Source of the DNA: Spirochaetaceae bacterium
GTDB lineage: Bacteria > Spirochaetota > Spirochaetia > B11-G9
DNA length: 64,000 nucleotides
Direction of reading: 5' to 3'
Assembly: GCA_015493635.1 (NCBI GenBank)
Contig: WGCU01000026.1
Coordinates: forward strand, 7,718 to 71,717
Shown one piece after another: positions 1 through 64,000 of this stretch; the first letter of the stretch is position 1, and the number at the start of each line of letters is the position of its first letter. Position numbers and translations under genes: made by a program. The notes beneath the pieces are model-generated. The model saw only the letters and a list, made by a program, of their open reading frames with translations. It was not told where the DNA came from and searched no databases.

Positions 1-438
1 GATGTTCTGGGGTTTATTTTCCAGAATTTTAATCTTATTCCTGTCCTTAATGTCTATGAAAATATTGAATTCCCGCTGCTTCTCGGAAAAACAAGAGAAG
101 ATAAAAACAGGCGCAGGGAATGGATTACCCATCTTATGGAAGATGTAGGCCTCATAGAGTGGAAAACCCATAAACCAAATGAACTTTCCGGGGGGCAGCG
201 GCAGAGAGTTGCCATAGCGAGGGCTCTTGTTACAAAACCTGCCATTGTCCTGGCTGATGAACCAACTGCCAACCTTGACTCAAAAACAGGTGAAAATATC
301 ATAGAGATGATGAAAAAAATGAACAAAGAGTTTGATACAACGTTTATTTTCTCCACCCATGACAAGACTATTGTGGATATTGCAGATCATGTTATTCATC
401 TGAAAGACGGCCTCGTTGAATCAAATTCCAGGGGATAG
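1..438 (+). CDS. ABC transporter ATP-binding protein, MacB/LolD-like (5' truncated by window edge)
   Basis: Frame 1 is open from base 1. It carries the ABC signature LSGGQRQRVAIARAL, the Walker B motif IVLADEPTANLD and an H-loop (FSTHD). It lies directly upstream of two FtsX-type permeases. Confidence 0.85.
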   Translation, partial: DVLGFIFQNFNLIPVLNVYENIEFPLLLGKTREDKNRRREWITHLMEDVGLIEWKTHKPNELSGGQRQRVAIARALVTKPAIVLADEPTANLDSKTGENIIEMMKKMNKEFDTTFIFSTHDKTIVDIADHVIHLKDGLVESNSRG

Positions 439-440
439 GT

Positions 441-1916
441 ATGGAAAATGTTATTTTAAAAATTGCCTATAGAAATATATGGAAGCATAAAATTAAAACA
501 TTGATAATCGGTATTCTGGTAGCATTGGGAATCCTTATTCTTGTTGTGGGGAATTCCTTCATGGACAGTGCAGCGGCAGGTATGAGAAAAACCTATATTG
601 AAAATTTTACCGGTGATTTTATCATTACCTCAGGAGCAATGAAAAACCCATCCATGTTTATGGACGGTATTATGGAGGACAGGGATTCTGCTCTCCCAAT
701 AATTCCCAGGGAACCTGACATTGAAAAACACCTTAAAACGGTAAAGGGAGTGGCGGCTTTTAATCCTCAGATAGCCGGCGCGGTTGCCATCAAGCATGGT
801 GATGATAACGGATTTGCTCTTATTTTCAGTTTTGACCCGGTTAAATACCAGGAAGTGTTTAAAAATAATATTGAACTTGTTTCCGGAAGTTTTTTAAAGG
901 AAGGGCAGGAGGGGATTGTTCTTTCTGATGAAACGGTAAAGAGAATGAGAGAATCGGGGGGTGAAAAGGTTGCTGTGGGAGATAAAGTACTCCTTACCGG
1001 TATTAATAATATAACCGGAACCAAGATCAGGGAAGTTACCGTCCGGGGAATATTCAAATTCAAGAACGAAGCTCCCCAGCTTAAAGTGCTCTCATTTCTT
1101 GATGTCAACAACATGAGAATAATTAATGGTATGCTGAAAAATACAGAGGTGTCTGCCAATCTTTCCACAGAAGAAAAAGCTCTTCTTGGATCGGTTAACG
1201 AGAATTCTCTCTTCGGGGAGTCAGACGGAGGACTTGTTACCGATTCCAGCAGCAGTTCCTCCGCACCCGTTGATTATCTTTCCATTCTGGGGGATACATC
1301 AAAACGAAATTTATACCGTGAGACAGATCCCAACGCGTGGCACTACATTGTGGTAAAACTTGATAACGGTGTACGTCCAGGAAAGGTAATACGCCAGCTC
1401 AATACCTGGTTTACTGCACAGGGGATCGACGCAAAGGCTTACAGCTGGCTGCTTGGAGCAGGAGCCATCGGGAAATTGTCTAATACTCTCAAAATTGTTT
1501 TTAATCTTCTCATTCTCATTATAGCGGTTGTAGGAGTTATCATTATTATGAATACACTCGTTATATCAGTTACAGAACGGATTGGAGAAATTGGTACCAT
1601 GAGAGCCATTGGAGCAAAGAAGTCATTTGTACGGCGGATGATTATGCTGGAAACCCTCATGATTACAGTAATATTCGGATTTATCGGAGCTTTGCTGGGG
1701 ATTGTTATTACCTGGATTCTCGGGGCTATAGGATTTACCGCGACCAATACGTTCCTGCAGGTAATTATGGGAGGCAAGGTTTTCCACCCCGTTGTATCGG
1801 TGAGTGCAGTTGTTCTCTCCCTCGTTATTATCGGCGCTGTTGGAATTCTTGCCAGCCTGTATCCGGTTTCAGTTGCGTTGAAAATAAATCCGGTTAAAGC
1901 AATGGGGGAAAATTAG
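441..1916 (+). CDS. ABC transporter permease, FtsX/MacB family, with large periplasmic domain
   Basis: 491 aa. N-terminal TM helix, a ~250 aa periplasmic region, then a C-terminal 3-4 TM FtsX-like block (LILIIAVVGVIIIMNTLVISVTERIGEIGTMRAIGA). Adjacent to the ABC ATPase. Confidence 0.8.
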   Translation: MENVILKIAYRNIWKHKIKTLIIGILVALGILILVVGNSFMDSAAAGMRKTYIENFTGDFIITSGAMKNPSMFMDGIMEDRDSALPIIPREPDIEKHLKTVKGVAAFNPQIAGAVAIKHGDDNGFALIFSFDPVKYQEVFKNNIELVSGSFLKEGQEGIVLSDETVKRMRESGGEKVAVGDKVLLTGINNITGTKIREVTVRGIFKFKNEAPQLKVLSFLDVNNMRIINGMLKNTEVSANLSTEEKALLGSVNENSLFGESDGGLVTDSSSSSSAPVDYLSILGDTSKRNLYRETDPNAWHYIVVKLDNGVRPGKVIRQLNTWFTAQGIDAKAYSWLLGAGAIGKLSNTLKIVFNLLILIIAVVGVIIIMNTLVISVTERIGEIGTMRAIGAKKSFVRRMIMLETLMITVIFGFIGALLGIVITWILGAIGFTATNTFLQVIMGGKVFHPVVSVSAVVLSLVIIGAVGILASLYPVSVALKINPVKAMGEN

Positions 1917-1918
1917 AG

Positions 1919-3256
1919 ATGATGAATATAATAAAAATAGCTTTTAGAAATATCACCCGGCAGAAAAAGAGGAGTATACTTCTCGGCAGTGCTGTAGCCT
2001 TCGGAGTTCTGATAATTATCCTTCTTAACGGATTTACGGCAGGCTTAAAAGAAACCATGAAAGAAAACTTTACCTCCTTAATGGGAGGGCATGTATATGT
2101 AAATGGAAAAGTAGTGCTCCCCAGCGGAAAAATAGTAAACATGATAGGGGACAGGGATATACTGGACAAGGCTCTTTCACCTATTGCCGATGAAATAGCG
2201 GAGGTGCACATAAGGGCCCAGTCCGGCAGGAGCGAAATAATTTTCGGTTCAAAAAGTACATCTCTCCTTATATATGGTGTGAACTGGAATGATGAAAAGC
2301 TTCTCAAAAAAACATTGACCGTTCTTGATGGTTCGTTTAAGGCGCTATCAGATCCAAAGGCTATTGTTTTGCCAAAAAAAATAGCGGATAAACTTCAGGT
2401 CAGAGCGGGAGATTCTGTCCTGGTGCGTCTTGATACGGTGACAGGACAGCGGAATGTAGGTGATTTTACCGTCGGAGCAATTACAAGTGATCCTGGGAGT
2501 TTTTCTTTTATCAGCGCCGGATACGCTAATATTACGTATCTTGGTGAACTTCTCGGTCTTAAGCCCGGCGGGTATCAGTATATGAATCTGTACCTGAAGG
2601 ATATCAATCGTATGGATGTTGTAGCAAAAAAGCTGAGAGATGAGTTAAGGAAGACTGCTCTTTTAGAGGAAGATACTCCCGAAGATACCAATAATGAAAC
2701 CCATCAGAGGAGTATGGGGTTTATGATGGGAGGGTCAACGACGGCAGTAAAGCCCTGGAAAGGAACAAAATTTTCAGTAACAACCCTTAATGATGTTATG
2801 GCCCCTGTTTTACAGATGATCAGAATACTTAATATGGTCTCATTAACGCTCTTTATTATCCTTCTTACCATAACAATGGTCGGGCTCCTGAATACATTCC
2901 GTATGGTCCTTATAGAACGGACAAGGGAGATTGGAACAATACGGGCCATAGGGATGCAGCGAAAGGATGTCCGGAATATATTTTTCTTCGAAGCACTGTT
3001 CCTTTCTCTGGCAGGTGCAGCGGCCGGGCTTGTTCTTGCCCTTATCGGCATGGCGGTAGGAGGCGCGGTTACCTTTTCCGCGAACTCCAATATGGGTATT
3101 TTCCTTCTTAACCGGCATATACAGTTTATTGCATCGGTTCCCGGAATCCTGCTGATAATTGTCATCCTTTTACTGATGACTCTTGTTGCAGTATATCTTC
3201 CCGCACGGAGAGCAGCTCGTTTGAAAGTAGCTGATGCTCTGCGGACACAATACTAA
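1919..3256 (+). CDS. ABC transporter permease, FtsX/MacB family (second paralog)
   Basis: 445 aa with the same architecture (N-terminal TM, periplasmic domain, C-terminal FtsX block ERTREIGTIRAIGM). It starts 3 nt after the previous permease. Confidence 0.8.
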   Translation: MMNIIKIAFRNITRQKKRSILLGSAVAFGVLIIILLNGFTAGLKETMKENFTSLMGGHVYVNGKVVLPSGKIVNMIGDRDILDKALSPIADEIAEVHIRAQSGRSEIIFGSKSTSLLIYGVNWNDEKLLKKTLTVLDGSFKALSDPKAIVLPKKIADKLQVRAGDSVLVRLDTVTGQRNVGDFTVGAITSDPGSFSFISAGYANITYLGELLGLKPGGYQYMNLYLKDINRMDVVAKKLRDELRKTALLEEDTPEDTNNETHQRSMGFMMGGSTTAVKPWKGTKFSVTTLNDVMAPVLQMIRILNMVSLTLFIILLTITMVGLLNTFRMVLIERTREIGTIRAIGMQRKDVRNIFFFEALFLSLAGAAAGLVLALIGMAVGGAVTFSANSNMGIFLLNRHIQFIASVPGILLIIVILLLMTLVAVYLPARRAARLKVADALRTQY

Positions 3257-3273
3257 TAGATGGAGATGATAAA

Positions 3274-4032
3274 ATGAAAAAAAAGATTGGATTATTAACA
3301 GCGGCTTTGCTGCTTACGGGAGTACTCTCGGCAGGAGCTTTAACAACAGCCAAAGCGGAAGCGATTCTTGGAGATCTCGATGCGTCGAGGAACTTCAGCA
3401 ATACCGATTTTTCCGCGGTGATGACAATGGTAACAGAAGACCCTGAAAAGGGGATAGACAAGATAAAAGTGCAGCAGTTCAGGCGCGATGGTAAAGACAC
3501 GTTCCTTATGCTCTTTCTCGAACCGGAATCCAAGAAGGGGCAGGGGTATTTACGGATCAATGATAACCTGTGGTTCTATGATCCTGAAAGCAGGAAGTTT
3601 AATCATACTTCCATGAAAGATTCCTTTGGAGGGACCGATGCGAAGCATTCTGATTTCAGAATTTCAACACTGAAAGAAGATTACAATGTAAAAACGGTTG
3701 CGGATGGCAAACTCGGCCGGTTCAGTGTGTACATCATGGATCTGAAAGCAAAGAATTCGGAAGTAACGTATCCCCGTCTGAAGTTATGGATAACCCGGGA
3801 AGGACACCTGCTCTTGAAGGCAGAGGACTACAGTGCCACGGACAGACTGATGCGGACGAGCCTTTTCCCGAAGTACGCGAAGGTAAAGAACCGGTACATA
3901 GCTACCATAATGATTTTTGTGGATGAGCTGGTTAAAGGAAGGAAAACACAGATAAGTATTGCCAATATTTCCACCAAGAAACTTCCCGATACCATCTTTA
4001 CCAAGTCGTATGTAGAACGGGTTAACAGGTAG
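3274..4032 (+). CDS. LolA-like periplasmic protein (outer-membrane lipoprotein-sorting protein family, PF17131-like) with signal peptide
   Basis: N-terminal signal peptide (MKKKIGLLTAALLLTGVLSAGA). The core FLEPESKKGQGYLRINDNLWFYDPESRKFNHTSMKDSFGGTDAKHSDF matches the LolA-like family pattern (P..kG..L......W.Y.P..R.....s...sF.GSDF). Confidence 0.6.
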   Translation: MKKKIGLLTAALLLTGVLSAGALTTAKAEAILGDLDASRNFSNTDFSAVMTMVTEDPEKGIDKIKVQQFRRDGKDTFLMLFLEPESKKGQGYLRINDNLWFYDPESRKFNHTSMKDSFGGTDAKHSDFRISTLKEDYNVKTVADGKLGRFSVYIMDLKAKNSEVTYPRLKLWITREGHLLLKAEDYSATDRLMRTSLFPKYAKVKNRYIATIMIFVDELVKGRKTQISIANISTKKLPDTIFTKSYVERVNR

Positions 4033-4040
4033 GTGCGGAA

Positions 4041-5360
4041 ATGAAACTATATAAAACGGTATTATTATGTTTGGCAGGAACGGTACTATGGGCTGGCAGC
4101 ACGTTTGCTGACAGTATAAACACCAATGATCTTTTCGGAAGCAGCTCGGGGGCTCTTGTGGAAGAACCCTCCGGGAATACTGATAAAACGGATCTTTCGT
4201 CTGACCTCCTGACCTCAAAGGCAGGGGTAACAATAGGGGGCGCTTATCATTTTAAGGCAGCAGCCGCTTTGAAGGAAAATGATCTGGAAAATCCTTCTTT
4301 CGATTCCATGGATGATTCTTTTTCCATAGATCTTGGAACAACCCTGTCCTTTGATGCCCGTCCGGATGATACGATCCGGGTCCTGGGTAAGGTGGTTATT
4401 GCATATCCCTTTACGGGGGGAACGTTTTCCGATGTCTTTCATGTGACAGAGCTCTTTTCCGATTTTAATATTGACGACAAGGTGTTTTTCCGTGCAGGGA
4501 AAAGCACCATCAACTGGGGAGTGGGCTATTTTTTCAGTCCTGCGGACCTTCTTAATGTGAGCAAAATAGATCCTGAAGATCCTGATGCTGAACTGGAAGG
4601 ACCGGTTTCTGTAAAAATCAATGTTCCGGTTGGAATCAATAATCTCTATCTGTACGTTATAGCACCGGAGGGTATTATTTCTGCTTCAGAACTTGCGCTT
4701 GCTCCCAAAGCGGAGTTTGTTATCGGTGACAGCGAGTTTGGTCTGGGTGCTTACTATCAGAAAGACCATGTTCCAGCAGGGATGGTTACCGTAACGTCAG
4801 CTCTGGGAGATGTTTCTCTCTTCGGTGAAGGCGTTGTAACCTACGGATCCGATAAAACCTTTGTAAAGCAGGACGGCATGTCCTATGCTCTCGTTACGGA
4901 TGATGATACCGTTTTCTTTAAGGGAACTGCGGGTTTTAGGTACTCCTGGAGCGATGATCTTTCCAATTTTTCGTTTAATGTTTCCGGGCAGTATCTTTTT
5001 AACGGTGAAGGGTACGAAAATAATGATCAGGATTTTGTAACTGCCAACAGACTGATAATTATGGGAAGCGGACTTGTTTCTGCGTCTGATATTGCACAGA
5101 CCGGCCGGCATTACGGCGCCGGAAACTTCAGCTGGAATGAAATGTTCCAGAGTGATTTTACGTTCAGTATGTTTTGGCTGGGAAATCTCTCTGACGGATC
5201 AGGCATGATGAAACCTTCGCTTTCCTATACAGGGTTCGATGATATTGATATTTCACTGAGTCTCCCCTATAGTTATGGTGATATCGGTGATGAATATACT
5301 CCCATGGGAGATTCTGTGTCCGCGTCTTTAACCTTTTCTCTTGGAGGAACTGCCTTCTAA
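4041..5360 (+). CDS. putative outer-membrane beta-barrel protein (hypothetical), signal peptide, C-terminal aromatic residue
   Basis: 439 aa. Signal peptide MKLYKTVLLCLAGTVLWAGSTFA. Ser/Thr/Gly/Asp/Phe-rich with alternating beta-strand-like segments. Ends in ...LTFSLGGTAF (terminal Phe, typical of an OMP C-terminal strand). Tightly linked to the ABC/LolA-like genes. Confidence 0.5.
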   Translation: MKLYKTVLLCLAGTVLWAGSTFADSINTNDLFGSSSGALVEEPSGNTDKTDLSSDLLTSKAGVTIGGAYHFKAAAALKENDLENPSFDSMDDSFSIDLGTTLSFDARPDDTIRVLGKVVIAYPFTGGTFSDVFHVTELFSDFNIDDKVFFRAGKSTINWGVGYFFSPADLLNVSKIDPEDPDAELEGPVSVKINVPVGINNLYLYVIAPEGIISASELALAPKAEFVIGDSEFGLGAYYQKDHVPAGMVTVTSALGDVSLFGEGVVTYGSDKTFVKQDGMSYALVTDDDTVFFKGTAGFRYSWSDDLSNFSFNVSGQYLFNGEGYENNDQDFVTANRLIIMGSGLVSASDIAQTGRHYGAGNFSWNEMFQSDFTFSMFWLGNLSDGSGMMKPSLSYTGFDDIDISLSLPYSYGDIGDEYTPMGDSVSASLTFSLGGTAF

Positions 5361-6061
5361 TGGATGGACGGGTATTGATTATTGAGGATGAAATAGAGCT
5401 GGGTGAACTTATTCAGCTTTTTCTGAAAAAAGACGGTATTCAATCTGATCTATATCCTTCTGCGGAAGAGGGGCTCATCATCCTTAAGAAGCAGGTGTAT
5501 GACCTTATTATCCTTGATATCAATCTTCCCGGGATGGATGGTTTTGAATTTCTGCAGATTCTGCGCAGAAATTCTGCTGTCGGCGTTATCATCCTTTCTG
5601 CGCGTGAAGCGGATGAGGATATCGTCCTGGGACTTGGCCTCGGGGCAGATGAGTTTGTCACGAAACCCTTTGCTCCGAAGGTCCTTGTTGCCAGGGTACG
5701 GGCGCTGCTCCGACGTTTTAAGGCGCAGAAGGGAAATGTTTCGGGCAGAATTTATTTCGGCCCCTTTGAAATGGATATTGGCGGGTATTCAGTAGTGAAG
5801 GAGGGGGACAGAGTCCCTCTTTCCACTAAGGAGTTTGAGGTTTTGCGGTTTCTCATCGAAAACGCGGGAAAAGTATTTACCCCCCCTGAAATTTATCAGG
5901 CTGTCTGGAAACAGGAATTTGGAGATGTAACCTCTGTTGCCGTGTATATACAGCGGCTTCGAAAAAAACTTGAACCTGATCCGGCTGCTCCTGAACTCCT
6001 TATTACTGTCAGAGGGAAAGGGTATCTCTGTAATAAAAAAATGGTAACCTATGAGTCTTAA
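5360..6061 (+). CDS. two-component response regulator, OmpR/winged-helix family
   Basis: REC domain (LIIEDE...DLIILDINLPGMDG...KPF) followed by an OmpR-type DNA-binding domain. The ATG overlaps the upstream stop (TAATG). Confidence 0.9.
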   Translation: MDGRVLIIEDEIELGELIQLFLKKDGIQSDLYPSAEEGLIILKKQVYDLIILDINLPGMDGFEFLQILRRNSAVGVIILSAREADEDIVLGLGLGADEFVTKPFAPKVLVARVRALLRRFKAQKGNVSGRIYFGPFEMDIGGYSVVKEGDRVPLSTKEFEVLRFLIENAGKVFTPPEIYQAVWKQEFGDVTSVAVYIQRLRKKLEPDPAAPELLITVRGKGYLCNKKMVTYES

Positions 6062-7352
6062 AACACGGTTTGTTCTCCTTGTTGTAGGTTCTGTGCTTAT
6101 TCCAAACATTATTATCATGATGATTGTCGGACTCTCTTTCGGCGGGTTTAATAATATCTATGCGCTTCATAAGCAGATGAAAACATACTATACTGTCAAT
6201 AAAATGATCCGCCGTCCGGTAGATAAGAAAGAGTTTTTCACGTATTTACAATCATCTTCTCCTGTAGACTATTACATTATCAGCAGTGACAGGACGTTCC
6301 TTACCTCTTCAACCGGTACCAATGATTTAGCGAATGCACTGCAGAAAGGCAGGACGTTTACAGTACGGGAAGTTGCATTTACCGGTAACAGCAGTGCACT
6401 CCTTTTCCTCCATTTGCCGGCGCTTGAACATTTTGCTCTTGCCAGGCAGACCCCTTTTCAGCTTGTTGCTCCTCTGGTGCTTCTTTCGGTCCTGTCACTC
6501 CTTTCTCTGATTGTAATCCGGTCCATAAACAGCTCCCTTAAAAAGATAGAAGAAGCGACACGAAAGGTTGCAGAAGGGAACTATGACTTTGAACTTCCGG
6601 TACGGGGGAATGATTCCATAGCGTCCCTTTCACGCTCATTCAATATCATGATTGAAAAAGTCAGGGAGGAATACTCCCGCCGGGCACGGTTTTTTATGGG
6701 AGTTTCTCATGATCTTAAAACTCCTCTGGCTTCCATAAGCGGTTACGCGGACGCAATTCTCGAAGGGTATGCGGACAGCAAGGAATCTCTCGATAAGTAC
6801 GCAGGAATAATCAAGGACAAATCCGGACTTCTGCTGGACAGGGTATATCACCTTATTGATTTTGTGAAACTGGAAACTGGAGAGTGGAAGATATCTTTTC
6901 AGGATACTCCTTTAAAGAAGTTCCTCTTGGGAATTATTGATGCTGCTTCGGTTGATGCGGAGCTCTATCACTATACGTTTGAATCGAAAATTTTTATTCC
7001 GGATAGTGTTGTTGTTCCCATGGATACAGGGCTTGTTCGGCGCAGTTTTGATAATATTATTCATAATGCATTCCGGTATGCTGAGGAAGGAACCCGAATA
7101 AAAATTACAGCAGAGGAAGGAAATGGGGGAATTACAATTTCCATAGCAAACCGGGGAAAGGGAATACCGGAAGAAGATCTCCACTATATCTTTGAGCCTT
7201 TTTACCGGGGGTCCTCAACCCGGAATGAGGACGGTTTTGGTCTGGGACTTGCAAATGTTGCTTCTGTTATTAAATCTCACGGCTGGGAAATCTCTGTAAC
7301 TTCAGTACCTGGCGGAATAACTACTTTTACCATTTTCGTTCCGTTATCATAA
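6051..7352 (+). CDS. sensor histidine kinase (TM sensor, HAMP, HisKA, HATPase_c)
   Basis: Two TM segments, HAMP (SLKKIEEATRKVAEGNYDFELP), H-box (FFMGVSHDLKTPLASISGYAD) and G-boxes (GFGLGLANVAS). Overlaps the RR gene by 11 nt. Confidence 0.9.
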   Translation: MSLKTRFVLLVVGSVLIPNIIIMMIVGLSFGGFNNIYALHKQMKTYYTVNKMIRRPVDKKEFFTYLQSSSPVDYYIISSDRTFLTSSTGTNDLANALQKGRTFTVREVAFTGNSSALLFLHLPALEHFALARQTPFQLVAPLVLLSVLSLLSLIVIRSINSSLKKIEEATRKVAEGNYDFELPVRGNDSIASLSRSFNIMIEKVREEYSRRARFFMGVSHDLKTPLASISGYADAILEGYADSKESLDKYAGIIKDKSGLLLDRVYHLIDFVKLETGEWKISFQDTPLKKFLLGIIDAASVDAELYHYTFESKIFIPDSVVVPMDTGLVRRSFDNIIHNAFRYAEEGTRIKITAEEGNGGITISIANRGKGIPEEDLHYIFEPFYRGSSTRNEDGFGLGLANVASVIKSHGWEISVTSVPGGITTFTIFVPLS

Positions 7353-7357
7353 AAAAA

Positions 7358-7393
7358 GCAATGCAGGGTATGGGGGGAGGAACCCTGCATTGC
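7358..7393 (-). terminator. rho-independent terminator (11-bp perfect stem GCAATGCAGGG/CCCTGCATTGC), probably bidirectional
   Basis: Inverted repeat at 7358-7368 / 7383-7393. On the minus strand it is followed by a run of 7 T (7351-7357), just downstream of the htrA stop. It sits between the convergent HK (+) and htrA (-) genes. Confidence 0.7.
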
Positions 7394-7416
7394 AAGAAGA
7401 AGATTAAGAATGAAAA

Positions 7417-8910
7417 TTACGGAACAATCCCGAGTATTACATCGGTGCCCTGCTTATTTACTTTGAAAATAAGTTCGCCGCTGGTGTCAGCGTTAATAAT
7501 TTTATAAAAATCCATAACGCTGTTAATTTTCTTTTTATTTATTTCTTTTATTATATCACCGCTCCGGAGGCCCGCCTTAAAAGCTGATGTATTCTGCTCA
7601 ACGGCGCCGATCATTACCTTTCCAATATTAGAGGGAAGGTTAAGTTTTTTGCGGATATCCTTTGTAATCCCTACCACGGTAACACCAGGCCACAGAGACT
7701 TCGCATTTTTCTGAATTGCTGCTTCATCTTTTCTGGTTGTGATCCGTACTCTCAGGGTTACCGGCCGTTTGTACCGGATAACCTTGAAGGTGTATGTTTT
7801 TCCGGGAACCAGATTTCCAACCACATGAAGCAGTTCATTGGCATCTTTTATATTGGTTGTATCAACAGCTGTTATAAAATCGCCCGGTTTTAGACCGCCC
7901 TTCCATGCGGGGGAATCCTTGTATACGTTGAATACAAAAGCTCCCTTTTTGTGTTTTAACCCCATATCGCTGATGATCCCTTCTGAAGGATCGCTCATTG
8001 ATATTCCAAGCCAGCCGTATTGAACCTTTCCGGTAGCGATTAACTGATCGATAACCTTTTTCGCATTATTTATCGGAATGGCAAATCCAAGGCCAATACT
8101 TCCCCCGGACTGGGAAGCGATCCAGGTATTCATACCAATTACTTCCCCTTTGATATTTACAAGGGGTCCTCCGGAGTTTCCGGGGTTTATGGCAGCATCT
8201 GTCTGTATATAATCCGTAAAACTAGTGCCGAGCCGGTCGTTTGCTTTTCTGCCTACTGCGCTTATTATTCCCGAAGTAATGGTGGAGTCAAAACCAAGAG
8301 GGTTTCCTACTGCAAACGTTATATCGCCAGGCTGAACGGTGCTTGAATCACCCAGTACCGCGATAGGTACATTTTCTTTTGTTTCAAACTTTACGAGGGC
8401 AACATCTTTTCTTGGATCTTTTCCGACAAGTTTTGCATCGAAAACTCTTCCATCGTACAGGTGAATGGTTATTTTATCAGCATTACCGGCAACGTGGTTG
8501 TTCGTCAAAACGTACACGGTTTTCCCTGTTTTTTTAACGATGATTCCTGATCCGAGAGCGGCACTTTTAAACTCCTGCATCTTCGGTTTTTGCTGCTGCT
8601 GTTGGTTCGGAGAATTGAAGAAAAAATCAAAAGGGGAAGGCATAACAGGGACTGCCCTTTTGACTACTGTTTCAACGTTGATCGTTACAACGACAGGAAG
8701 AACCTTTTTTGCGATCATCCTGTTTTCATTCTGCATGGCTTGCAATGTATTCCCCTGGGAAACATTGTAGCCCTGGTATCTGTAGGGGGTTGTTTCAGCG
8801 GTAACGATACCAGCTGTTCCGATTAATAAAAATGTAATAAGAATAAGCAATGTGAATTTCTTTGTTTTCATTTTTCGCCTCCATGTGCTTTTGTTATATG
8901 AATAATACAC
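7417..8910 (-). CDS. htrA: periplasmic serine endoprotease DegP/HtrA (trypsin domain + 2 PDZ)
   Basis: Catalytic triad context: TNNHVAGNADKITIH, ...DVALVKF..., GNSGGPLVNIKGEVIGMN. Two PDZ-like C-terminal segments. Strong RBS GGAGGCGAAAAATG. Confidence 0.9.
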   Translation of the reverse strand: MYYSYNKSTWRRKMKTKKFTLLILITFLLIGTAGIVTAETTPYRYQGYNVSQGNTLQAMQNENRMIAKKVLPVVVTINVETVVKRAVPVMPSPFDFFFNSPNQQQQQKPKMQEFKSAALGSGIIVKKTGKTVYVLTNNHVAGNADKITIHLYDGRVFDAKLVGKDPRKDVALVKFETKENVPIAVLGDSSTVQPGDITFAVGNPLGFDSTITSGIISAVGRKANDRLGTSFTDYIQTDAAINPGNSGGPLVNIKGEVIGMNTWIASQSGGSIGLGFAIPINNAKKVIDQLIATGKVQYGWLGISMSDPSEGIISDMGLKHKKGAFVFNVYKDSPAWKGGLKPGDFITAVDTTNIKDANELLHVVGNLVPGKTYTFKVIRYKRPVTLRVRITTRKDEAAIQKNAKSLWPGVTVVGITKDIRKKLNLPSNIGKVMIGAVEQNTSAFKAGLRSGDIIKEINKKKINSVMDFYKIINADTSGELIFKVNKQGTDVILGIVP

Positions 8911-8940
8911 AAAGAAGCTTTCTGAAACCTTTCCGAACCA

Positions 8941-10407
8941 TTACAGTTTTGTAATGATTTTATTCTCGGCAAGAGGGAATGAAAGAGAAAAAACAGTACC
9001 GCTTCCTTTTCGGGAAGTAACCGCTACCGTTCCCCCGTGTGCGGAAACAACAGCTTTTACAAGGCTTAAACCGAGCCCCATCCCCGGAATTTCTTTTTTG
9101 GAAGGACTCCGGTACAATCTGTCCCAGATAAAGGGGATCTCCTCTTCATCAATCCCCGGCCCGTAATCAGTAACTGATATACTGCAGTTTTCTGCTGTTT
9201 CCTGGACAGCAACCGTTATTTTGCTGTTTCCGTCAGAATACTTGACTGCGTTGTCCAGAATATTCCCGACAGCCTGCCTGAAGCGGACAGGGTCAGCAGG
9301 AATGGAGATGGTTTCATCATCACAGAGGAGTTGTATCTGCAGGCCCTTTTCTTCACCTATATACGTGTATATATCAATGAGATCTGTGAGAACTTTTTTT
9401 ACCTCGATATTCTGCAGGTTCAGATGCAGTATCCCCGATTCCGCTTCCGATATATCCATCATGGTATTAAGCATGGACAGGATTCTCTCCGATTCTTCTA
9501 ACGATGATGAAAGAGCCTCTGTAAGTCTCTTGTTATTATCCGGATCCTGAAGCGCTAGTTCAGCAAGACCTCTCATCCGTGTCATAGGTGTTCTCAGGTC
9601 ATGCGCCACGGAATCAAAGGTTCCTTTCATCTGGTGTATAAGACTTTCAATTCGTGTAAGCATGGTATTGAAGAGCATGATGATTTCATCAAGATCGTCT
9701 CTTCCTTTTTGCCGGTCAACCCGTTTTGAAAAATCTCCTGTTTCCACTATATTTTTCAGTATTGAACTGAGATTATGCAGAGGTTTTAATGCTCTTCCAC
9801 TGAAAAAAGCCCCTGATATAATGCTGAATGTCACAAGAAGGATGAGGAGAAGGATGAAATTTCTCTGATATATATTTAAAAAGTACAACCGCCTTGCGGT
9901 ACTCATGCCTATTTGCAGTATGTATTTATCGGAAAGTCTGACGGTGCTTATTTCAAGTTTGAACGCATTCGTTTTACTGGAAAGGATGATCTCCTGTGAA
10001 AAATCTGAGAGTGGCAGTTGTGCCAGCTGCTCAATATTAAAATTCTTCCAGTTTTCCGGGTATTTTAGAAAGAGTGTTTTGTTTTTACTGTCTGCTATAC
10101 GGATGAAAAAGGCTCTGTCCCCGTAGAGAAAAGAGTCTACCTTAATTTCTTTTGCAATTGCGTCAATGCCCCCAGATTGAAAAACAGCCCAGTAGTTTAA
10201 AAGTCGCCTTCTCATGTTTCCCGTGTCTTCCGCTTTCATGGATGAGTAGAGGGATAAAAATGAGAATGTAAAGAGGACAAGGGAAGAAATGATAAATATA
10301 ACTGAAAAGAGGAACGTCAGTCTGAAATGAATTTTTTTAAAGTTTAAACTAATCTTCTTTAAGAACATACCCGACTCCCCGGATAGTATGGAGAAGCTTT
10401 TTATCAA
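8941..10407 (-). CDS. sensor histidine kinase (2 TM, HAMP, HisKA, HATPase_c)
   Basis: H-box SVAHDLRTPMTRMRGLAE. ATPase motifs NILDNAVKYS, DYGPGI, GMGLGLSLVKAVV. Overlaps the upstream RR by 59 nt. Confidence 0.9.
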   Translation of the reverse strand: MIKSFSILSGESGMFLKKISLNFKKIHFRLTFLFSVIFIISSLVLFTFSFLSLYSSMKAEDTGNMRRRLLNYWAVFQSGGIDAIAKEIKVDSFLYGDRAFFIRIADSKNKTLFLKYPENWKNFNIEQLAQLPLSDFSQEIILSSKTNAFKLEISTVRLSDKYILQIGMSTARRLYFLNIYQRNFILLLILLVTFSIISGAFFSGRALKPLHNLSSILKNIVETGDFSKRVDRQKGRDDLDEIIMLFNTMLTRIESLIHQMKGTFDSVAHDLRTPMTRMRGLAELALQDPDNNKRLTEALSSSLEESERILSMLNTMMDISEAESGILHLNLQNIEVKKVLTDLIDIYTYIGEEKGLQIQLLCDDETISIPADPVRFRQAVGNILDNAVKYSDGNSKITVAVQETAENCSISVTDYGPGIDEEEIPFIWDRLYRSPSKKEIPGMGLGLSLVKAVVSAHGGTVAVTSRKGSGTVFSLSFPLAENKIITKL

Positions 10408-11023
10408 AATCTTTATCTATTTTACTCCGTAATCTCGAAACAAGGACATCGACTATGTTTGTTTGAGGATCAAAGTCATAGTGCCAGATTTTTTCCATAA
10501 TAAGTGTTTTTGAAAGGACTCTTCCTGTGTTTCTTAACAGATATTCCAGCAGAGCGAATTCTTTAGGCTGCAGGTCTATTTCCTGTCCTGCACGTTCAAC
10601 CCTGTGGGACAGAAGTGAGAGAGATAAATCCGCGCAGGATAAAACGGTTGATTCAGGTACCGCGGAGGATCGGCGAATGAGAGCCTGTATCCGTACAAGC
10701 AGCTCTGAAAAGGAAAAAGGTTTTGTAAGATAGTCATCCCCGCCTTTCTGGAGCCCGCGGATTTTATCGTCAACATCCCGCTTGGCACTGAGAATAATGA
10801 TGGGAACCTGTTTTCTTCTGGCACGGACTTTTTCAATTATAGTGAGTCCGTCCATACCCGGAAGCATAATGTCAACTATTGCCGCATCGTATGAACCGGT
10901 AAGGAGAAGCGCAAACCCCTCCTCACCGTCTGAAGCGGTATCAGTTATAAATCCCGCTTCTTCCAGACCTTTAGAAATAAAAGATCTGATTCCCTCATCA
11001 TCTTCTATAACAAGTATTTTCAT
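10349..11023 (-). CDS. two-component response regulator, OmpR family
   Basis: REC (MKILVIEDDEGIR...DAAIVDIMLPGMDG...KPF) plus a winged-helix output domain (LLEYLLRNTGRVLSKTLIMEKIW). Confidence 0.9.
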   Translation of the reverse strand: MKILVIEDDEGIRSFISKGLEEAGFITDTASDGEEGFALLLTGSYDAAIVDIMLPGMDGLTIIEKVRARRKQVPIIILSAKRDVDDKIRGLQKGGDDYLTKPFSFSELLVRIQALIRRSSAVPESTVLSCADLSLSLLSHRVERAGQEIDLQPKEFALLEYLLRNTGRVLSKTLIMEKIWHYDFDPQTNIVDVLVSRLRSKIDKDFDKKLLHTIRGVGYVLKED

Positions 11024-11030
11024 AATACTT

Positions 11031-12689
11031 CTAGCTTATCCCTACCATCTCATTATTAACCATTTTCCGTACTGTTCTGGTATCAAGAATACCGACAGGA
11101 GTAGGATTCTCTTCTGATTCAACAACGGGAAGCTGTTCTCTGCCAAGTTGTTTTAAAATAAGGAGAGCATCATTAAGAGGTTCTGCCTTGGTGATAACTT
11201 CAGGTGCCGGAGTAACAATATCTCCTGCCAGGATCCATTCCCACGTTTCCTGTGAAACCATAAGCTGTTTTAAATCATTCATGGTGATCATTCCTACAGT
11301 TTTACTATTTTGATCTACGACCGGGAGACAAAAGAAATCTGTTTCCGAAAAAAGGGAAACCACCTGCTTGACCGAATCAGTAATCTTTATATAAGGGACC
11401 TCAGCATCAAGGACATCGGAAACCTTCCATCTGGCTATAACATCTTCTTCAGTTATATTTTTCCCTGTTTCTTTTGCGAGTTTAACGGCCAGTTTTGTCA
11501 TAGGCGGCCCGATGACCTGAACAATAAAGGTTGTAGCGGTAACACCGGTAATAATGATATCACCAAGGTCTATGCCGTCTGCAAGCTTAAGACCATGAAG
11601 ATGCTGTGTCGCCATAATTGATAATCCAATTGCTACACCCCCCTGGGCAAAGAGGCCAAGCCCTGTATATTTCTGAACTGCAGGGTCGGCATGGGTAAGT
11701 TTTGCTCCCAGCCACGCTCCGGTCATTTTACCGGTTGTCCTGAAAATGACATAGGCCGCTACAATAATCCAGAGAAACAGGGGCATCCCGCTCAGGACAA
11801 GTCTGGTTCCGACAAGTACAAAAAATAACACGTAAATAGGAGCGGAAAAACTCTTTATAAGGTCAAAGAAGTCTTTGCTGCGGTCCGGAGCAAGGTTTGT
11901 CACCACAAGCCCCATTGTCATACTGGCAAGAATAACATCAACATCAAGAATCATGGCCAGGGCAATAAGAATGAGAAGAGTCCCAATGCCGAAAACCATC
12001 GTTCTCGTTTTATCAGTACTGTACCGGACAATTAAGTTCATGAATACACCGGCTGCTCCGCCCAGTACTATGGCTCCGAGCAACTCAACAGTTGTCTTGA
12101 TTATCTGTGAAGAGAGTGAAGCGTGGCCCCCGATTATCATTTGCGCCGCGGCTGTGCCGAGACCATACAGGGTCATTGCCAGAGCATCATCCATTGCCAC
12201 AATAGCAATGAGGGTTGTTGTCAATACTCCCTTTGTACGGTATTCCCAGAGTACGTTAATTGTCGATGCGGGGTCTGTTGCTGAAGCAATAGCGCCGAAA
12301 ACAATCCCCCCGGCAAGGGCTGCCGCAAAGTTTTTGGTAAATATGTACAGTATCAGACTGACAGCTACCGTAACCAGTACAAACGCAAAGGTACCCTCTC
12401 CGAAAAGAATGGCGGAGAATTGTTTCCCGTATTTTTTCATGGTACTGCCGTGAAGCTCACCGCCGACCATAAAACCGATAATTCCGAGAGCAAAGAAATT
12501 AAAGTTCTTCAGTGAAGCGATAATATCACTGTTTATAAAACCGAATCCGCTTTTCCCGATAATAATTCCTATGGCAAGATATCCAAGAACTTGAGGGATC
12601 CGTATCTTCTGAAAGAACCAGGCTCCTGCAATTCCTCCGAAAATGCCGATTCCAAGAATAAAAAGAATATTTGAACTTAAAACAGACAT
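11031..12689 (-). CDS. cation:proton antiporter (Na+/H+ exchanger family) with C-terminal CBS-domain pair
   Basis: About 12 TM helices with the N-terminal pattern typical of PF00999 (GYLAIGIIIGKSGFGFI...). The C-terminal ~130 aa contains two CBS-like motifs (VPYIKITDSVKQVVSLF...CLPVVD..KTVGMITMNDL; LPVVESEENPTPVGILDTRTV). Confidence 0.8.
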   Translation of the reverse strand: MSVLSSNILFILGIGIFGGIAGAWFFQKIRIPQVLGYLAIGIIIGKSGFGFINSDIIASLKNFNFFALGIIGFMVGGELHGSTMKKYGKQFSAILFGEGTFAFVLVTVAVSLILYIFTKNFAAALAGGIVFGAIASATDPASTINVLWEYRTKGVLTTTLIAIVAMDDALAMTLYGLGTAAAQMIIGGHASLSSQIIKTTVELLGAIVLGGAAGVFMNLIVRYSTDKTRTMVFGIGTLLILIALAMILDVDVILASMTMGLVVTNLAPDRSKDFFDLIKSFSAPIYVLFFVLVGTRLVLSGMPLFLWIIVAAYVIFRTTGKMTGAWLGAKLTHADPAVQKYTGLGLFAQGGVAIGLSIMATQHLHGLKLADGIDLGDIIITGVTATTFIVQVIGPPMTKLAVKLAKETGKNITEEDVIARWKVSDVLDAEVPYIKITDSVKQVVSLFSETDFFCLPVVDQNSKTVGMITMNDLKQLMVSQETWEWILAGDIVTPAPEVITKAEPLNDALLILKQLGREQLPVVESEENPTPVGILDTRTVRKMVNNEMVGIS

Positions 12690-12692
12690 ATG

Positions 12693-13340
12693 TTACTCTC
12701 CTTTTGTTAATAGGGAATAAATTTTTTCTGGAGTTTCAGCATTAAGTAAATTCTCCCTGAAAGAGTCATCCTGCAGCAGCTTGCTTATTGAAGCTAGCAG
12801 TTTTAGATACTCTGCATGCTGATTATACGCTGCTGCGACCATAAAAACAATTCTCACTGGTGTATTGTCGAGAGCCTGATAGTCAATAATATCATTTTTG
12901 TTTACTGCAACCGAAACAACAATATCGGAAACGTCATATATTCTGACATGGGGAATCCCTATCCCCAGTCCAATGCCGGTACTCATTAGTTTTTCCCGTT
13001 CCCAGATAGCTTCTTCAAGTTTTTTTGCATTTTTTATCTGGGGAGCACCGGAAATATTTTTGATAAGTGCGGTGAGTATATCACGTTTAGTTGAAAAGTC
13101 AGTGACTATAACTCTTTCCGGAGCCAGCAGATGCTTCAAGTCATTCAGTTCACTTTCTTTTGTTTTGTTATTCTCCAACCGGTTGTTGATCCAGCGGTCA
13201 ATCTCACTTTTTTTAAATCTCCAGACATTACCCAGCTTTCCGGCCGGGATATCTCCCTTTTGTGCCCAGTCCAGAACAGTCCGTTCTGAAACTTTTATGT
13301 ATTTGGCAACTTCCTCAATGGTAAGAATGGTATCGTCCAT
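12693..13340 (-). CDS. HTH (excisionase/MerR-type) DNA-binding domain fused to PTS EIIA(Ntr)-like (PTS_EIIA_2) domain
   Basis: N-terminal LTIEEVAKYIKVSERTVLDWAQKGDIPAGKLGNVWRFKKSEIDRWI (HTH_17-like). C-terminal EIIA-2 fold with a conserved His in GIGIPHVR. Start set at the internal ATG (MDDTILT) rather than the longer upstream ORF. Confidence 0.75.
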   Translation of the reverse strand: MDDTILTIEEVAKYIKVSERTVLDWAQKGDIPAGKLGNVWRFKKSEIDRWINNRLENNKTKESELNDLKHLLAPERVIVTDFSTKRDILTALIKNISGAPQIKNAKKLEEAIWEREKLMSTGIGLGIGIPHVRIYDVSDIVVSVAVNKNDIIDYQALDNTPVRIVFMVAAAYNQHAEYLKLLASISKLLQDDSFRENLLNAETPEKIYSLLTKGE

Positions 13341-13486
13341 ATAAACCTCCCGAAGTAGTATATGTCTACATATATACACACAAAGATGCAAAATGTCAAT
13401 ATACATGATAAAAAGTTAATAAATGTTTGGTAATAAAAAATCAAATATGGCTTTTACAAAGAAAGAATATGCGATAAACTAATCAG

Positions 13487-13885
13487 ATGGACAGATTGGA
13501 TTTAGCATTTAAAGTTGCTGTAGAGGCCCGGGAAAACGCGTATGCTCCCTATTCAGGATTCAAGGTTGGAGCTGCTCTGTCAGTTAAGGGTATTGATAAG
13601 ATATACCCCGGCTGTAACGTGGAAAATGCCAGTTACGGAGGAACAATGTGTGCGGAAAGAACCGCAATATTCAGTGCCGTTGCTGAGAACGGCAAAGTAC
13701 CTTTTGAATTCTGTATAGTGGTGACAGATACAGAATATGCGACTCCTCCCTGTGCCCTGTGTCTACAGGTATTCAGCGAGTTCTGCCCCTCTGATTTTCC
13801 CATCTATCTTGGCACTTTGAAGGGGATACAGAAGAAGGTATTGTTGAAGGAGCTGCTGCCGATCCCCTTTAATAAAATTCCGTAA
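13487..13885 (+). CDS. cdd: cytidine deaminase
   Basis: Zinc ligand motifs CAERTAIF and PCALCLQV. Length and sequence collinear with Bacillus Cdd. Confidence 0.85.
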   Translation: MDRLDLAFKVAVEARENAYAPYSGFKVGAALSVKGIDKIYPGCNVENASYGGTMCAERTAIFSAVAENGKVPFEFCIVVTDTEYATPPCALCLQVFSEFCPSDFPIYLGTLKGIQKKVLLKELLPIPFNKIP

Positions 13886-13889
13886 GGTT

Positions 13890-15512
13890 TTAATTTTCTG
13901 TAAGCCTTGATACCGAATTGAACATCTCTTTTGTATATGCTGCCGAGTCTTTTACAAGTGAATGAACGAGGTCAGTGGAATCCGCTATACTGTCTGCATC
14001 GGTAGATATTTCTCCGGATACACCTTTGATAATTTTAATAAAATCAGACACTTTGAGTAATTTTTCTTTTGCGTTTTTCTGATCCGCCGTTATTTTGCCG
14101 GATCCCTCTCTGATACTTATTGAGCTGTCCTGAAGCACCTGCATGGACTTCATTATTTCCTGACCTCCTTCAGAAAGTTCTGCTGTGGAACCTGTTATCT
14201 CCGAGAACGCTTCGGACACAAGTTTTATTTCGGTAACGAGTTGTTCAAAGATTTTATTTATTTTTTCGGTATGGGATTTCGACATATCCATACTTCCAAT
14301 AAGGTTTTTCAAACTGTCGGCAATAATTCGTGAGTTTTCAGCTGTTGATCCCGCCAGCTTACGTATCTCATCCGCTACCACAGCAAAACCTTTTCCTCGT
14401 TCACCCGCATGTGCTGCTTCAATGGCAGCATTCATGGAAAGCAGGTTGGTTCTGTCCGCAATATCCGAGACAATCTTGTTTATATCAAGCAGGGCATGAG
14501 CATCATTTGCAGAAACCTCAACAGCTGAATTTGTCTCCTTCATTGCAGTTTTTCCCTCTTCTGCAATATTCAGAAGTGCATTGGTAGTATCTCTCTTGGC
14601 AGAAGTAATTTTGGCAACATTATCCAGCGAAGCTGACATCTGATTTACTGCAGCAGTGGATTCTTGAACAACAGTATTCTGCTCTTCTACCTGCAGATCA
14701 AAGTTTTCCACCTCGTTTGTTGTATTATCAACATAGGAAAGAGCTTCTTTCATATTGACAGAAAGGTTTTCCGCGTTTGTTGTAAAATGTTTCAGATGCT
14801 CCTTTATGGAGGAGCTTCCTTCAAGTATGTGTATAAAGTTATCTTCTACCGATTGGTTGGACGTTGCAGATAACTCGGCTGTTTTTACAACGTTCTGGAT
14901 TCTCTTTATGGTTTCTTCACTTTCATGTTGGGTTTTTTCCATGAACTCCATTGATCGACGGACATTTTTTGCAATATGAATTGAGAATAGAGTAAGCAGG
15001 GTATACAGTACTCCTGCAACAATCAGCCGTTCAGGTATACGGTTTATATCATCAGATTTTAGGATGGGGACTAGTTTGGTAAAAAAAGCTGCAGGAATCA
15101 CTACTGCTCCAATTGCAGCGGATACAATGGTAAACCATTCCGAATCGCTTACTACCAGTGAGAGTATAATCGGGAGGCTCATGTACAGTGTCAGCTGATA
15201 AATTTGATAAACAGAGACGGGGCTGATGATGAATGATAATCCTATAAGTGCGAGCTGTGAAAAAGCAAGGGGCATGACACTTGCGAATCTGTAGAAACCT
15301 TTAAAAAGCGCAATCATGGAAGCAACCATGGCTAACAAGATCGTAAACTCAACAATGACTGTTACCATGTCGCCGTCAATAATTTTTTGTACAATTATAA
15401 TAGGTGTTGTACTCAAAATAACTGTTATGACAAAAAATACCCCTGATACCTTATTTTTGATAACAATTCCGGAATCTTTATAGATTTCCTGTAGTTTTTT
15501 ATTTATATACAT
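13890..15512 (-). CDS. methyl-accepting chemotaxis protein (multi-TM sensor + MCP signalling domain)
   Basis: Highly conserved MCP signalling hairpin [31 protein letters not shown]. About 6 N-terminal TM helices. Start uncertain (15512 or 15557). Confidence 0.85.
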
Positions 15513-15597
15513 AATGTAAGTGTAATATCTATTTGCATATATAGCAATATCTCTCAAGTGCCTACCCTGAATTAGCTATGAAAGGAATAGAAAGTTC

Positions 15598-15626
15598 TTG
15601 ACTTTTGCACATAAGTGCATTATATT
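15598..15626 (+). promoter_or_regulatory. sigma70-like promoter TTGACT-N17-TATATT with embedded 14-bp palindrome TGCACATAAGTGCA (candidate operator)
   Basis: -35 at 15598-15603 and -10 at 15621-15626. A perfect 5-4-5 inverted repeat at 15606-15619 lies in the spacer. RBS AAGGATGG sits 5 nt before the DUF134 ATG (15652). Confidence 0.45.
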
Positions 15627-15651
15627 GATCTTGAAATTATAAGGATGGATT

Positions 15652-16107
15652 ATGCCGAGGCCTAAAAAAGAACGGCTGGTCAGAAGGCCGCCGCTGTATA
15701 CAGAGTTTAAACCCGCAGGGGTTATGCGAAATTCCCTGAAGCAGGTTGTTTTGGAACTTGATGAGCTGGAAGCGATACGGCTTGCAGATTATCTGGGGAT
15801 GGATCACTCTGAGGCAGCGGAAGAGATGGAGATCTCCCGTTCAACGTTTACACGGCTGGTAGAAAAGGCACGGAAGAAGATTGCCGTGTTTCTTGTTGAA
15901 GGATTGAACCTCTCCATAGAGGGAGGGAATATCCACTTCAGGGGTAATGTGATCCAGTGTCTAGATTGTGGGCATATGTTCAATACCGGGTTTGATGTAA
16001 ATATCACAAAGTGTCCGGCCTGCGGTTCTGAACGTTTGGTTGATCTTGCCGGAGGTTTTGGACATGGAGCATGCTGCCGGGGGCATAATCATCGAGGCAG
16101 GAGGTAA
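15652..16107 (+). CDS. DUF134/UPF0251 family predicted DNA-binding protein with C-terminal zinc-ribbon extension
   Basis: MPRPKKERLVRRPPLYTEFKPAG...LELDELEAIRLADYLGMDHSEAAEEMEISRSTFTRLVEKARKKIAVFLVEG is the canonical DUF134 (sigma-70 region-4-like HTH). An extra C-terminus follows: CLDCGHMF...CPACGSE plus a His/Cys/Arg-rich tail GHGACCRGHNHRGRR. Confidence 0.8.
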   Translation: MPRPKKERLVRRPPLYTEFKPAGVMRNSLKQVVLELDELEAIRLADYLGMDHSEAAEEMEISRSTFTRLVEKARKKIAVFLVEGLNLSIEGGNIHFRGNVIQCLDCGHMFNTGFDVNITKCPACGSERLVDLAGGFGHGACCRGHNHRGRR

Positions 16108-16110
16108 AAA

Positions 16111-16440
16111 ATGCCAAGAGGAGACAGAACTGGACCTAATGGAATGGGCCCGCGGACAGGAAGAGGCGCCGGGTTTTGCAACGGTTATAACAGACCGGGA
16201 TATATGAACGGCGGTGCCGGAACAGGATTTGGTTACGGTAGAGGTATGGGACGCGGCTATGGCCGCGGCATGGGGTACGGATACGCGCCTGTTGGCGGTT
16301 ATACTGCACCCTATGGAGTATCCTATACTCCCTACAGTAAGGAAACAGAGAAAGGCTACCTGGAAAATGAGATCAGTATTTTAAAAGAACAGCTTAAGGC
16401 TTCAGAAGCACGGCTTGCTGATCTTGGAGACGAAGAGTAG
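16111..16440 (+). CDS. DUF5320 family glycine/tyrosine/arginine-rich small protein with C-terminal coiled coil
   Basis: N-terminal MPRGDRTGPNGMGPRTGRGAGFC matches the DUF5320 signature. A G/Y/R low-complexity segment follows (GYGRGMGRGYGRGMGYGY), then an amphipathic helix LENEISILKEQLKASEARLADL. Confidence 0.7.
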   Translation: MPRGDRTGPNGMGPRTGRGAGFCNGYNRPGYMNGGAGTGFGYGRGMGRGYGRGMGYGYAPVGGYTAPYGVSYTPYSKETEKGYLENEISILKEQLKASEARLADLGDEE

Positions 16441-16491
16441 ACTCTACACGGGGCGGAAGAGTTTCCGCCCGTGTTATAATAGGAGGTACAT

Positions 16492-16722
16492 ATGCCTGGA
16501 AACGGTATGGGTAATGGAACAGGAAGAGGCCAGGGGCTTGGCAGAAGCGGCAGCGGCCGCGGTAGAAACGGCGGCGGCGGGTTCGGTTCCGGCGGGTACT
16601 GTGTGTGTGCTCACTGCGGAGCAAAAGTGCCGCATGCCAGAGGGACAAAATGCACAGATCTGCGGTGCCCTGAGTGCGGGAAGCCTATGGTTCGGGAAGA
16701 ATTGCTGAACAAGAAAAAATAA
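16492..16722 (+). CDS. glycine-rich small protein with C-terminal Cys/His zinc-ribbon (DUF5320-related N-terminus)
   Basis: MPGNGMGNGTGRGQGLGRSGSGRGRNGGGGFGSGGY followed by CVCAHCGAKVPH...CTDLRCPECGKPM. RBS AGGAGG sits 6 nt upstream. Confidence 0.6.
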   Translation: MPGNGMGNGTGRGQGLGRSGSGRGRNGGGGFGSGGYCVCAHCGAKVPHARGTKCTDLRCPECGKPMVREELLNKKK

Positions 16723-16732
16723 AGGAAGCACC

Positions 16733-17599
16733 ATGAAGATAGCAATTGCCAGCGGGAAAGGCGGAACGGGGAAAACAACCCTCTCTACCAATCTCGCTGC
16801 TTTTTTAGCGGAGAAAGAACATGTTGTTCTTACCGATCTGGATGTGGAAGAGCCGAACTCCGGACTCTTTATTAAAGGGACCCTGAAACATTCTGAATCA
16901 AAATACAAGATGATACCTGAATGGGACTCCGCTTACTGTAATCTCTGCGGGATATGTCAGGAGGTATGCAATTTTAACGCTGTTTTAAAAATGGGGAAAA
17001 ACATTATGGTTTTTCCCGAATTATGCCATGGCTGTTATGCATGTTCTGAGCTCTGTCCAAAAAATTCTCTTCCCATGAAAGAAAAGCCTATGGGGGAATT
17101 AAAACATTTTGAAGCTGCCGGTCTTTCTTTTATTGAGAGCAAGCTTCTTATAGGAGAGGAACAGGCTGTTCCTTTGATAAAGCAGACGATAGATTATGTG
17201 GATGAAAATTTTCCGGAAGAAATCATAAAAATATACGACTCTCCTCCGGGAACATCTTGTCCTGTTATTGAAGCAACAAAACATGCTGATATTGTTATTC
17301 TTATCACTGAACCGACTCCTTTCGGGTTTCACGATCTTACATTGGCCGTTGAAACGATCAGGGAGCTGAAAAAAGAATTTGTTGTTGTTGTAAACAGGTA
17401 TGGAATCGGAGATGACAGTGTGGAAAAATATTGTAAAGCGGAAGGGATTACCATTATCGGAAAAATACCAAATGACCGGAAAGTAGCGGAAGTTTATGCA
17501 AAAGGTGATCTTCTTTATCCGGCTCTGCCGTCTGTAAAAAAAGTTATAGAAAAAATCGCGCTTTTTATTCAGGGAGAACGGGGAGACTCAGGACGATGA
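16733..17599 (+). CDS. MinD/Mrp-superfamily P-loop ATPase with inserted 2x[4Fe-4S] ferredoxin domain (COG1149-type)
   Basis: Deviant Walker A IASGKGGTGKTT. Two ferredoxin motifs: CNLCGICQEVC and CHGCYACSELCP. ParA/MinD-like C-terminal half. Confidence 0.85.
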   Translation: MKIAIASGKGGTGKTTLSTNLAAFLAEKEHVVLTDLDVEEPNSGLFIKGTLKHSESKYKMIPEWDSAYCNLCGICQEVCNFNAVLKMGKNIMVFPELCHGCYACSELCPKNSLPMKEKPMGELKHFEAAGLSFIESKLLIGEEQAVPLIKQTIDYVDENFPEEIIKIYDSPPGTSCPVIEATKHADIVILITEPTPFGFHDLTLAVETIRELKKEFVVVVNRYGIGDDSVEKYCKAEGITIIGKIPNDRKVAEVYAKGDLLYPALPSVKKVIEKIALFIQGERGDSGR

Positions 17600-18465
17600 A
17601 AGAGATTGTTGTTATTTCAGGGAAAGGCGGAACAGGAAAAACATCCATAACAGCTTCTTTTGCCGTTTTGGGAGGGGCAAATCTTCTTGTAGCGGACTGT
17701 GATGTCGATGCTGCTGATATGCACCTGCTTCTGGAACCGGATTTTGCCGGAGATGAAGATTTTTACAGCGGAGAGGTTGCCGAAATTGATCAGGAAACAT
17801 GTATTCAGTGCGGGAAGTGTGCCGAAGTATGCAGGTTTGATGCAATCCCTGTTGTAGATGGCAAGTATACTGTTGATCCTCTATCCTGTGAGGGATGCGG
17901 ATACTGTGCAAGAATATGTCCGGTAAAGGCGATTACAAACTCGGTTCAGAGAGTAGGTAATCTGTATACCTCATCAATCCGTACCGGGACAAAAATGATT
18001 CACGCAAAATTGGGAATTGGAAACGAAAATTCCGGTAAGCTGGTTGCAAAGGTAAAAAATGACGCGAAAGCTCTCGCTGAAAAAGAACAGAAGAATTATA
18101 TTCTTGTTGACGGTTCTCCGGGAGTTGGGTGCCCTGTTGTTTCTTCTCTTTCCGGTGCAACATTTGTTGTTCTTGTAACGGAACCGACTGTTTCCGGTGT
18201 TCATGATTTAATAAGGGTTTATGAACTGGTAAAAAAGTTTAAAATAAACGCCGGCTGCATTATAAATAAGGCGGATATCAATCCGGAAAGAAACAGGGAA
18301 ATAAAAGACTTTATAAGGAAGGAATCTATTACACTTCTTGCGGAGATTCCATATAATGAAAATTTCACAAAAGCGATGACCATGGGAAAGACAATTGTAG
18401 AGTTTGATAGTATATTGAAGAAAATAATTGTGGATTCCTGGGAAAAAATAAAACAAAAAGCTTAA
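17596..18465 (+). CDS. MinD/Mrp-superfamily P-loop ATPase with inserted 2x[4Fe-4S] ferredoxin domain (second paralog)
   Basis: ISGKGGTGKTS Walker A. Ferredoxin motifs CIQCGKCAEVC and CEGCGYCARICP. The ATG overlaps the upstream stop by 4 nt (ATGA). Confidence 0.85.
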   Translation: MKEIVVISGKGGTGKTSITASFAVLGGANLLVADCDVDAADMHLLLEPDFAGDEDFYSGEVAEIDQETCIQCGKCAEVCRFDAIPVVDGKYTVDPLSCEGCGYCARICPVKAITNSVQRVGNLYTSSIRTGTKMIHAKLGIGNENSGKLVAKVKNDAKALAEKEQKNYILVDGSPGVGCPVVSSLSGATFVVLVTEPTVSGVHDLIRVYELVKKFKINAGCIINKADINPERNREIKDFIRKESITLLAEIPYNENFTKAMTMGKTIVEFDSILKKIIVDSWEKIKQKA

Positions 18466-18480
18466 ACAAGCGGAGGGAAC

Positions 18481-18813
18481 ATGAAAATTATATTTACAGC
18501 AAAAGGGACGGAGTGGGATTCCCCTATGGATCCGAGATTCGGCCGTACGGAATATTTTTTCATCTATGATGAGGATTCCAAAAAAATTGAAACGTACGAC
18601 AATCGAGCTATTGAAAATGAAGCGCATGGAGCAGGGCCGAAAACATCTCAAAAACTCGCTGAATATGGAGCGGATATTTTAATTACCGGTAACGGACCTG
18701 GAGGAAATGCAGCAGCAGTTTTACAGCAGGTGGGAATAAAAGTTATTACCGGTGCGGGTGATATGACCGTTAAAGAGGCGTATGAAGCTTTTAAAAATGG
18801 AACATTGAGCTGA
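18481..18813 (+). CDS. NifX/NifB-like dinitrogenase FeMo-cofactor-binding family protein (PF02579-like)
   Basis: MKIIFTAKG...PRFGRTEYFFIYDEDSKKIETYDNRAIENEAHGAGPKTSQKLAEYGADILITGNGPGGNAAAVLQQVGIKVITGA matches the Nitro_FeMo-Co fold pattern (hFGr..yf.iyd......e.i.n....hg.G...a..L...g.dv.itg.iG..A...L...GI.V). Confidence 0.8.
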   Translation: MKIIFTAKGTEWDSPMDPRFGRTEYFFIYDEDSKKIETYDNRAIENEAHGAGPKTSQKLAEYGADILITGNGPGGNAAAVLQQVGIKVITGAGDMTVKEAYEAFKNGTLS

Positions 18814-18814
18814 T

Positions 18815-19207
18815 ATGAAGTCCCTTATAATTGCTGCAGCGACCGATGATGGAGAAAACTTTATTAGTAGGCATTTTGGAGACGCGGGATATTATAATCT
18901 TTACCGGCTTACTCCGGAGAAAGCTGAATTTATAAAAAAGATCACCAATGTATCAGAGAAAGAACGGATGCATGCGGATCCTGGTAAAGCACAGGGTATC
19001 ACCGAAATACTGAGAAAAGAAAAGGTTCAGGTTGCTGCTTCAAAAGTGTTTGGGCCTAATATTAAACGGATAAAGAAAAAGTTTGTTTGTGTTCTTACAA
19101 ATGCAAATTCTATTAACGAAATACTCATCATTCTGCAAAAACAGTTCTCCCGGCTCACTCAGGAATGGGAAGCAGGAGAGGTAAGAGAAGTCATCAGACT
19201 GCAGTGA
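18815..19207 (+). CDS. NifX/NifB-like (Nitro_FeMo-Co family) protein, second divergent paralog
   Basis: IIAAATDDGENFISRHFGDAGYYNLYRL...HADPGKAQGITEILRKEKVQVAASKVFGPNIKRI retains the family pattern. Starts 2 nt after the previous gene. Confidence 0.65.
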   Translation: MKSLIIAAATDDGENFISRHFGDAGYYNLYRLTPEKAEFIKKITNVSEKERMHADPGKAQGITEILRKEKVQVAASKVFGPNIKRIKKKFVCVLTNANSINEILIILQKQFSRLTQEWEAGEVREVIRLQ

Positions 19208-19213
19208 GGATGT

Positions 19214-19414
19214 ATGAAACAGACTGAATGTAAATGGTTTCCTGTCTGTCCCATGAAGTATTTCTTTGAGAGAGGGATGGTTGCTGAAAAGTACATCCTC
19301 GCTTACTGCAAAGGAGATAACAAATCCTGTGTACGTTATCAGAAAGAGGAAGCGGGGATATATCATCCGGATAATATGCTACCGGACGGAACAATTGATA
19401 AAAGTTTAGTTTAA
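19214..19414 (+). CDS. small cysteine-rich protein (C-x5-C ... C-x6-C), hypothetical metal-binding
   Basis: 66 aa, MKQTECKWFPVCPMKYFFERGMVAEKYILAYCKGDNKSCVRY..., last gene of the operon. No family recognised from sequence alone. Confidence 0.45.
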   Translation: MKQTECKWFPVCPMKYFFERGMVAEKYILAYCKGDNKSCVRYQKEEAGIYHPDNMLPDGTIDKSLV

Positions 19415-19611
19415 TAATTTCTTCGTATGCAGTAAGAATATGATTGACGGATATTACCATTATATATATGATTAAATAATGGATTTTAATGGGGATGCAC
19501 ACGCAGGGAAATGGCACCGGCAGGTATCTCTTCTTGCTAAAGTCATTAAAGGTGGGCATGTGAGCAGGGAAAGCATCTGCTATTATGAAGATGGTTCATC
19601 GTAAGAGATTT

Positions 19612-20478
19612 CTATCCGCTTTTTATAAGAATAATTGCAATAAGAGATAAGGAGACTGCAGCTATTCTTAAAAGTGTTAATTTTTCTTTATAGATGATGG
19701 CTGAAAGAAAAATAGGAATGAGAATTGAAAGGGCAAAAATGGGCTGAACAAGTGCCATACTGCCTGCGGCGAATGCTTTCAGGACAAAAATATATCCAAA
19801 AAAATTAAGAACTCCTATGGATCCCCCAATAATAAAGATTTTTGGAGTTTTGAAAGTCTTTTTGCGCTGTTCCGGAGGTATCCGTGTTTTGTAAAGGAGG
19901 AATGAGATACCGGTAACTATTGAGTAAGAGATAAAAATATAGATAATTTTATCCGTTTTTGTCGATGCCAATTTACCTGCTGTCATGGAGAAAGATGTGC
20001 AAACCGCAGCAAGAAGGGCAAATCCGATGCCTGCCAAGGGTGTTTTGTTTATACCCTTTACGTGCTCCATGGACAGAAGGATCAGCACAAAAACCGAAAG
20101 TGCTGCTCCTGCCCATTGTTCCGGAGCCGGGGTTTCACGGAAGAATACCACTCCGATAATAATAACAATAACGACATTTGATTTATTTACCGGGAATACA
20201 ACAGCCGCAGGTGCACGTTTTAAGGCGTTGAATTTTGAAAGAGCTCCAAGGGCAAAAAATGTGCCGTTAAACAGTGCAAAGGGCAGGGCAGAGACAAAGA
20301 GTGATAGATTGTGGTGATCCAGAATAAGCACGGTGAGAGAGCAGAGAACAACGGAAAATGCAGATATAAGGACTACTCCCTGGGTAACAAGTTTATATTC
20401 CGCGGCAATTTTATATAGAAAATTAAGCGATCCGTAAAAAAGTGTTGCGGTGATGCTGTATATAAACCATAACGGCAC
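19612..20478 (-). CDS. DMT-superfamily (EamA-like) membrane transporter
   Basis: 288 aa, 10 predicted TM helices in two repeated halves. Hydrophobic throughout, with an EamA-like pattern. Confidence 0.75.
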   Translation of the reverse strand: MPLWFIYSITATLFYGSLNFLYKIAAEYKLVTQGVVLISAFSVVLCSLTVLILDHHNLSLFVSALPFALFNGTFFALGALSKFNALKRAPAAVVFPVNKSNVVIVIIIGVVFFRETPAPEQWAGAALSVFVLILLSMEHVKGINKTPLAGIGFALLAAVCTSFSMTAGKLASTKTDKIIYIFISYSIVTGISFLLYKTRIPPEQRKKTFKTPKIFIIGGSIGVLNFFGYIFVLKAFAAGSMALVQPIFALSILIPIFLSAIIYKEKLTLLRIAAVSLSLIAIILIKSG

Positions 20479-20498
20479 TGCTGTGTTTCTCCTGCCGA

Positions 20499-22115
20499 TT
20501 ATAGAGTTTCAGAAAAATTACCAAGCTGCTGGTATTTCTTGTACATCTGATAGTAAAGAGCGGCCCGTTCGGAGTCTGGTTTGTATTCTGCCGAGGTGCC
20601 GGGAGCCATAGCCTGCTGTGCAGCTTGTATGTTTTTATGCAGACCTGCGATTACAGAAGCAAACATTGCGGCGCCTATGGCAACCGGTTGTTTTGAATTA
20701 ACAATACGGATGGGTTTATTCAGTACATCTGCCATAATCTGCATAACAAAGGGAGATTTTTCAGCAACCCCCCCGACAGCAAGAATGGTATCAATACTGA
20801 TTTTTTCTTTAGTGAATCTGTCCATAATTGCTTTTGATCCGAATGCGGTCGACTCAACAAGAGCTCTGTATATTTTCGGTGCGGAAGTACCTAATGTAAG
20901 CCCTGTCAGCATCGCTTTTACATGGGGATTGCTGTCAGGTGTTCTCCTTCCATTAAACCAGTCGAGAGCAATGATACTACTATCAGGAGGGATCAGCGCT
21001 GCTTCTTTCTCAAGCTGTTGAAGAATTCCGCCTGGTGTTTTTGAATTTCCCTTTTCCATCCCCCAGGACAGTATACCTGCATACCAGGCATAAACATCTC
21101 CAAAAGCTGACTGTCCTGCTTCGTATCCGGTGTATCCGGGAATAATGGACCCGTCAACCTGTCCGCTGATACCTTGAATAATTTTATCAGGATCAGCCCC
21201 CTTTTCTGATATAATCATGTCACATGTTGAGGTCCCCATCACTTTTACCATGGTTCCCGGAGTAATACCGCCACCAACGGCACCAATGTGAGCGTCAAGA
21301 GCTCCTGAACCTACCATCGCTTCACGGTTTATCCCAAGCCGCTTTGCCCAGTGAGCGGATATTTTCCCTGCAGCTACATCAGCCGGTACAGTATTTGTGT
21401 AAAGTCTTTCTCTGAGACCCGAGAGCAGGGGATCAAGAGATACAAGAAACTCCTCTGAAGGAAGGCCTCCCCAGCTTTCATGCCACATAGCTTTGTGCCC
21501 GGCAGTACAGCGTGACCGCACCATGGAGGAAAGTTCCCCCTCTGTCAGAAGGTATGGTATCCAGTCACTGTGTTCCACCCATGACCATGCCGCAGCTCTG
21601 ACTTTGCTGTTGTGTCTGAGTGTGTGGAGGATTTTAGCCCAGAACCATTCGGGAGAATAGATCCCGCCGGAATATCTAGTATAATCAATGCCGCCCCATG
21701 TTTTGGCATGGGTGTTAATGGCTTCAGCTTCTTCAATGGCGGTATGATCTTTCCATAGAATGAACATTGCATCCGGATCATTCTTGAATGGCTCTTTTAA
21801 TGCCAGCGGAATCCCTTCACGGTTTACCGCACAGGGAGTCGAGCCTGTTGTATCAACTGATATTCCCAGGATATTTTCGCCGGTTCCCGGTCCAGCTTCA
21901 TTCAGTGCTTCCCGGACTGTTATTTCCAGCCCTTCCATATAGTCCAATGGATGCTGCCGGAAACGGTTCTGTTCAGGATTACAAAAAAGACCTTCTTTCC
22001 ATCGGGTATAGGGACAAACTGCCTGTCCCCGTATTTCCCCGGTTACTGCATTAACAATGACACTTCTGACACTGTCAGTTCCGAAATCAATACCCATTAC
22101 CAGTTTATCAATCAT
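20499..22115 (-). CDS. araB: L-ribulokinase (FGGY carbohydrate kinase family)
   Basis: Collinear with E. coli AraB: MGIDFGTDSVRSVIV, ISVDTTGSTP, MFILWKDHTAIEEAE, YSGGIYSPEWFWAKILH, WHESWGG, GTSTCD, GQSAFGD, LDWFNGRRTP. Start set at MIDKLVMGIDFG, with RBS GGAGG 7 nt upstream. Confidence 0.85.
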   Translation of the reverse strand: MIDKLVMGIDFGTDSVRSVIVNAVTGEIRGQAVCPYTRWKEGLFCNPEQNRFRQHPLDYMEGLEITVREALNEAGPGTGENILGISVDTTGSTPCAVNREGIPLALKEPFKNDPDAMFILWKDHTAIEEAEAINTHAKTWGGIDYTRYSGGIYSPEWFWAKILHTLRHNSKVRAAAWSWVEHSDWIPYLLTEGELSSMVRSRCTAGHKAMWHESWGGLPSEEFLVSLDPLLSGLRERLYTNTVPADVAAGKISAHWAKRLGINREAMVGSGALDAHIGAVGGGITPGTMVKVMGTSTCDMIISEKGADPDKIIQGISGQVDGSIIPGYTGYEAGQSAFGDVYAWYAGILSWGMEKGNSKTPGGILQQLEKEAALIPPDSSIIALDWFNGRRTPDSNPHVKAMLTGLTLGTSAPKIYRALVESTAFGSKAIMDRFTKEKISIDTILAVGGVAEKSPFVMQIMADVLNKPIRIVNSKQPVAIGAAMFASVIAGLHKNIQAAQQAMAPGTSAEYKPDSERAALYYQMYKKYQQLGNFSETL

Positions 22116-22168
22116 ACACAACCTCCGATACTTTGAGTATAACATTAAAAAAACTTTAGACAAAGTAA

Positions 22169-23143
22169 ATGATAAAAGGTATAGTGGTTCTTATGGATGA
22201 CATATGTGAAAGAATAAGTTCTATCGGTGTTTTGCCTGTAGTAAAAATAGAGAATGCGGGAGATTCTGAGAATTTGGCAGCTTCTCTTCTTGCGGGGGAT
22301 CTTCCTGCCGTTGAAATTACCTTCAGAACAGATGCCGCGGAAGAGTCAATGAGACGGATTAGAAAAAAATTTCCGGCTATGCTGCTGGGCGCAGGTACTG
22401 TTCTGACCATTGACCAGATCAAGAGAGCCGTCGGGGCGGGAGCTGACTTCATGGTAGCTCCGGGGTTTAATCCGAAAATTGCAGCGTACTGTACAGCTCA
22501 CGATATTCCGTTCTTTCCCGGAATAAATGCTCCCAGTCAGATAGAAGCAGCACTGGAATACGGGTTGGATGTGCTGAAATTTTTCCCTGCTGAAGTTATG
22601 GGCGGGATAAAGATGGTAAAAAGTCTTGCTGCTCCCTACGGTCAGGTTAAATTTATTCCTACCGGCGGCATCAATGTCAGTAATCTCAATGACTATCTGT
22701 CCTTGTCTGTTGTCCTTGCATGCGGAGGGAGCTGGGTTGCTCCGGCTCATATGATACGTGAGGGGAGATTTGATGATATAGCAAAACTTGCCCACGAAGC
22801 TGTTTCAACAGTTTTAGGATTTACACTGTCCGGAGTACAGCTGGCAACTCCTACCGGAAATGACAGAGAATCCGTTCTTGATTTTTTTGCTTCGGCTTTC
22901 CTGCTGAACAAAACGGAAAATGAAACAACAGTTACTGCCGGCGGAATAATTGAGGTTGATAAAATGATGACCGGAAATGGTTCTGGTAACCGGCTGATAT
23001 TTTCAACACACAGCCTTGTAAGAGCCATGGCATTTTTTAAGAGAAAAAAGATAGCCTTTGAAGCGAAATCCAATCCGGATGAGCTTATTCTTCTTAAACA
23101 AAAGGGCGGATTTGAAGTAAAAGTTGTCGAGGGGGCAAAATAG
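22169..23143 (+). CDS. KDPG/KHG aldolase (Eda-like) with ~110-aa C-terminal extension of unknown function
   Basis: First ~215 aa align with Eda (LPVVKIE..., VEITFRT, GAGTVLT, FMVAPG, KFFPAEV.GG, FIPTGGI). A C-terminal ~110 aa (…[36 protein letters not shown]…[12 protein letters not shown]) has no counterpart in classical Eda. Confidence 0.7.
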
Positions 23144-24981
23144 TGGAAAAGAAGAAAAGGGTACCTGGACTGAAACAGGCCCAGATTATTATTTATGTGG
23201 TTATTATTTTCATGTTTACTACGCTTGGGCTGCTCTTTTTTCATAATCTTTCAAATATGCGTATGGAAATAGAGAAAAGCAACGCTGCTTCCATATCTTT
23301 TTCTGCTGACTTGCTGAATCTTAAAAGCGGTTTTGGGTACGGGGGATTTATACATAATTTCAAGAACTATGTATTGCGTGGTAAGTTAAAGTACTACGAA
23401 CGTGTGGTAAAGAATTATAAAGAGATTACCGCTTGTCTCGGCCATCTGGATAATTCATCTTTTTTATCGGCTGACGACCATAAACAGCTATCCATTATCC
23501 GCGATACTCTGGATAAATACAAGGCTGCTGCGGACATGATTAAACCGCTTGTTGAATCAGGAAAATCAATTGCATATATTGACAGTGTTGTTAAAATTGA
23601 TGACACCCCTGCGGTAACCGCTTTTAAGGACCTTGATGCAAGCTATCGGAATTTTATTGATGGAGGGTCAATAGCCATCAGGAAAAAAATACAGGAAACA
23701 CTCTTTGTTTTTGCCGCGCTTGTTACTGTTGCTTCCATAATCTTTATTCTTATTCTAATTTTTATCTTCCGGCGTCTTATCCGGCAGATCAACAATATCG
23801 GTGAAATTACCGAAATAATGGTGGAGGGAGATTTATCGAAAGAAATAACGGTTATTCCCAATGATGCCGTGGGAGATATGGCAGAGAATTTTAATAAAGC
23901 GATTCAATCACTTAAAACAATTATACGGGGTGTTAAAGAAACAGTTGTAGATGGCGAGGGAATGAATATAACACTTCATAAAATGCTGACTCAGGCGGAG
24001 GAGTCTGTTGGAGAAATTTCACGTATGATGGAAACAAGTCTTGAACATATTGTACAGCAGAACAATCAGATAGGAGAGGCCTCCACCGCCCTGGAAGAAA
24101 TTTCTGCAAATACATCGAGCCTTGCAAAACAGATTACCATGCAGGCAGACAGTGTCAGTCAGACATCCGCAGCAGTTGAGCAGATAGCAGCTTCGATTCA
24201 GAATGTAGCGAGAGTTGCGGAGTCAAGGATGACGTTAACGGGAGAACTTATTGAAATAACACGTACGGGCAATGAGAAAATGGATACAACGAACAATGTC
24301 GTTCAGGATGCTGTTACAAGTATCAGTGCCATGCAGGAGATGATTGAAGTTATCAATGGTATTACTTCACAGACAAATCTTCTTTCCATGAATGCGGCTA
24401 TTGAAGCCGCTCATGCAGGGGATGCAGGAAAGGGTTTTGCGGTTGTAGCGGATGAGATACGGAAACTTGCTGAATCAACAGCTGATAATGCCCAGGAAAT
24501 TTCGGATACTCTTAACACACTTATTGAAAAAATACACCATGCCGCCTCTTCGACGAATGAGAGCAGAGAGATTTTTTACGAAATAGAAAAGGGTGTTGAC
24601 AAGTTTGTCTCTGCTTTTACAGAAATTTCCGAGAGTACGAAGGAACTGTCAAAAGGGAGCAGTGATATCCAGGATTCTACAACAGTTCTTCTTGATATAA
24701 CGGCAAATATTAAAACAGGTTCCCATGAAATAACCCTTGGAGCCAATGATATAAATATTGCAATTCTGCGTATTAATGAAATGGCTGAGGTGAGTGAGAA
24801 AAACATGCGGGATGTTACCAATCGTCTGTCCGACATTCATTCAGCGGTTCGTGAGATTTCTGCCATAGGAGAAAAGAACAGCTTGAATATGAACTTGCTT
24901 ACAGAAAAGGTTTCTTACTTTACCCTTGATGATTCCAGTGAGGAATTGGGTGTAACTTTGGCAGAAGAGGAGCCGGTTTAG
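23143..24981 (+). CDS. methyl-accepting chemotaxis protein (periplasmic sensor, HAMP, MCP signalling domain)
   Basis: GTG start with RBS GAGGGGG. Two TM helices flank a ~170 aa periplasmic domain. HAMP, then [34 protein letters not shown]. Confidence 0.85.
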
Positions 24982-25004
24982 TCAAGCATTCCCGGTATGT
25001 ATTT

Positions 25005-25295
25005 TTATAGACATCCGTACGTTGTTTTTACATACAGACGCTTTCCCCAGAATGTTTCTACCGCATCAATGTGTGACCCTTCAAGAAATTTCAGGATTGA
25101 GGCTCTTATATAAAAAGTGCACGTGTTTACTGTTTCTGCAGTATCATCGTCCAGAGGCAGTTCCATTCCCACTTTAAGGGCCGGCCCTCCGCATCCGACA
25201 CCGGAAGAGAAGATTGTTATTCTTTTACTTGTCCCTTCCGTTTTTTTTTCAAGTTCTTTAACCATTTTTGCAGCTTCATCTGTTACGGTAAACAT
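25005..25295 (-). CDS. HesB/IscA-like small protein (Cys form of the HesB-like selenoprotein family)
   Basis: 96 aa. MFTVTDEAAKMVKELEKK...ITIFSSGVGCGGPALKVGMELP resembles the Fe-S_biosyn fold, with a GCGGP motif where selenoprotein homologues carry GUGGP. Assignment by motif memory only. Confidence 0.45.
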   Translation of the reverse strand: MFTVTDEAAKMVKELEKKTEGTSKRITIFSSGVGCGGPALKVGMELPLDDDTAETVNTCTFYIRASILKFLEGSHIDAVETFWGKRLYVKTTYGCL

Positions 25296-25332
25296 TACCT
25301 TTTCCTCCTGATCCCTATAGGGGGTTCCTGAA

Positions 25333-26784
25333 TTACGCTGGAGTAGATTCCGTTGTGCTCTTGGAAGGAGAAGCTGGAAGGAGGAGTTTTACCGTTGTTC
25401 CCTGCTTTTCCCTTGAATCCACTGAAATATGCGCATGGTAGTTTTTTAGAATAAAATAAGCTGTTGACAACCCAATCCCGATTTTCTCTTCTTCAGTTGT
25501 AAAAAACGGGTCAAATATGTTGTGGAGAAATTCCGGTTTGATACCTTTCCCGTTATCTGATATTGTAATGTGCACATACTTTTTCTCCTTTCTTGAGTTC
25601 CTGCACAAAACCGAAATGTGTCCCTCTCCCTGAAGAGTCTGAACTGCATTTTTAATGATGTTTTCAATAACACAGATAAGTTGTTTTTTATTAAAGGTTA
25701 TTAACCAGAGGTTGGTATCCGATATAAAATCCAGTTTGATCCGGGTGCCCTGTACAATTTTTAATGCCGTTTCTTTTATCACCGCTGCGGCATCCAGAAT
25801 TACTGCTGCAGGTCTTTCTCCTCTGGAAAAAGTAAGTAATTTTTGAGACAGATCCTGTGTTTTATTCAGAATCCCTTCTGCGTTTTCAAGGAAGGGATAG
25901 CCTTTAGCAGCAGGAGAAGTATAGAGTTTTGCGAGACTGACATTCCCCAAAATACCAGTTAACAAATTGTTGAAATTATGAGCTATTTCGCCGGCTATAA
26001 AACTGAGAGATTCAACTTTCTTCAACCGGTTGTTTTCGGTAATGTCATGAAAAACAAAGACAATACCTTCAAAACCCTCTTGTTTGTTTCTGATGGGAGC
26101 CGTGCTTCCCTCAATTTCGTATTCAGTATTGTCTGATGAAACTAAAACAGCTTGATGGAGCTGATGAGCAGATAATTCTAAAGTTGCTATTTGCTTGATC
26201 CCGGTTTTTATGGGAACTCTTGTCCTGGTGATAAGTTTTACAATACTGCTGAAATTCCTGCCCATTGCTTTTTGTTCCGGTATACCGGTATATAATGCTG
26301 CTGTATGGTTAACGAATGTAATAATACCGTTTTTATCTGTGGTTATAACTCCATCCTCAATACTGCGCAGGATTGCTTGCAGCCATGCTTCATTTTTTCG
26401 TATTTTTATTTCGTCTCTGTGCCTTTGTAGAGCAATGTCAATAGATATCTGTAATTCTTTTTTTTTGAATGGTTTTAGGATATATCCATAGGGAGATTCA
26501 TTCATAGCCCGTTCCAGAGTTTTTTGATCGGAATGAGCAGTAAGAAAAAGGATCGGAATATCCCGTACTTTTCTGATAGCGGCAGCAGTTTCAATTCCAT
26601 CCAGCTTCCCCTTAATGATAATATCCATTAAAATGAGATCAGGATGCAATTCTCCCGCAACGGTAACCGCTTGCTCCCCTGTGGCACATATATCCGTAAT
26701 ATGGTACCCCAGTGTCTGAAGCCGGTCCTTTAGTTCCATAGCTACAATACTTTCATCTTCAACAATTAAAATTGTATTCAACAT
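25333..26784 (-). CDS. hybrid signal-transduction protein: N-terminal REC, PAS, HisKA, HATPase_c
   Basis: REC (ILIVEDESIVAMEL...DLILMDIIIKGKLDG...KPF), PAS (ILRSIEDGVITTDKNGIITFVN), H-box (FIAGEIAHNFNNLLTGILG), ATPase G-boxes. Confidence 0.85.
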   Translation of the reverse strand: MLNTILIVEDESIVAMELKDRLQTLGYHITDICATGEQAVTVAGELHPDLILMDIIIKGKLDGIETAAAIRKVRDIPILFLTAHSDQKTLERAMNESPYGYILKPFKKKELQISIDIALQRHRDEIKIRKNEAWLQAILRSIEDGVITTDKNGIITFVNHTAALYTGIPEQKAMGRNFSSIVKLITRTRVPIKTGIKQIATLELSAHQLHQAVLVSSDNTEYEIEGSTAPIRNKQEGFEGIVFVFHDITENNRLKKVESLSFIAGEIAHNFNNLLTGILGNVSLAKLYTSPAAKGYPFLENAEGILNKTQDLSQKLLTFSRGERPAAVILDAAAVIKETALKIVQGTRIKLDFISDTNLWLITFNKKQLICVIENIIKNAVQTLQGEGHISVLCRNSRKEKKYVHITISDNGKGIKPEFLHNIFDPFFTTEEEKIGIGLSTAYFILKNYHAHISVDSREKQGTTVKLLLPASPSKSTTESTPA

Positions 26785-26802
26785 ACCAGCCTTTTCATAT
26801 TC

Positions 26803-28158
26803 TCAGATTTTAAAAACTATCTCAAATCTTGCACCGGAGTCTGTATGTACTGTAAGGGTACCGTCTACTTGATCAACAAGAGATCTCACGAGGGTGAGAC
26901 CCAGGGTTTCCACATCTTCAAGGTTGGAAGAAGTGTCCAATCCTTTCCCGTTATCCGCAATGAGTATAACCGCACTTACTGGATCAAGTCTTTTAATCTC
27001 TATGGTAATAGTCCCCTCTTTTGTTTCATCAAATGCGTATTTTATTGAATTTGATACAAGTTCATTTATAATAAGCCCCAACGGTATAGCCTTTTCAATA
27101 GTAAGGGGAACATTTTCTATTTTTAAGTTCAGTTTTATGGGATAATCACTGGTATTATACGCGGATAAAAGTTCGGAAGTTAAGGACTCTATATAATTTT
27201 TCAAGTTAATTTGAGCAAGATTATCAGATTGATACAGGTTTTCATGAACCATTGCCATAGAAAGAATCCGATTCCGGCTGTCAAGGAAATAAGATTCAGT
27301 CTCCTTATCCTGTATTTTTTGTGATTGAAGATAAAGCAGACTGGAAATAATTTGCAAGTTGTTTTTTACCCTATGATGAACTTCTTTAATAAGGACTTCT
27401 TTTTCCCGTATCTGTTTATCCAGGTTCTTGTTGATTTCTATCAGGTCAGCTGTCCTTTCTTTTATCTGGGACTCGAGATTCCTGTTTGAATTTTGTAGTT
27501 TCCTTTTTAATTGTTCAAGATCTTTAACATGGGTACCAAGCAGAATATTTTTGTATTCTACGATGGTCTGTGTCTTTTCTCTTGTTCTTTCAAAGGAATA
27601 CGCAAGAATTGTTACAACACTGTATGCAGCGAGAAAGCGGATTCTGTATCCCCATGATTTTTCAAAAGAAAGATGTAACTCACCGCTGAAAATATAGAGC
27701 AGTATTGTAATGGAAATAAGGACCATTGCTGCAATAAATCCCTTTCTACTTCCCATTAAAAATGAGGTTATAAGAGGGAATACAAAATACCAGAGATACC
27801 CCGCTCCTCCCTCCCATTTTAAAACCATCAGCAGTAAAAACAGACTTCCAGCGGCAAAAATACTTAGATTTATGATTAATTTGAAATTCTTTCCCTTGCG
27901 CAGGTACAGAATCCCGGCAAAGAGAATAGATGCGACAGACATATCAGCAAGGCCGACTGCCATGTTGCCCAGACGGAGTGCATCAGTACCAAGGGGTACA
28001 AGCGCTGATATACTGATGGTACCTATTGCATTTAGCATGTTAACTTTTCTTATTAATTCGACATTATGAGTATCAGTTAGACCGCTGGTAAAATAATTAC
28101 GAAGGAGATTGTGGCTTTTATCAAGGATTTTTCTTGTGAATTCTTTTATAGTATCCAT
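26803..28158 (-). CDS. membrane sensor histidine kinase, HisKA_2-type (HWE/HisKA_2 + HATPase_c)
   Basis: About 6 N-terminal TM helices and a coiled coil. EVHHRVKNNLQIISSLLYLQ (HisKA_2 H-box). ATPase motifs NELVSNSIKYAF, DNGKGL. Confidence 0.85.
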   Translation of the reverse strand: MDTIKEFTRKILDKSHNLLRNYFTSGLTDTHNVELIRKVNMLNAIGTISISALVPLGTDALRLGNMAVGLADMSVASILFAGILYLRKGKNFKLIINLSIFAAGSLFLLLMVLKWEGGAGYLWYFVFPLITSFLMGSRKGFIAAMVLISITILLYIFSGELHLSFEKSWGYRIRFLAAYSVVTILAYSFERTREKTQTIVEYKNILLGTHVKDLEQLKRKLQNSNRNLESQIKERTADLIEINKNLDKQIREKEVLIKEVHHRVKNNLQIISSLLYLQSQKIQDKETESYFLDSRNRILSMAMVHENLYQSDNLAQINLKNYIESLTSELLSAYNTSDYPIKLNLKIENVPLTIEKAIPLGLIINELVSNSIKYAFDETKEGTITIEIKRLDPVSAVILIADNGKGLDTSSNLEDVETLGLTLVRSLVDQVDGTLTVHTDSGARFEIVFKI

Positions 28159-28205
28159 AACATCATGATGTATTATATGTTAGAATATCACATATAACAA
28201 TCTTT

Positions 28206-28868
28206 TTATAATTCATGATCTTCAAGAAAGCTGTAATATTCATTTCCGGTGAATATGATGTGATCCAGCAGTGGTACTCCAAGAATTTCACCGGCTTTTT
28301 TAATTCTGGATGTGATGGATGAATCTTCTGTTGAAGGGGCAAGATTCCCTGAAGGGTGATTGTGGGCAATGATTATTGCAGCTGCTCTGTCTTTTAAAGG
28401 GTCCGAAAAAATCTCCCGCGGATGAACGAGGGTTCTGTTAACGAGTCCTATTGATACAACCCGGATGTATTTAACTTCGTGTGCGCCGTTAAGAGAAAGG
28501 CAGATAAAATGTTCCTGTTCTCTATCTCCGTAATGACGGATCAGGGGAAGAATATCTTTTGGAGATGTTATTTTATTCCGTTTTGGGCAGAGTACCCTCC
28601 GTGTCAGCTCAAAAGAGGCCGCTATAAGGGCTGTTTTTGCAATCCCCAGACCTGATATGGTTAGAAGTTTTTCCGGTATCATACCATAGATATCAAGATC
28701 AATAATATTCAGCAGCTCTTCTGCCAGAGAGAAAACATTCTTTCCTTTTATTCCTGTGCCGAGCATAATGGAAAGGAGTTCTTTATCAGAAAGGGTCTGT
28801 GCTCCGTATTTTATGAGCTTTTCTCTCGGCATTTTTGATGCAATTGTTTGTTTCTTGTCATGCTTCAT
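28206..28868 (-). CDS. radC: RadC-like JAB/MPN-domain protein (UPF0758)
   Basis: PREKLIKYGAQTLSDKELLSIMLGTG (HhH N-terminal domain) and the JAMM motif HNHPSGNLAPSTED. Start set at the internal ATG because the longer ORF would run through the upstream terminator hairpin. Confidence 0.8.
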   Translation of the reverse strand: MKHDKKQTIASKMPREKLIKYGAQTLSDKELLSIMLGTGIKGKNVFSLAEELLNIIDLDIYGMIPEKLLTISGLGIAKTALIAASFELTRRVLCPKRNKITSPKDILPLIRHYGDREQEHFICLSLNGAHEVKYIRVVSIGLVNRTLVHPREIFSDPLKDRAAAIIIAHNHPSGNLAPSTEDSSITSRIKKAGEILGVPLLDHIIFTGNEYYSFLEDHEL

Positions 28869-28911
28869 ACCCTTTATGACAATGGAAATGTACCTGGTGC
28901 TTGAAATAAAT

Positions 28912-28949
28912 AAACGCTGCAACCGCATCAATAGCAGTAAGCAGCGTTT
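28912..28949 (-). terminator. intrinsic terminator hairpin (9-bp stem AAACGCTGC/GCAGCGTTT) downstream of the histone-like gene
   Basis: Inverted repeat 28912-28920 / 28941-28949. On the minus strand it is followed by ATTTATTT. It lies between the stop of the 61-aa gene and the RadC start. Confidence 0.5.
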
Positions 28950-28985
28950 AAAACAATAAATAATAGGTTATAACAGAACTTATTG

Positions 28986-29171
28986 TTAGATATCCCGTTC
29001 CTGAACAGTTTTTCTTTTTTCTTTCTTGGCTTTTTCTATTGCTTCATCGCAAATTTCTCTAATTTTGTCTGATAGTGCATCAATTACTTTTGCAGAGCAT
29101 TTGAGATCTCCAGCTTCTTTAATATAATTCTTTACTTTTGAAGCTACAACGAGGGTTTCTTTTTCTGCCAT
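28986..29171 (-). CDS. bacterial histone-fold singlet protein (DUF1931/HBb-like), 61 aa
   Basis: MAEKETLVVASKVKNYIKEAGDLKCSAKVIDALSDKIREICDEAIEKAKKEKRKTVQERDI. The helix-strand-helix pattern and C-terminal ...A.....RKT+...D+ parallel the archaeal HMfB ending ...ARHAGRKTIKAEDI. Strong RBS AGGAG 7 nt upstream of the ATG at 29171. Confidence 0.6.
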   Translation of the reverse strand: MAEKETLVVASKVKNYIKEAGDLKCSAKVIDALSDKIREICDEAIEKAKKEKRKTVQERDI

Positions 29172-29356
29172 ATACAAACTCCTAATTAAACATTTTTTAC
29201 TGCGAGAAGTACAAAAATACATTCTAAACGCAGTTGCCCTCATTCTATCAGGTTTTTTACAGGAATCAATCCATTATGGACTATTTTTTATCTTTTTATT
29301 GTGATATTGAAGAAAATCATCTTTCAGTTTGTCTTATTAAGGAAAAGAGATGTCTT

Positions 29357-30265
29357 ATGTCTATAATTGTTGTACTGTTAATTATCCTCTCAGCTCTCTT
29401 TCATGTGTCATGGAATACCCTTGGAAAGAGTAGAACCCCGTCTATTGCCTTTTTTACAGGCACTGCTCTCTTTGCCTCTATTATTTTTATACCTGTCTTT
29501 GTGTATATTATGCCTCCTCCTGTACTTCCTCTGAAAGCCTGGTTCTTTTTTATCCCTGCAGGAATTTTCCAGTCAATTTATTATTTTGGATTGAGTGGTG
29601 GATACAAAAATGGTGATATGTCCTATGTTTATCCGCTTGCTAGGGCTCTCCCTGTGCTTTTTATTCCTGTTATTAGTATTATGCTCCATGTGGGGTCAGG
29701 TATAGCTATTTCTGCCTTTATAGGTATGTTTCTCGTGTTTTCCGGTTGTTTACTCCTGCCGTTGGATAGAAAAGGGCAGTTTCATCTAAAGAATTATTTT
29801 ACAAAGGCAACTTCGTTTTCATTTCTTGCCGCCCTGGGTACAACTGGCTATACTTTTGTGGACAGTGAGGGGATGAAATATCTTTCCGGGGTCTTCAATG
29901 GCCGGGGTTATCATCACCTGTATCTTGCTCCGGTGGTGTATATTGCGTACGAAATGTTGATATCGTTCTGTGCAAGCTTTTTGTACGTTCTCCTGAACAA
30001 AAATGAGAGAAAGAATTTTGTAATGATTCTTCAAAAATCCAAATTTACAACATCTCTGGCTGGATTATTTATCCTTGTTGCCTATGGAATCATTCTTATG
30101 GTTTATCCCCTTGTTACCAATGTAAGTTTTGTTACAGCTTTCAGGCAGATCAGCATACCAGTCGGGGCTTTGACTGGTATATTTATTCTCAAGGAAAAGA
30201 TGAATATTGGTAAAATTGCAGGATCGTTCATCATCTTTTTGGGCCTTGTGCTTGTGTATATGTAA
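29357..30265 (+). CDS. DMT-superfamily (EamA-like) membrane protein
   Basis: 302 aa from the internal ATG (MSIIVVLL...). 9-10 TM helices in two halves. The upstream 41 codons of the longer ORF lack an RBS and are not hydrophobic. Confidence 0.65.
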   Translation: MSIIVVLLIILSALFHVSWNTLGKSRTPSIAFFTGTALFASIIFIPVFVYIMPPPVLPLKAWFFFIPAGIFQSIYYFGLSGGYKNGDMSYVYPLARALPVLFIPVISIMLHVGSGIAISAFIGMFLVFSGCLLLPLDRKGQFHLKNYFTKATSFSFLAALGTTGYTFVDSEGMKYLSGVFNGRGYHHLYLAPVVYIAYEMLISFCASFLYVLLNKNERKNFVMILQKSKFTTSLAGLFILVAYGIILMVYPLVTNVSFVTAFRQISIPVGALTGIFILKEKMNIGKIAGSFIIFLGLVLVYM

Positions 30266-30309
30266 CAAAAAAAGACCGAAACCACAAGAAGTGATTTCGA
30301 TCTTTTTAA

Positions 30310-30382
30310 TAGCAGGGGAAGGACTCGAACCTCCGACCTCCGGGTTATGAGCCCGACGAGCTGCCAACTGCTCTACCCTGCG
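30310..30382 (-). tRNA. tRNA-Met, initiator-type (anticodon CAT; 3 consecutive G-C in anticodon stem; A11:U24; 1:72 mismatch)
   Basis: Minus-strand sequence CGCAGGGTAGAGCAGTTGGCAGCTCGTCGGGCTCATAACCCGGAGGTCGGAGGTTCGAGTCCTTCCCCTGCTA is nearly collinear with E. coli tRNA-fMet. The CCA end is not genomically encoded. Confidence 0.85.
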
Positions 30383-30446
30383 ACGATGGGTAGAAGATAT
30401 AGAAAAAAAACTCTTTAGTCAAGTACACCGGGTTAACTTTGTAAAA

Positions 30447-31115
30447 TCAGCTTCTGCCGAAATACCGGTCGTCTTTCAAGGCCTTTTTATAGAGCTTCAT
30501 GACAATAATACCGGCAATAATAAGCAGCGGAACTACCACCAGTGAAAGTGTTCCCCCGTAAAACAGGAAAAAATCATAAAGACCGTGTATTGCCACGGCA
30601 CTGATAAAGCCAATTTCAAGGTATCCTTTCCCCTCAAATTTGGATTTTCCGATAAAATAGCCCATAATACCTGAAGCGGAAGCATGGAGGGGAACAGCGG
30701 AAAGTCCCCTGATAAGGAGGACCGTTATCGAGCCGAAGCTGTAAAACAGATTTTCGAAGAACGCAAATCCCAAACTGACGGTTATTGTATAGAGTATTCC
30801 GTCAGTAACTTCATCAAATTCGGTTTTGTTAAAAATAAAAAGCTTGATAACGGTTAATTTTATTCCTTCTTCAACAACTGCGGCAATGATAAAGGCCTTA
30901 TACAAAGCCGAAGCAAGATGTGAGTTCCCGATAAGAAAGGGAGAGATAAATATTTCTATGAGGGCCGCAGGGAGAACAGATATAAAACCTAAAAGGAAGG
31001 TCTTAAGAATAAGCGATGGCGGTTCCTTTTTCTGATTATCCTTACGGTAAAAAAAAACGACAAGCAGCAGGGAAGGAATAAACGCAAGGAGTATGTTTAT
31101 AACAAGCAGATACAT
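30447..31115 (-). CDS. PrsW-family intramembrane metalloprotease
   Basis: Conserved motifs VVEEGIKL (EExxK), GFAFFENLFY (FxxxEN), AIHGLYD (HxxxD) and a multi-TM topology. Confidence 0.75.
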   Translation of the reverse strand: MYLLVINILLAFIPSLLLVVFFYRKDNQKKEPPSLILKTFLLGFISVLPAALIEIFISPFLIGNSHLASALYKAFIIAAVVEEGIKLTVIKLFIFNKTEFDEVTDGILYTITVSLGFAFFENLFYSFGSITVLLIRGLSAVPLHASASGIMGYFIGKSKFEGKGYLEIGFISAVAIHGLYDFFLFYGGTLSLVVVPLLIIAGIIVMKLYKKALKDDRYFGRS

Positions 31116-31346
31116 TTACCGGGAAGCCTTCTTTTCCTGTTCCTTTTTCATAAAATAGGCATGATCTTCACGTACATCTTTAATAATATCTTTCAGTTTC
31201 CATTCCAGATTGGTAGGAGTTGAAACGGAAAAAGCAATTTCGGATGGATCTTCAACCGATGCTTTTACTGCTTTCATAATTTCAAAAACTTTTTCACGCT
31301 CAAATCCATGGATAACAATTACTTTCCCGTCAGCGTCTTCTGCCAT
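31116..31346 (-). CDS. hypothetical small acidic protein, translationally coupled to prsW
   Basis: 76 aa ORF (MAEDADGKVIVIHGFEREKVFEIMKAVKA...). Its stop abuts the PrsW start. No recognisable domain. Confidence 0.45.
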   Translation of the reverse strand: MAEDADGKVIVIHGFEREKVFEIMKAVKASVEDPSEIAFSVSTPTNLEWKLKDIIKDVREDHAYFMKKEQEKKASR

Positions 31347-31442
31347 GAGGTACCTCGATTACAAACTATTTGACCCTTAACAAAGTCATGAGTATCTTTA
31401 GTATAAATCAATTAAAAAAAATAAACAATTGAGGTGCTTACA

Positions 31443-34034
31443 ATGAGATATGATAAAATGACAGTGAAAGTGCAGGATGCCCTGCAGGATGCAAGTTCCA
31501 TTGCGCATAAGTACAGTCATAACAGCATTGATGTGGAGCATATGCTGTCCGCGTTGCTCAATCAGCAGGATGGAGTTGTTTCTCCGCTTCTTGACCGGCT
31601 GGGTGTTAATAAAGACAAGGTGAATACGGTACTTAATGGGCTGCTGGAAGCGAAACCCCGTGTTTATGGTGATGCAGTGCAGGCGGGGCTTTCTCCCCAG
31701 CTTAATAATCTTCTTCATGATGCGGAGGCAGAAGCCCAGAAACTGAAAGATGAGTATTTAAGCGCGGAACATATTTTTCTTGCGGCTCTGTCTAAAGACA
31801 ATGAGCTTTCCAGAGCCCTCAGGAATGAGGGAATAACACGAGATGGAGTTCTTAAAGCTCTTCAGTCCATACGCGGGAACCAGCGGGTAACCGATCAGAA
31901 TCCGGAGGAACGGTACCAGGTTCTTGACAAGTACTGCAAAGATCTTACAGCCCTGGCCAGAAGAGATAAGCTGGACCCTGTTATAGGAAGGGATGAGGAA
32001 ATACGGCGGGTTATGCAGGTATTATCCCGGAGAACAAAGAATAATCCAGTTCTTATCGGTGAACCGGGCGTTGGGAAAACAGCAATAGCCGAAGGGCTGG
32101 CCCGAAGGATTATTTCCGGGGATGTCCCTGACTCTCTGAAAGACAAACGGCTTCTGTCGCTTGATCTCGGTGCTCTTATTGCGGGAGCCAAGTTCAGGGG
32201 GGAGTTTGAAGACCGTCTTAAAGCTGTTATCCATGAAATAACAGAATCTGACGGTGAAATAATACTCTTTATTGACGAGCTGCATACGCTTATAGGCGCT
32301 GGTGCTGCTGAAGGGTCTACCGATGCTTCCAATCTTCTGAAACCGGCCCTCGCACGGGGAGAACTGCGTGCTATAGGAGCTACAACCCTTGATGAATACC
32401 GAAAACACATAGAAAAAGATGCCGCCCTGGAGCGGCGCTTTCAGCCTGTGTATACAAAAGAGCCCTCTGTTGAAGATACCATCGCCATCCTGAGAGGGAT
32501 TAAAGACCGTTATGAAGTGCATCATGGTGTACGTATTAAGGATGACGCATTGATAGCTGCCGCAACACTATCTGACCGCTATATAACATCCCGTTTTCTG
32601 CCGGACAAAGCCATAGACCTTGTGGATGAAGCGGCAAGTCAGCTGAAGATGGAAATTGAGAGTCAGCCTGTTGAACTTGATAAGATTGAACGGCGGATAC
32701 TGCAGCTGGATATTGAACGCCACGCTCTTTCCAAGGAGAAAGACGAAGCATCCATTGAACGGCTTCACAAAATTGAGCAGGAACTTGCCAATCTTAAAAC
32801 AAGCCGGGATACCATGAAGCTTCAGTGGAAAAATGAGAAAACCATCATTGACGAGATCAGAAAACTTAATTCAGAACTTGAGCAGATGAAAACCCTGGAG
32901 GTTAAATATGAACGTGAGGGGAATTTAACAAAAGCTGCGGAAATCAAACATGGAAGTGTACCCCAGATACATGCAAAGATAGATGAACTCTCAAAACAGC
33001 TTGAAAAGATCCAGACCGACTCCCAGCTGCTGCGGGAAGAGGTTTCCGAAGAGGATATTGCACGTATTGTTTCCACATGGACAGGAATCCCTGTTTCCAA
33101 AATGCTCTCTTCCGAAATGGCAAAGCTCCTTTCCCTTGAAGATACCCTTGGTAAACGGGTGGTGGGACAGGAAAAGGCGATTATTGCTGTTTCAGATGCA
33201 ATTAGAAGAAACAAGACGGGGCTTTCTGATGAAGCAAGACCTCTCGGATCGTTTATTTTCCTGGGGCCTACAGGTGTTGGAAAAACCGAGCTTGCAAAAA
33301 CCCTGGCGGATTATCTGTTTAATGATGAAAAGGCTCTTACCCGGATTGATATGAGTGAGTACATGGAAAAACATTCGGTTTCTCGTCTTATTGGAGCGCC
33401 TCCGGGATATGTAGGCTACGATCAGGGGGGGCAGCTCACCGAAGCGGTAAGGCGCAGGCCCTATTCAGTTATCCTTTTTGATGAAATAGAGAAGGCTCAT
33501 CCTGATGTATTTAATGTACTGCTGCAGCTGCTTGATGACGGCCGGCTTACGGACGGGCAGGGCAGGGTTGTCAATTTCCGGAATGCAATCATTATTCTTA
33601 CGAGCAATGTCGGCAGTGATCTGCTCCTGACAACGGAGAATGTGGACGACGTCAGGGATCAGATTATGGACCGGATGAAAAAATTGTTCAAACCTGAGTT
33701 TCTGAACCGGGTTGATGAGATTATATTCTTTAAGCGGCTTGAAAAGGACCAGATCCTGAAGATTGTGGATATCCAGCTGCGGCGTTTAACAGAGCGGCTT
33801 GAAGAAAAGAAAATTAACATCCATGTTGATGATAAAGCTCGTGAGTACCTTGCCAAAACAGGATTTGATCCCCTTTTTGGTGCCCGGCCGGTAAAGAGAA
33901 CCATACAGAATCTTATTCAGAACCCTCTTGCAAAACTGCTGCTTAAAGGAGATATACAGGAAGGGGGTACTGTTGTAGTGTCAAGTAACGGAAAAGAGAT
34001 AACCTTTTCCGGGACGCAAGCAGCCTCCTCCTAG
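31443..34034 (+). CDS. clpB: ATP-dependent chaperone ClpB
   Basis: Collinear with E. coli ClpB: two AAA+ modules (GEPGVGKTA; GPTGVGKTE), long middle coiled coil, ClpN repeats. ATG at 31443 with RBS GAGGTG. Confidence 0.95.
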
Positions 34035-34045
34035 GGGGGCTGCTT
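34018..34045 (+). terminator. intrinsic terminator overlapping clpB stop (8-bp stem AAGCAGCC/GGCTGCTT)
   Basis: Inverted repeat 34018-34025 / 34038-34045, followed by a T-rich tract (ACTTTTTATTG). Confidence 0.5.
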
Positions 34046-34123
34046 ATGGGTAAAACTTTTTATTGTACATTTTCGGAAAACTGTATATACTAACCGTAAT
34101 ATTCTAATAAAAAGGGAGATAGT

Positions 34124-35125
34124 ATGAAAAAGGTTTTTGTTGTTTTGTTAGTGACAGCGTTGATTATTCCCAGCCTTTTTGCGAATGGGCAAAAGGAATC
34201 AGGGACTACAACACCTAAAGTTCAAAAAATGATTATCGGGATCGTTACAGTACCAGGCTCCGCCCAGTATGTGGCTGCGGAGAAATTCAAGGAACTGGTT
34301 GAAAAAAGGTCGAATGGACGGTATCAGTTTGATATTAAGCACAGTGCTTCCCTGGGAAGTGAAAGCAGTATAATTCAGCAGGTGCAGATGGGGACTGTCG
34401 ATGTTGCTATAATTACGACAGGACCGGTTGGTAATATCAGTAAACTTGCAAATGCGCTGTCTCTTCCTTTTCTCTTCAAGAGCTATGCACAGGCTGATAA
34501 AGTACTTGACGGTCCTTTAGGCCAGGAGATTCTTGATTCTCTTGCTGCCTCAGGGATCAAAGGTCTTGCTTTTAGTGAAAATGGTTTTAGAAACCTGACA
34601 AATAATGTCAGACCGGTACATACAGTTGCCGATGTTGCAGGGTTAAAGATACGAACGATGGAAGCTCCTCTCCAAGTCAAGATTTGGAGAATGCTGGGAG
34701 CGAATCCAACTCCTATGGCATGGCCCATTAATACTGAACTCGCCCAGGGAACCATAGACGGACAGGAAAACCCGCTTTGGGTTATTGATAAGTATAAAAT
34801 TTATGAAGTTCAAAAATACATGTCTATGACACGTCATGTTTATTCATCCCATATTGACATGATGAATCTTGCTACCTTTAATAAATTAAGCAAAGCTGAT
34901 CAGAAAATGTTTGTTAGTTCCATGAGGGAAGCTGCTGCTTATCAAAGGAAAAAGAATAGAGAGTCAAATGAAGCACATATGGCTACCATTGTTGCAAAAG
35001 GGATGATAGTAGATAATACTCCGGACGTTAACAGCTTCAGAGCCAAGCTGAAGCCGATTTATGAAGAATCAAAGAAAGATATTGGCGCTGATTTTGTGAA
35101 CAGACTTCTGAATGCAGTAAAGTAG
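34124..35125 (+). CDS. dctP: TRAP transporter substrate-binding protein, DctP family
   Basis: Lipoprotein-like signal peptide and the DctP-family pattern (GIVTVPGSAQYVAAEKFKELVEKRSNGRYQFDI...LGSE...QVQMGTVD). Confidence 0.85.
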   Translation: MKKVFVVLLVTALIIPSLFANGQKESGTTTPKVQKMIIGIVTVPGSAQYVAAEKFKELVEKRSNGRYQFDIKHSASLGSESSIIQQVQMGTVDVAIITTGPVGNISKLANALSLPFLFKSYAQADKVLDGPLGQEILDSLAASGIKGLAFSENGFRNLTNNVRPVHTVADVAGLKIRTMEAPLQVKIWRMLGANPTPMAWPINTELAQGTIDGQENPLWVIDKYKIYEVQKYMSMTRHVYSSHIDMMNLATFNKLSKADQKMFVSSMREAAAYQRKKNRESNEAHMATIVAKGMIVDNTPDVNSFRAKLKPIYEESKKDIGADFVNRLLNAVK

Positions 35126-35201
35126 TTCATTGTATTTTATGAAAGGGAGATGGTTGGTTTTACTGTCTCCCTTGCCTTCCCCAGGTTAATAAGCAGGTAA
35201 T

Positions 35202-35705
35202 ATGAAAGCATTTATGGAATCTGTGAGTGACAGACTTAATAAAGGGGCTGAATATTTATTAATAGTTCTGATAGCCTCTATATCTATTCTGATTTTTGTT
35301 CAAGTGGTTTTTCGATATGGTTTTAATCATTCCATATACTGGTCGGAAGAGGTAGGTAGATATACACTCATCTGGATCACATTTATTGGAGCATCAGTCG
35401 GTTTTAAGAAAAAATCCCATGTCGGGGTCGATTTCTTATACAAAGCTTTTAATGAATTTACAAAAAATATTTTAACAGTAGTGTCGGACTGTGTTATTTT
35501 GATTCTTGCAATAATTCTAACGGTATATGGTATAAAGCTTGCCAGGTTTGTCCGGTTGCAGTCTTCCGCGGCACTTCTCATATCCATGTCAATTCCTTAT
35601 TCGGCAATTTGGGTCGGCGGTTTATTAACATTTTTTCACTCATTGAGTTTTGTAATTGAAGATACAGGAAGACTTGTGCATTATAAAAAGAACAGGAGTA
35701 AATAA
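35202..35705 (+). CDS. dctQ: TRAP transporter small permease, DctQ family
   Basis: 167 aa, 4 TM helices, located between dctP and dctM. Confidence 0.8.
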   Translation: MKAFMESVSDRLNKGAEYLLIVLIASISILIFVQVVFRYGFNHSIYWSEEVGRYTLIWITFIGASVGFKKKSHVGVDFLYKAFNEFTKNILTVVSDCVILILAIILTVYGIKLARFVRLQSSAALLISMSIPYSAIWVGGLLTFFHSLSFVIEDTGRLVHYKKNRSK

Positions 35706-36976
35706 TGACAACCATCCTTCTTATATTTCTTGTCGTCTTGTTCTTGATAAATATTCCCCTCTCGGTAGCAATTGCGGGCTCTTCTATTGTTGCAATAGTA
35801 ATTTCTGGTAAATTTCCCCTTCTCATGGTTGTTCAAAGAATGGTGAATGCAGTTGATTCTTTTCCTCTCATGGCGGTTCCTCTCTTTATGCTTGCCGGTG
35901 CGCTGATGGATTCCGGAGGTATATCAAGAAGGATCGTTAATTTTGCGGATTCTCTTGTCGGATGGCTTTCAGGAGGTCTTGCTGCCGTTTCTGTTGTCGC
36001 AAGTATGTTTTTTGCCGGTATATCCGGATCAGCTGCTGCCGATACAGCTGCCGTTGGATCACTGCTTATTCCTTCCATGAAAGAAAAGGGCTATAAAAGT
36101 GAGTTTGCAGCTGCCGTCCAGGCAGCAGGTGGATCCATAGGAGTCATCATACCCCCCAGCATACCAATGATCATTTATGGATTTATAACAGGGACATCAA
36201 TCGTAAAATTGTTTGCCGGCGGAATTCTGGCTGGAGTTCTTATTGGAACATCCCTTATTATAGTTTCTGTAAGCATATCGAAAAAAAATAATTATGGCAG
36301 GGAAGTACAGTTTAGTTTGAGGAATGTCTGGAAAAGTTTTAAAGAAGCTTTCTGGGCGTTGGGAGCTACGGTTATTATTCTCGGCGGTATTCTCGGCGGT
36401 ATCTTTACGGCAACTGAAGCGGCAGCCGTTGCTGTTGTATACGGATTTATTGTTGGAAAATTCGTCTATAAGGAGCTGAAACTAAAAAAAATCCCGAAAC
36501 TCATGATGGAATCTGCCGTTCTTGCTTCCATAATTCTTTTTATCATTTCTTCAGCATCAATTTTTGGCTGGATTCTTACTATGGAGAATATTCCGCATCT
36601 TGTTGGCACCTATATTGTTAACGTCACAAATAACAGGATTCTGCTTCTTCTTCTAATAAATTTGATGCTTCTTGTAGCTGGTACCTTTTTGGAAACGACT
36701 GTTTCTCTCATCCTGCTTGTTCCTATTATTGTTCCTATTTTACCCCTTATCGGAATGGACCCGGTACAGATGGGAGTTGTTGTTGTAACAAATTTGGCAA
36801 TTGGAATGCTGACCCCTCCCCTTGGAATATGCCTTATTGTTTCCGCGGGAATTTCCAGGAACTCTATTGCAGAAGTAAGTAGAGCTGTGCTGCCATTTTT
36901 ATTAATGACTATCGTTGATTTACTTATTTTAACATTCTGGCCTCCCGTAACAACATTTCTTCCGGGATTATTGTAG
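35705..36976 (+). CDS. dctM: TRAP transporter large permease, DctM family
   Basis: 423 aa, ~12 TM helices, typical DctM N-terminus (MTTILLIFLVVLFLINIPLSVAIAG). Its start overlaps the dctQ stop. Confidence 0.85.
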   Translation: MTTILLIFLVVLFLINIPLSVAIAGSSIVAIVISGKFPLLMVVQRMVNAVDSFPLMAVPLFMLAGALMDSGGISRRIVNFADSLVGWLSGGLAAVSVVASMFFAGISGSAAADTAAVGSLLIPSMKEKGYKSEFAAAVQAAGGSIGVIIPPSIPMIIYGFITGTSIVKLFAGGILAGVLIGTSLIIVSVSISKKNNYGREVQFSLRNVWKSFKEAFWALGATVIILGGILGGIFTATEAAAVAVVYGFIVGKFVYKELKLKKIPKLMMESAVLASIILFIISSASIFGWILTMENIPHLVGTYIVNVTNNRILLLLLINLMLLVAGTFLETTVSLILLVPIIVPILPLIGMDPVQMGVVVVTNLAIGMLTPPLGICLIVSAGISRNSIAEVSRAVLPFLLMTIVDLLILTFWPPVTTFLPGLL

Positions 36977-36992
36977 AAAAGTATTACCGTTA

Positions 36993-37565
36993 TTACGTAA
37001 CGGCTTTCCTGTAATCTTCTTTCGTATCAATATCTTCAAACGTTTCGGGAAGGTTCAGGGGAATGTCAAGAACCCTGTGGCGGGTAAACACATTCTTCAT
37101 TTCGGAATCCGCCGGTTCTGAGCGGATAGTGGGGATAACAGATTTGTTAAGGAGAACAGGATGTCCTCTTTTGTTATTGTAGAGGGGGCGTACTATTTCT
37201 ATTCCGGGGTTATCTTTCATGGTATTGAGAAGTAAATTGTACAGATCCGTATCAATCTCAGGCATGTCCCCCATGGTTATAAAGAAGTATTCGGTTTTTA
37301 TAAGGGTGACTCCCGTCTGAATGGAAGAGAACATCCCACGGTTGTATTCTGTGTTTCTGATGGGTATAATTTTTTTATTGTTTTTAAACATCCTCTCAAG
37401 CTCGGTCCCTCTGTAACCGGTGACAAGGATGATACGTGAACAGCAGCAAAGAGCATTTGTTACGGTTTCTTCCACTATAGTACCCGTTTTATACGGAAGA
37501 ACCAGTTTCCAGGTTCCCATGCGGGAAGATAATCCTGCCGCGGGAATCAAACAGTCAATATCCAT
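36993..37565 (-). CDS. MobA/MocA-like nucleotidyltransferase (NTP_transf_3 family)
   Basis: MDIDCLIPAAGLSSRMGTWKLVLPY is the MobA-like GxxRMG N-terminal nucleotide-binding motif. Start set at the internal ATG. Confidence 0.65.
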   Translation of the reverse strand: MDIDCLIPAAGLSSRMGTWKLVLPYKTGTIVEETVTNALCCCSRIILVTGYRGTELERMFKNNKKIIPIRNTEYNRGMFSSIQTGVTLIKTEYFFITMGDMPEIDTDLYNLLLNTMKDNPGIEIVRPLYNNKRGHPVLLNKSVIPTIRSEPADSEMKNVFTRHRVLDIPLNLPETFEDIDTKEDYRKAVT

Positions 37566-37645
37566 GAATAAATAGTAGTAAAAAGAAAAGAAATGAGCAA
37601 GATACCAGGCGTAATAAAATTTTTCATCCTGTCGATACTTAAAAT

Positions 37646-38758
37646 ATGAAATTCCTGATAATGATTTTTTATGGTATTTCGCTGCTCGCAGCATCTCTTG
37701 CTGCAGATTCTCTTGTTTTAAACCCTGAAAATCTCAAGATTGAACAGAATATAAAAGGCGGGTACGATCTTTGGATACAAGCACTTCCCGGTATCGGTTC
37801 TGTGTTGATAACAGAATCTACAGCAGATCCTGCCAAGAAAACGCCTGCTTTTGCTTTGCGCAGTCCGGTATGGGATCCCGTCAATGGTGATGAGAAACGT
37901 TTTCTGAATGGTAAACTTCTGGAGTCCCAGGGGAAAACCCAGTTTGCATTGATAGATTCAACACCGGAAAAGTTCACTGCTCTGGGAAAGGCTTTTCATA
38001 TATTTATACCCTATGTGGTTGTTTTCGGGTATCCCTGGAGCCGGTCCGGGGAACTTCAGATTCTTGACGGCTCCTGGATAAATATACGTACGTTTCACAA
38101 ACCCTATGCTGATTACTCCGGCGGCTTCCATGATAATCCGTATATCATAAAAGTAATCCAGAAGCCGCTGCCGGGGCCTCCTTCCGGGAATTACATGAAG
38201 GATACGGTTAAGGCGTTTAAAGAAATAGCAAAAGAGGGCAATGGTAAAACGGTTTTCGGTGCGGGTAACGATGATATCATCAACAACATCCGCAGCATTA
38301 TCCGTACGTCGAAAGGAGACTCTCTGGATCTTGTTCTCTGTCTTGATACAACAAAAAGTATGGAGGATGACATCCCCTTTCTCAAAAAATCACTTGTTCC
38401 CATGCTGAAGGAGGAAACGAAAGGTTTTACAAAATTACGGTTTGGTATGGTGCTTTACAAGGATTATTTTGAAACATACCTGACAAAGGTAATACCATTT
38501 CAGCCTTCCCTTAATTCAGCCCAGCATTATCTTGATACAATACGGGTTTCAGGCGGCAGAGATATTCCCGAGGCTGTAAATGAAGCGCTCTATGCTGCGA
38601 TACATTCCTTTGAATGGGAAGCGGAGAACAGAAAAATTATTCTTATTGGTGATGCTCCTCCCCATCCCCGCCCCCGGGGTAAAATTACAAAAGAGATGGT
38701 GTACAACGATGCGCGGGCAGAGGATATAAGGATAAATGCCATTATACTGCCGCAGTAA
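37646..38758 (+). CDS. secreted von Willebrand factor A (vWA) domain protein
   Basis: Signal peptide. The C-terminal vWA carries the MIDAS motif DTTKSM and ...ILIGDAPPH. Confidence 0.7.
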   Translation: MKFLIMIFYGISLLAASLAADSLVLNPENLKIEQNIKGGYDLWIQALPGIGSVLITESTADPAKKTPAFALRSPVWDPVNGDEKRFLNGKLLESQGKTQFALIDSTPEKFTALGKAFHIFIPYVVVFGYPWSRSGELQILDGSWINIRTFHKPYADYSGGFHDNPYIIKVIQKPLPGPPSGNYMKDTVKAFKEIAKEGNGKTVFGAGNDDIINNIRSIIRTSKGDSLDLVLCLDTTKSMEDDIPFLKKSLVPMLKEETKGFTKLRFGMVLYKDYFETYLTKVIPFQPSLNSAQHYLDTIRVSGGRDIPEAVNEALYAAIHSFEWEAENRKIILIGDAPPHPRPRGKITKEMVYNDARAEDIRINAIILPQ

Positions 38759-38766
38759 TTGATGTT

Positions 38767-39162
38767 TTAATGCTTTTCTTTCATTTCTTTCATTTCTTTC
38801 AATATTTTTTGAGAGAGTACTTTCGGCCAGGCAGGAAGCACCTGAGAAGCGTCGGTTGAATATTTATCAAGAATATCTGTAAAAAGGCGGTTCGCTTTTT
38901 TGTAATCATGCTGTTTGTATGCTATAAATGCTATTTCGTAATCAGCTTCAATTCCCTTCTGGATATCATCAGGATACTTTGCAAGAAAGTGGTTATAGTA
39001 GCCAAGCGCGATTTCATAATCGCCCTTGTTTGATGCTTCCTGTGCTTTTTGGAAAAATTCAGCCTTGTTGAGACTGTCATAATTAATTGGTGGTGCACTT
39101 TTACATGCTGATGCAAACAGAATTATCATAATAACTGGTACAAATTTTGTAAAAATTTTCAT
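38767..39162 (-). CDS. TPR-repeat lipoprotein
   Basis: Lipobox ILFASAC. TPR-like helical repeats (GDYEIALGYYNHFLAKYPDD..., EADYEIAFIAYKQHDYKKANRLF). Confidence 0.65.
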   Translation of the reverse strand: MKIFTKFVPVIMIILFASACKSAPPINYDSLNKAEFFQKAQEASNKGDYEIALGYYNHFLAKYPDDIQKGIEADYEIAFIAYKQHDYKKANRLFTDILDKYSTDASQVLPAWPKVLSQKILKEMKEMKEKH

Positions 39163-39181
39163 AGTGCTCCACTCTTGTTCG

Positions 39182-39499
39182 TTAGTTTATTTCCGGATAC
39201 ACTTCATCCCGGACAGGGAGAGATTTTTTTAACTCTTTCATGAATTCCTGAGGATCACCCATAGGCTCATAAGCATCGCAGGAAGAGAGACTCCGCCGCG
39301 CAACAGTAAAGTATTTATAAATCTTTTCTTTCCCCAATTTCTTTTTCCACTTCCCGGCAGTACAACGTACTCTGAGATAATACTGGTTTCCGCCATCCTT
39401 TTTGCTCTTGACGAGTTTACAGTGCTTGCAGTTTGCACAGTAGATTTTTGTTGTGTTGTATTTCCCCTCCACGGCTACATTGGATTCGGCATCAGCCAT
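39182..39499 (-). CDS. hypothetical small basic protein with CxxC...C zinc-ribbon-like motif
   Basis: 105 aa, IYCANCKHCKLV...RVRCTAGKW, Lys-rich. No family recognised. Confidence 0.4.
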   Translation of the reverse strand: MADAESNVAVEGKYNTTKIYCANCKHCKLVKSKKDGGNQYYLRVRCTAGKWKKKLGKEKIYKYFTVARRSLSSCDAYEPMGDPQEFMKELKKSLPVRDEVYPEIN

Positions 39500-39604
39500 A
39501 AAATCCCCCTTTATTAACTAAAGTTATAATACCATGATCGACTTTTTGCCGTCAAGTATTAAGGGTTCTTCACTAATATCCTGATTCCTGATAGGTTAGG
39601 CCCT

Positions 39605-40324
39605 ATGATAGCTGTACTTGTCAATGGTTTTACGGTAATTGCGGGGTCTCTTATAGGGCTTCTTCTCTATAAAAAGATACGCGATGATATTAAAAGAGTT
39701 GTTTATATCTCATCGGGAATGGTCTCGGTCGTTATCGGTATGCAGATGGCGTTTGAGACAAAAAGGATATTGTACGTTGTTATTTCCCTCTTTCTCGGCG
39801 GGGTTGTGGGAACATTGCTTGATATTGAAGGATGGATTCTCTCTTTCGGGCATTTTCTTGAGAAACATTTCTCTAAAAAATCTTCTGATATAGAGGAGGA
39901 GAAAACCTTTGCAAAGGGGTTTTTAAACGCATCGGTACTCTTCTGTGTCGGGGCAATGACTATCCTCGGGGCATTTAAAGCAGGTGCTGAACATAACTAC
40001 GATCTTCTCCTTATGAAATCAGTCATGGACGGCTTTATGGCTATCATGTTTTCTGCGGCAATGGGTATCGGTGTTATGTTTTCAGTTATCACTATCCTCG
40101 TGTATGAGGGAGGACTGACGCTTGCAGCAGCATGGATTGGTCCGGCAATTGGTACAGCCGGACTTGCGGAGATATCGGGTCTTGGAGGAATCCTTGTTAT
40201 CATGATAGGGCTCAATTTGCTCAAGCTGAAAGACATTAAAACGGCAAACTTCCTGCCGGGTCTGATATTTGTTGTGCTTTTTACCCTGGCTGAACCATTG
40301 TTCAGGGGATATCTGCCTCTGTAG
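39605..40324 (+). CDS. DUF554 family membrane protein
   Basis: MIAVLVNGFTVIAGSLIGLLLYKKI... and overall 6-7 TM topology match the DUF554 pattern. Confidence 0.65.
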   Translation: MIAVLVNGFTVIAGSLIGLLLYKKIRDDIKRVVYISSGMVSVVIGMQMAFETKRILYVVISLFLGGVVGTLLDIEGWILSFGHFLEKHFSKKSSDIEEEKTFAKGFLNASVLFCVGAMTILGAFKAGAEHNYDLLLMKSVMDGFMAIMFSAAMGIGVMFSVITILVYEGGLTLAAAWIGPAIGTAGLAEISGLGGILVIMIGLNLLKLKDIKTANFLPGLIFVVLFTLAEPLFRGYLPL

Positions 40325-42785
40325 CATGGGCTATTTTGCATGGCTTGAGATCCCAGATTTCGGCGGCATATTCTTTGATAGTCCTGTCAGATGAGAACTT
40401 GCCTGCGGAAGCAATGTTCAGAATAGCTTTTTTGTTCCATTCCGCTGTATCCGTATATAATTCCCGGGCTTTCCGGTGGGCATCACTGTACGAACGCAGA
40501 TCAGCCAGCAGCATGTAGGTATCTCCTTCATCAAAAAGCATTTTTTTCAGGTCATCAAAAATCCCCGGTTCAGAAAAATTGAAGTAACCTGAAAAGATGA
40601 GATCAAGAGCTGTGTGTATTTCTGAATCTGTACGGTAATATTCTTCGGGGTGATAAACCGGTTTCATTGCCTGTACTTCCTCAGCAGTAAGACCGAAGAT
40701 TATTTCATTCTCTTCACCTGCTTCTTCTATAATCTCAATGGTGGCTCCATCCATTGTACCAAGTGTTAATGCTCCATTGCACATGAATTTCATGTTTCCT
40801 GTACCGGATGCCTCTGTTCCTGCAGTGGATATCTGTTCGGAAATATCCGCTGCGGGAATAATTTTTTCCGCCAGGGAAACCCGGTAATTCGGAATAAAGA
40901 ATACCTTTATTTTATCTTTTACCGTTTTGTCGTTATTAATAATATCAGAAAGATTATTGATAAATTTTATAATAAGTTTTGCCCGTTCGTATCCCGGTGC
41001 CGCTTTCCCGCCAAAGAGAAAGGTAACCGGTGTAAAGGTATCAGGATTGCCGTTTTTTATTCTTGTGTACAGCATGACGATATGGAGCGCATTGAGAAGC
41101 TGCCTTTTGTATTCATGAATCCGTTTTATCTGGACATCAATAAGAGATTCTGTATTCAGTTGAATGCCGTATTCACGTAAAAGTGCGTCTGCGAGACGTT
41201 TTTTCGCTTTTTTCTTGACTTCCGCAAATTTATTTTGAAAATCGGAGTTCTCTGCAAAGGGTTTTAATTTTGTAAGGTCATAGAAATTGGTAATCCACCT
41301 ATCACCAATTGTATCAGAGATGAGTGCTGCCAGGGGCGGATTTGCATGAAGGAGCCATCTTCTCTGGGTTATCCCGTTTGTTTTACTGTTGAAGCGTTCC
41401 GGGAAAAGTTCGGCGAATTCAGGTACAAGCTTTGTTTTTAAAAGTTCTGTATGGAGGGCGGCAACACCGTTGGTTGAGTGTGATCCCGTTATGGCGAGGT
41501 TTGCCATACGTATCTGCTTTGGGCTGCTTTCTTCTATGATACTTGCCTTTTGAATCTTGGAAATATTACCGGAGAAGAGTGTTAATGCCTGTTTGATAAA
41601 ACGGCTGTTTATTTCAAAGATAATCTGCAGATGCCGGGGAAGGAGTTTCTCCATCATGGGAACCGGCCATTTTTCCAGGGCTTCAGGCATAAGGGTGTGG
41701 TTGGTGTAGCCCATTACCTTTACGGTGATATCCCACGCATCATCCCAGGTGAGGCCTTCGGTATCAATTAAAAGTCTCATGAGCTCAGGGATTGCTATTG
41801 AAGGATGGGTATCGTTCAGCTGAATTGCTGCGTAATCGGGTAGTGATACCCAAGGTTTACCAAGTTTTTTGAATTTACGCAGGATGTCATGAAGAGAACA
41901 GGCGACAAAGAAATACTGCTGCTTTAAGCGGAGCTCTTTTCCAAGGTAAAGTTTATCATTGGGATAGAGTACTTTTGTTATATTCTCCGCCTGAACCTTG
42001 TCTTTTACCGCATCAACATAGTCTCCGCGGTTGAAATCGCTGAAATCAAACTCTTCATGGGCTTTGGCGCTCCATAGACGGAGGGTGTTTATGGTACTGC
42101 CGCCGTAGCCGACGATGGGCGTATCATAGGCAAGGCCGATGACCTGTTCGGTGTTAATCCATCGGTACTTTATTTTACCCCCTTCCCGGAAACTTTCAAC
42201 TCTCCCTCCGAATGAGACAGGAACCTTGACATCTGGCCGCTCAATTTCCCAGGGGTTCCCGTTCCGTAACCAGTCATCTGGCTGCTCCATCTGATACCCG
42301 TTTTCTATTTTCTGCTTGAATATTCCGTAGTCATAGCGTATTCCGTATCCGTAAGCCGGATAATCAAGAGTTGCCAGAGAGTCAAGAAAACAGGCGGCAA
42401 GTCTTCCCAGTCCGCCGTTACCCAGTCCCGCGTCTGTTTCAAGTTCTTCGAGCTCTTCCAGTGAGTAGCCCATTTCCTCCATGGCTTTCTTTATTTCCCC
42501 TTCAATATTCAGATTAATGGCATTGTTGCCCATGGCTCTTCCCATAAGGAACTCCAGGGAAAGATAATAAACGCGTTTTACCTCTTTGTTGTAATGAGTC
42601 TGGAGGGTTGTCGTCCACCGGTCTATTACCCGGTCACGGATTGTATAGGCCAGGGCCATAAAAAGATCATTCTTTGTTGTTGTATATTCGTCAACGCCGA
42701 GTGTGTACCTCAGATGTTCGTTGAAACCTTGTCCTATTGAAGCAGCATCTCTTCCGCTGCGGCTGTTGTATGTTTCTCCGTTCAA
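40302..42785 (-). CDS. glgP: glycogen/alpha-glucan phosphorylase
   Basis: 827 aa with N-terminal MNGETYNS...LGVDEYTTTKNDLFMALAYTIRDRVIDRW, the pyridoxal-phosphate site region and EYKRQLLNALHIVMLY. Apparent TTG start with RBS AAGGAG. Confidence 0.9.
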   Translation of the reverse strand: MNGETYNSRSGRDAASIGQGFNEHLRYTLGVDEYTTTKNDLFMALAYTIRDRVIDRWTTTLQTHYNKEVKRVYYLSLEFLMGRAMGNNAINLNIEGEIKKAMEEMGYSLEELEELETDAGLGNGGLGRLAACFLDSLATLDYPAYGYGIRYDYGIFKQKIENGYQMEQPDDWLRNGNPWEIERPDVKVPVSFGGRVESFREGGKIKYRWINTEQVIGLAYDTPIVGYGGSTINTLRLWSAKAHEEFDFSDFNRGDYVDAVKDKVQAENITKVLYPNDKLYLGKELRLKQQYFFVACSLHDILRKFKKLGKPWVSLPDYAAIQLNDTHPSIAIPELMRLLIDTEGLTWDDAWDITVKVMGYTNHTLMPEALEKWPVPMMEKLLPRHLQIIFEINSRFIKQALTLFSGNISKIQKASIIEESSPKQIRMANLAITGSHSTNGVAALHTELLKTKLVPEFAELFPERFNSKTNGITQRRWLLHANPPLAALISDTIGDRWITNFYDLTKLKPFAENSDFQNKFAEVKKKAKKRLADALLREYGIQLNTESLIDVQIKRIHEYKRQLLNALHIVMLYTRIKNGNPDTFTPVTFLFGGKAAPGYERAKLIIKFINNLSDIINNDKTVKDKIKVFFIPNYRVSLAEKIIPAADISEQISTAGTEASGTGNMKFMCNGALTLGTMDGATIEIIEEAGEENEIIFGLTAEEVQAMKPVYHPEEYYRTDSEIHTALDLIFSGYFNFSEPGIFDDLKKMLFDEGDTYMLLADLRSYSDAHRKARELYTDTAEWNKKAILNIASAGKFSSDRTIKEYAAEIWDLKPCKIAHATEADIP

Positions 42786-42915
42786 AATATACTCCTTTTC
42801 ATTTTCCTACTATATCTGAAGTTTTTCTTATATGCCATAGAGAACAATGATAATAATGTGGAAGTTCTATTGACAAAAGAGAGTAACTTTGCTATTTTTG
42901 GCAGACTCTGACCAT

Positions 42916-42988
42916 GCCCTTGTAGCTCAGTCGGTAGAGCACCTCCATGGTAAGGAGGGGGTAGTCGGTTCAAATCCGACCGAGGGCT
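42916..42988 (+). tRNA. tRNA-Thr (anticodon GGT)
   Basis: GCCCTTGTAGCTCAGTCGGTAGAGCACCTCCATGGTAAGGAGGGGGTAGTCGGTTCAAATCCGACCGAGGGCT folds into a cloverleaf with a 7-bp acceptor stem. Conserved position upstream of rpmG-secE-nusG. Confidence 0.85.
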
Positions 42989-43107
42989 TTTTGTGATCGA
43001 CTGTTGACATTGTACCCTGCTTTGATTTAGTCTGTAATTCATTTTGGTTATCCGGGAAGAAAGGCAAAAGAGGGTATGCTTCTTATTAATTAAGGGAGTT
43101 TATAGAT

Positions 43108-43284
43108 ATGGCGAGTAAGAAAAAGGGTGCTGTAGAGAAGATAGCACTTAAATGTACGGAATGTAACAGAAGGAATTATACGACTCAAAAGAATAGACGG
43201 AATATGCAGGGGAAACTTGAGCTTATGAAGTATTGTAAATGGGACAAGAAACATACGCTGCACAAAGAAAGTAAGATTAAATAA
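43108..43284 (+). CDS. rpmG: 50S ribosomal protein L33
   Basis: 58 aa [58 protein letters not shown] (below the 60-aa ORF-track cutoff). RBS GGGAG. Confidence 0.85.
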
Positions 43285-43294
43285 TAAAACACAC

Positions 43295-43368
43295 AGGCCA
43301 GTAGCTCCAACGGCTAGAGCGCCGGTCTCCAAAACCGGATGTTGTAGGTTCGAATCCTACCTGGCCTG
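43295..43368 (+). tRNA. tRNA-Trp (anticodon CCA)
   Basis: AGGCCAGTAGCTCCAACGGCTAGAGCGCCGGTCTCCAAAACCGGATGTTGTAGGTTCGAATCCTACCTGGCCTG. Classical position between rpmG and secE. Confidence 0.85.
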
Positions 43369-43395
43369 TTATTTTATAAAGAGGACTAAAAGAGC

Positions 43396-43575
43396 ATGAA
43401 AAAAATTATGCAGTTCTTCAAAGAGAGTTATGCTGAACTTAAACGTGTTGTCTGGCCGAGTAGGGAGTATGTTGCTTCTTCAACGAAGGTGGTTATCATT
43501 TCTATAGTCCTTTTTGCCGTGGCTCTGGGGTTTGTAGATTTTATTCTTCTGAAAGGGATGGATTTGATATTTTAA
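43396..43575 (+). CDS. secE: preprotein translocase subunit SecE
   Basis: 59 aa MKKIMQFFKESYAELKRVVWPSREYVASSTKVVIISIVLFAVALGFVDFILLKGMDLIF with a single TM helix. Directly upstream of nusG. Confidence 0.85.
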   Translation: MKKIMQFFKESYAELKRVVWPSREYVASSTKVVIISIVLFAVALGFVDFILLKGMDLIF

Positions 43576-43629
43576 GCATCATAGCCTTTAAAAAAAGCTG
43601 CGCTTATAAAGCGGTAATGTGAGGGAAGA

Positions 43630-44184
43630 ATGGCAAAAGGTTGGTATGTTCTCCATACTTACTCTGGTTATGAGAACAAAATAGAAAAGTTTATCAGAAA
43701 ATTGATGGAAGAGTCTCCCTATGCGGAGACTGTTTTTGATGTTAAAGTCCCTGCGGAAGAAGTTGTTGAAATTAGAGACGGGAAACGAAAAGTTATTAAC
43801 CGTAAGTTTCTGCCGGGATATATGCTTCTTGAAATGGATCTTCCTGCTCACGGTTGGAAAGCTGTCTGTGGAGGAATACGGAAAATTCAGGGGGTAACCG
43901 GCTTTGTAGGGAGTTTGGGCGGCGCAAAGCCTAATCCTATTTCAGCTGAAGAAGCCCGGGGAATTCTGCAGAAAACCGGTGAAATAAAAGCAGACAGAGT
44001 AGTGAAGCCGACTCTTGATTTTGATATTGGGGAAACGGTTCGTATCGTGGAAGGTCCTTTTGATACCTTTACCGGTACAATAGAGGATATCAATACTGAA
44101 AAAGGCAAGCTCAGGGTGATGGTCGGTATATTCGGCCGTGCAACACCGGTAGAGGTTGGATTTTTACAGGTTGAAAAGATATAA
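43630..44184 (+). CDS. nusG: transcription termination/antitermination factor NusG
   Basis: WYVLHTYSGYENKI NGN domain and C-terminal KOW (GETVRIVEGPFDTFTGTIEDIN). Confidence 0.95.
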   Translation: MAKGWYVLHTYSGYENKIEKFIRKLMEESPYAETVFDVKVPAEEVVEIRDGKRKVINRKFLPGYMLLEMDLPAHGWKAVCGGIRKIQGVTGFVGSLGGAKPNPISAEEARGILQKTGEIKADRVVKPTLDFDIGETVRIVEGPFDTFTGTIEDINTEKGKLRVMVGIFGRATPVEVGFLQVEKI

Positions 44185-44250
44185 CCCTTCGTTGAAAGGG
44201 TGATGGGAGCCTGTTTTTTTTAAGCAGGCGAATACCACAAGGAGAATTAA

Positions 44251-44682
44251 ATGGCAAAGAAAAAGGTTACTGCAATTATTAAGTTGCAGGTTCCTGCGCA
44301 AAAGGCAACACCGGCTCCTCCGGTAGGACCTGCTCTTGGTCCTCATGGGGTAAGTGCTCCGCAGTTTGTTCAGCAGTTTAATGACCGGACAAAGAATGTC
44401 GAAGCGGGAATGACAGTGCCTGTTGTAATTACTGTGTATGCTGACAGAAGTTTCTCGTTTATAACGAAAACCCCTCCGGCTGCAGTGCTTATTAAAAAGG
44501 CGTGCGGGATTTCAAGCGGATCGGCGGAACCGCATAAAGTTAAGGTGGCTAAAATCGCAAAGAGCAAGCTTAAAGAGATAGCTGAGCTTAAAATGGAAGA
44601 TTTGAATGCAAATGATATTGACGCGGCAATGAAGATTATTGCCGGAACGGCCCGTAGTATGGGCGTTGAAGTGGAGGCTTAA
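44251..44682 (+). CDS. rplK: 50S ribosomal protein L11
   Basis: [24 protein letters not shown]. Confidence 0.95.
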
Positions 44683-44685
44683 GTC

Positions 44686-45375
44686 ATGAAGCATGGTAAA
44701 AAATATCAGGAAGCATTAACAAAATACAATAAGCAGGACATGTTTCCGCTTGTAGATGCCCTTGCAAGGGTAAAAGAGGTAGCATTTGCAAAGTTTGATG
44801 AGACGGTTGAGCTTTCCATTAAATTGAATCTTAAAAAGAGTCAGAGTGTGCGTGATACCGTTGTTCTTCCTCATCAGTTCAGCAGTGAAAAGAAGATTCT
44901 TGTTTTCGCTAAGGGAGACAAGGTGCAGGAAGCCAAGGATGCCGGGGCTACGTACGTCGGTGATGTTGATCTTGTTGAAAAAATTAAAGGCGGATGGCTA
45001 GATTTCGATGTTGCTGTTGCTACTCCGGATATGATGAAAGATGTGGGGCGTCTTGGACCTATTCTGGGAAGGAGAGGGCTTATGCCTAATCCTAAGACCC
45101 GTACTGTTACGATGGATATAAAGGGTGCTCTTGCTGAGTTAAAAAAGGGACGGGTTGAATACCGCTCTGATAAAACAGGTGTTGTTCATTTTGCTGTCGG
45201 AAAGGTTTCTATGGATGCAGAAAAAATGGCTGAAAATGCTCAGCTTATATTGTCTGAAGTGGAACGGAAACGGCCGTCTGATGCCAAAGGTGATTTTATT
45301 AAAACTGTTGCACTTTCTTCTACTATGGGGCCTGGTGTAAAAGTTGATATTCGTGAAAAGCTTCAGAGTAAGTAA
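44686..45375 (+). CDS. rplA: 50S ribosomal protein L1
   Basis: Sequence pattern and position. Confidence 0.95.
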
Positions 45376-45388
45376 AGGAGAAGGATGA

Positions 45389-45925
45389 ATGTCGGATTAT
45401 CAGGTAAAAATACAGGACCATAAGGTAAAAGCTATCGAGTCAATTAAAGGTGATTTTTCCAATGTGAAGGATTTTATCTTTACAGACTACAGAGGGCTAA
45501 CCGTAGCGCAGATTACTGAACTGAGAAATAATCTCAGAAAGGAAAATGCGATATATAAGGTAATAAAAAACCGTTTTGCAAAAATTGCTCTCAAAGAGCT
45601 TAATCAGCCAGCAGTGGATGAGCATCTTACCGGCCCGACTGCAGTGGCTCTTTCTACGGAAGAAGCAGGTCCGGTGGCAAAGGCACTTGTAGCTTTTGCT
45701 AAAAACGGTGTTTTGAAAATCAAGGGTGGAATTATTGACGGGAATGTGTTCGATGCCGAACAGATGGTTGCCTTTAGTAAACTGCCTACAAAACCAGAGC
45801 TTATTGCGAAACTTATGGGTACGATGAAAGCTCCCGTACAGAATATGGTTTATATTCTGCATGGAGTACCCCAGAAGCTTGTACGTACATTACAGGCTGT
45901 TGCGGATAAAAAAGCCGCTGAATAG
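45389..45925 (+). CDS. rplJ: 50S ribosomal protein L10
   Basis: Position and family pattern. Confidence 0.9.
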   Translation: MSDYQVKIQDHKVKAIESIKGDFSNVKDFIFTDYRGLTVAQITELRNNLRKENAIYKVIKNRFAKIALKELNQPAVDEHLTGPTAVALSTEEAGPVAKALVAFAKNGVLKIKGGIIDGNVFDAEQMVAFSKLPTKPELIAKLMGTMKAPVQNMVYILHGVPQKLVRTLQAVADKKAAE

Positions 45926-46046
45926 TAAAGTAATTTTCCGGTAGGAAAGTTTCGGGCGGTATGTAAGCGCCCTATAAAAATTTAAAGCAGCGTTAGTCTT
46001 CTAAAAGAGGTAGCATGCTATCGCTGTTTACCAAGGAGAAGTTAAT

Positions 46047-46430
46047 ATGGCTACATTATCAAAAGATGAGATTCTGGAAGCAATTGCAAACATGACGGTT
46101 CTTGAGGTATCGGAACTTATTTCAGCGATGGAAGAGAAGTTTGGCGTTACTGCTGCTGCTCCTGTTGCTGTGGCAGCTGCCGGAGCGGCACCTGCAGCTG
46201 AAGAGGTGGAAGAGCAGACTGAGTTTGATGTTATCCTGAAGGGGATTGCAGACGGGAAAAAGATTCCTGTTATCAAAGAAGTCCGGGCGATAACCGGTCT
46301 TGGTTTGAAAGAAGCAAAGGAAATTGTTGAAGCAGGCGGTAAGGCAATAAAAGAAGGTGTTTCCAAGGAAGAGGCAAAAACTCTTAAGGAAAAACTTGAA
46401 GCAGCCGGCGCAGTAGTTGAACTTAAATAG
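46047..46430 (+). CDS. rplL: 50S ribosomal protein L7/L12
   Basis: Ala-rich hinge plus C-terminal ...[42 protein letters not shown]. Confidence 0.95.
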
Positions 46431-46467
46431 TGCTGTAAGGATTATTAATATCAAAAGACTCAATATG

Positions 46468-46490
46468 CCACCGGAATCTGGTTCCGGTGG
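46468..46490 (+). terminator. rplL-rpoB intergenic attenuator hairpin (9-bp stem CCACCGGAA/TTCCGGTGG) followed by T-rich tract
   Basis: Perfect inverted repeat 46468-46476 / 46482-46490, then TCTTCTGTATTTTCC. Equivalent position to the partial terminator between rplL and rpoB in other bacteria. Confidence 0.55.
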
Positions 46491-46610
46491 TCTTCTGTAT
46501 TTTCCGTGTATTCAGAACCAGTCAGATTGTTCTGAGTATGCGGAAAAATTATCAGCTACATATAATCATCATGAAACCATGGTGTTATCTTCTTTTTCAG
46601 GGGGTTGGTG

Positions 46611-49600
46611 ATGCTTGAAAGAGGCAAACCCACAAAGCGAACATATATAGGCCAGGAATTCCGAGAGGTTATGAATCTTCCTAATCTTATCGATATTCAG
46701 CTGCGGTCGTACGAAAAATTCCTTCAGCGGGAGAGGTTGAAGAGGGGTGAGGAGCTTCAGAAGCAGGGTTTGGAGGAAGTTTTCCAGGCTATTTTCCCGA
46801 TAGAAAGTCCTAATGGCGATATGATTCTAGAGTATATCAGGTATACTCTTGATGAATCCGGAATAAAACTTTCTGAGGTGGAATGTAAGCGGAAGGGTGT
46901 TTCTTATGCTGTCCCTGTAAAAGCGAGAGTAAATCTTGTATTTCAGGAAACGGGAGAAATAAGACAGAAAGATATCTATGTCGGTGACATACCGTTAATG
47001 ACCGATAGAGGTACCTTTATTATAAATGGTGCCGAGCGGGTTGTGGTTAGTCAGATTCACCGTTCACCGGGGGTTATTTTTTCTCATGAAAAAGGAGTGT
47101 ATTCCTCCCGCATTATTCCGTACCGCGGGTCATGGCTTGAATTTGAGATTGATCAGAAAAAAAATCTTATATATGCAAAGATAGATAGAAAAAAGAAAAT
47201 TCTCGGCACCCTTTTTCTACGGGCATTGGGATTTGATTCACGGGAAAAGATCATAAGCCTGTTTTATAAAACCAAAAAGGTAAAGATAGCTGATAATAGA
47301 AGAAGTAAAGAAAAACTTGTTGGTAAATTCCTTGCGAAACCGGTTTTTACCGTTGTTGATGATGAAGAAAAGAAGCTTTACAAGGCCGGTGATAAACTGC
47401 ATCCCCATGTTGTGGATGAACTTATACATTCCGGAGTGAAAGGGATTGAGATTATAGACAGTGATCATGATGAATCGCTGCATTCCCCCATGATAGTAAA
47501 CTGTTTTGAACGGGAAGAGGTAAAATTCCCTTCCATGGATGAAACCTCCGATGAGCCGACAAAAGAAGATGCTCTGACAGCTGTTTATTCCGTTCTTATG
47601 CCGGGGGAACCAATTACCCTGGAAAATGCGGAGAAAGATCTCAATTCGATGTTCTTCTCTTCCCGGCGGTATGAACTCGGACGGGTCGGCCGTTACAAAC
47701 TTAATAAACGTTTTGACTACAAGGAAGAGAATACCTCCCATGTATTAAGCAGGGAAGATGTTGTTAATACCATGAAATATCTTATTCGGGTCTACATCGG
47801 TGAAGCCAATGTTGATGATATTGACCATCTTGGAAACAGGCGTATCCGTTCTGTTGGAGAGCTTCTTGCAAATCAGTTGAAAACTGCTTTTACACGGATG
47901 GAACGGATAGCAAAAGAGCGTATGAGTCTGAAAGAGATGGACACCATAAAACCGCAGGATTTAATTTCCATAAAGCCGGTTATTGCCGCGGTAAAAGAGT
48001 TTTTCGGATCAAGCCAGCTCAGTCAGTTTATGGATCAGGTAAACCCGTTGGCGGAACTGACTCACAAGCGGCGGCTTAATGCACTCGGTCCGGGCGGACT
48101 TTCCAGAGACCGTGCCGGTTTTGAAGTCAGGGATGTTCATTATACTCATTACGGCCGTATGTGTCCGATTGAAACTCCTGAAGGTCCGAACATCGGTCTT
48201 ATTGTTTCTCTTGCAAACTATACCCGTGTTAATGAGTATGGTTTTCTTGAAACTCCTTACCGGAAGGTTGTGGATGGTAAAGTGCTTGATGAAGTTGAGT
48301 ATCTTTCTGCCATGGATGAGGAGAAATACTTTATAGCCCAGGCGAATGCGGCAATAACACCTGAAGGAAATTTTGTCGATGAGCTGGTGTCTGTCCGGAA
48401 AGCGGGGGATTATACAACGAGACCTCCGAAGGATATCCAGTATATGGATGTTTCACCGAAACAGGTTATCTCGGCTGCAACATCGCTTATCCCGTTTCTG
48501 GAACACGATGATGCCAACCGGGCGCTGATGGGGTCAAATATGCAGCGGCAGGCTGTCCCGCTTGTTTTTCCTGAGGCTCCGAGGGTCGGTACCGGTATGG
48601 AAGCGAAGGTTGCCTATGATTCCGGTGTACTTGTTAAAGCGGTACGGTCCGGAACTGTTGAGTATGTCACCTCGGTTAAGGTCATTATTGATCCTGATGA
48701 AAAAGAAAACGAGTATGACCGTGATGTCTATGAGCTGCAGAAATATCAGCGGACAAACCAGGATACTTGCTTTAATAACAAGCCTATTGTTGTTCTTGGA
48801 CAGCATCTGGAGGCGGGAGACGTTGTTGCAGACGGCCCGGCCACGAGTAAGGGAGAACTGTCCCTTGGACGGAATGTCCTTGTGGGATTTATCCCCTGGA
48901 ACGGATATAACTATGAAGATGCTATTCTTATTTCTGAAAAGGTTGTTAAAGAGGATATCTATACATCGGTTCATATAAAAGAATTTTCCATTGATATCCG
49001 GGAAACGAAACTTGGGCCGGAAAAACTGACCCGGGATATTCCGAATATAAACGAACGTGCTCTTGATCAGCTTGATGAAGAGGGTATTATCAGAATCGGT
49101 GCGAAAGTCGGTTCCGGATATATTCTTGTAGGAAAGGTTACTCCCAAGTCGGAAACTGAAACAACTCCTGAATTTAAGCTTCTTAACTCAATTTTCGGTG
49201 AAAAAGCCAAGGAAGTCCGTGATACGTCACTGAAGGTCCCTCATGGTACTGAAGGTACGGTTATTGATGTTCAGCGGCTGAAACGATCCGAGGGGGATGA
49301 TCTTTCTCCCGGTGTTGACGAAGTGGTGAAAGTTCTTGTTGCTACCAAGCGGAAACTCCGTGAGGGTGACAAGATGTCCGGACGTCATGGGAACAAGGGT
49401 GTTGTAGCCAGGATCCTTCCGGAAGAAGATATGCCTTTTATGGAGGATGGAACACCTCTTGATATCTGTTTGAATCCTCTGGGGGTTCCATCCCGGATGA
49501 ATATCGGTCAGCTGCTTGAAACTGAGCTTGGTCTTGCGGCAAGGGCTCTTGATGAATGGTATTCCACTCCGGTATTTCAGTCGGCAACGACCGAGATGAT

Positions 49601-50111
49601 AGAACAGAAACTTAAGGATTCAGGAATTCCTGTTTCCTCGAAGATGACACTCTACGATGGAAGAACCGGCAGACCCTTTGAAAATGAGGTTTTTGTCGGA
49701 TATGTATATATGCTTAAGCTTCATCATCTTGTTGATGACAAGATGCATGCACGTTCTACTGGTCCCTATTCTCTTGTTACCCAGCAGCCACTTGGCGGTA
49801 AAGCTCAGTTCGGCGGTCAGCGTCTTGGTGAAATGGAAGTATGGGCACTGGAAGCGTACGGTGCTGCAAATACGCTGCAGGAACTGTTGACAATTAAATC
49901 TGATGATATGAACGGCCGGGCCAAAATATATGAAAGTATAGTAAAGGGAGAACCGTCTACAAGTGCCGGTGTGCCTGAATCTTTCAATGTTCTTGTGCAG
50001 GAGCTGCGGGGGCTTGCCCTGGATATGTCTATCTATGACTCAAAAGGGGAAAGGGTGCCGCTTACGGAACGGGATGAAGAGTTAATCAACCGTCAGGGCG
50101 CACAGTTCTAA
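46611..50111 (+). CDS. rpoB: DNA-directed RNA polymerase subunit beta
   Basis: 1166 aa with conserved rpoB blocks throughout. ATG at 46611 (MLERGKPT...) behind RBS GGGGG. Confidence 0.95.
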
Positions 50112-50124
50112 GAGGGAGTAAGTA

Positions 50125-53100
50125 ATGCGGGATATAAAAGAATTTGATAAAATAATGATTAAACTCGCTTCTCCGGAGCAGATCAGGGCATGGTCGTACG
50201 GAGAGGTTAAAAAACCGGAAACAATTAATTACAGAACGCTGCGGCCGGAACGGGACGGGCTGTTCTGTGAGCGAATTTTTGGAACAACGAAAGAATGGGA
50301 ATGCTACTGCGGAAAGTTTAAGTCCATCCGCTATAAAGGGGTAATTTGTGACCGCTGCGGAGTCGAGGTTACCCATTTCAAGGTCCGCCGGGAACGGATG
50401 GGGCATATAGAGCTTGCTGCTCCGGTATCTCATATATGGTACTACCGTTCAGTTCCTTCCCGGATGGGTCTCCTTCTTAACTTGAGCATAGCAGCTCTCA
50501 GATCAATATTGTACTACGAAAAATATGTGGTTACAGAACCGGGAGATACAGATCTTAAAAAGATGGAGCTCCTTTCTGAAGAAGAGTATTTTGAAGCCCG
50601 AGAACGGTACGGTATGGGTTTTAGTGCCGGTATCGGGGCTGAGGCTGTTCGTAACCTGCTTGAAAATCTGGATCTTGACGCTCTTTCAGCTGAACTCAGA
50701 TTAAAAATGATTGAAAAAGGGGCAAAAACTGATAAGCGCCTCTTGAAACGGATTGAGATAGTTGAGAATTTCAGGGATTCTGAGAATAAACCGGAATGGA
50801 TGATCCTGGATGTGATCCCTGTTATCCCTCCTGAGCTCCGCCCCATGGTGCAGCTTGACGGCGGGCGGTTTGCCACTTCCGATTTAAATGATCTCTACCG
50901 AAGAGTTATCAACAGGAATAACCGTCTTAAGCGGCTCATGACTCTCAATGCACCTGATATAATTATCCGGAATGAGAAGCGGATGCTTCAAGAAGCTGTT
51001 GACGCCCTTTTTGATAACTCCAAGAAGAAGAGGGTTGTCAAGGGTGCTTCAAACAGACCTTTGAAATCACTTTCAGATATGCTTAAAGGAAAACAGGGAC
51101 GTTTCAGACAGAATCTACTGGGGAAAAGGGTCGATTATTCAGGACGTTCTGTTATTGTTGTCGGTCCTGAGCTAAGGCTCCACCAATGCGGTCTTCCTGC
51201 CAAGATGGCTCTGGAACTGTACAAGCCTTTTATAATGCGAAAGCTGGTCGAGAATGATGTTGTCTACAATATTAAAAAAGCAAAGACCCTTGTTGAGCAG
51301 GAAACCCAGGAAGTCTGGTCCGTTCTTGACGAGGTTGTTAAGGAGCATCCTGTTATGTTGAACAGGGCACCGACGCTGCACCGTCTTGGTATACAGGCAT
51401 TTGAACCTGTTCTCGTTCAAGGGAAAGCGATAAAACTGCATCCTCTTGTCTGTCACGCGTACAATGCTGACTTTGACGGTGATCAGATGGCTATTCATGT
51501 CCCTTTGACCCAGGCGGCACAGATAGAGTGCTGGACATTGATGCTCTCTGTTAATAATCTTCTTAATCCCGCCAACGGCAGCCCGGTTGTGTTTCCGTCT
51601 CAGGATATGGTTCTCGGAATCAACTATCTGACCAAGATAAAAGAGGGGAGTCCCGGTGAGGGGAAGTATTTCTCTGATTTGGATGAAGTAATTCTTGCGC
51701 GGGATTACGGTTCAGTTGCATACAGTTCAAAGATACGGATTAAAATGAACGGAGAGGTTATCGAGACGACACCGGGACGGCTCCTTTTTAATGAAGTTAT
51801 GCCTGAAGAGGTTGCTTTCATTAATAAACCCCTTGGTGATAAGGAACTCCGTACGCTTGTGGCGGACACGTATTCAAAATTCGGCCCTGCTGTTGCCGTA
51901 AAGATGCTTGATTCCATTAAAGATATCGGGTTTAAATATGCAACCCTCTTTGGTGCTACTATTGGTGTAAATGATATTGTTATTCCAAAAGTAAAAAAGA
52001 AGATGATTGAAGCGGCCAATGAGGAAGTGAAAGAAATCCAGACACAGTACATACAGGGACATATTACGCAGGATGAACGCTACAACCGTGTTGTTGAGGT
52101 ATGGAGTCAGACGAATGAAGACCTTACCAACGAACTTATGGATTTCCTTAAAAAGGCAGATAACGGATTTAACCCTGTATACATGATGGCTGATTCCGGT
52201 GCACGGGGAAGCAGAACCCAGATCAGGCAGCTTGCGGGGATGCGGGGTCTTATGGCCAAACCATCCGGTGACATTATTGAGCTTCCGATACGGTCGAACT
52301 TTAAAGAGGGCCTGTCTATTATCGAGTTCTTTATCTCGACTAACGGTGCCCGGAAGGGACTTGCTGATACGGCTCTTAAAACTGCTGATGCCGGATACCT
52401 TACCCGGCGGCTTGTGGATATCGCGCAGGATATGGTCGTAAATATTGATGACTGCGGCACGATAAACGGTATTGAAATTAGTGCGCTGAAAGATGGAGAG
52501 GATATTGTTGAATCCTTGAGTGACCGTATTGTCGGCCGTTTTACTCTTGAACGGGTTAAGCATCCCATTACTGGAAATATTATAATAGATGTCAACGAAG
52601 AAATTACGGACGATATAGCAAAAGAAATCGAGAATGTAGGGGTAGAGAAGGTAAAGATACGGACAGTACTTACCTGTGAAGCGGAACATGGAGTGTGCCG
52701 GAAGTGCTATGGGAGAAACCTCGCAAATCACAAAACGGTTGATATAGGAGAAGCGGTAGGAATTATTGCGGCTCAGTCTATCGGCCAACCGGGGACACAG
52801 CTGACCATGCGGACGTTCCATATCGGCGGAGCGGCTACAAAGGTCAGTGAAGAGAATAAAACGAAGCTGTCGTATCCTGTTCTGATAAAGGAAATAACCG
52901 GAAATACTGTTACTCTTGATAACGGGGACGTTCTCTTTACGAGAAAAGGGTTTCTCACGGTTGCACGGGTTATCCGCACGGTGCCTGTTGAAAAAGGTTA
53001 TACAATTAAGGTATCAAATGGTCAAAAAGTTACCGGCGGTGAGGTTCTTATGTCCAAAGGGAAGGATGAAGTAAAAACGGAAGAGATAGCTTTTGTGCAT

Positions 53101-54345
53101 CTTTCCGCTGACGCCATTGTTCTCGTTGCCCAGGATCAGCATCTTGATATCCGGAACGGCGCTCAACTCCATGTTGAGTTAGGTGATATTGTTCCTGCTG
53201 ATGAAGCTATTACAACCTTCGACCCTTTTTCAGAACCCATACTGGCAGAAACAGACGGTATTGTCAGATTTGAAGACATTGTTCTCGGAACGACACTGAA
53301 AGAAGAAATAAATGAAGATACAGGTATCATAGAGAAGAAAATAACAGAAATATCCCTCGAAACGCTTCAGCCGCGGATTCTGCTTGTAGATGAAGAGGGA
53401 AAGGAAATTGCAACCTACTTTCTGCCCGGTTCATCATATCTTAATGTTGAAGATGGAGAGAGTGTGAGACGTGGAAAGACTCTTGCCAAACTTCTGAAAG
53501 AATCGGTTAAGACAAGCGATATAACCGGAGGTCTTCCCCGTGTTGGTGAGTTGTTTGAAGCCCGTCGTCCGAAAAACCTGACAGTTTTGTCAAAAATAAG
53601 CGGAACTGTTGCTTTTAAGAATATTGTTAAAGGCAAGCGGGTCATCATGGTTGTAGACGATTACGGGAATGAGTACAAGCATCTTGTCCCCATCGGGAAA
53701 CATCTTCTTGTTCGGGATGGTGACCTTGTTATGGCTGGTGAGCCGCTGTGTGATGGAAGTACGGATCCTCATGATATTCTTGATATTCTCGGTGAAAATG
53801 CGCTTCAGTCATTTCTTGTTAATGAGGTGCAGGAAGTATATCGGCTTCAGGGTGTTAATATCAATGATAAGCATATTGGAGCTATAGTGCGTCAAATGAT
53901 GCGGAAAGTTGAGATTGTACAGGTTGGAGATACCGGATTTATTTACGGTCAGCAGATAGATAAGTACAAGTTTCACGAGGAAAACAGAAAAGTACTGCGG
54001 GAAGGGGGAGAACCAGCTGTTGCGAAACCGCTCCTTCTCGGTATTACAAGAGCTTCCTTAAATATTGATTCGTTTATATCAGCCGCTTCTTTCCAGGAGA
54101 CGACAAAGGTCTTGACAAATGCCGCTATAGCTGGTAGTACTGACGAACTGCGTGGTTTGAAGGAAAACGTTATTATCGGTCATCTTATTCCGGCGGGTAC
54201 CGGAATGCGGGAGTATCGTAATATAAAGCTGTACGACGAGAATAACGAAGATCTTGATGTAACGATACATAATATTCTGGAAGCACGGAAATTGGAAAAA
54301 ACATCTGAGGATGAATCTCAGGAAAGTGAAGAAGTTCATGAGTAA
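50125..54345 (+). CDS. rpoC: DNA-directed RNA polymerase subunit beta'
   Basis: 1406 aa. Zn-finger [23 protein letters not shown] and the catalytic NADFDGD motif. Confidence 0.95.
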
Positions 54346-54403
54346 AAGAGGTTTTATGCTGACTCTGGATGTGCATATTAATATAAGGGAGAGTATCGGA
54401 TAG

Positions 54404-54778
54404 ATGCCAACGATAAATCAGTTAATTAGAAAAGGACGCAAGTCAATAACTAAAAAAACGAAGGCTCCGGCCCTTGATTCGTGTCCTCAGAAACGGGGAG
54501 TTTGTACGAGAGTGATGACAGTTACTCCTAAAAAACCGAATTCAGCTTTACGTAAAGTTGCCCGTGTTCGTCTTACAAACGGGATTGAGGTGACTGCGTA
54601 TATTCCCGGAATAGGGCATAACCTTCAGGAACACTCAGTTGTTCTGCTTCGAGGTGGAAGGATAAAGGATCTTCCGGGTGTCAGGTATCATATTGTCAGG
54701 GGTGCTAAAGATACCCTTGGTGTTGATGACCGGAAAAACGGTAGATCAAAATACGGCGCAAAGAAGCCGAGAGCGTAG
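54404..54778 (+). CDS. rpsL: 30S ribosomal protein S12
   Basis: [13 protein letters not shown]...[19 protein letters not shown]. Confidence 0.95.
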
Positions 54779-54788
54779 GGGGAGAGTA

Positions 54789-55259
54789 ATGGCACGGAGA
54801 AAAGTTGCACCAGTTAGGGAAGTATTACCCGATCCACGTTTTAACAGTACTGTTGTTTCAAAGTTTATCAGCAGGATGATGGTGGATGGAAAAAGATCTG
54901 TAAGCTCCAGAGCACTGTACGGTGCCATGGATATAATCAAGAGTAAAGGCAATGATAATCCCCTTGAAGTGTTTTTAAAAGCTCTTGAAAATGTAAAACC
55001 GGCGGTTGAGGTAAAATCCAGAAGAGTTGGCGGATCAACCTATCAGGTCCCCGTTGAAATAAGGGAGAAAAGAAGAGACGCACTGTCAATGCGGTGGTTA
55101 ATTCAATCTGCTCGTAGTAGAAATGGGAAATCAATGAGTGAAAAGCTTGCTGCGGAGTTCCTGGATGCGTTTAATTCCACAGGAGCAGCATTTAAAAAGA
55201 AAGAAGACACCCATAGAATGGCAGAGGCTAACAAGGCATTCTCTCACTATAGGTGGTAA
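54789..55259 (+). CDS. rpsG: 30S ribosomal protein S7
   Basis: [20 protein letters not shown]... Start set at the internal ATG with RBS GGGGGAGAG. The longer track ORF overlaps rpsL. Confidence 0.9.
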
Positions 55260-55285
55260 AAAGAGTCGAGGCCGGGGATTTCCCC

Positions 55286-55314
55286 TTGACTAAATGATAG
55301 TATTTACGTACTAT
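55286..55314 (+). promoter_or_regulatory. sigma70-like promoter TTGACT-N17-TACTAT in the rpsG-tuf gap
   Basis: -35 at 55286-55291 and -10 at 55309-55314, 27 nt after the rpsG stop. A second candidate TTGACC-N16-TAGAAT lies at 55464-55491. Confidence 0.4.
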
Positions 55315-55532
55315 GCACGCACGGTTCGGCTGACAGGTTCAGCCGGCTGGGTTTGTTGACCAAACCGATCGTCCTTTGTGCTGTTCAAAGCGGGGATGGT
55401 AAGGTGGTTTTGAGTTGCTGTTGAAAAAAGCAGCCATGTCGAACCTGCACAAAGTGCCGGGATTTGACCTCTGGACCTTCTTATCTAGAATCTCTTCGTT
55501 TTTAGAAAAATACCAGAGGATACATGTATGTT

Positions 55533-55553
55533 AACGGCTGTAAGCCGTTTTTT
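55533..55553 (+). terminator. intrinsic-terminator-like hairpin (AACGGC-TGTAA-GCCGTT + TTTTTT) ~45 nt upstream of tuf
   Basis: 6-bp stem, 5-nt loop and U-tract at 55533-55553. It lies in the leader between candidate promoters and the tuf RBS (AAGGAGG at 55588-55594). Confidence 0.45.
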
Positions 55554-55599
55554 ATAACTTAGCTTGAAAAATAATTGTGAATTTCACAAGGAGGAAGTG

Positions 55600-56790
55600 A
55601 TGGCTAAAGAGAAGTTTGAGAGAACTAAGCCACATATTAATGTAGGAACGATTGGTCATGTAGACCATGGTAAGACAACGCTTACTGCCGCAATAACCAT
55701 GTATTGTGCTAAGCAGAATGGTGATAAGGTTATGTCCTATGAGGATATTGATAATGCCCCGGAAGAAAAAGAAAGAGGTATTACAATTAATACTCGTCAT
55801 GTTGAGTATCAGACAGCTAATCGGCATTATGCACATGTTGACTGTCCCGGACATGCTGACTATATCAAAAACATGATTACCGGTGCAGCCCAGATGGACG
55901 GTGCTATTATAGTTGTTGCCGCGACTGATGGTGCTATGGCACAGACGAAAGAACATATACTGCTGGCACGGCAGGTTGGTGTTCCTGCACTTATTGTTTT
56001 TATTAACAAAATTGATCAGGTTGATGATCCTGATCTTATTGAACTTGTAGAAGAGGAGATGAAAGATCTTCTTAACGAGTATGGTTTTCCTGGAGACGAA
56101 ATTCCGATGATAAAGGGATCTGCGTTTGAAGCTATGGAAAATCCTGATGATGCAGAAAAAACAAAGTGTATTGCAGATCTTCTTGATGCGATGGATTCTT
56201 ATTTCCCTCTTCCCAAGAGAGATGTTGATAAGCCGTTTCTGATGCCTATTGAGGACATTTTTTCAATTCAGGGCCGTGGTACTGTTGTAACAGGTAGAAT
56301 TGAACGCGGAGTTGTTCATGTTGGTGATCCTGTGGAAATCGTCGGAATCAGAGAAACTGCAAAAACTACCTGTACCGGTGTGGAGATGTTTAACAAGCTT
56401 CTTGATGAAGGGCAGGCGGGAGATAATATCGGAGCACTCTTGAGGGGTACTGATAAGAAAGAGGTAGTCCGTGGACAGGTTCTTGCAAAACCAGGTTCAA
56501 TTACACCGCACATGAAGTTTACCGGGACAGTTTATGTACTGAGTAAAGATGAAGGCGGGCGGCATTCTCCCTTCTTTTCAGGTTATAGACCTCAGTTTTA
56601 CTTTAGAACAACAGATATTACTGGTACTGTTACACTTCCTGAAGATAAGCAGATGGTTATGCCTGGAGACAATACTGAAATCAAGGTTGAACTTATCCAC
56701 CCCATAGCAATGGAAAAAGGATTGAGATTCGCTATCCGGGAAGGTGGCAGAACGGTAGCAAGTGGTCAGGTGACTGAGATAGAAGCTTAA
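55600..56790 (+). CDS. tuf: elongation factor Tu
   Basis: [28 protein letters not shown]... Start at the internal ATG with RBS AAGGAGG. Confidence 0.95.
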
Positions 56791-56847
56791 GTTAATAATA
56801 AATCCCGCATAGTTTTACCTGTGCGGGATTGGATTTTTGGAGGAACG

Positions 56848-57156
56848 ATGGCCAAGGATAGAATCCGCGTAAGGCTGAGAGGATTTGATGTTGAGCTTAT
56901 AGATCAGAGCTCACAGGCAATTGTACAGACTGTAGTTAAAGCGGGGGCAAAGGTAGCCGGTCCGGTTCCTTTACCAACGAGAATTAATAAATATACAGTG
57001 CTTAAGTCGCCCTTTGTTAATAAGAAGTCTCGGGAACAGTTTGAGATGAGAACACATAAACGATTGATTGATATTCTTGAACCTACATCAAAAGTAATGG
57101 ATGCGCTGATGAAACTTGAACTTCCAGCCGGTGTAGACGTAGAGATTAAACAGTAA
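56848..57156 (+). CDS. rpsJ: 30S ribosomal protein S10
   Basis: [21 protein letters not shown]... Confidence 0.95.
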
Positions 57157-57184
57157 AGAATATTAAAACTAGTTGAGGTATGAG

Positions 57185-57802
57185 ATGTTGGGGCTGATTG
57201 GCAAAAAAGTCGGGATGACGCAGATATTTGATGAGCGCGGAGTTTTAACTCCGGTTACCGTTATCAAGTTTGAAGAAAATGTTGTTGTTGCTGACAGGAA
57301 TGAAGAAAAGAACGGTTATAATGCTGCGGTAATTGGTTCTGTAGATAGAAAGAAGAAGCATGTAAGTAAACCGTACGGCGGTCAATTTGGAGAGCTTGCT
57401 CCTAAAAAATATCTGAAAGAGATGCGTGATTTTGATGAGAGCGTTTCTGTTGGGGATGTTCTAGGTGTGAGTTTGTTTAAAGACTATGCTTTTGTAGATA
57501 TAGAAGGTACTTCCAAAGGTAAAGGATATCAGGGTGTAATGAAGCGCCACGGTTTTGGAGGCGGAAGAAGTACTCACGGTTCAAAATTCCATCGAGGATT
57601 GGGTGGTACTGGAATGGCAGCTACTCCTTCGAAGGTTCAGAAGGGGAGAAAGATGCCTGGTCGAATGGGTGGTGTAAAAACCTCTGTTCAGAATCTTAGA
57701 ATCGTGAAGATAGATGAAGAAAAGCAAGTTCTTATGGTCAAAGGTGCAATTCCCGGTCCCCGGGAAGGTATGGTGATCGTAAAGAAAGCGAAAAAGAAGT
57801 AG
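57185..57802 (+). CDS. rplC: 50S ribosomal protein L3
   Basis: [17 protein letters not shown]... Confidence 0.95.
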
Positions 57803-57812
57803 AGGCAGAAAG

Positions 57813-58454
57813 ATGGATATAAAAATCTTTTCAGTCGATGGCAAAGAAAAGAGCAGTGTAACTCTTGATGAAGGTGTGTTTAGTAGAGAAGTAAGTGAAG
57901 GTACGATTTATTATGCGATAAATAATGAACTTGCTAATCGGCGGACAGGTACGGCTTCTACGAAAACACGTGGTGAAGTGAGAGGGAGTAATGCAAAGCC
58001 ATGGCGGCAGAAAGGCACTGGTAATGCTCGTTCGGGAGATAAGAAGTCTCCTGTCTGGGTCGGCGGAGGTACAATTTTTGGGCCAAAGCCGAGGGATTAC
58101 AGTTATAAGATGCCCCGGAAAATGAAACGGCTGGCTATGAAATCTATACTGTCCCTTAAGGTGAAAGATGATTCGGTAAAGGTGGTAGAAGATTTTACCG
58201 TAGATAGCGGGAAAACGCGGGATCTTGTTAAAATCCTGGAAAACCTTTCGGGAAAAGAGAAAACAGTACTTGTATTGAAAGATGATGACAAGATGCTGAG
58301 AAGAGCCGGAAAGAATATTCCCTGGCTGCGCATGTTGACGTATGATAAATTAAGTGCTCACGCGTTGTTTTATGGAAAGAAAATTGTTCTGCTTGAATCA
58401 GCAGTGAAAAAGCTGAATGATTTTTATAGCGATAAACAGGGAGAAAGTAAATGA
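57813..58454 (+). CDS. rplD: 50S ribosomal protein L4
   Basis: Family pattern, order in the S10 operon. Confidence 0.95.
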
Positions 58455-58753
58455 GAGCTGATAGAGTTATAATTGAACCTGTTTTAACTGAGAAAACAAA
58501 CGGTATGCGGGGTGGTGACTACAATAAGTATACGTTTAAAGTAGATCCGCGTTCTAATAAGATGCAGATCATGCAGGCTGTCAAAGAGCTTTTTAAGGTA
58601 AAGCCGTTAAAATGTAATATTGTAACAGTCAAAGCAAAACCCCGTTCGTCACGAACAAAATCAGGAATGAGAGCGGGAAATACTGCTCCCTGGAAAAAAG
58701 CGATTGTAACCTTGAGCAAAGGTGAAACAATCGAAGCAATAGAGGGAGTTTAA
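58451..58753 (+). CDS. rplW: 50S ribosomal protein L23
   Basis: Order and pattern. Confidence 0.95.
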   Translation: MRADRVIIEPVLTEKTNGMRGGDYNKYTFKVDPRSNKMQIMQAVKELFKVKPLKCNIVTVKAKPRSSRTKSGMRAGNTAPWKKAIVTLSKGETIEAIEGV

Positions 58754-58785
58754 CCACAGGTGCTGGTTGAGCGAGGAGTAGATAC

Positions 58786-59610
58786 GTGGGAATAAAAACA
58801 TATAAGCCGAGAACTCCGAGTCTTCGTTTTAAAACGAGTCTGGTCTTTGATGAGATTACAACTTCCGAAAGTGAAAAATCTCTTACAAAGGGATTAAGCT
58901 TTAAAGCTGGTAGAGGTGCCGGCGGCAGAGTAAGTGTAAGGCGGCGCGGCGGAAGACACAAGAGAAAGTACAGAGTTATCGATTTTAAAAGAGATAAATA
59001 TGGAATTCCGGGAAAGATCGTTTCAATTGAATATGATCCGAACAGATCCGCGAATATTGCGCTGGTAAACTATAAAGATGGAGAAAAGCGATATATTTTA
59101 GCTCCGAAAGGGGTTGAAGTGGGGCGGATAATTCAAAGTGGAGAGAATGCTCCATTGGAAACAGGGAATGCTCTTCCTCTTGAAAAAATACCTCTTGGAG
59201 TGCGGGTGCATAATATAGAGCTTCAGCTTGGAAGAGGCGGCCAACTTGTGCGGACTGCAGGCGGCGGTGCTTCTGTAATGGCTAAAGAAGGTGATTATGT
59301 TACGCTTAAACTTCCTTCGGGAGAAGCGCGTATGGTTTTTGGGAAATGCTATGCCACCCTTGGTGAGATAGGTAACGAAGATCATATGAATGTTACGATA
59401 GGAAAGGCTGGAAGGTCCCGATGGTTGGGTAAAAGGCCAAAAGTCAGAGGTGTTGTTATGAATCCTCACGATCATCCGCATGGTGGTGGAGAAGGTAAAA
59501 CATCGGGTGGACGTCATCCTGTATCTCCGTGGGGTGTTCCTACAAAGGGATATAAAACAAGGAAGAAAAAGAAATCTTCAAGCAAGTTTATTGTTAAGAA
59601 ACGGAAGTAG
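58786..59610 (+). CDS. rplB: 50S ribosomal protein L2
   Basis: ...[11 protein letters not shown]..., [14 protein letters not shown]. Confidence 0.95.
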
Positions 59611-59619
59611 GAGTAGCAA

Positions 59620-59901
59620 GTGTCAAGGTCGATTAAAAAGGGTCCTTTTATCGAGAAAAAGCTCTACAAAAGAATTGTAGAAGCGAGTAAGTCTGGTGAC
59701 AAGAAAATGATTAAGACATACTCGAGAACTTCAACTATTATTCCTGAAATGGTTGGTTTTACTATTTCTGTATATAATGGTAAGACATGGGTGCCTGTGT
59801 ATGTGACTGAGAATTTGGTTGGACATAAGCTGGGTGAATTTTCTCCGACAAGAGTATACAGGGGTCACACTCATTCAGATAAAAAAGCGAGAAAGAGATA
59901 G
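59620..59901 (+). CDS. rpsS: 30S ribosomal protein S19
   Basis: [15 protein letters not shown]... Confidence 0.95.
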
Positions 59902-59909
59902 GTGTAGAG

Positions 59910-60272
59910 ATGGAAACTAAAAAAGGATATCACGCAACTGCAAAATATCTAATGATTTCCCCCACTAAGGTGAGGCCTATTGCTGATACGATTCGGTTAA
60001 AACCGTATACTGAGGCAATGGCTATTCTGGAAAGTCTTCCGCAGAGAGGTGCGCTTTACCTGCGTAAAGTAGTAAAGTCAGCTGCGTCAAATGCACTTTC
60101 TCAGAATAATAAACTTGATGAGGAAATGCTGTTTGTTAAGGAGCTTCAGGTTAACGAAGGTCCCCGTTTAAAAAGAGTATGGCCGAGGGCACGGGGTAGA
60201 CGTGACATCCTTTTGAAAAGGATGAGCCATATCTATGTTGTTGTTGATGAAATTTCAGGAATGGGGGAATAA
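59910..60272 (+). CDS. rplV: 50S ribosomal protein L22
   Basis: Order and pattern. Confidence 0.95.
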   Translation: METKKGYHATAKYLMISPTKVRPIADTIRLKPYTEAMAILESLPQRGALYLRKVVKSAASNALSQNNKLDEEMLFVKELQVNEGPRLKRVWPRARGRRDILLKRMSHIYVVVDEISGMGE

Positions 60273-60980
60273 ATGGGTCAGAAAGTTAATCCTATAGGGC
60301 TGCGTCTTGGTGTAAATAAAACCTGGAAGTCGAAATGGTATGTTGACCCCCGAGAATATGCGGACACGCTTCACGAGGATCTGCGCCTGAGAAAAGAAAT
60401 GTTGAATGCACCTGAGACAAAAGGTGCAGAGATATCAGATATTGAAATTATCAGGCATCCTCAGCGTATTACGCTGGTTGTTAAGACTTCACGTCCTGGA
60501 ATTATTATAGGGGCAAAAGGTGCCACTATAGAAAAAATCGGTGCCCGGCTACAAAAATCTGCAAGTAAAAAAGTGCAGATTAAAATTAAGGAAGTCAAAA
60601 AACCTGATATGGATGCACAGCTTATTGCTCTTAACGTAGCAAGACAGTTGAAGTCCAGAGGTTCTTTCAGGCGGACGCTGAAAATGGCAGTGAACAACGC
60701 CATGAAAGCAGGAGCTCAGGGAGTTAAGATTAGACTTTCCGGTAGATTGGGCGGAGCTGAAATGGCACGTACCGAATGGCATAAAGATGGAAGAGTGCCT
60801 CTGCATACTCTCCGGTCTGATATAGACTATGGATTTGCTGAGTCTCACACTACATTTGGTGCGATAGGTGTAAAAGTCTGGATTTTTAACGGTGATCTGT
60901 ATGGTAAAGAACGTAAGGAAGATGCTGGACTTCTTGTACGTAAAAACAGAAACAGAGATAAAGCACCTTCAAGGAGATAA
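60273..60980 (+). CDS. rpsC: 30S ribosomal protein S3
   Basis: [18 protein letters not shown]... KH domain. Confidence 0.95.
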
Positions 60981-60986
60981 AAGGAA

Positions 60987-61403
60987 ATGCTGAGTCCAAA
61001 AAGAACTAAATACAGAAAAAAACAGCGGGGCAAAAGGGACGGTGTTGCACGTCGAGGGAACAAAATCTCCTTTGGGGATTTCGGGCTAATCGCTCTGGAA
61101 CCAAAATGGATAACAAATCGTCAGATAGAGGCTGCACGTGTAGCCATGACCCGTAAAATAAAGAGAGGCGGTAAGGTCTGGATAAGGATTTTTCCGGATA
61201 TGCCTTTCACAAAGAAACCCGCTGAAACCAGGCAGGGAAAGGGCAAAGGAAACCCTGAAGGCTGGGTTGCGGTTGTTAAAACGGGAGCGGTTATGTTTGA
61301 AATGGCCGGTGTCAGCAATGAACTTGCAAAAGAGGCAATGGCGTTGGCAAGCAGTAAACTTCCAATAAAAACAAAGTTTGTAGTTAGGCGTGATCTGGAG
61401 TAG
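60987..61403 (+). CDS. rplP: 50S ribosomal protein L16
   Basis: [16 protein letters not shown]... Confidence 0.95.
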
Positions 61404-61406
61404 AAA

Positions 61407-61610
61407 ATGAAAGATTCTTTTAAAGAGTTGACATACAATGAGTTGGTTGAAAAACGGGAAGAGCTGAGTAGAAAGTTTCTTGATTTACGGATCAGTAATG
61501 TTATGGGGCATGTTGAAAATCCTCTTGAAAAACGTATAATAAAGAGAAAAATTTCAAGGCTCAATACCATTATTCATGAGTACGCTCTTGGAATACGTAA
61601 GAGCAGTTAG
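61407..61610 (+). CDS. rpmC: 50S ribosomal protein L29
   Basis: Order and pattern. Confidence 0.9.
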
Positions 61611-61641
61611 AACTGAATATTATTTTAAAGAGGCCGTGGAA

Positions 61642-61893
61642 ATGAAAGTAAACAAGAAGAACTATACAGGACAGGTTGTAAGCGATAAAATGGAAAAAAC
61701 CATCGTTGTTGCTATTACAACAAAAACCCTGCATAGGCTTTATAAGAAGTATGTTACAAGGACAAAAAAGGTAAAAGCTCATGATGAGCGGAATGAGGCT
61801 CATATGGGAGATACGGTACGGGTTGTTGAATGCAGGCCTTTGAGTAAAGAAAAAAGGTGGCGTCTGGCAGAGATTGTCGAGAGGGCAAAATAG
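61642..61893 (+). CDS. rpsQ: 30S ribosomal protein S17
   Basis: [23 protein letters not shown]... Start at the internal ATG. Confidence 0.9.
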
Positions 61894-61912
61894 AAGAAGA
61901 AGGAGTTGCGTT

Positions 61913-62281
61913 ATGATTCAGATGCAAACATACCTGAATGTAGCGGATAACAGTGGCGCAAAGAAAGTACAGTGCATTAAAGTCCTTGGCGGCAGTAAAA
62001 GAAAAACCGCTGGTATTGGGGATATTATTGTTGTTGCGGTTAAGGATGCTTTACCCAATGCAGCAATAGCAAAAGGTGATGTACAGAAGGCAGTTATTGT
62101 AAGAACTAAAAAAGAGTTCCGGAGACCTGATGGCACATATATACGTTTTGATGATAATGCATGTGTTATTATTGATGCTAATAATAATCCAAAAGGCAAG
62201 CGTATTTTTGGGCCTGTGGCAAGAGAACTGAGAGATGTGGGTTATATGAAAATCGTATCGCTTGCACCTGAAGTGCTTTAG
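61913..62281 (+). CDS. rplN: 50S ribosomal protein L14
   Basis: [18 protein letters not shown]... RBS AGGAG. Confidence 0.95.
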
Positions 62282-62290
62282 GGAGAAACC

Positions 62291-62611
62291 ATGAAAAAGA
62301 AGATTAAAACAAGGCTGAAGAAAGATGATACAGTTAAAGTTTTAACGGGAAGAGAAAAGGGTAAAACCGGACGCGTTTTGAGTGTTGACAACGAGAAAGG
62401 GAGAGTCCTGATACATGGTCTGAATCTTGTTAAAAAAGCTGTACGGAAAAAAAGTCAGCAAGATAAAGGCGGGATAATTGAAATTGAAGCTCCTGTACAT
62501 ATTTCCAATGTAGCTTTAATAACAAAGAGCGGGCAAATCTCAAAAATTGGATATAAATTTCAAGATGGCAAAAAAGTACGGATTGCCAGAAAGACTGGAG
62601 ATGTAATCTGA
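62291..62611 (+). CDS. rplX: 50S ribosomal protein L24
   Basis: KOW motif. Confidence 0.95.
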
Positions 62612-63162
62612 TGGAACAGTATGTACCGAATTTAAAACAGCTTTATGATAAAAAGATTGCCTCTGAATTGAGGAAAGAGTTTGGCTATAAATCTCCAATG
62701 CAGATACCAAGGTTGGAAAAGGTTACGGTAAGTGTTGGAGTTGGAGAGGCCATTCAGAACAAAAAACTTCTTGAAGCTGCAGTTAAAGATCTTGAACAGA
62801 TTACAGGGCAGCATGTTGTTAAAACAAAGGCAAGAAAATCAATTTCTAACTTCAAAGTGAGAGAAGGAATGGAAATTGGTGCTAAAGTCACTCTCCGCGG
62901 TGAAAGAATGTGGGAGTTCCTGGACAGATTTATGAATGTAGCTCTTGCCAGGGTAAAAGACTTTAGAGGTGTAAATCCTAATGCGTTTGATGGTCATGGA
63001 AATTATTCAATCGGTATCACCGAGCAGATAATATTCCCTGAGATTGATTACGATAAAATAGAACGGGTAAGTGGTCTGAATATAGCGATTGGTACAACTG
63101 CAAAAACAGATCAGGAAGCTCGCTCTTTATTAAAAAAATTAGGTATGCCTTTCAGGAAGTAG
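62611..63162 (+). CDS. rplE: 50S ribosomal protein L5
   Basis: Order and pattern. Confidence 0.95.
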
Positions 63163-63176
63163 GGAGTAAGTAAGAA

Positions 63177-63362
63177 ATGGCAAAAAAATCAATGATTGTA
63201 AAAGCCCAGCGAAAACCAAAATACAGCACGCGAGCGGTAAATAGATGCCGTATATGTGGAAGACCCAGAGGATATATGAGGAAATTCCAGATGTGCAGGA
63301 TATGCTTCCGGAAATTGGCCAATGAAGGTCTTATTCCCGGTGTAACAAAGTCGAGCTGGTAG
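63177..63362 (+). CDS. rpsN: 30S ribosomal protein S14, type Z (zinc-binding, 61 aa)
   Basis: [22 protein letters not shown] carries a CxxC...CxxC zinc ribbon, short-form S14. Confidence 0.9.
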
Positions 63363-63372
63363 GGAGAGGCAA

Positions 63373-63771
63373 ATGGCAGTAACTGATCCTGTAGCAGATA
63401 TGCTGACAAAACTTCGGAATGCAAATCTTGCGAAGTTTGAGAAGGTAGATGTAACAACGTCAAAGTTGAAATTGGAAGTGGTTAAAATTCTTAAGAACGA
63501 AGGATATATTAAGAATTTTAAGAAAACAACGAAAGGCAGTGTGAATTTTATCAGAATATTTCTGAAGTATGATTCACAGGAAATGCCGGTTATTCACGGT
63601 CTGAAGAAGATTTCTACACCGGGAAGAAGAATGTACACAGGTTATAAAAAATTGCCGCGGATTTTTAACGGGCATGGTGTGCTTGTGGTATCAACTTCTA
63701 ACGGTGTCATTACCGGGAAAAAAGCTTCAGAAAAGAAAATTGGTGGTGAACTGATTTGTTCAGTTTGGTAA
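63373..63771 (+). CDS. rpsH: 30S ribosomal protein S8
   Basis: [17 protein letters not shown]... Confidence 0.95.
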
Positions 63772-63783
63772 AGCGGGGTATAT

Positions 63784-64000
63784 ATGTCTAGAATAGGTAA
63801 ATTGCCGATTGAGATACCTCAGGGTGTTAAAGTTAATATTTCGGCAGATTTGATTACTGTAGAAGGCCCGAAAGGTAAACTGACTCAGGGCTATAAGCCT
63901 GAAGTTACTATCAAAGTAGGCAAAAATGAGGTTGTTGTTGACCGTATAAATGATAGTAAAAGTGCACGGTCTTTTCATGGTCTTTACAGACAGCTTCTTC
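63784..64000 (+). CDS. rplF: 50S ribosomal protein L6 (3' truncated by window edge)
   Basis: MSRIGKLPIEIPQGVKVNISADLITVEGPKGKL... runs to the end of the window. Confidence 0.9.
   Translation, partial: MSRIGKLPIEIPQGVKVNISADLITVEGPKGKLTQGYKPEVTIKVGKNEVVVDRINDSKSARSFHGLYRQLL

Follow-up and report, generated by a model that had tools for sequence, protein, structure and literature searches.

The closest studied system to the locus described here is AmeABCD, an RND-driven DUF1302/DUF1329 system of Castellaniella defragrans that is required for monoterpene tolerance and lowers the accumulation of Nile Red (PMC6394551). Comparable DUF1302-DUF1329-BNR-RND (HAE3) clusters are found in Shewanella and Pseudomonas, and cofitness of the DUF1302/DUF1329 pair with the RND exporter has been reported (bioRxiv 10.1101/072470). 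DUF1302 was published as an 18-stranded barrel resembling AlgE and the Occ channels, and a DUF1302-DUF1329 complex was predicted by AlphaFold-Multimer with an ipTM of 0.84 (PMC13499233). The present locus has in common with these systems a predicted barrel (DUF1302-like here), a LolA-superfamily periplasmic protein and an energised inner-membrane exporter, as well as the lack of a classical membrane-fusion protein (MFP) or TolC; those systems are linked to hydrophobic compounds, the probable cargo class here. The motors differ, however, being a proton-driven RND protein there and an ATP-driven, presumably heterodimeric MacB/FtsX-type ABC transporter here, and neither an MMPL gene nor a gene for the BNR (COG4447)/Ycf48-like propeller of those clusters was found in the locus. 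Its barrel also has only 439 aa, compared with about 600 aa in those systems, and has diverged so far that a direct search with Pfam DUF1302 misses it; in addition, the locus includes a two-component system (TCS).

MacAB-TolC and other type VII tripartite pumps share the FtsX and MacB periplasmic core domains and a LolD/MacB-type ATPase with the locus, but it has two different permeases instead of a homodimer, the ATPase is a separate polypeptide, and neither the locus nor the scanned window ORFs yielded a MacA-type MFP or a TolC-type duct, nor does either recur as a conserved neighbour. In the LolCDE-LolA(-LolB) pathway, too, one ATPase works with two paralogous FtsX-type permeases, and the carrier is soluble and has the LolA fold, a combination which implies a periplasmic hand-off. 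The acceptor in that pathway is the LolB lipoprotein, whereas here an integral barrel is predicted.

In E. coli, export of an aryl-polyene lipid to the outer membrane was proposed to proceed via the LolA-like ApeL and the RND protein ApeM, together with the LolB-like ApeN (PMC8253772). The LolA-like protein, the inner-membrane transporter and the proposed outer-membrane placement of a specialised lipid are shared, but the RND motor, the DUF3261 LolB-like membrane protein in place of a barrel and the setting within a biosynthetic cluster are peculiar to ApeLMN. The Borrelia lp38 cluster BBJ23-BBJ29 (PMC13078400) differs in having an Omp85-family barrel, one permease and extra chaperone-like genes. 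A tblastn search of the Borrelia plasmid collection with the carrier and barrel studied here gave no match, indicating that the two clusters are analogous and not orthologous.

Locus organization and the ABC transporter

The window, i.e. the whole stretch of 64,000 nucleotides that was analysed, begins with seven co-directional ORFs (Table 1), arranged in the order ABC ATPase, permease P1, permease P2, LolA-like protein, barrel, OmpR-type response regulator (RR) and HAMP-containing histidine kinase (HK). Reading of the sequence bore out the ORFs, coordinates and shared direction listed in an earlier note on this DNA. At the ATPase/P1 and P1/P2 junctions a TAG is followed after 2 nt by an ATG; the ATG of the LolA-like gene follows a TAA after 17 nt and that of the barrel gene a TAG after 8 nt. 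The barrel stop and the RR start overlap in TAATG, and the RR and HK genes overlap by 11 nt. These spacings are compatible with the single operon that had been proposed.

Table 1. Features at the start of the window.
Feature	Position	Strand	Remark	Evidence
ABC ATPase, C-terminal 145 aa	1-438	+	gene cut by window start	Pfam ABC_tran
Permease P1, 491 aa, type VII ABC (MacB/FtsX fold)	441-1916	+		Pfam FtsX + MacB_PCD
Permease P2, 445 aa, P1 paralogue	1919-3256	+		Pfam FtsX + MacB_PCD
LolA-like periplasmic protein, 252 aa, PF17131 / TP_0789-like	3274-4032	+		Pfam
Predicted outer-membrane beta-barrel, 439 aa, divergent DUF1302-like, AlgE/OprD-like fold	4041-5360	+		AF2, Foldseek
OmpR-family response regulator, 233 aa	5360-6061	+		Pfam Response_reg + Trans_reg_C
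Sensor histidine kinase, 433 aa	6051-7352	+		Pfam HAMP, HisKA, HATPase_c
Perfect 12-bp inverted repeat, GCAATGCAGGGT ... ACCCTGCATTGC	7358-7393	not assigned	between convergent HK and htrA	

The inverted repeat behind the HK gene, seen on reading the sequence itself, is bordered by A5 (+ strand) or, read on the - strand, T5 and is likely to mark the end of the operon; it was missing from a simple terminator scan because its loop is 12 nt long. The htrA gene, which converges on the HK gene, is accompanied by another envelope-type TCS, and genes for MatE and EamA lie upstream of the ATPase. The full ATPase gene was recovered from an overlapping contig (L082), where it starts 251 nt before the window, encodes 229 aa, and is preceded by a GGAGG ribosome-binding site and a 93-nt intergenic gap after the EamA gene.

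The ATPase fragment matched Pfam ABC_tran (E 1.3e-17), and its best partial matches in NCBIfam were ATPases of the LolD, DevA, DarD and YbbA types. Against the LolD model it scored 145.9 (cutoff 307.75), a value obtained with only the 145-aa fragment from the window. Both permeases carry a C-terminal FtsX domain (PF02687, cutoff 25.5 bits) and a periplasmic MacB core domain (PF12704, cutoff 27 bits), as is typical of type VII ABC transporters, in which the former is a four-helix membrane domain and the latter is large and follows the first TM helix. For P1, the FtsX match (residues 356-484) had an E of 1.1e-19 and 71.1 bits, and the MacB_PCD match (residues 26-211) an E of 1.4e-10 and 42.2 bits; the corresponding values for P2 were 1.3e-16 and 61.1 bits, and, at residues 24-240, 4e-11 and 44.0 bits. 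The two permeases are 24% identical and form separate orthologue groups, P1 always preceding P2 in related loci, and P2 is presumed to be the heterodimer partner of P1.

Two different permeases recall LolC/LolE, and lolCE and LolD were the best partial matches in NCBIfam. The locus might accordingly encode a second, paralogous Lol-type pathway, in which some of the lipoproteins would be extracted by P1, P2 and the ATPase, carried by the LolA-like protein and then inserted into the outer membrane or flipped to the surface by the barrel, which would replace LolB. We regard this as distinctly unlikely. The lolCE model (TIGR02212) has a cutoff of 362 bits, of which P1 reached 59.5 and P2 73.5, and this rules both out as LolCE equivalogs.

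The LolA-like carrier and the 439-aa barrel

The assignment of the 252-aa protein as PF17131-type was confirmed by the HMM search, which matched the full LolA_like profile (positions 1-184) with an E of 9e-45 and a score of 153 bits (cutoff 30). The protein also matched the solved structure 3BUU (NE2245, LolA superfamily; E 6.9e-21), as well as 4Z48 and 3BK5. Its N-terminus is signal-like and contains no cysteine, and with the lipobox cysteine lacking it is not a lipoprotein. While the LolA fold would suit a Lol-type pathway, canonical LolA (PF03548) was not matched, and at E<=0.01 Pfam returned only PF17131 and a weak MucB_RseB hit.

The 439-aa protein has a hydrophobic signal-like segment at its N-terminus and ends in ...GGTAF, with a final Phe. 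No Pfam family matched it. The AF2 model, however, was a beta-barrel of about 18-20 strands (pLDDT 84.5, pTM 0.79) with residues 21-58 disordered, and Foldseek searches of the PDB returned OccAB1, OmpM1, OccK8, ChiP and AlgE (E 1e-12 to 1e-10, TM 0.43-0.49). The protein is therefore confidently predicted to be an outer-membrane beta-barrel, similar to the 18-stranded barrels of OccAB1/OprD and AlgE. This supports the earlier proposal of a barrel candidate over a soluble or non-barrel protein.

At a level of 50% identity, the barrel family comprises ~1,800 representatives. The stretch with the highest conservation, RAGKxTINWGVGYFFSPADLL...DPEDPDAELEGP (residues 151-188), does not form a strand. 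DUF1302 (PF06980) matched 22 of 60 family members at E<=1, with a best E of 1.3e-5, and a member 50% identical to the window barrel (P0027) scored 27.5 bits against the gathering cutoff of 23.2, in a match spanning the conserved GK..WGVGYFFSP region. Judged by these profile matches among its relatives, the window barrel is probably a diverged member of the DUF1302 kin.

Conservation of the module and its occurrence in other organisms

Genome contigs provided 80 related loci in which conservation was assessed. Of the 46 with enough upstream DNA, 45 kept the order ATPase-P1-P2-LolA-like-barrel; the count of 45 includes one locus (L038) whose apparent loss in the automated scoring, which gave 44, was a scoring artefact. 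The LolA-like gene adjoined the barrel gene in every case (73/73). The barrels of the conserved loci are 36-73% identical to that of the window and come from MAGs labelled Spirochaetota and Bacillota, and the family is also present in MAGs labelled Limnochordia/Bacillota. Such an arrangement is far beyond chance, and the five transport genes can be regarded as the conserved unit that had been expected.

A locus with the LolA-like and barrel pair but no ABC genes (L032) could be taken to mean that these genes are mere neighbours, with a LolA-like protein that acts independently of the ABC transporter and a barrel that serves as a general porin. This is hardly credible, as it is already contradicted by the order kept among such divergent barrels; the tight or overlapping junctions and the same architecture in other phyla also speak against it.

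As the earlier note had remarked, no MFP or TolC is recognisable in the gene set. No MFP of the MacA/HlyD family and no TolC was encoded in the operon or next to the locus, or among 20 further window ORFs scanned (12.7-42.8 kb), and across 58 related loci no flanking gene of any kind, including MFP or TolC genes, was conserved.

The same module was found outside the spirochetes. Aliiroseovarius has the arrangement ABC-FtsX-PF17131-480 aa-RR-HK and Vibrio ABC-FtsX-PF17131-414 aa-HK-LytTR, while in E. coli O157:H7 the ABC, FtsX, PF17131 and candidate barrel genes lie within a ketoacyl-synthase/malonyltransferase cluster. Genes resembling fatty-acid/polyketide synthases are close to the module in both E. 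coli and Aliiroseovarius. Prevotella has an MMPL transporter in place of the ABC part (MMPL-PF17131-DUF1302, the last as annotated), and its carrier connects the families PF17131 and DUF1329 by matching both. The pair of LolA-like protein and barrel therefore recurs with either ABC or MMPL/RND motors, and the suggestion that the machine is specific to the spirochete envelope has to be abandoned, given its presence in Alpha- and Gammaproteobacteria and, with an MMPL motor, in Bacteroidota.

The Vibrio 414-aa protein was also modelled as a barrel (pLDDT 82), with AlgE as its best match. Its layout is that of the spirochete barrel: five strands come before the conserved GKxxxxWGVGY loop and more strands behind it, and a helical loop then leads to some five to six further strand segments. 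With hhalign, the Vibrio and spirochete family profiles aligned colinearly along 279 columns (E 1.7e-4, probability 50%), and alignments of the spirochete barrel with single E. coli and Aliiroseovarius sequences were insignificant. At the sequence level, the link between the spirochete barrel and the proteobacterial 'hypothetical' barrels is weak.

These occurrences also bear on the Lol-type pathway. Spirochetes are without LolB, and a similar idea has been put forward for the Borrelia cluster (PMC13078400), to which the carrier and barrel gave no match as described above. On the other hand, E. coli and Vibrio possess the module alongside a full Lol pathway, and the carrier and barrel pair elsewhere accompanies MMPL/RND motors, lies in fatty-acid/polyketide clusters or is hydrocarbon-responsive.

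Proposed carrier relay, cargo and regulation

We somewhat favour the view that the gene products form a carrier-relay exporter which spans the envelope and handles hydrophobic or lipid-like cargo, and from the evidence above we infer the physical contacts and direction of transport as follows. Cargo leaving the ABC transporter would be passed on to the soluble LolA-like protein and shielded in its hydrophobic cavity. The carrier would deliver it to the barrel, or might stay docked there, and the DUF1302/AlgE-like barrel of the 18-strand class would move it into the outer membrane or through to its far side. In MacAB-type pumps the MFP and TolC form a continuous duct, which the relay would replace. 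An ATP-driven inner-membrane extractor, a LolA-like carrier and an AlgE-like barrel may thus represent a widespread, uncharacterised route for greasy molecules that dispenses with adaptor and TolC.

The spirochete locus has no genes for lipid or polyketide biosynthesis at its flanks, and the cargo class is therefore borrowed from other organisms. Within the range named in the earlier note (sorting or efflux of lipoproteins, lipids or glycolipids), export of a hydrophobic or lipidic compound is preferred. Lipoproteins are the least favoured cargo because P1 and P2 score far under the LolCE cutoff, because the carrier is not canonical LolA, and because related modules adjoin fatty-acid/polyketide genes or handle hydrophobic small molecules.

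Several phenotypes of DUF1302/DUF1329 or MMPL-LolA-like systems concern growth on hydrophobic substrates, where uptake is also a possible explanation. Pseudomonas putida DUF1302/DUF1329 mutants show defects with Tween 20 and butyl stearate as substrates, and in Thalassolituus an MMPL-LolA-like fusion and the adjoining porin-like protein are induced on n-C28 alkane. If, as in the Occ/OprD uptake channels among its best fold matches, the barrel admitted a hydrophobic nutrient, the LolA-like protein would ferry it inward. We consider this reading very improbable, as the locus contains neither a substrate-binding protein nor catabolic genes, and type VII ABC transporters (MacB, LolCDE, FtsEX) and MMPL/RND proteins are not known as importers.

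The last two genes encode an OmpR/EnvZ-type TCS, with all Pfam domains above their cutoffs. The RR matched Response_reg (E 3.8e-26) and Trans_reg_C (E 8.2e-24), and the HK has two predicted transmembrane segments around an extracytoplasmic stretch of ~100 aa, followed by HAMP, HisKA and HATPase domains. Both proteins fell under every NCBIfam equivalog cutoff, and no named orthologue can therefore be given. The TCS had been called dedicated; in the window it is part of the operon with overlapping junctions, but it is not a constant component, since of 69 related loci only 29 have it behind the barrel and the other 40 lack it. For the exporter favoured here, the TCS probably controls expression in this lineage, prompted by a signal from the envelope or the cargo.

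A regulator in the same operon would also fit an inducible pump that detoxifies the cell by removing hydrophobic xenobiotics or antimicrobial peptides and that the TCS would switch on upon sensing the toxin or envelope damage, as in BceRS-BceAB or induced AmeABCD. TCS genes of differing types adjoin the module in Aliiroseovarius and Vibrio (HK and LytTR in the latter), and the kinases show no specific relationship to one another. The efflux-type MatE/EamA neighbours, HtrA with its own TCS and the monoterpene tolerance conferred by AmeABCD likewise agree with such a role. We nevertheless think it unlikely. It would be a sub-case of the carrier-relay exporter employing the same machine, and so many related loci are without the adjacent TCS. 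Moreover, the biosynthetic genes beside the E. coli and Aliiroseovarius modules point to an endogenous product.

Gene layout and the outer-membrane barrel candidate

The seven co-directional ORFs that the earlier note had placed in the first 7.35 kb were confirmed exactly by ORF positions and Pfam matches (see the table). Read from the sequence, the gaps are 2 nt (ATPase/P1), 2 nt (P1/P2), 17 nt (P2/LolA-like) and 8 nt (LolA-like/barrel), the barrel and response regulator (RR) genes have TAATG in common, and the RR and histidine kinase (HK) genes overlap by 11 nt. In an overlapping public contig (L082) the ATPase gene is whole (229 aa); MatE and EamA transporter genes lie upstream of it, beyond a 93-nt gap. 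The view that the locus has no recognisable membrane-fusion protein (MFP) or TolC holds: no MFP was found among these upstream genes, and no HlyD/MFP or TolC family protein among twenty further window ORFs. No second copy of the module was present within the window.

Features of the locus, its neighbourhood and two related loci
Feature	Position	Strand	Length	Domains or remarks
ABC ATPase fragment	1-438	+		Pfam
Permease P1	441-1916	+	491 aa	FtsX + MacB_PCD (Pfam)
Permease P2	1919-3256	+	445 aa	FtsX + MacB_PCD (Pfam)
LolA-like carrier	3274-4032	+	252 aa	PF17131 LolA_like, E 9e-45 (Pfam)
Barrel protein	4041-5360	+	439 aa	no Pfam family
Barrel extension, residues 21-58	4101-4214	+		disordered, two conserved short motifs
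OmpR-type regulator (RR)	5360-6061	+		Pfam
HAMP-HisKA-HATPase kinase (HK)	6051-7352	+		Pfam
Inverted repeat	7358-7393			perfect 12 bp, 12-nt loop
HtrA/DegP-type protease and second two-component system	7417-11023	-		two PDZ domains; OmpR/HAMP-kinase
Two adjacent paralogous CbiA/ParA-type P-loop NTPase genes	16733-18465			inserted 4Fe-4S ferredoxin domains; unrelated to the locus
Orphan LolA-like + barrel pair, L032 (OZ244929.1)	8643-11404			Spirochaetia MAG, 7.4 Mb
E. coli O157:H7 EDL933 module, L086 (NZ_CP124742.1)	144215-158730			between ketoacyl synthase and malonyltransferase genes

Promoter and terminator consensus scans of the locus turned up nothing convincing as an internal terminator and were uninformative in other respects. 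The inverted repeat, absent from the output of the consensus terminator scan, separates the convergent kinase and htrA genes, and is flanked on its 5' side by A5 on the + strand, equivalent to T5 following the stem when the - strand is read. The protease and second two-component system lie directly downstream, and this neighbourhood may be related to envelope stress.

In the protein collection the 439-aa protein has over 600 homologues, nearly all of them unnamed and from spirochete MAGs; among 1.84 billion representatives a profile search found 1,816 with E<=1e-3, of which 461 had E<=1e-30. AlphaFold2, supplied with a 60-sequence alignment, gave a confident all-beta model (pLDDT 84.5, pTM 0.79) with a signal-like helix, disorder at residues 21-58, about 18-20 strands, a helical loop at 327-343 and a terminal Phe. 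The family's most conserved residues (RAGKxTINWGVGYFFSPADLL...DPEDPDAELEGP) lie in a long non-strand segment at 155-188. Foldseek matches in the PDB were exclusively outer-membrane barrels, headed by OccAB1, OmpM1, OccK8, ChiP and AlgE (E 1e-12 to 1e-10, TM 0.43-0.49); an Occ channel and AlgE are likewise the fold pair given for a DUF1302 model (PMC13499233). Pfam DUF1302 was weakly matched by 22 of 60 family members (best 1.3e-5), and one member, 50% identical to the window barrel, exceeded the gathering score over the conserved motif (27.5 vs 23.2 bits). The predicted fold and the DUF1302 matches therefore speak against a soluble or non-barrel protein and bear out its earlier description as an outer-membrane barrel candidate. 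It is best described as a putative short, divergent DUF1302-like barrel, and spirochetes gain a family of predicted outer-membrane barrels that had no annotation of any kind.

The disordered N-terminal extension carries the motifs D/E-x-LFG (invariant F32) and LL-T/S (invariant L57), and is missing from Vibrio-type barrels. This stretch may serve as a peptide on which the carrier or the permeases dock.

Conservation among related loci

A scan at one genome per species found 257 relatives, from which 80 loci were kept and the seven window proteins mapped onto them. The order ATPase-P1-P2-LolA-like-barrel held in 45 of the 46 loci with enough upstream DNA (the scripted count was 44, the discrepancy at locus L038 being a scoring artefact), and the LolA-like gene lay directly 5' of the barrel gene in 73/73. 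Conservation of the cluster as a unit, as had been proposed, thus stood for the five transport genes but not for the two-component system, which was found 3' of the barrel gene in only 29 of 69 loci and is a lineage-specific addition. Mere adjacency of the genes is a very unlikely rival explanation, contradicted by the constant order of the transport genes. Clustering of flanking ORFs revealed no other conserved gene, none being shared by more than 10 loci, although the clustering was noisy because high-GC genomes give spurious ORFs.

P1 and P2 could always be told apart across the related loci, and their order was constant. Together with their 24% identity in the window, this points to an old duplication and a probable obligate heterodimer.

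The exception L032 is an orphan pair of LolA-like and barrel genes without ABC genes, surrounded by PRTase-CE, ORC-CDC6-like and AAA_15 genes, which gives it a defence-island-like look; a complete five-gene set (L038) is present elsewhere in that genome. The full module was also found in MAGs labelled Limnochordia, Bacillota, Clostridia and 'Ca. Darwinibacter acetoxidans' (loci L030, L037, L044, L054, L056, L059, L060, L063, L068, L070, L072, L075, L077 and L078), which would fit diderm Firmicutes with an outer membrane, mis-binning being possible.

One locus (L081, DYPP01000074.1) came from a MAG labelled Treponema denticola, but the sample was from a sulfidic cave. The species label looks doubtful, since no cultured oral treponeme is among the best 120 listed relatives of its barrel; these 120 were environmental hypothetical proteins only, with no T. 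pallidum or cultured pathogen among them. A link to the PF17131 namesake TP0789 of Treponema pallidum was dropped, as the literature yielded only a proteome listing. In view of these searches no claim is made on pathogenic treponemes.

Related modules outside the spirochetes

Loci outside the spirochetes were reached from the LolA-like protein by a tblastn search of annotated plasmid and chromid records. In Aliiroseovarius the order is ABC ATPase, FtsX permease, 'outer membrane lipoprotein-sorting protein', 480-aa hypothetical, response regulator and HAMP kinase, with ketoacyl-synthase-like genes within about 1.5 kb after the module. Vibrio sp. HDW18 has ABC, permease, PF17131, 414-aa hypothetical, HK and LytTR regulator genes. 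In E. coli O157:H7 EDL933 two ketoacyl synthases are followed by a hypothetical, ABC ATPase, hypothetical, permease, PF17131, 462-aa hypothetical, ACP S-malonyltransferase and ycdU, so that the module is embedded in what looks like an uncharacterised lipid/polyketide cluster with its own export module. This record is labelled a plasmid, yet its genes are chromosomal-looking. Prevotella nigrescens has an MMPL transporter, a PF17131 protein and an annotated DUF1302 protein of 435 aa; its carrier matches both PF17131 (4e-65) and DUF1329 (7e-17) and so links the two carrier families. With the same architecture in three proteobacteria and an MMPL version in Prevotella, the suggestion of a spirochete-specific machine found no support. 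These loci show the carrier and barrel pair as a portable outer module, used with ABC or MMPL motors in several phyla.

The proteobacterial 'hypothetical' proteins downstream of PF17131 have signal sequences, and three of the four non-spirochete barrel candidates, Prevotella DUF1302 included, have Phe as their last residue, against Leu in the E. coli protein. Comparison of the window barrel family with single proteobacterial or Prevotella sequences gave no significant match and was uninformative, the sequences being very divergent. The Vibrio-type barrel (L084; P0247-P0366) is abundant in Vibrio, V. cholerae included, and 645 sequences fall in one cluster; records call it just hypothetical, apart from a few that wrongly say beta-lactamase or lipoprotein. 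Profile-profile comparison aligned it colinearly with the spirochete family over 279 columns (E 1.7e-4, probability 50%), centred on a common GKxxxxWGVGY..P.D motif, which lends a link between the families moderate backing. Because the sequence comparisons were uninformative and this support moderate, a second AlphaFold2 model was made, and the Vibrio protein was predicted as a barrel (pLDDT 82) with its elements in the same order as in the window barrel and AlgE as best PDB match. The Vibrio barrel is thus probably homologous to the spirochete barrel, whereas for the E. coli and Aliiroseovarius proteins the homology is only positional.

Co-inheritance of the two-component system with the module was rejected: the window HK is 24% identical to the Aliiroseovarius HK, over the cytoplasmic core only, and 27% identical over cytoplasmic cores to the unrelated HK of the second, neighbouring two-component system in the window, so that it shows no specific relationship to the former. 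Given also the LytTR regulator in Vibrio, two-component systems seem to have been recruited independently, more than once.

Proposed export route and cargo

To our knowledge, it is still largely unsolved how greasy molecules, LPS and lipoproteins excepted, reach the outer membrane of diderms. The locus is a clean, strictly conserved example of a candidate route made up of an ATP-driven extractor, a LolA-like carrier and an AlgE-like barrel, and its best-supported reading is a carrier-relay exporter. The analysis itself shows domain identities, a predicted fold, conservation and the lack of MFP/TolC; we infer contacts, direction, cargo and regulation. Type VII ABC mechanotransmission is the established mechanism of MacB and LolCDE. 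By this means the P1-P2 heterodimer and the ATPase would pull a hydrophobic or amphiphilic molecule out of the inner membrane at its periplasmic face and pass it to the soluble, non-lipidated PF17131 protein, from which the AlgE-like barrel would take it into or across the outer membrane.

Lipoprotein sorting, towards which the earlier note leaned, is a rival for which the LolA-like carrier could be cited, and in NCBIfam the ATPase was LolD/DevA-like, below threshold. The permeases scored 59.5 and 73.5 bits against the lolCE model (cutoff 362 bits), and neither the LolA-like nor the 439-aa protein had an NCBIfam match. Lipid-like or small hydrophobic cargo is favoured, because the transporter fails these Lol equivalog tests, because the carrier and barrel pair serves MMPL/RND motors too, and because related modules adjoin fatty-acid/polyketide genes or respond to terpenes or alkanes; the lipoprotein leaning is unsupported.

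In several Gammaproteobacteria a DUF1302/DUF1329 pair shows cofitness with an RND exporter and a BNR protein, and export of a cell-envelope component was proposed (bioRxiv 10.1101/072470). AmeABCD of Castellaniella (DUF1302/DUF1329/BNR/HAE3-RND) is induced by monoterpenes, confers tolerance and lessens Nile Red accumulation (PMC6394551), and in Thalassolituus n-C28 induces an MMPL-LolA-like fusion and the adjacent porin-like protein (PMC6304351). Stress-inducible detoxification, a sub-case of the carrier relay, would be in line with AmeABCD; the fatty-acid/polyketide genes beside related modules point elsewhere. Uptake would run the route inwards, and could accommodate the growth defect of P. 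putida DUF1302/DUF1329 mutants on Tween 20 and butyl stearate (bioRxiv 10.1101/2020.07.04.188060). The carrier-relay export reading is consistent with the E. coli aryl-polyene cluster, whose lipid is proposed to reach the outer membrane by way of a LolA-like protein and an RND transporter (PMC8253772). A DUF1302-DUF1329 complex has been predicted by AlphaFold-Multimer (PMC13499233).

In Borrelia, genes for a MacB-like transporter and a LolA-like protein share a plasmid cluster with one for an Omp85-type barrel (PMC13078400). Orthology with this cluster (lp38, BBJ23-29) was rejected and it is treated as analogous only, since tblastn of the window proteins against the plasmid collection gave no match to it.

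The literature search found no paper on an ABC-driven version with a DUF1302-like barrel. The locus is a new, ABC-driven variant of the widespread but poorly understood DUF1302/LolA-like export systems; we know of the extractor-carrier-barrel route being discussed only for RND-driven relatives, and never being experimentally examined in ABC-driven ones. More broadly, and with slightly less than even confidence, ABC(FtsX), PF17131 carrier and DUF1302-like barrel may form a distinct, phylogenetically broad class of trans-envelope lipid/hydrophobe exporters that uses a chaperone relay and no MFP-TolC duct, with an outer module interchangeable between ABC and MMPL/RND motors, in Vibrio cholerae, E. 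coli O157:H7, free-living spirochetes and MAGs labelled Limnochordia/Bacillota (maybe diderm Firmicutes, mis-binning being possible). A demonstrated relay and a defined cargo would raise the importance of the locus, and the hypothesis is directly testable, since the module has versions in the genetically tractable V. cholerae and E. coli O157:H7.

Follow-up and report, generated by a model that had tools for sequence, protein, structure and literature searches.

What might an operon that combines two ferredoxin-containing ATPases with two NifX-like proteins do in a stretch of DNA that encodes no nitrogenase? The question is raised by a 64-kb stretch of spirochaete DNA (hereafter the window), in which eight co-directional open reading frames, g1 to g8, occupy positions 15652-19414 of the + strand. 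A preliminary description, made from the sequence, regarded these genes as a candidate uncharacterised, ATP-driven system for the assembly, carriage or insertion of a metal cluster or cofactor.

Organization and conservation of the locus

All eight open reading frames exist at the coordinates first given for them and are called genes in public assemblies, and the description of a compact operon is borne out. The spacers from g1 to g8 measure 3, 51, 10, -4, 15, 1 and 6 nt, and only one start/stop overlap exists, between g4 and g5 (ATGA), rather than the two originally counted. A GC-rich intercistronic hairpin without a U tract lies between g2 and g3 (16447-16473, + strand; -21.6 kcal/mol, z = -3.7); related locus L001 carries a hairpin of other sequence at the same place (-21.4 kcal/mol, z = -4.9), and L014 has none there. 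The domains proposed at the outset were recovered with Pfam: DUF134, DUF5320, two CbiA/ParA P-loops, both of which contain 2x Fer4, and a pair of Nitro_FeMo-Co domains. The flanking genes, encoding an MCP, an EamA transporter and a PTS-EIIA/HTH protein, are unrelated to the operon. A search of the rest of the 64 kb found no additional homologue of the P-loop, NifX-like, Mrp or NifU proteins, and neither MrpORP nor a stand-alone Orp5 is present in the window. The search also upheld the claim that the window lacks nitrogenase (nif) genes, and none recur among related loci.

Gene-neighborhood analysis, one of the checks initially suggested, showed the gene set to be conserved in about 80 loci across many phyla, far beyond chance. 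The comparison set comprised 81 loci from many anaerobic phyla, 50 of them well flanked. The tandem ATPase pair occurs in 75 of the 81, with A preceding B in 74 of the 75 pairs, and a NifX-like gene is found in every well-flanked locus (50/50), with two or more in 42. MrpORP is linked in 22/50 loci, and the MrpORP of one related locus scores 539 bits against a curated cutoff of 450. Other recurrent neighbors include Orp5-like Zn_ribbon_8 proteins and sigma-54 activators, as well as genes of Fe-S context, namely NifU_N scaffold genes (11 loci) and CoA-disulfide-reductase-like genes (9 loci).

Relationship to the orange protein complex

The ATPases g4 (ATPase A, 16733-17599, + strand) and g5 (ATPase B, 17596-18465, + strand) are paralogues built from the same modules, a MinD/Mrp-class deviant-Walker-A P-loop with a 2x[4Fe-4S] ferredoxin insertion, and both have a switch II Cys that is invariant (Cys176 in g4, Cys179 in g5). 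They were compared with the ATPases of ORP-encoding loci, whose orange proteins are 68-75% identical to that of Desulfovibrio gigas. Here, g4 shares 39% identity with ATPase 1 (2e-70 to 3e-74) and 32% with ATPase 2, whereas g5 shares 46-49% with ATPase 2 (about 1e-91 to 2e-95) and 33% with ATPase 1. Judged by these alignments, each of the two is the orthologue of one particular member of the ferredoxin-inserted ATPase pair whose genes lie next to those for orange proteins. The g6 product (18481-18813, + strand), an acidic, Cys-free, single-domain Nitro_FeMo-Co (NifX-fold) protein (5.5e-20), is orange-protein-like, sharing 32-36% identity with ORP orthologues and matching TM1290 (1rdu, 9e-16), D. 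gigas ORP (2wfb, 3e-15) and MTH1175 (1eo1, 2e-10) in the PDB. The g1 protein shares 39% identity with its DUF134 counterpart in ORP-encoding locus L085, which, like the spirochaete operon, is headed by a DUF134 gene and a gene for a Gly/Arg(Gln)-rich small protein. On the strength of the paralogue specificity of g4 and g5 and of the g6 and g1 matches, we put the probability that the locus is an orp (ORange Protein complex)-type cluster at roughly 90%.

The system is of a known kind: its ATPase pair, NifX-like protein and DUF134 gene have orthologues in the orp cluster of Desulfovibrio. The ORP complex and orp operons of D. vulgaris Hildenborough and D. gigas involve Orp3, Orp4, Orp5, Orp8 (ORP itself), Orp9 (MrpORP) and the regulator OrpR. 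They share with the spirochaete operon a paralogous P-loop ATPase pair with two [4Fe-4S] ferredoxin motifs (g4 and g5 being of the Orp3/Orp4 type), an orange-protein-like NifX-fold protein, and a restriction to anaerobes. Co-purification of Orp3, Orp4 and Orp8 yielded a complex that contains Fe-S and takes up clusters from MrpORP, which passes them to Orp3/4 in vitro (PMC6345978). Expression of the orp cluster is under redox potential control and is switched on only at very low potential (PMC8359166). The statement that no gene of the set has an experimentally defined function therefore holds only narrowly, in that the physiological role is still called unclear. A putative ATP-driven metal-cluster system fits what is published on the homologous complex. 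The gene organization differs from that of Desulfovibrio, in which two divergent operons are controlled by sigma-54, OrpR and IHF. The spirochaete genes instead form a single operon of sigma-70 type that has a predicted DUF134 operator, and they additionally encode g8, a DUF5320 protein, a GR/zinc-ribbon protein and another, divergent NifX-like protein.

The ATPase pair

The mechanism that we propose, a nucleotide-gated handling of metal-sulfide species, is tentative, and as a whole falls a little short of even odds. In it, g4 and g5, as MinD/Mrp-class "sandwich" ATPases, would pair obligately into an A/B heterodimer. On binding ATP this dimer would close, so that the two switch II Cys residues and the ferredoxin clusters meet at the interface and create a redox-wired, nucleotide-gated site. 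Walker A, the switch I Asp residues, the eight ferredoxin Cys and the switch II Cys are at least 95% conserved in both subunits. Many natural A-B fusions of about 600 aa exist, all in the A-B order and with both switch II Cys invariant. An AF2 model of one of them (pLDDT 92.2, pTM 0.90) is disordered in the linker alone, and the sole PDB chain aligning over both of its halves is closed-state ArsA (TM-score 0.41). ArsA, a pseudo-dimer, likewise consists of two homologous P-loop halves in tandem, and its soft-metal(loid) site is formed by Cys residues contributed by both. Unlike g4 and g5, ArsA lacks a ferredoxin insertion, and halves of the g4/g5 type are mostly encoded by separate genes; the ArsA Pfam match is below threshold and covers only the P-loop. 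With the Mrp/NBP35/ApbC/Cfd1 carriers and MrpORP, the pair shares the SIMIBI deviant-Walker-A fold and a D-x-PPG-type Walker B/switch II, and it is genomically linked to MrpORP. In place of the C-terminal CxxC bridging motif of those proteins, however, g4 and g5 carry the single switch II Cys and the inserted 2x[4Fe-4S] domain, and they score only 43 and 32 bits against the MrpORP profile (cutoff 450).

A role in cell division or spatial positioning is an unlikely alternative. On this reading the MinD-like A/B ATPases would place either the septum or a polar complex, and all that the Fe-S modules would add is the redox dependence of this activity. Such positioning was the original proposal for the ORP complex of Desulfovibrio; D. 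vulgaris shows morphological defects when orp expression is lost, and MrpORP has a polar location (PMC6345978, PMC8359166). The nearest solved relatives of the P-loop module, with its deviant Walker A, are indeed MinD, FlhG and FleN, both by sequence and by Foldseek. The spirochaete pair departs from these proteins in its ferredoxin insertion, invariant switch II Cys, obligate heteropairing, lack of MinC/MinE partners and steady linkage to metal-cluster carriers.

It is similarly improbable that the pair acts as an ATP-dependent low-potential reductase (an "archerase" akin to NifH/BchL), transferring electrons from its ferredoxin modules to a client enzyme or substrate, with the NifX-like proteins as accessories. 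The neighborhoods of related loci show no recurrent candidate client, NifDK/BchNB-like or other; the universally linked genes encode carriers rather than a catalytic partner. The top 60 sequence-profile matches do not include NifH, and one Cys per subunit is insufficient for a NifH-type bridging cluster.

The NifX-fold proteins

The second NifX-fold protein, g7 (18815-19207, + strand), is a basic, divergent protein of 130 aa in which HFGDA replaces HFGHC. Its Nitro_FeMo-Co score (8.7e-7; 29.6 bits) is just over the gathering score of 26.3 bits, and a sequence search of the PDB gave no match. Copies of the g7 type occur in L001, L005, L008, L009, L016, L017, L019 and L021. From nitrogenase maturation proteins (NifX, NafY and the NifB C-terminal domain) and NifH the system is set apart by NCBIfam scores far below cutoff (nifX, 21 against 112 bits; nifB, 15.5 against 344 bits), together with the lack of nif genes. 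In the proposed metal-sulfide mechanism, g6 and g7 would hold an inorganic, non-covalent, anionic metal-sulfide species and exchange it with the ATPase; this species may be Fe-S or thioferrate-like, or a thiometallate as on the orange protein.

The only chemically defined ORP ligand is the non-covalent [S2MoS2CuS2MoS2] cluster (PMC6345978), a MoaA-like radical SAM gene (well under curated cutoffs) recurs in 17 loci, and an ArsP_2 permease is adjacent in 5. Nevertheless, it is quite doubtful that the system buffers or detoxifies Mo/W/Cu sulfides in sulfidic habitats, with ORP-like proteins sequestering thiomolybdate or thiotungstate-copper species. Neither inside this operon nor next to it is there a transporter for Mo, W or Cu or a regulator of the ModE type, Fe-S-related neighbors (MrpORP, NifU_N) are at least equally frequent, and the very broad distribution and high conservation of the system, about 70% identity across phyla, suggest a housekeeping role.

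The small proteins

The g2 product (16111-16440, + strand) is a DUF5320 protein of 109 aa (PF17253, 3.5e-29), found in 36/50 well-flanked loci. Its acidic, heptad-like C-terminal helix follows a disordered, Gly/Arg/Tyr-rich N-terminus of 75 aa with 25 Gly, 8 Arg/Lys, 12 aromatic and 1 acidic residues (pI 10.0). The 76-aa g3 product (16492-16722, + strand) joins a Gly/Arg-rich N-terminus of 36 aa (pI 12) to a C-terminal Cys6/His2 zinc ribbon. It matched no Pfam or NCBIfam family, and has homologues in 18/50 well-flanked loci and 30/81 overall; g3 and g8 are conserved genes, 67% and 63% identical to their L001 counterparts.

The low-complexity proteins g2 and g3 were first suggested as possible scaffolds or adaptors, and are better read as analogues of the tail of IssA, an iron-sulfur storage protein of Pyrococcus furiosus that forms thioferrate nanoparticles. 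The NifX-fold (IPR003731) domain of IssA is related to g6 and to MTH1175, a g6 homologue and a tail-less member of the IssA clade; the IssA tail (70 aa with 15 Gly, 7 cationic and 14 aromatic residues, pI 10.7) is a proposed binder of anionic thioferrate (PMC5524996). The N-terminus of g2 is a cationic, Gly/aromatic disordered sequence of equal composition. IssA carries its tail and its NifX domain in one chain, whereas g6 and g7 are tail-less and the tail-like sequences are separate proteins bearing a coiled-coil-like helix (g2) or a zinc ribbon (g3); for IssA, no accompanying ATPase pair is described. By this analogy, the disordered tails, cationic and aromatic, that IssA has in cis to wrap polyanions would be provided in trans by g2 and g3.

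The last gene, g8 (19214-19414, + strand), encodes a Cys4 miniprotein of 66 aa that matched no Pfam family. It belongs to a widespread family (249 clusters), labelled "uracil-DNA glycosylase" in some sources, whose gene contexts are mostly unrelated. It was found in just 4 of the 84 loci in which it was sought, and in 1/50 well-flanked loci. Although g8 is probably co-transcribed with the operon, it does not belong to the core of the system, and would be a lineage-specific passenger.

Predicted promoter and operator

The operon was thought to lie behind a single strong promoter. A predicted sigma-70-type promoter on the + strand (15598-15626), with -35 TTGACT (15598-15603), a 17-nt spacer and -10 TATATT (15621-15626), matches the consensus at 10/12 positions, but promoter-like matches in the region are not above those in shuffled sequence (9 versus 8.7). 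The prediction is credible because the -35/operator/-10 layout recurs in related loci (L001, L013, L017, L018, L022, L041 and L043). The spacer is filled by the palindrome TGCACATAAGTGCA (15606-15619), a predicted site for the DUF134 protein with the family consensus TGnnCATATGnnCA and the extended form TTWTGARCATATGYTCAWAA.

Allowing at most one mismatch between -150 and +20, 23 of 32 DUF134 genes carry TGnnCATATGnnCA upstream, against a background of 1.2% of 170-nt windows (binomial P = 1.5e-37); flanks beyond the search pattern are likewise conserved. Since the palindrome sits in the promoter spacer of these genes, DUF134 is likely an autorepressor acting there, and the conserved operator supports the earlier suggestion that g1 is the dedicated regulator. 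The g1 protein (15652-16107, + strand; 151 aa; PF02001, 4e-23) is an HTH protein with a C-terminal zinc ribbon and a GGFGHGACC/Arg-rich tail. It also matches Sigma70_r4_2 (5e-7, above cutoff) and Zn_ribbon_8 (5e-4, below cutoff), and conserved DUF134 features include R3, R8, FKPxG and SRxTFxR..ARxK. By binding the palindrome, g1 would repress the operon; it is possibly also a sensor, and may respond to the metal-sulfide ligand proposed for g6 and g7, or else to redox state, by way of its zinc ribbon and Cys/Gly/Arg tail.

The palindrome resembles the Fibrobacter LexA box and ArsR-type 6-2-6 cores, and GAACATATGTTC turns up in papers on Gram-positive SOS boxes, too. It is nonetheless very unlikely to be the operator of another regulator, whether LexA-type (GAAC-N4-GTTC or TGCNC-N4-GTGCA) or an ArsR/SmtB-type repressor, with DUF134 in a different role. 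Its central CATATG is invariant (C5, T7, A8 and G10 in 25/25 sites) and positions 3-4 vary, the reverse of a LexA box. LexA boxes differ across phyla, whereas the palindrome is unchanged among them and recurs in archaeal locus L035. It accompanies DUF134 genes and orp operon heads, not DNA-repair genes, and ranks first among 1,024 palindromes of the same architecture (21/31 regions, against 8 for the runner-up). A second, perfect palindrome with 0 mismatches, TGGGCATATGTTCA (15969-15982), lies inside g1 over the zinc-ribbon codons C-G-H-M-F-N, and a site is present at the same position (+317) in L001, L005, L008, L014 and L023. It may act as an operator within the gene, or may simply follow from conservation of the peptide.

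Conclusions

Three points appear to be new: the promoter-spacer palindrome upstream of DUF134 genes, the apparent mimicry in trans of the thioferrate-binding tail of IssA by the Gly/Arg/Tyr-rich proteins, and the status of g8 as a peripheral add-on. The operon itself is a spirochaete-type copy of the orp cluster family, a kind of system already known and widespread in anaerobes, and our best guess at its role is the ATP- and redox-gated handling of anionic inorganic metal-sulfide species.

Identity and layout of the operon

The eight-gene operon described here belongs, with a probability that we put at roughly 90%, to the orp (ORange Protein) type of gene cluster. The preliminary description had placed eight genes on the + strand, and all were found at their given positions: g1 (15652-16107), encoding a DUF134 protein; g2 (16111-16440), a DUF5320 protein; g3 (16492-16722), a Gly/Arg-rich zinc-ribbon (GR/zinc-ribbon) protein; g4 (16733-17599) and g5 (17596-18465), two ATPases termed A and B; g6 (18481-18813), an orange-protein-like protein; g7 (18815-19207), a second NifX-like protein; and g8 (19214-19414), a Cys4 miniprotein. 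Each product is also present verbatim as a called gene in public assemblies. The genes are separated, in order, by 3, 51, 10, -4, 15, 1, and 6 nt; thus, only one overlapping start/stop junction exists (g4/g5), rather than the two that had been claimed. A recognisable Shine-Dalgarno sequence precedes most of the eight. Pfam searches agreed with the earlier domain calls, returning DUF134, DUF5320, two P-loop ATPases with ferredoxin motifs, and two Nitro_FeMo-Co domains; the CbiA/ParA-type P-loop domains of g4 and g5 are each interrupted by two Fer4 motifs, and neither g3 nor g8 matches a Pfam family.

Transcription was said to start at a single strong promoter. A sigma-70-like match (TTGACT-17-TATATT) does occur at 15598-15626, but the regional number of such matches is not above that of shuffled sequence. 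No Rfam family was detected within 15400-19700, and a search for an intrinsic terminator 3' of g8 found none. The 51-nt g2-g3 spacer contains a GC-rich hairpin without a U tract (16447-16473; -21.6 kcal/mol, z = -3.7). A hairpin of unlike sequence occupies the same position in L001, the related locus closest in synteny (z = -4.9), and is absent from that position in L014. This element could be a partial terminator or an mRNA-stabilising structure that uncouples the levels of g1-g2 from those of g3-g8.

Unrelated genes flank the operon (an MCP, an EamA transporter, and PTS-EIIA/HTH), the last, about 2.2 kb upstream (12693-13406, - strand), combining an HTH_17 domain of the excisionase/MerR type with PTS EIIA_2 in an unusual fusion. 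The rest of the 64 kb contains no further member of any of the operon's families and, as had been noted, no nitrogenase genes. The right part of the window (42916-64000) is a core chromosomal region with strongly positive GC skew, containing tRNA-Thr, tRNA-Trp, a ribosomal-protein operon (L5 confirmed at 62611-63162), a weak P-loop match at 55564-56790, and two large ORFs of 1168 and 1406 aa, sizes that we take to be typical of rpoB/rpoC. The orp cluster is therefore chromosomal and not carried on a mobile element.

Correspondence to the orp clusters of Desulfovibrio

The first pointer to orp was a match to the NCBIfam MrpORP model. This gene set was reportedly described for Desulfovibrio in 2011. 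The D. vulgaris set includes the paralogues Orp3 and Orp4, with two [4Fe-4S] ferredoxin motifs apiece; the small [2Fe-2S] protein Orp5; the orange protein (ORP), Orp8, which has a NifX fold and a non-covalently bound Mo-Cu-S cluster; and MrpORP, Orp9. Of these, Orp3, Orp4, and Orp8 co-purify and accept Fe-S clusters from MrpORP (PMC6345978). Transcription of the D. vulgaris orp operons is confined to a potential of about -425 mV, and the role of these operons has been called "still unclear" (PMC8359166).

ORP orthologues and their loci were retrieved with the D. gigas orange protein sequence (2wfb), and the window proteins were compared with them by pairwise BLAST. The locus of a 75%-identical orthologue encodes, in order, DUF134, a Gly/Gln/Arg-rich protein of 112 aa, ORP, ATPase 1, ATPase 2, a NifX-like protein, and Zn_ribbon_8. 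The two window ATPases sort onto this pair: g4 shares 39% identity with ATPase 1 (2e-70 to 3e-74) and 32% with ATPase 2, whereas g5 shares 46-49% with ATPase 2 (about 1e-91 to 2e-95) and 33% with ATPase 1. They thus correspond to Orp3 and Orp4, with the ATPases beside ORP orthologues as reference rather than DVU2103/DVU2104 themselves. The Orp8 counterpart is g6, a single-domain Nitro_FeMo-Co protein of the orange-protein type, which is 32-36% identical to the ORP orthologues of loci L085 and L087 and matches 2wfb (E = 3e-15) about as well as it does TM1290 and MTH1175. In addition, g1 shares 39% identity with the DUF134 protein of an ORP locus.

Other components differ. No MrpORP (an Mrp/NBP35 P-loop fused to Nitro_FeMo-Co) is encoded in the 64-kb window, although 22 of 50 related loci have one; the genome may carry a copy outside the window. 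The third P-loop gene of many loci has this NUBPL plus Nitro_FeMo-Co architecture, and that of L030 scores 539 bits against the MrpORP equivalog cutoff of 450 (NCBIfam). A stand-alone Zn_ribbon_8 (Orp5-like) protein was likewise not found in the window: the C-terminus of g1 resembles Zn_ribbon_8 below the cutoff (E = 5e-4) and the L087 protein weakly (E = 0.019), and pairwise BLAST showed no relationship of g3 or g8 to the Zn_ribbon_8 proteins of L085 and L087. Compared with the characterised Desulfovibrio clusters, the window operon has DUF5320, GR-ribbon, and g8 genes in addition. Single operons headed by DUF134 also adjoin true ORP orthologues, however (L085), and the operon is therefore not a separate variant class; in itself, it is an ordinary member of the orp family that would not surprise a specialist.

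The terminal gene lies outside the conserved system, although it is probably co-transcribed with it across the 6-nt spacer. Its family comprises 249 clusters of ~65-aa Cys4 proteins from Spirochaetes, Fidelibacterota, Petrotoga, Elusimicrobiota, and Altiarchaeota. Three distant relatives of g8 were examined, and their contexts are unrelated save for one with DUF134 and NifX-like genes ~2 kb away. An assignment as an Orp5 homologue was rejected, since g8 does not resemble the Zn_ribbon_8 proteins encoded at ORP loci and its family occurs mostly in unrelated contexts. Several sources name family members "uracil-DNA glycosylase" or "DNA polymerase", for which 66 aa is far too short; these names are probably an annotation artefact. 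In L089, a family member is convergent to a real UDG gene. The family may represent a detached Fe-S-binding segment.

Conservation across anaerobes and the search for a client

Homologues of the g4 ATPase number in the thousands (634 clusters at 50% identity, E < 1e-30), with ~70% identity in Spirochaetes, Cloacimonadota, and Marinimicrobia; the nearest named homologues are from Spirochaetales MAGs, which makes an uncultured spirochaete the probable source of the operon. Scanning of one genome per species yielded 80 loci, in which ORFs were called and searched with iterated profiles of the eight window proteins. These loci span Spirochaetota (including a Treponema denticola MAG), Bacteroidales, Calditrichota, Campylobacterota, Planctomycetota, Dehalococcoidia, Desulfobacterota, Synergistota, Acidobacteriota, and a Methanocellaceae archaeon. 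A tandem ATPase pair is present in 75 of the 81 ATPase-bearing loci, with the g4-like gene first and the g5-like gene second in 74 of those 75. Among the 50 loci with adequate flanks, every one has a NifX-like gene (42 with at least two copies); more variable are DUF5320 (36 loci), a third P-loop gene (22), DUF134 (20), and a GR/zinc-ribbon gene of the g3 type (18), and g8 was found only once. The gene set is thus conserved in loci of many phyla, and the orp-type cluster is both conserved and ancient. L001 retains the gene order, except that a CoA-disulfide-reductase-like gene (10527-11879 of that locus) separates g8 from the second NifX-like gene; flavoproteins of this kind occur in nine loci. 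Directly upstream on the same strand, L001 also carries a three-gene set resembling an NADH-dependent [FeFe]-hydrogenase (1012-6495; 2Fe-2S_thioredx, Complex1_51K/NADH_4Fe-4S, and Fe_hyd_lg_C).

Several other genes recur near the ATPase pair: a MoaA-like radical SAM protein scoring far below the MoaA cutoffs (17 loci), Orp5-like Zn_ribbon_8 proteins with Cys-rich tails (16), sigma-54 activators (16), ARMT1-like/DUF89 phosphatases (13), NifU_N scaffolds (11), metallo-beta-lactamase-fold proteins (11), 4HBT thioesterases (9), and CGGC-domain proteins (8). None of these neighbours is universal, and no single client enzyme was found among the related loci. This survey bears on what the system does. 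A role in cell division has been published for the ORP complex, but no division gene recurs in the related loci, and we consider this role quite unlikely here. Equally doubtful is an ATP-dependent low-potential reductase serving an unidentified client, for which a recurrent client enzyme is similarly lacking. A function in thiometallate buffering appears very unlikely. The absence of a recurrent client or division gene, the universal linkage to a carrier, and the frequent linkage to MrpORP, NifU, and Orp5-like genes together favour the handling of a cluster or metal sulfide.

The ATPase pair

Dozens of natural proteins of ~600 aa fuse an A to a B ATPase through a short linker, which is disordered in the model; the AF2 model of an A-B fusion is otherwise confident (pLDDT 92.2, pTM 0.90). 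The fixed gene pair, the natural fusions, and this model lend indirect support only to a putative physical complex resembling Orp3-Orp4-Orp8. Each subunit has one conserved Cys outside the ferredoxin motifs (C176 in g4 and C179 in g5). In contrast, Mrp/NBP35/ApbC carriers hold a bridging [4Fe-4S] cluster at the dimer interface through a CxxC motif, which g4 and g5 lack. Membership in the Mrp/NBP35/ApbC/MrpORP family was accordingly rejected (43 and 32 bits against the MrpORP cutoff of 450), as was identity with MinD (minD_arch, 46 and 62 bits against a cutoff of 202); no MinC or MinE partner is encoded at the window locus or the related loci. Fold searches did not discriminate among MinD, HypB/Mrp, NifH, ApbC, and BchL.

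NifX-fold proteins and Gly/Arg-rich proteins

The two NifX-fold proteins are dissimilar: g6 is acidic, lacks Cys, and has 110 aa, whereas g7 is basic, divergent, and 130 aa long, with HFGDA in place of the HFGHC motif found in MrpORP and in the second NifX-like protein of the ORP locus. Well-characterised NifX or NifB homologues had been considered as an outcome that would overturn the earlier interpretation; however, both proteins fall far below the NCBIfam equivalog cutoffs (g7, 21.4 bits against 112 for nifX and 15.5 against 343.65 for nifB; g6, no match), and the window contains no nif genes.

A closer parallel is offered by IssA of Pyrococcus furiosus, a NifX-fold protein that stores anionic thioferrate and whose disordered 70-aa tail (7 cationic, 14 aromatic, and 15 Gly residues; pI 10.7) was proposed to wrap the polymer; MTH1175 is a tail-less member of the same clade (PMC5524996). 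In IssA, the NifX domain and its cationic, Gly/aromatic C-terminal tail form one polypeptide. By contrast, g6 and g7 have no tail, and similar compositions are found in the separate g2 and g3 proteins, a likeness of functional analogy only. The first 75 residues of g2 include 25 Gly, 8 Arg/Lys, 12 aromatic residues, and a single acidic one (pI 10.0), with an acidic heptad-like helix behind them, and residues 1-36 of g3 include 18 Gly and 4 Arg/Lys (pI 12) ahead of a Cys6/His2 ribbon. From this composition and the gene linkage, we infer that g2 and g3 may act as IssA-like tails in trans.

DUF134 and its predicted operator

The g1 protein is a clear member of the DUF134 family (PF02001, 82 bits against the Pfam gathering score of 27), with the N-terminal basic arm, FKPxG motif, and HTH of that family. 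Its HTH passes the Pfam threshold as a sigma-70 region 4-type domain, and its SRxTFxR..ARxK helix is conserved. Invariant positions of the family are R8, P21, E40, L44, M59, S62, and R63. About two-thirds of the DUF134 proteins from L001-L065 continue into a C-terminal zinc ribbon and then a Gly/Arg-rich, often Cys-containing tail (e.g., GGFGHGxCC), the chemistry of which is the same as that of DUF5320 and g3; Campylobacterota members consist of the core alone (~95 aa).

The spacer of the g1 promoter is filled by a palindrome, TGCACATAAGTGCA (15606-15619), and the same element lies upstream of DUF134 genes in distant phyla. With the pattern TGNNCATATGNNCA and at most one mismatch, a site was found between -150 and +20 of the called start in 23 of 32 DUF134 genes, whereas random 170-nt windows drawn from these loci contain one in 1.2% of cases (binomial P = 1.5e-37); in several of the remaining genes, the start was probably miscalled and a site lies shortly after it. 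Some orp-type operons without an adjacent DUF134 gene likewise have a site upstream, at L087 (-40 of ORP), L026, L053, and L075. The flanks outside the search pattern are symmetric and conserved (T at -2 in 24/25, A at +17 in 22/25), extending the motif to about TTWTGARCATATGYTCAWAA. Of all 1,024 palindromes that share its architecture, this element matches the most upstream regions, 21 of 31, compared with 8 for the runner-up, composed of A/T only, and a median of 0. In 15 of 28 sites, the element lies between a -35 and a -10, the -35 typically 8-11 nt upstream and the -10 at 12-15 nt from the site start, which is the classical position for a repressor. Given the HTH, the conserved helix, and an operator within the promoter spacer, autorepression by DUF134 via this predicted site is the most economical reading. 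Recognition by another regulator of the LexA or ArsR type has little probability, given the invariant CATATG core, the variable positions 3-4, and the presence of the motif in an archaeal locus; a LexA box was specifically judged unlikely.

A second, perfect palindrome, TGGGCATATGTTCA (15969-15982), lies inside g1, 317 nt into the coding sequence, and a site recurs at this position in at least five other loci (L001, L005, L008, L014, and L023). It encodes a conserved C-G-H-M-F zinc-ribbon peptide, so its conservation fits coding constraint as well as a real internal operator, possibly one used for looping. Further matches at 19553 (intergenic, 3' of g8), 31502 (inside ClpB), and 62494 (in the ribosomal-protein operon) fit the 1.65 expected by chance and were set aside.

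Regulation of the D. vulgaris clusters involves a sigma-54 promoter, OrpR, and IHF, whereas the window operon has a sigma-70-like promoter and the predicted DUF134 operator, with no sigma-54 activator flanking it. OrpR has been reported as confined to Deltaproteobacteria (PMC8359166). Among the papers searched, none assigns a function to DUF134 or Orp7 or reports the motif; a conserved operator linked to DUF134 appears to be new.

Proposed mechanism and implications

Taken as a whole, the following mechanism has, in our estimation, slightly less than an even chance of being correct. The A and B subunits would form an obligate sandwich ATPase whose closure, driven by ATP, brings about a redox-wired cysteine site at the subunit interface. 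NifX-fold carriers would exchange non-covalently bound, anionic metal-sulfide species with this ATPase, the Gly/Arg/Tyr-rich proteins would supply electrostatic wrapping, and DUF134 would repress its own expression, perhaps in response to the ligand or redox state. A broader reading, which we regard as unlikely, holds that orp-type clusters constitute a widespread, ISC/SUF-independent anaerobe pathway that makes, stores, or delivers a protein-wrapped, thioferrate-like iron-sulfide or thiometallate polyanion. Here, the A/B ferredoxin-ATPase would be an ATP- and redox-gated loader, the NifX-fold proteins would be the carriers, the DUF5320 and GR-zinc-ribbon proteins would be trans-acting, IssA-like cationic wrappers, and the DUF134 proteins would be a new family of ligand- or redox-sensing repressors recognising TGnnCATATGnnCA.

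The ORP system is among the most conserved "anaerobe-only" gene sets, and the value of this operon lies in testable predictions on a question that dates back to the isolation of the orange protein. If the specific 14-20-bp operator is confirmed, the DUF134 family would acquire a function, together with a regulon for which any genome could be scanned. The proposed obligate, ordered A/B heterodimer, with one invariant interface cysteine in each subunit, presents an obvious target for mutagenesis. The resemblance of the DUF5320 and Gly/Arg-rich proteins to detached IssA tails connects published work on ORP with that on IssA and suggests an inorganic polyanion as substrate. Confirmation would reveal a new route for handling iron-sulfur or metal-sulfide species in sulfidic habitats of very low potential, in a system whose bearers include host-associated spirochaetes and Bacteroidales.

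Follow-up and report, generated by a model that had tools for sequence, protein, structure and literature searches.

Two adjacent small genes in the window, which is the whole stretch of 64,000 nucleotides analysed here, encode proteins with extreme tracts of Gly, Arg and aromatic residues. This raises the question of what such tracts bind in a bacterial cell and which cellular system they serve. A preliminary description regarded them as eukaryote-like RGG/FUS-type domains, uncommon in bacteria, that would fit scaffolding, condensate formation or RNA binding. Its account of the architecture, the disorder and the length variation held, and it is plausible that the proteins serve the operon as scaffolds, but the supposed rarity, the RGG/FUS type and the RNA binding were not borne out. 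The first protein, a member of DUF5320, and its cysteine-rich relative form a large, anaerobe-specific family that is almost always encoded beside genes for metal-sulfur cluster carriers. Because of these neighbours, the tails most likely hold anionic iron-sulfur material rather than RNA.

Organisation of the locus

ORF1 (16111-16440, 109 aa) and ORF2 (16492-16722, 76 aa) are both present, each with an AGGAGG Shine-Dalgarno sequence 7-8 nt 5' of its ATG. The reading frames, their composition and the predicted disorder (pLDDT <50) agree on two neighbouring proteins with extreme tracts, as first proposed. The features of the operon are listed below.

15598..15626, +: promoter-like site (TTGACT-17-TATATT) 5' of the operon, from a consensus scan alone (10/12 matches)
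15652..16107, +: putative HTH regulator of the DUF134 family (Pfam PF02001, E 4.2e-23; sigma-70 region-4-like HTH matches)
16111..16203, +: ORF1 residues 1-31, conserved DUF5320 N-terminal motif (homologue alignment)
16204..16335, +: ORF1 residues 32-75, cationic Gly/Arg/Tyr tract, predicted disordered (pLDDT <50), length-variable, GC 0.575
16336..16440, +: ORF1 residues 76-109 and stop, predicted acidic amphipathic helix with leucine-zipper-like spacing (AlphaFold2, conservation)
16446..16474, +: GC-rich RNA hairpin between ORF1 and ORF2 (fold energy, both-sided changes in relatives)
16492..16599, +: ORF2 residues 1-36, N-terminus of a degenerate DUF5320 type, then a Gly/Arg tract with GRGRNGGGGFGSGGY at its end
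16600..16722, +: ORF2 residues 37-76 and stop, Cys6His domain with a VREELL tail (conservation, AlphaFold2)
16733..17599, +: MinD/CbiA-type P-loop ATPase, copy 1 (Orp3/Orp4-like), with an inserted 2x[4Fe-4S] ferredoxin motif
17596..18465, +: MinD/CbiA-type ATPase, copy 2, 2x[4Fe-4S] (Pfam Fer4 E 8.2e-15, CbiA E 2.8e-13)
18481..18813, +: NifX-like (Nitro_FeMo-Co, IPR003731) carrier of the ORP/TM1290/MTH1175 type, tail-less (Pfam PF02579, E 5.5e-20)
18815..19207, +: second, divergent NifX-like protein (Pfam PF02579, E 8.7e-07, 29.6 bits, cut-off 26.3)
19214..19414, +: Cys-rich ORF of 66 aa at the end of the operon, a candidate member of the system

The promoter-like site is weak evidence, since such sites are no commoner in this region than expected from shuffled sequence. 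The DUF134 protein at the head of the operon is extended at its C-terminus by a zinc ribbon and has a tail of Gly, His, Cys and Arg (GGFGHGACCRGHNHRGRR). As the preliminary description had recognised, the flanking ATPases are of the MinD-ferredoxin (MinD-Fer) type, being MinD/CbiA proteins with two 4Fe-4S motifs. Copy 1 matches Pfam CbiA (E 8.7e-20) as well as ParA and Fer4, and the start of copy 2 overlaps its stop. The PDB sequence matches of the first NifX-like protein include 1RDU (E 9.4e-16), 2WFB (ORP, E 3e-15) and 1EO1 (MTH1175, E 2e-10); the same search found no relative of the second. Pfam and NCBIfam searches assigned the 66-aa protein to no family, and its conserved homologues lie no more than 2 to 3 kb from the equivalent cluster genes, downstream in two loci (L012, L014) and upstream in another (L064).

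Conservation of the genes and features of the nucleic acid

ORF1 and ORF2 are real, conserved genes under purifying selection. A chance ORF or an antisense artefact was rejected because both are conserved across phyla, with synonymous changes outnumbering non-synonymous ones. When ORF1 is compared with a Sediminispirochaeta locus (L012), 69 codons are identical, 30 differ synonymously and 6 non-synonymously; the corresponding values for ORF2 are 39, 26 and 11.

The DNA beneath the tracts is GC-rich, as had been reported (0.575-0.65, against about 0.40 nearby), but it is barely repetitive: a tandem repeat search returned a single repeat of 12 nt in 1.9 copies (16252-16273), contrary to the internal repetition that had been claimed. 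The hairpin in the spacer (16446..16474) was evaluated in a 71-nt fold of -25.7 kcal/mol (z -3.25). An equivalent hairpin occurs 3' of the DUF5320 stop codon in three related loci (L012, L013 and L014), where 7 of 10 pairs have changed on both sides, and the element may be a putative partial terminator or mRNA stabiliser. A scan of positions 15300-19700 against Rfam (E <= 1) gave no match, and thus no metal or cofactor riboswitch by which the ligand could be named.

Several other identities were considered for the proteins. PADLOC and PHROGs searches with ORF1 and ORF2 indicated no link to defence or phage. A RiPP precursor was rejected, as no modifying enzyme recurs across the neighbourhoods. 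Sulfur globule proteins (Pfam SGP, PF17228) are exported structural proteins with Gly/Tyr repeats, which form a coat around deposits of inorganic sulfur. The match of ORF1 to their model is weak and compositional (E 0.0099, 17.1 bits, below the cut-off of 26.7), and homology is unsupported. A secreted structural or sulfur-globule protein was rejected because of this score and because no N-terminus resembling a signal peptide was seen in ORF1.

ORF1 is a canonical DUF5320 protein

ORF1 is a full-length, canonical member of Pfam DUF5320 (PF17253), a family with no assigned function, which it matches with E 3.5e-29 and 102.3 bits (cut-off 27), residues 1-105 aligning with profile positions 1-99. 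The first 30 residues are a strictly conserved motif and not low complexity. The family motif reads MPxGDxxGPxGxGPxTGRxxGxCxGxxxPGY, with a single invariant cysteine, Cys23; M1, P2, G4, D5, G8, P9, G13, G17, R18, G21, C23, P29 and G30 are invariant in 35 diverse homologues. Every one of these columns is present in ORF1, and its tract and helix fall inside the ranges of the family.

Module statistics were derived from the 223 homologues, among 241 examined, whose modules could be delimited. The N-terminal motif begins at residue 2 in 200 of these 223. The tract that follows it comprises 33-71 residues, with 30% Gly, 13% Arg, 0.6% Lys, 20% aromatic residues and 9% Pro. It is cationic (14% cationic residues against 2.3% D+E, net charge +2 to +9), and Arg greatly outnumbers Lys. 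Relative to L012, the tract of ORF1 differs in length by two in-frame indels, so that the length polymorphism for which a check had been proposed is present both between close loci and across the family. Homologues lacking the low-complexity region had been named as evidence that would speak against the original interpretation; all 223 keep the tract, and this objection therefore falls away.

Residues 1-70 of ORF1 contain 36% Gly, 11% Arg and 11% Tyr and carry a net charge of +7. In 36-residue windows, the combined G+R+Y fraction reaches 0.69 in ORF1 and 0.64 in ORF2, while the 37 long ORFs of the window peak at 0.47. The AlphaFold2 model of ORF1 contains a single amphipathic helix at residues 77-106 (pLDDT 83-89), in agreement with the C-terminal helix first described, while residues 1-72 have pLDDT <50. 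The helix follows a conserved pattern, E..YLENE..LK..L...E.RL; across the family it spans about 35 residues with 22% Glu, 15% Lys and 13% Leu. It is probably an oligomerisation element, in which coiled-coil pairing would be the means of association.

ORF2 belongs to a Cys6His sister family

ORF2 has no match in Pfam or NCBIfam and, in particular, none to the DUF5320 HMM, so that it lies outside the model that contains ORF1. Residues 1-36 contain 50% Gly and 11% Arg, with a net charge of +4. The shared N-terminal string that had been noted in the two proteins is genuine, since ORF1 residues 10-21 (NGMGPRTGRGAG) and ORF2 residues 4-15 (NGMGNGTGRGQG) share 9 of their 12 residues. A comparison of the two family alignments with hhalign gave a probability of 14.7%, which is not significant and counts against the reading favoured below. 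Whole-protein homology is consequently not claimed, only a recognisable DUF5320 N-terminal motif in some members of the ORF2 family; just 2 of 34 members reach the DUF5320 model, through their N-termini.

The C-terminal domain follows the pattern C37-x-C39-x2-C42-x5-H48-x5-C54-x4-C59-x2-C62. None of the seven ligands varies among 34 homologues, and they include the two CxxC knuckles (C39-x2-C42 and C59-x2-C62) that are characteristic of zinc ribbons. Judged by this pattern, the domain resembles a zinc ribbon to which three further conserved ligands have been added. The cysteine pattern had been described correctly, though the invariant His48 was overlooked. Among 194 instances of the domain in 150 representative proteins, the spacer between the knuckles is 16 residues in 188, and the three extra ligands are all kept in 168. 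In the AlphaFold2 model, residues 1-30 are disordered (pLDDT <50) and residues 34-70 form a small three-stranded beta domain (pLDDT 78-80). The best Foldseek matches of this domain are rubredoxin, desulforedoxin and RNA polymerase subunit P modules, none of them significant (all E >= 0.3). Most members of the family match Pfam zinc ribbons below threshold. A PDB profile search with the Cys domain yielded spurious C2H2 matches, and PDB sequence and profile searches with both the ORF1 and ORF2 families returned spurious or compositional matches alone.

The family comprises at least 1,659 representative clusters. Its N-terminal tract varies in length among homologues, and in one member (P0175) a His-rich HGHCH tract replaces the Gly/Arg tract. 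ORF2 can be placed in an unnamed sister family, in which a putative metal-binding Cys6His ribbon takes the place of the C-terminal DUF5320 helix.

Distribution, gene neighbourhoods and natural fusions

DUF5320 forms more than 2,500 clusters at 90% identity in many anaerobic phyla of Bacteria and Archaea, a distribution at odds with the notion that such proteins are uncommon in bacteria. Literature searches returned scant mention of DUF5320, including one composition-based list of G-quadruplex motifs, and nothing functional for DUF134 and UPF0251.

Gene neighbourhoods were compared in 80 genome loci fetched solely through the DUF5320 motif, 46 of which had enough flanking sequence. Of these 46, 39 contain a NifX-like gene within 3 kb and 40 a gene for a MinD-Fer ATPase within 5 kb; an ORF2-type gene occurs in 19, and a DUF134 gene is nearby in 19. 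The next gene downstream of DUF5320 encodes a NifX-like protein in 25 of 78 loci and a MinD-Fer ATPase in 9 of 78. Three of the 46 have neither a NifX-like nor a MinD-Fer neighbour, which counts against a role tied to these proteins. The regulators directly 5' of DUF5320 are of metal or redox types: Fur-family proteins in 7 loci, an OrpR-like PAS-sigma54 activator in one locus from Desulfovibrionales (L092), and DUF134 elsewhere. In L092, the DUF5320 gene stands between this activator and a series of NifX-like, two MinD-Fer and again NifX-like genes.

Natural domain fusions again involve NifX-like proteins. In three loci (L058, L066 and L071), a single chain joins a Nitro_FeMo-Co domain, a (GMGR)n tract and the C-terminal DUF5320 helix; in L058 and L071 Pfam DUF5320 is matched over profile positions 31-99 with 37 bits (cut-off 27). 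With a tract joined to a NifX-like domain, these chains reproduce the architecture of IssA, the iron-sulfide storage protein. The fusions are without the N-terminal motif and co-occur with stand-alone DUF5320 genes; no simple replacement is thus involved, which weighs against the reading favoured below. The Cys domain of ORF2 is in turn fused to NifX-like proteins (L088, L090), DUF134 (L086), a cation-efflux transporter (L068) and a 2x[4Fe-4S] ferredoxin (L032). Two further proteins, P0157 and P0158, combine four to five copies with PDZ and NifX domains, and the gene for P0157, which has five, lies inside a magnetosome gene cluster.

Comparison with known systems

The closest parallel is IssA (iron-sulfur storage protein A, PF2025) of Pyrococcus furiosus. 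Among 70 residues of its tail, 7 are cationic, 14 aromatic, 15 Gly and 11 Pro (PMC5524996). This tail is unstructured, bears the only cysteine of the protein and is proposed to wrap anionic thioferrate (PMC5524996). The authors put this model forward as a proposal (PMC5524996), which weighs against extending it to the present proteins. The compositions of the IssA tail and the DUF5320 tract match closely, a parallel drawn from the composition figures published for IssA and not from a sequence alignment. The properties of an IssA-type tail, unstructured, cationic, aromatic, Gly-rich and of high pI, are found in ORF1 (+7) and ORF2 (+4), both with pLDDT <50. Differences are also evident. IssA carries its tail on a NifX-like IPR003731 domain, whereas ORF1 and ORF2 have no Nitro_FeMo-Co domain, which is instead encoded by the separate genes at 18481-18813 and 18815-19207. 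Moreover, the DUF5320 tract is preceded by a strictly conserved N-terminal motif and followed by a helix (ORF1), as the ORF2 tract is by a Cys6His domain; neither of these C-terminal elements appears in the IssA paper's description. The host of IssA is a hyperthermophile, whereas the organism of the window is probably a mesophilic spirochaete. Thioferrate binding, Fe/S-loaded nanoparticles and induction by sulfur or sulfide under sufficient iron further define an IssA-type protein, and X-ray absorption is reported to show linear FeS2- chains in IssA. IssA also has uncharacterised relatives, termed 'IssX'.

The orange protein (ORP) cluster of Desulfovibrio vulgaris Hildenborough (Orp3, Orp4, Orp5, Orp8 and Orp9/MrpORP), whose original paper is reportedly that of Fievet et al. 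2011, offers a second comparison. The NifX-like and MinD-Fer genes found near DUF5320 in most of the 46 loci correspond to the composition of this cluster. The window shares with it two MinD-like ATPases with 2x[4Fe-4S] each, in keeping with the description of Orp3 and Orp4 as MinD-like ATPases with two [4Fe-4S] ferredoxin motifs (PMC6345978). A counterpart of Orp8 is likewise present, in the NifX-like protein at 18481-18813 that matches the ORP structure 2WFB. In contrast, the Mrp/NBP35-NifX fusion of the ORP cluster (Orp9) is absent from the window operon, where MrpORP yields partial matches that stay far below the cut-off, and OrpR/sigma54 control is replaced by DUF134 at the operon head. 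The published D. vulgaris ORP complex consists of five proteins (Orp3, 4, 5, 8 and 9) and has no DUF5320 or Cys-domain subunit (PMC6345978), which counts against DUF5320 as a subunit of such a system.

A further comparison concerns the FmpB/MamP-like PDZ-NifX proteins of Desulfovibrio magneticus RS-1. P0157 shares with them the PDZ and NifX domains and the setting in a magnetosome cluster, and FmpB mutants form fewer magnetite particles (PMC4287615). The description of FmpB names a magnetochrome (CXXCH haem) domain and not an ORF2-type Cys domain. The window has no magnetosome genes, and the shared domain is the sole link.

Proposed role and alternative explanations

The reading we favour, held at somewhat short of an even chance, is that ORF1 and ORF2 are accessory subunits that supply IssA-like tails in trans to an anaerobe metal-sulfur system of the ORP/IssA type, made up of MinD-ferredoxin ATPases and NifX-like cluster carriers. 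By analogy with the C-terminal tail of IssA, the Arg-rich, aromatic, Gly-rich and acid-free disordered tract would bind anionic iron-sulfide, or another metal-sulfide, on tail-less NifX-like proteins through electrostatics and aromatic stacking. The conserved N-terminal motif would dock the protein onto its partner, and the ORF1 helix would oligomerise the assembly. The Cys6His domain of ORF2 would bind metal directly, possibly through a structural Zn(Cys)4 site and a Cys/His/Cys site. The first NifX-like protein of the window supports this reading, as it is of the ORP/MTH1175 type and tail-less. Further support comes from the DUF5320 match of ORF1, the gene neighbourhoods, the fusions, the composition of the tract, the metal- or redox-type regulators and the His-rich tract of P0175.

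The same neighbourhoods would also suit a role as partner or adaptor of the MinD-ferredoxin ATPases, like that of MinE, ParB or McdB, in which the conserved, positive N-terminal peptide would stimulate or recruit the ATPase while the coiled coil multimerises and links to cargo. The partners of ParA/MinD ATPases are typically small proteins with basic N-terminal peptides, and in DUF5320 the first 30 residues, with the invariant Arg18, are far better conserved than the remainder. MinD-Fer genes lie near DUF5320 in 40 of 46 loci and immediately downstream in 9 of 78, a Neomoorella locus (L020) has DUF5320 followed by MinD-Fer genes alone, and the disorder-plus-helix architecture is compatible. 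Additionally, a C-terminal amphipathic helix of the MinD type is reported for Orp3 and Orp4, and MrpORP is polar (PMC6345978). We nevertheless consider this role unlikely, as no fusion of DUF5320 or the Cys domain with a MinD-Fer ATPase was present among the fusions found, whereas several involve NifX-like proteins, and ORF2-type genes adjoin NifX-like genes without any MinD-Fer gene in three loci (L005, L007, L008). It is compatible with the favoured reading, because an adaptor could bind both cargo and ATPase. Another view takes its cue from the regulator gene that stands directly 5' in many loci: ORF1 and ORF2 would be metal- or redox-sensing co-regulators. They would bind to the DNA-binding protein encoded upstream, which is DUF134 in the window and Fur or PadR at other loci, and adjust its activity to the amount of metal or cluster on their own Cys residues. 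In 7 of 11 contig look-up loci, DUF134 is directly 5' of a DUF5320 or ORF2-like gene, and in L011 a DUF134 gene is followed by DUF5320 paralogues alone, without NifX or MinD genes; the DUF134-Cys-domain fusion and the zinc ribbon and tail of the window's own DUF134 protein fit as well. This view appears distinctly unlikely, for the regulator family varies (DUF134, Fur, PadR, sigma54 activator; DUF134 in 19 of 46) while the NifX/MinD-Fer association is constant, and the Cys domain is also fused to non-regulators (transporters, ferredoxin, PDZ-NifX). A regulator at the operon head is, moreover, a default layout that does not imply physical partnership.

The likeness to eukaryotic RGG/RG-box and FUS-type domains lies in the Gly/Arg/Tyr-rich composition, predicted disorder and variable length, and composition cannot by itself tell a polyanion-binding tail from an RNA-binding one, a point that counts against the favoured reading. 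On this ground the tracts might bind RNA or G-quadruplexes, or drive protein-RNA condensates. DUF5320 and DUF134 of Methanosarcina mazei were flagged with an RG-rich candidate G-quadruplex-binding motif in a published scan (PMC7565180), a composition-driven match without experiment. Condensation as such is compatible with IssA-type assemblies, which are protein-mineral nanoparticles (PMC5524996). An RNA-related function is nonetheless very improbable. ORF1 and ORF2 contain no RGG triplet, their motifs being GRG (4 and 2 copies, respectively) and GYG/YG with 5 and 3 RG dipeptides, and they lack a prion-like segment rich in Ser and Gln as well as an RRM or any other domain for RNA binding; the family is prokaryotic, found in both Bacteria and Archaea. 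RNA-binding domains and RNA-metabolism genes are absent from the window operon, 93 related loci and the fusions. Neighbours and fusion partners are instead NifX-like, MinD-ferredoxin, Fur, cation-efflux and ferredoxin proteins, every domain fusion being metal-related, and Rfam has no match in or around the operon.

The favoured reading may be carried further, to a wider claim that we regard as somewhat improbable. DUF5320 and Cys6His proteins would be the tail subunits of a split, IssA-like system for iron-sulfide (thioferrate-type) storage or biomineral scaffolding. Such a system would occur widely among anaerobic Bacteria and Archaea, the Asgard archaea included, and would be re-used in some magnetosome clusters. 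Their tracts would condense around metal-sulfide polyanions as eukaryotic RGG domains do around RNA, while the MinD-ferredoxin ATPases assemble or position the particles.

Significance

The question touched here is how strict anaerobes store and move iron and sulfur without the oxygen-dependent chemistry of ferritin. To our knowledge, no iron-sulfide storage protein other than IssA has been characterised, and IssA has been thought narrowly distributed; we also know of no clear function proposed for the ORP cluster since 2011. Fusions and neighbourhood statistics name the partners of the proteins, which makes the idea directly testable. Should the favoured reading be wrong, a clean annotation would stand: ORF1 is an ordinary DUF5320 protein, ORF2 founds a definable small-protein family, and the eukaryote-like label is dropped. 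If IssA-type tails are indeed provided in trans, several thousand small proteins, of DUF5320 and of the uncatalogued Cys6His family, would gain a testable function, and ORP-type clusters in many phyla could be understood as machinery for handling or storing metal-sulfide. The tracts would then represent a prokaryotic disordered low-complexity region built for binding an inorganic polyanion.

The operon and its two small proteins

ORF1 and ORF2, the two adjacent small proteins rich in Gly, Arg and Tyr, are encoded within a plus-strand operon of seven or eight genes.

Genes of the operon (window positions)
15652-16107, + strand: DUF134 helix-turn-helix protein (first gene)
16111-16440, + strand: ORF1, 109 aa (second gene)
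16492-16722, + strand: ORF2, 76 aa (third gene)
16733-17599, + strand: MinD/CbiA-type ATPase with two 4Fe-4S motifs (MinD-Fer), first
17596-18465, + strand: MinD/CbiA-type ATPase with two 4Fe-4S motifs, second
18481-18813, + strand: NifX-like Nitro_FeMo-Co protein, first
18815-19207, + strand: NifX-like Nitro_FeMo-Co protein, second
19214-19414, + strand: small Cys-rich ORF, 66 aa (operon end)

Both ORFs possess an AGGAGG ribosome-binding site, and 3 nt separate the DUF134 stop codon from the start of ORF1. Among the genome loci compared, the closest is L012 from a Sediminispirochaeta MAG (L-numbers denote related genome loci), with an identical gene order; relative to it, ORF1 shows 30 synonymous and 6 non-synonymous codon changes, and ORF2 26 and 11, respectively. 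Synonymous changes predominate in both, and the two are translated genes under purifying selection.

The preliminary description of two Gly/Arg/Tyr-rich small proteins is confirmed. Residues 1-70 of ORF1 contain 36% Gly, 11% Arg and 11% Tyr, while residues 1-36 of ORF2 are 50% Gly; the best 36-residue G+R+Y scores are 0.69 and 0.64, against a maximum of 0.47 among the window's 37 long ORFs. The tract also varies in length, with two in-frame indels in ORF1 relative to L012. Its DNA is indeed GC-rich (58-65% vs about 40% around), but it is hardly repetitive, with a single 12-nt repeat in 1.9 copies. The RGG-type label does not hold, as both proteins contain zero RGG triplets and their repeats are GRG and GYG.

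Several other features accompany these genes. In the DUF134 protein, residues 99-151 (window 15946-16107) form a C-terminal extension consisting of a CxxC...CxxC zinc ribbon and a Gly/His/Cys/Arg tail, GGFGHGACCRGHNHRGRR, which recalls the ORF1/ORF2 tracts and the His-rich N-terminus of P0175, a protein of the ORF2 family. A GC-rich hairpin (window 16446-16474; -25.7 kcal/mol, z -3.25, in a 71-nt fold) lies between the DUF5320 (ORF1) stop codon and the next ribosome-binding site. It recurs in three related spirochaete-type loci, L012 (about 6340-6375), L013 (about 1110-1140) and L014 (about 6320-6350), with base changes on both sides, and could set the amounts of DUF134 and DUF5320 relative to downstream genes. 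The 66-aa ORF at 19214-19414 has the pattern CKWFPVCPMK...C...C.RY...HPD.M.PDG and no family match in Pfam or NCBIfam; in L012, L014 and L064, conserved homologues occur at a distance of a few kb from the cluster.

ORF1 and the DUF5320 family

ORF1 is an ordinary member of an already catalogued family, Pfam DUF5320, which it matches over its full length (E 3.5e-29). AlphaFold2 with the family alignment predicts residues 1-72 to be disordered and a single confident helix at 77-106. Two different queries returned 1,329 and 2,526 family clusters at 90% identity. Members are built of three modules: an N-terminal motif, a tract and a helix. The motif, MPxGDxxGPxGxGPxTGRxxGxCxGxxxPGY, starts at residue 2 in 200 of 223 members; it is not of low complexity and has 13 invariant positions, a single Cys among them. 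The tract spans 33-71 residues (median 47) and comprises 30% Gly, 13% Arg vs 0.6% Lys, 20% Tyr+Phe+Trp, 9% Pro and 2% Asp+Glu, giving a net charge of +2 to +9. The C-terminal module is a helix, about 35 residues long, that is acidic and amphipathic and shows leucine-zipper-like spacing.

Paralogues shuffle these modules, some having the motif and tract without the helix, and others the tract and helix without the motif; up to five occur in tandem (L030). Arrays of two to five paralogues at L030 3104-4786, L035 3579-6396 and L053 5663-6351 include motif-only forms, tract-and-helix-only forms and Trp-rich tracts such as GFGWGRGFGWWRWGYPY.

The Cys6His domain of ORF2

ORF2 has no family match in Pfam or NCBIfam. 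In the AlphaFold2 model with the family alignment, residues 1-30 are disordered and are followed by a small three-stranded domain (pLDDT about 79). The first search gave 36 close homologues, which without exception keep C37, C39, C42, H48, C54, C59 and C62 and, in the REELL tail, R68 and E69; the Cys pattern described earlier was right but incomplete, with His48 as invariant as the six cysteines. An exhaustive profile search retrieved 1,659 representative proteins at E <= 0.001, of which 199 reach E <= 1e-10. The family of ORF2 is definable, and neither Pfam nor NCBIfam contains it. Of 194 domain instances, taken from the top 150 proteins of that search, 188 have 16 residues between the knuckles, and 168 contain each of the three extra ligands (Cys at -2, His, middle Cys). 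This constancy of ligands and spacer points to a zinc ribbon (C39/C42/C59/C62) with a putative second, three-ligand Cys/His/Cys site.

A clear DUF5320 motif opens some members of the ORF2 family (P0022, P0034, P0174, and the L036 and L048 proteins) and is degenerate in the window's ORF2; a profile-profile comparison of the two whole families was not significant. In P0175, a His-rich HGHCH tract replaces the Gly/Arg tract.

Gene neighbourhoods

The DUF5320 motif alone was used to fetch 80 genome loci. These come from bacteria (Spirochaetota, Cloacimonadota, Bacillota, Chloroflexota, Desulfobacterota, Atribacterota, Omnitrophota and Acidobacteriota, among others) and archaea (Thermoplasmatales, Methanosarcinales, Woesearchaeota and Asgard archaea, among others), lineages known as anaerobes. 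Counts were made in the 46 loci whose flanks reach 2 kb or more upstream and 3 kb or more downstream. Of these, 39 have a NifX-like gene no further than 3 kb from DUF5320, 40 a MinD-Fer gene and 19 an ORF2-type gene no further than 5 kb away, and 19 contain DUF134. In 25 of 78 loci, DUF5320 is directly followed by a NifX-like gene. ORF2-type genes typically stand between DUF134 and the NifX-like gene (L003, L004, L007, L008).

In loci lacking DUF134, the gene directly upstream of DUF5320 encodes a Fur-family regulator in seven and PadR in two.

Fur-family genes directly upstream of DUF5320
L022 5492-5995
L046 5396-5938
L074 5464-5931
L077 1910-2353
L078 4438-4884
L087 5471-5944
L091 520-993

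Several of these seven regulators carry an unusual basic, aromatic extension before the Fur domain, e.g., PWWHGRFRGCGYR. In L092 (Desulfovibrionales, Desulfothermus okinawensis), an OrpR-like PAS-sigma54 activator lies upstream, with one ORF between (6397-6975, 192 aa, no Pfam family). Asgard DUF5320 genes occur in L055 (5974-6351, Promethearchaeum syntrophicum MK-D1), L056 and L080; in MK-D1, whose genome is complete, the 12-kb locus around the gene contains neither a NifX-like nor a MinD-Fer neighbour. In L009 (Oceanispirochaeta crateris), the ferrous iron transport genes feoA and feoB (8142-10348) follow the DUF134-DUF5320-MinD-Fer-NifX cluster within about 0.5 kb.

Domain fusions

In three Anaerolineae loci, Nitro_FeMo-Co, (GMGR)n and a DUF5320-type helix form a single chain, with both domains confirmed by Pfam; in the L058 and L071 fusions, the DUF5320 match spans profile positions 31-99, i.e., tract and helix without the N-terminal motif. 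Fusions of the ORF2 Cys domain involve NifX-like domains (L088, L090), DUF134 (L086), a 2x[4Fe-4S] ferredoxin (L032) and the cytoplasmic C-terminus of a cation-efflux (CDF) transporter (L068 458-1510). Another CDF transporter, L042 6787-8046, has a NifX-like domain added at the same end. That both modules extend CDF C-termini suggests a role for them as metal-handling or sensing add-ons.

Two giant proteins, P0157 and P0158 (988-1,430 residues), are anchored in the membrane; each carries four to five ORF2-type Cys6His domains, two PDZ and between one and three NifX-like domains, and long Pro/Gln/Gly repeats. The gene for P0157 (L093 8175-12467) belongs to a cluster of magnetosome genes, which also encodes MamI, a LemA/MamQ-like protein, two cation-efflux proteins, trypsin-like proteases and an MreB/MamK-like actin. 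Mutation of FmpB, a PDZ-NifX magnetosome protein of D. magneticus RS-1, results in fewer magnetite particles (PMC4287615). All fusion partners found are metal or metal-cluster proteins, and none is RNA-binding.

Possible functions of ORF1 and ORF2

The operon has the gene make-up of the Desulfovibrio orange protein (ORP) complex, whose Orp3/Orp4 are MinD-like ATPases carrying ferredoxin motifs and whose Orp5/Orp8 are NifX-like (PMC6345978). It differs by having a DUF134 regulator in place of Orp9 and OrpR, and is an ORP-type cluster. Its first NifX-like protein matches the solved TM1290, ORP (2WFB) and MTH1175 and is tail-less. Among tailed NifX-like proteins, the best studied is IssA of Pyrococcus furiosus, which forms Fe/S-loaded nanoparticles. 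Its 70-residue tail is predicted to be unstructured, contains 7 cationic, 14 aromatic, 15 Gly and 11 Pro residues and the protein's only Cys, and was proposed to wrap anionic thioferrate (FeS2-)n electrostatically, with aromatics stabilising the assembly; uncharacterised mesophilic relatives, IssX, have Gly-rich tails (PMC5524996). The DUF5320 tract is nearly the same in composition, and it lies beside NifX-like genes that lack a tail, with which it is fused in some cases. These observations lead to a tentative proposal, held at somewhat less than even probability, that ORF1 and ORF2 are IssA-like tails in trans for the NifX-like carriers of an ORP-type system. Both lack a NifX-like domain in their own chain and so do not qualify as IssA; the suggestion is that they may work like its tail. 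A literature search found no published link of DUF5320 to IssA, ORP or metal-sulfur chemistry.

Entirely by comparative inference from the observed architecture, conservation, neighbourhoods and fusions, a mechanism may be envisaged. The tracts, with a presumed metal-sulfur ligand, would be supplied in trans to the NifX-like carriers; the N-terminal motif would dock them, and a covalent fusion of the tract, such as those in L058 and L071, would make this motif dispensable. Multimerisation of the assembly would fall to the ORF1 helix, and the ORF2 Cys6His domain would bind a metal directly.

Other partners within the operon also deserve consideration. DUF5320 may be a MinE/ParB/McdB-like partner of the MinD-Fer ATPases, with which co-occurrence is just as strong; its N-terminal peptide is conserved and basic, but no fusion evidence was found; such a role is compatible with an adaptor joining cargo to the ATPase. 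Alternatively, ORF1 and ORF2 may be metal-sensing partners of DUF134, as suggested by gene adjacency, the DUF134-Cys-domain fusion and the zinc ribbon and tail of the window's DUF134 itself. However, the upstream regulator family differs among loci, whereas the NifX and MinD-Fer association does not. A literature search on DUF134/UPF0251 yielded nothing informative.

Binding of RNA or G-quadruplexes, or RNA-driven condensation, akin to the eukaryote-like role initially envisaged, would fit the composition and one motif-scan mention (PMC7565180), but nothing in the gene neighbourhoods, fusions or Rfam scan favours RNA, and the metal-sulfur reading largely replaces it; scaffolding survives as a plausible role. 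PDB fold and sequence searches with both proteins gave no significant relatives, and Rfam, PADLOC and PHROG searches no links. The DUF5320-type family is large, widespread and uncharacterised, and the proposal of IssA-like tails in trans now provides a specific, testable hypothesis for it.
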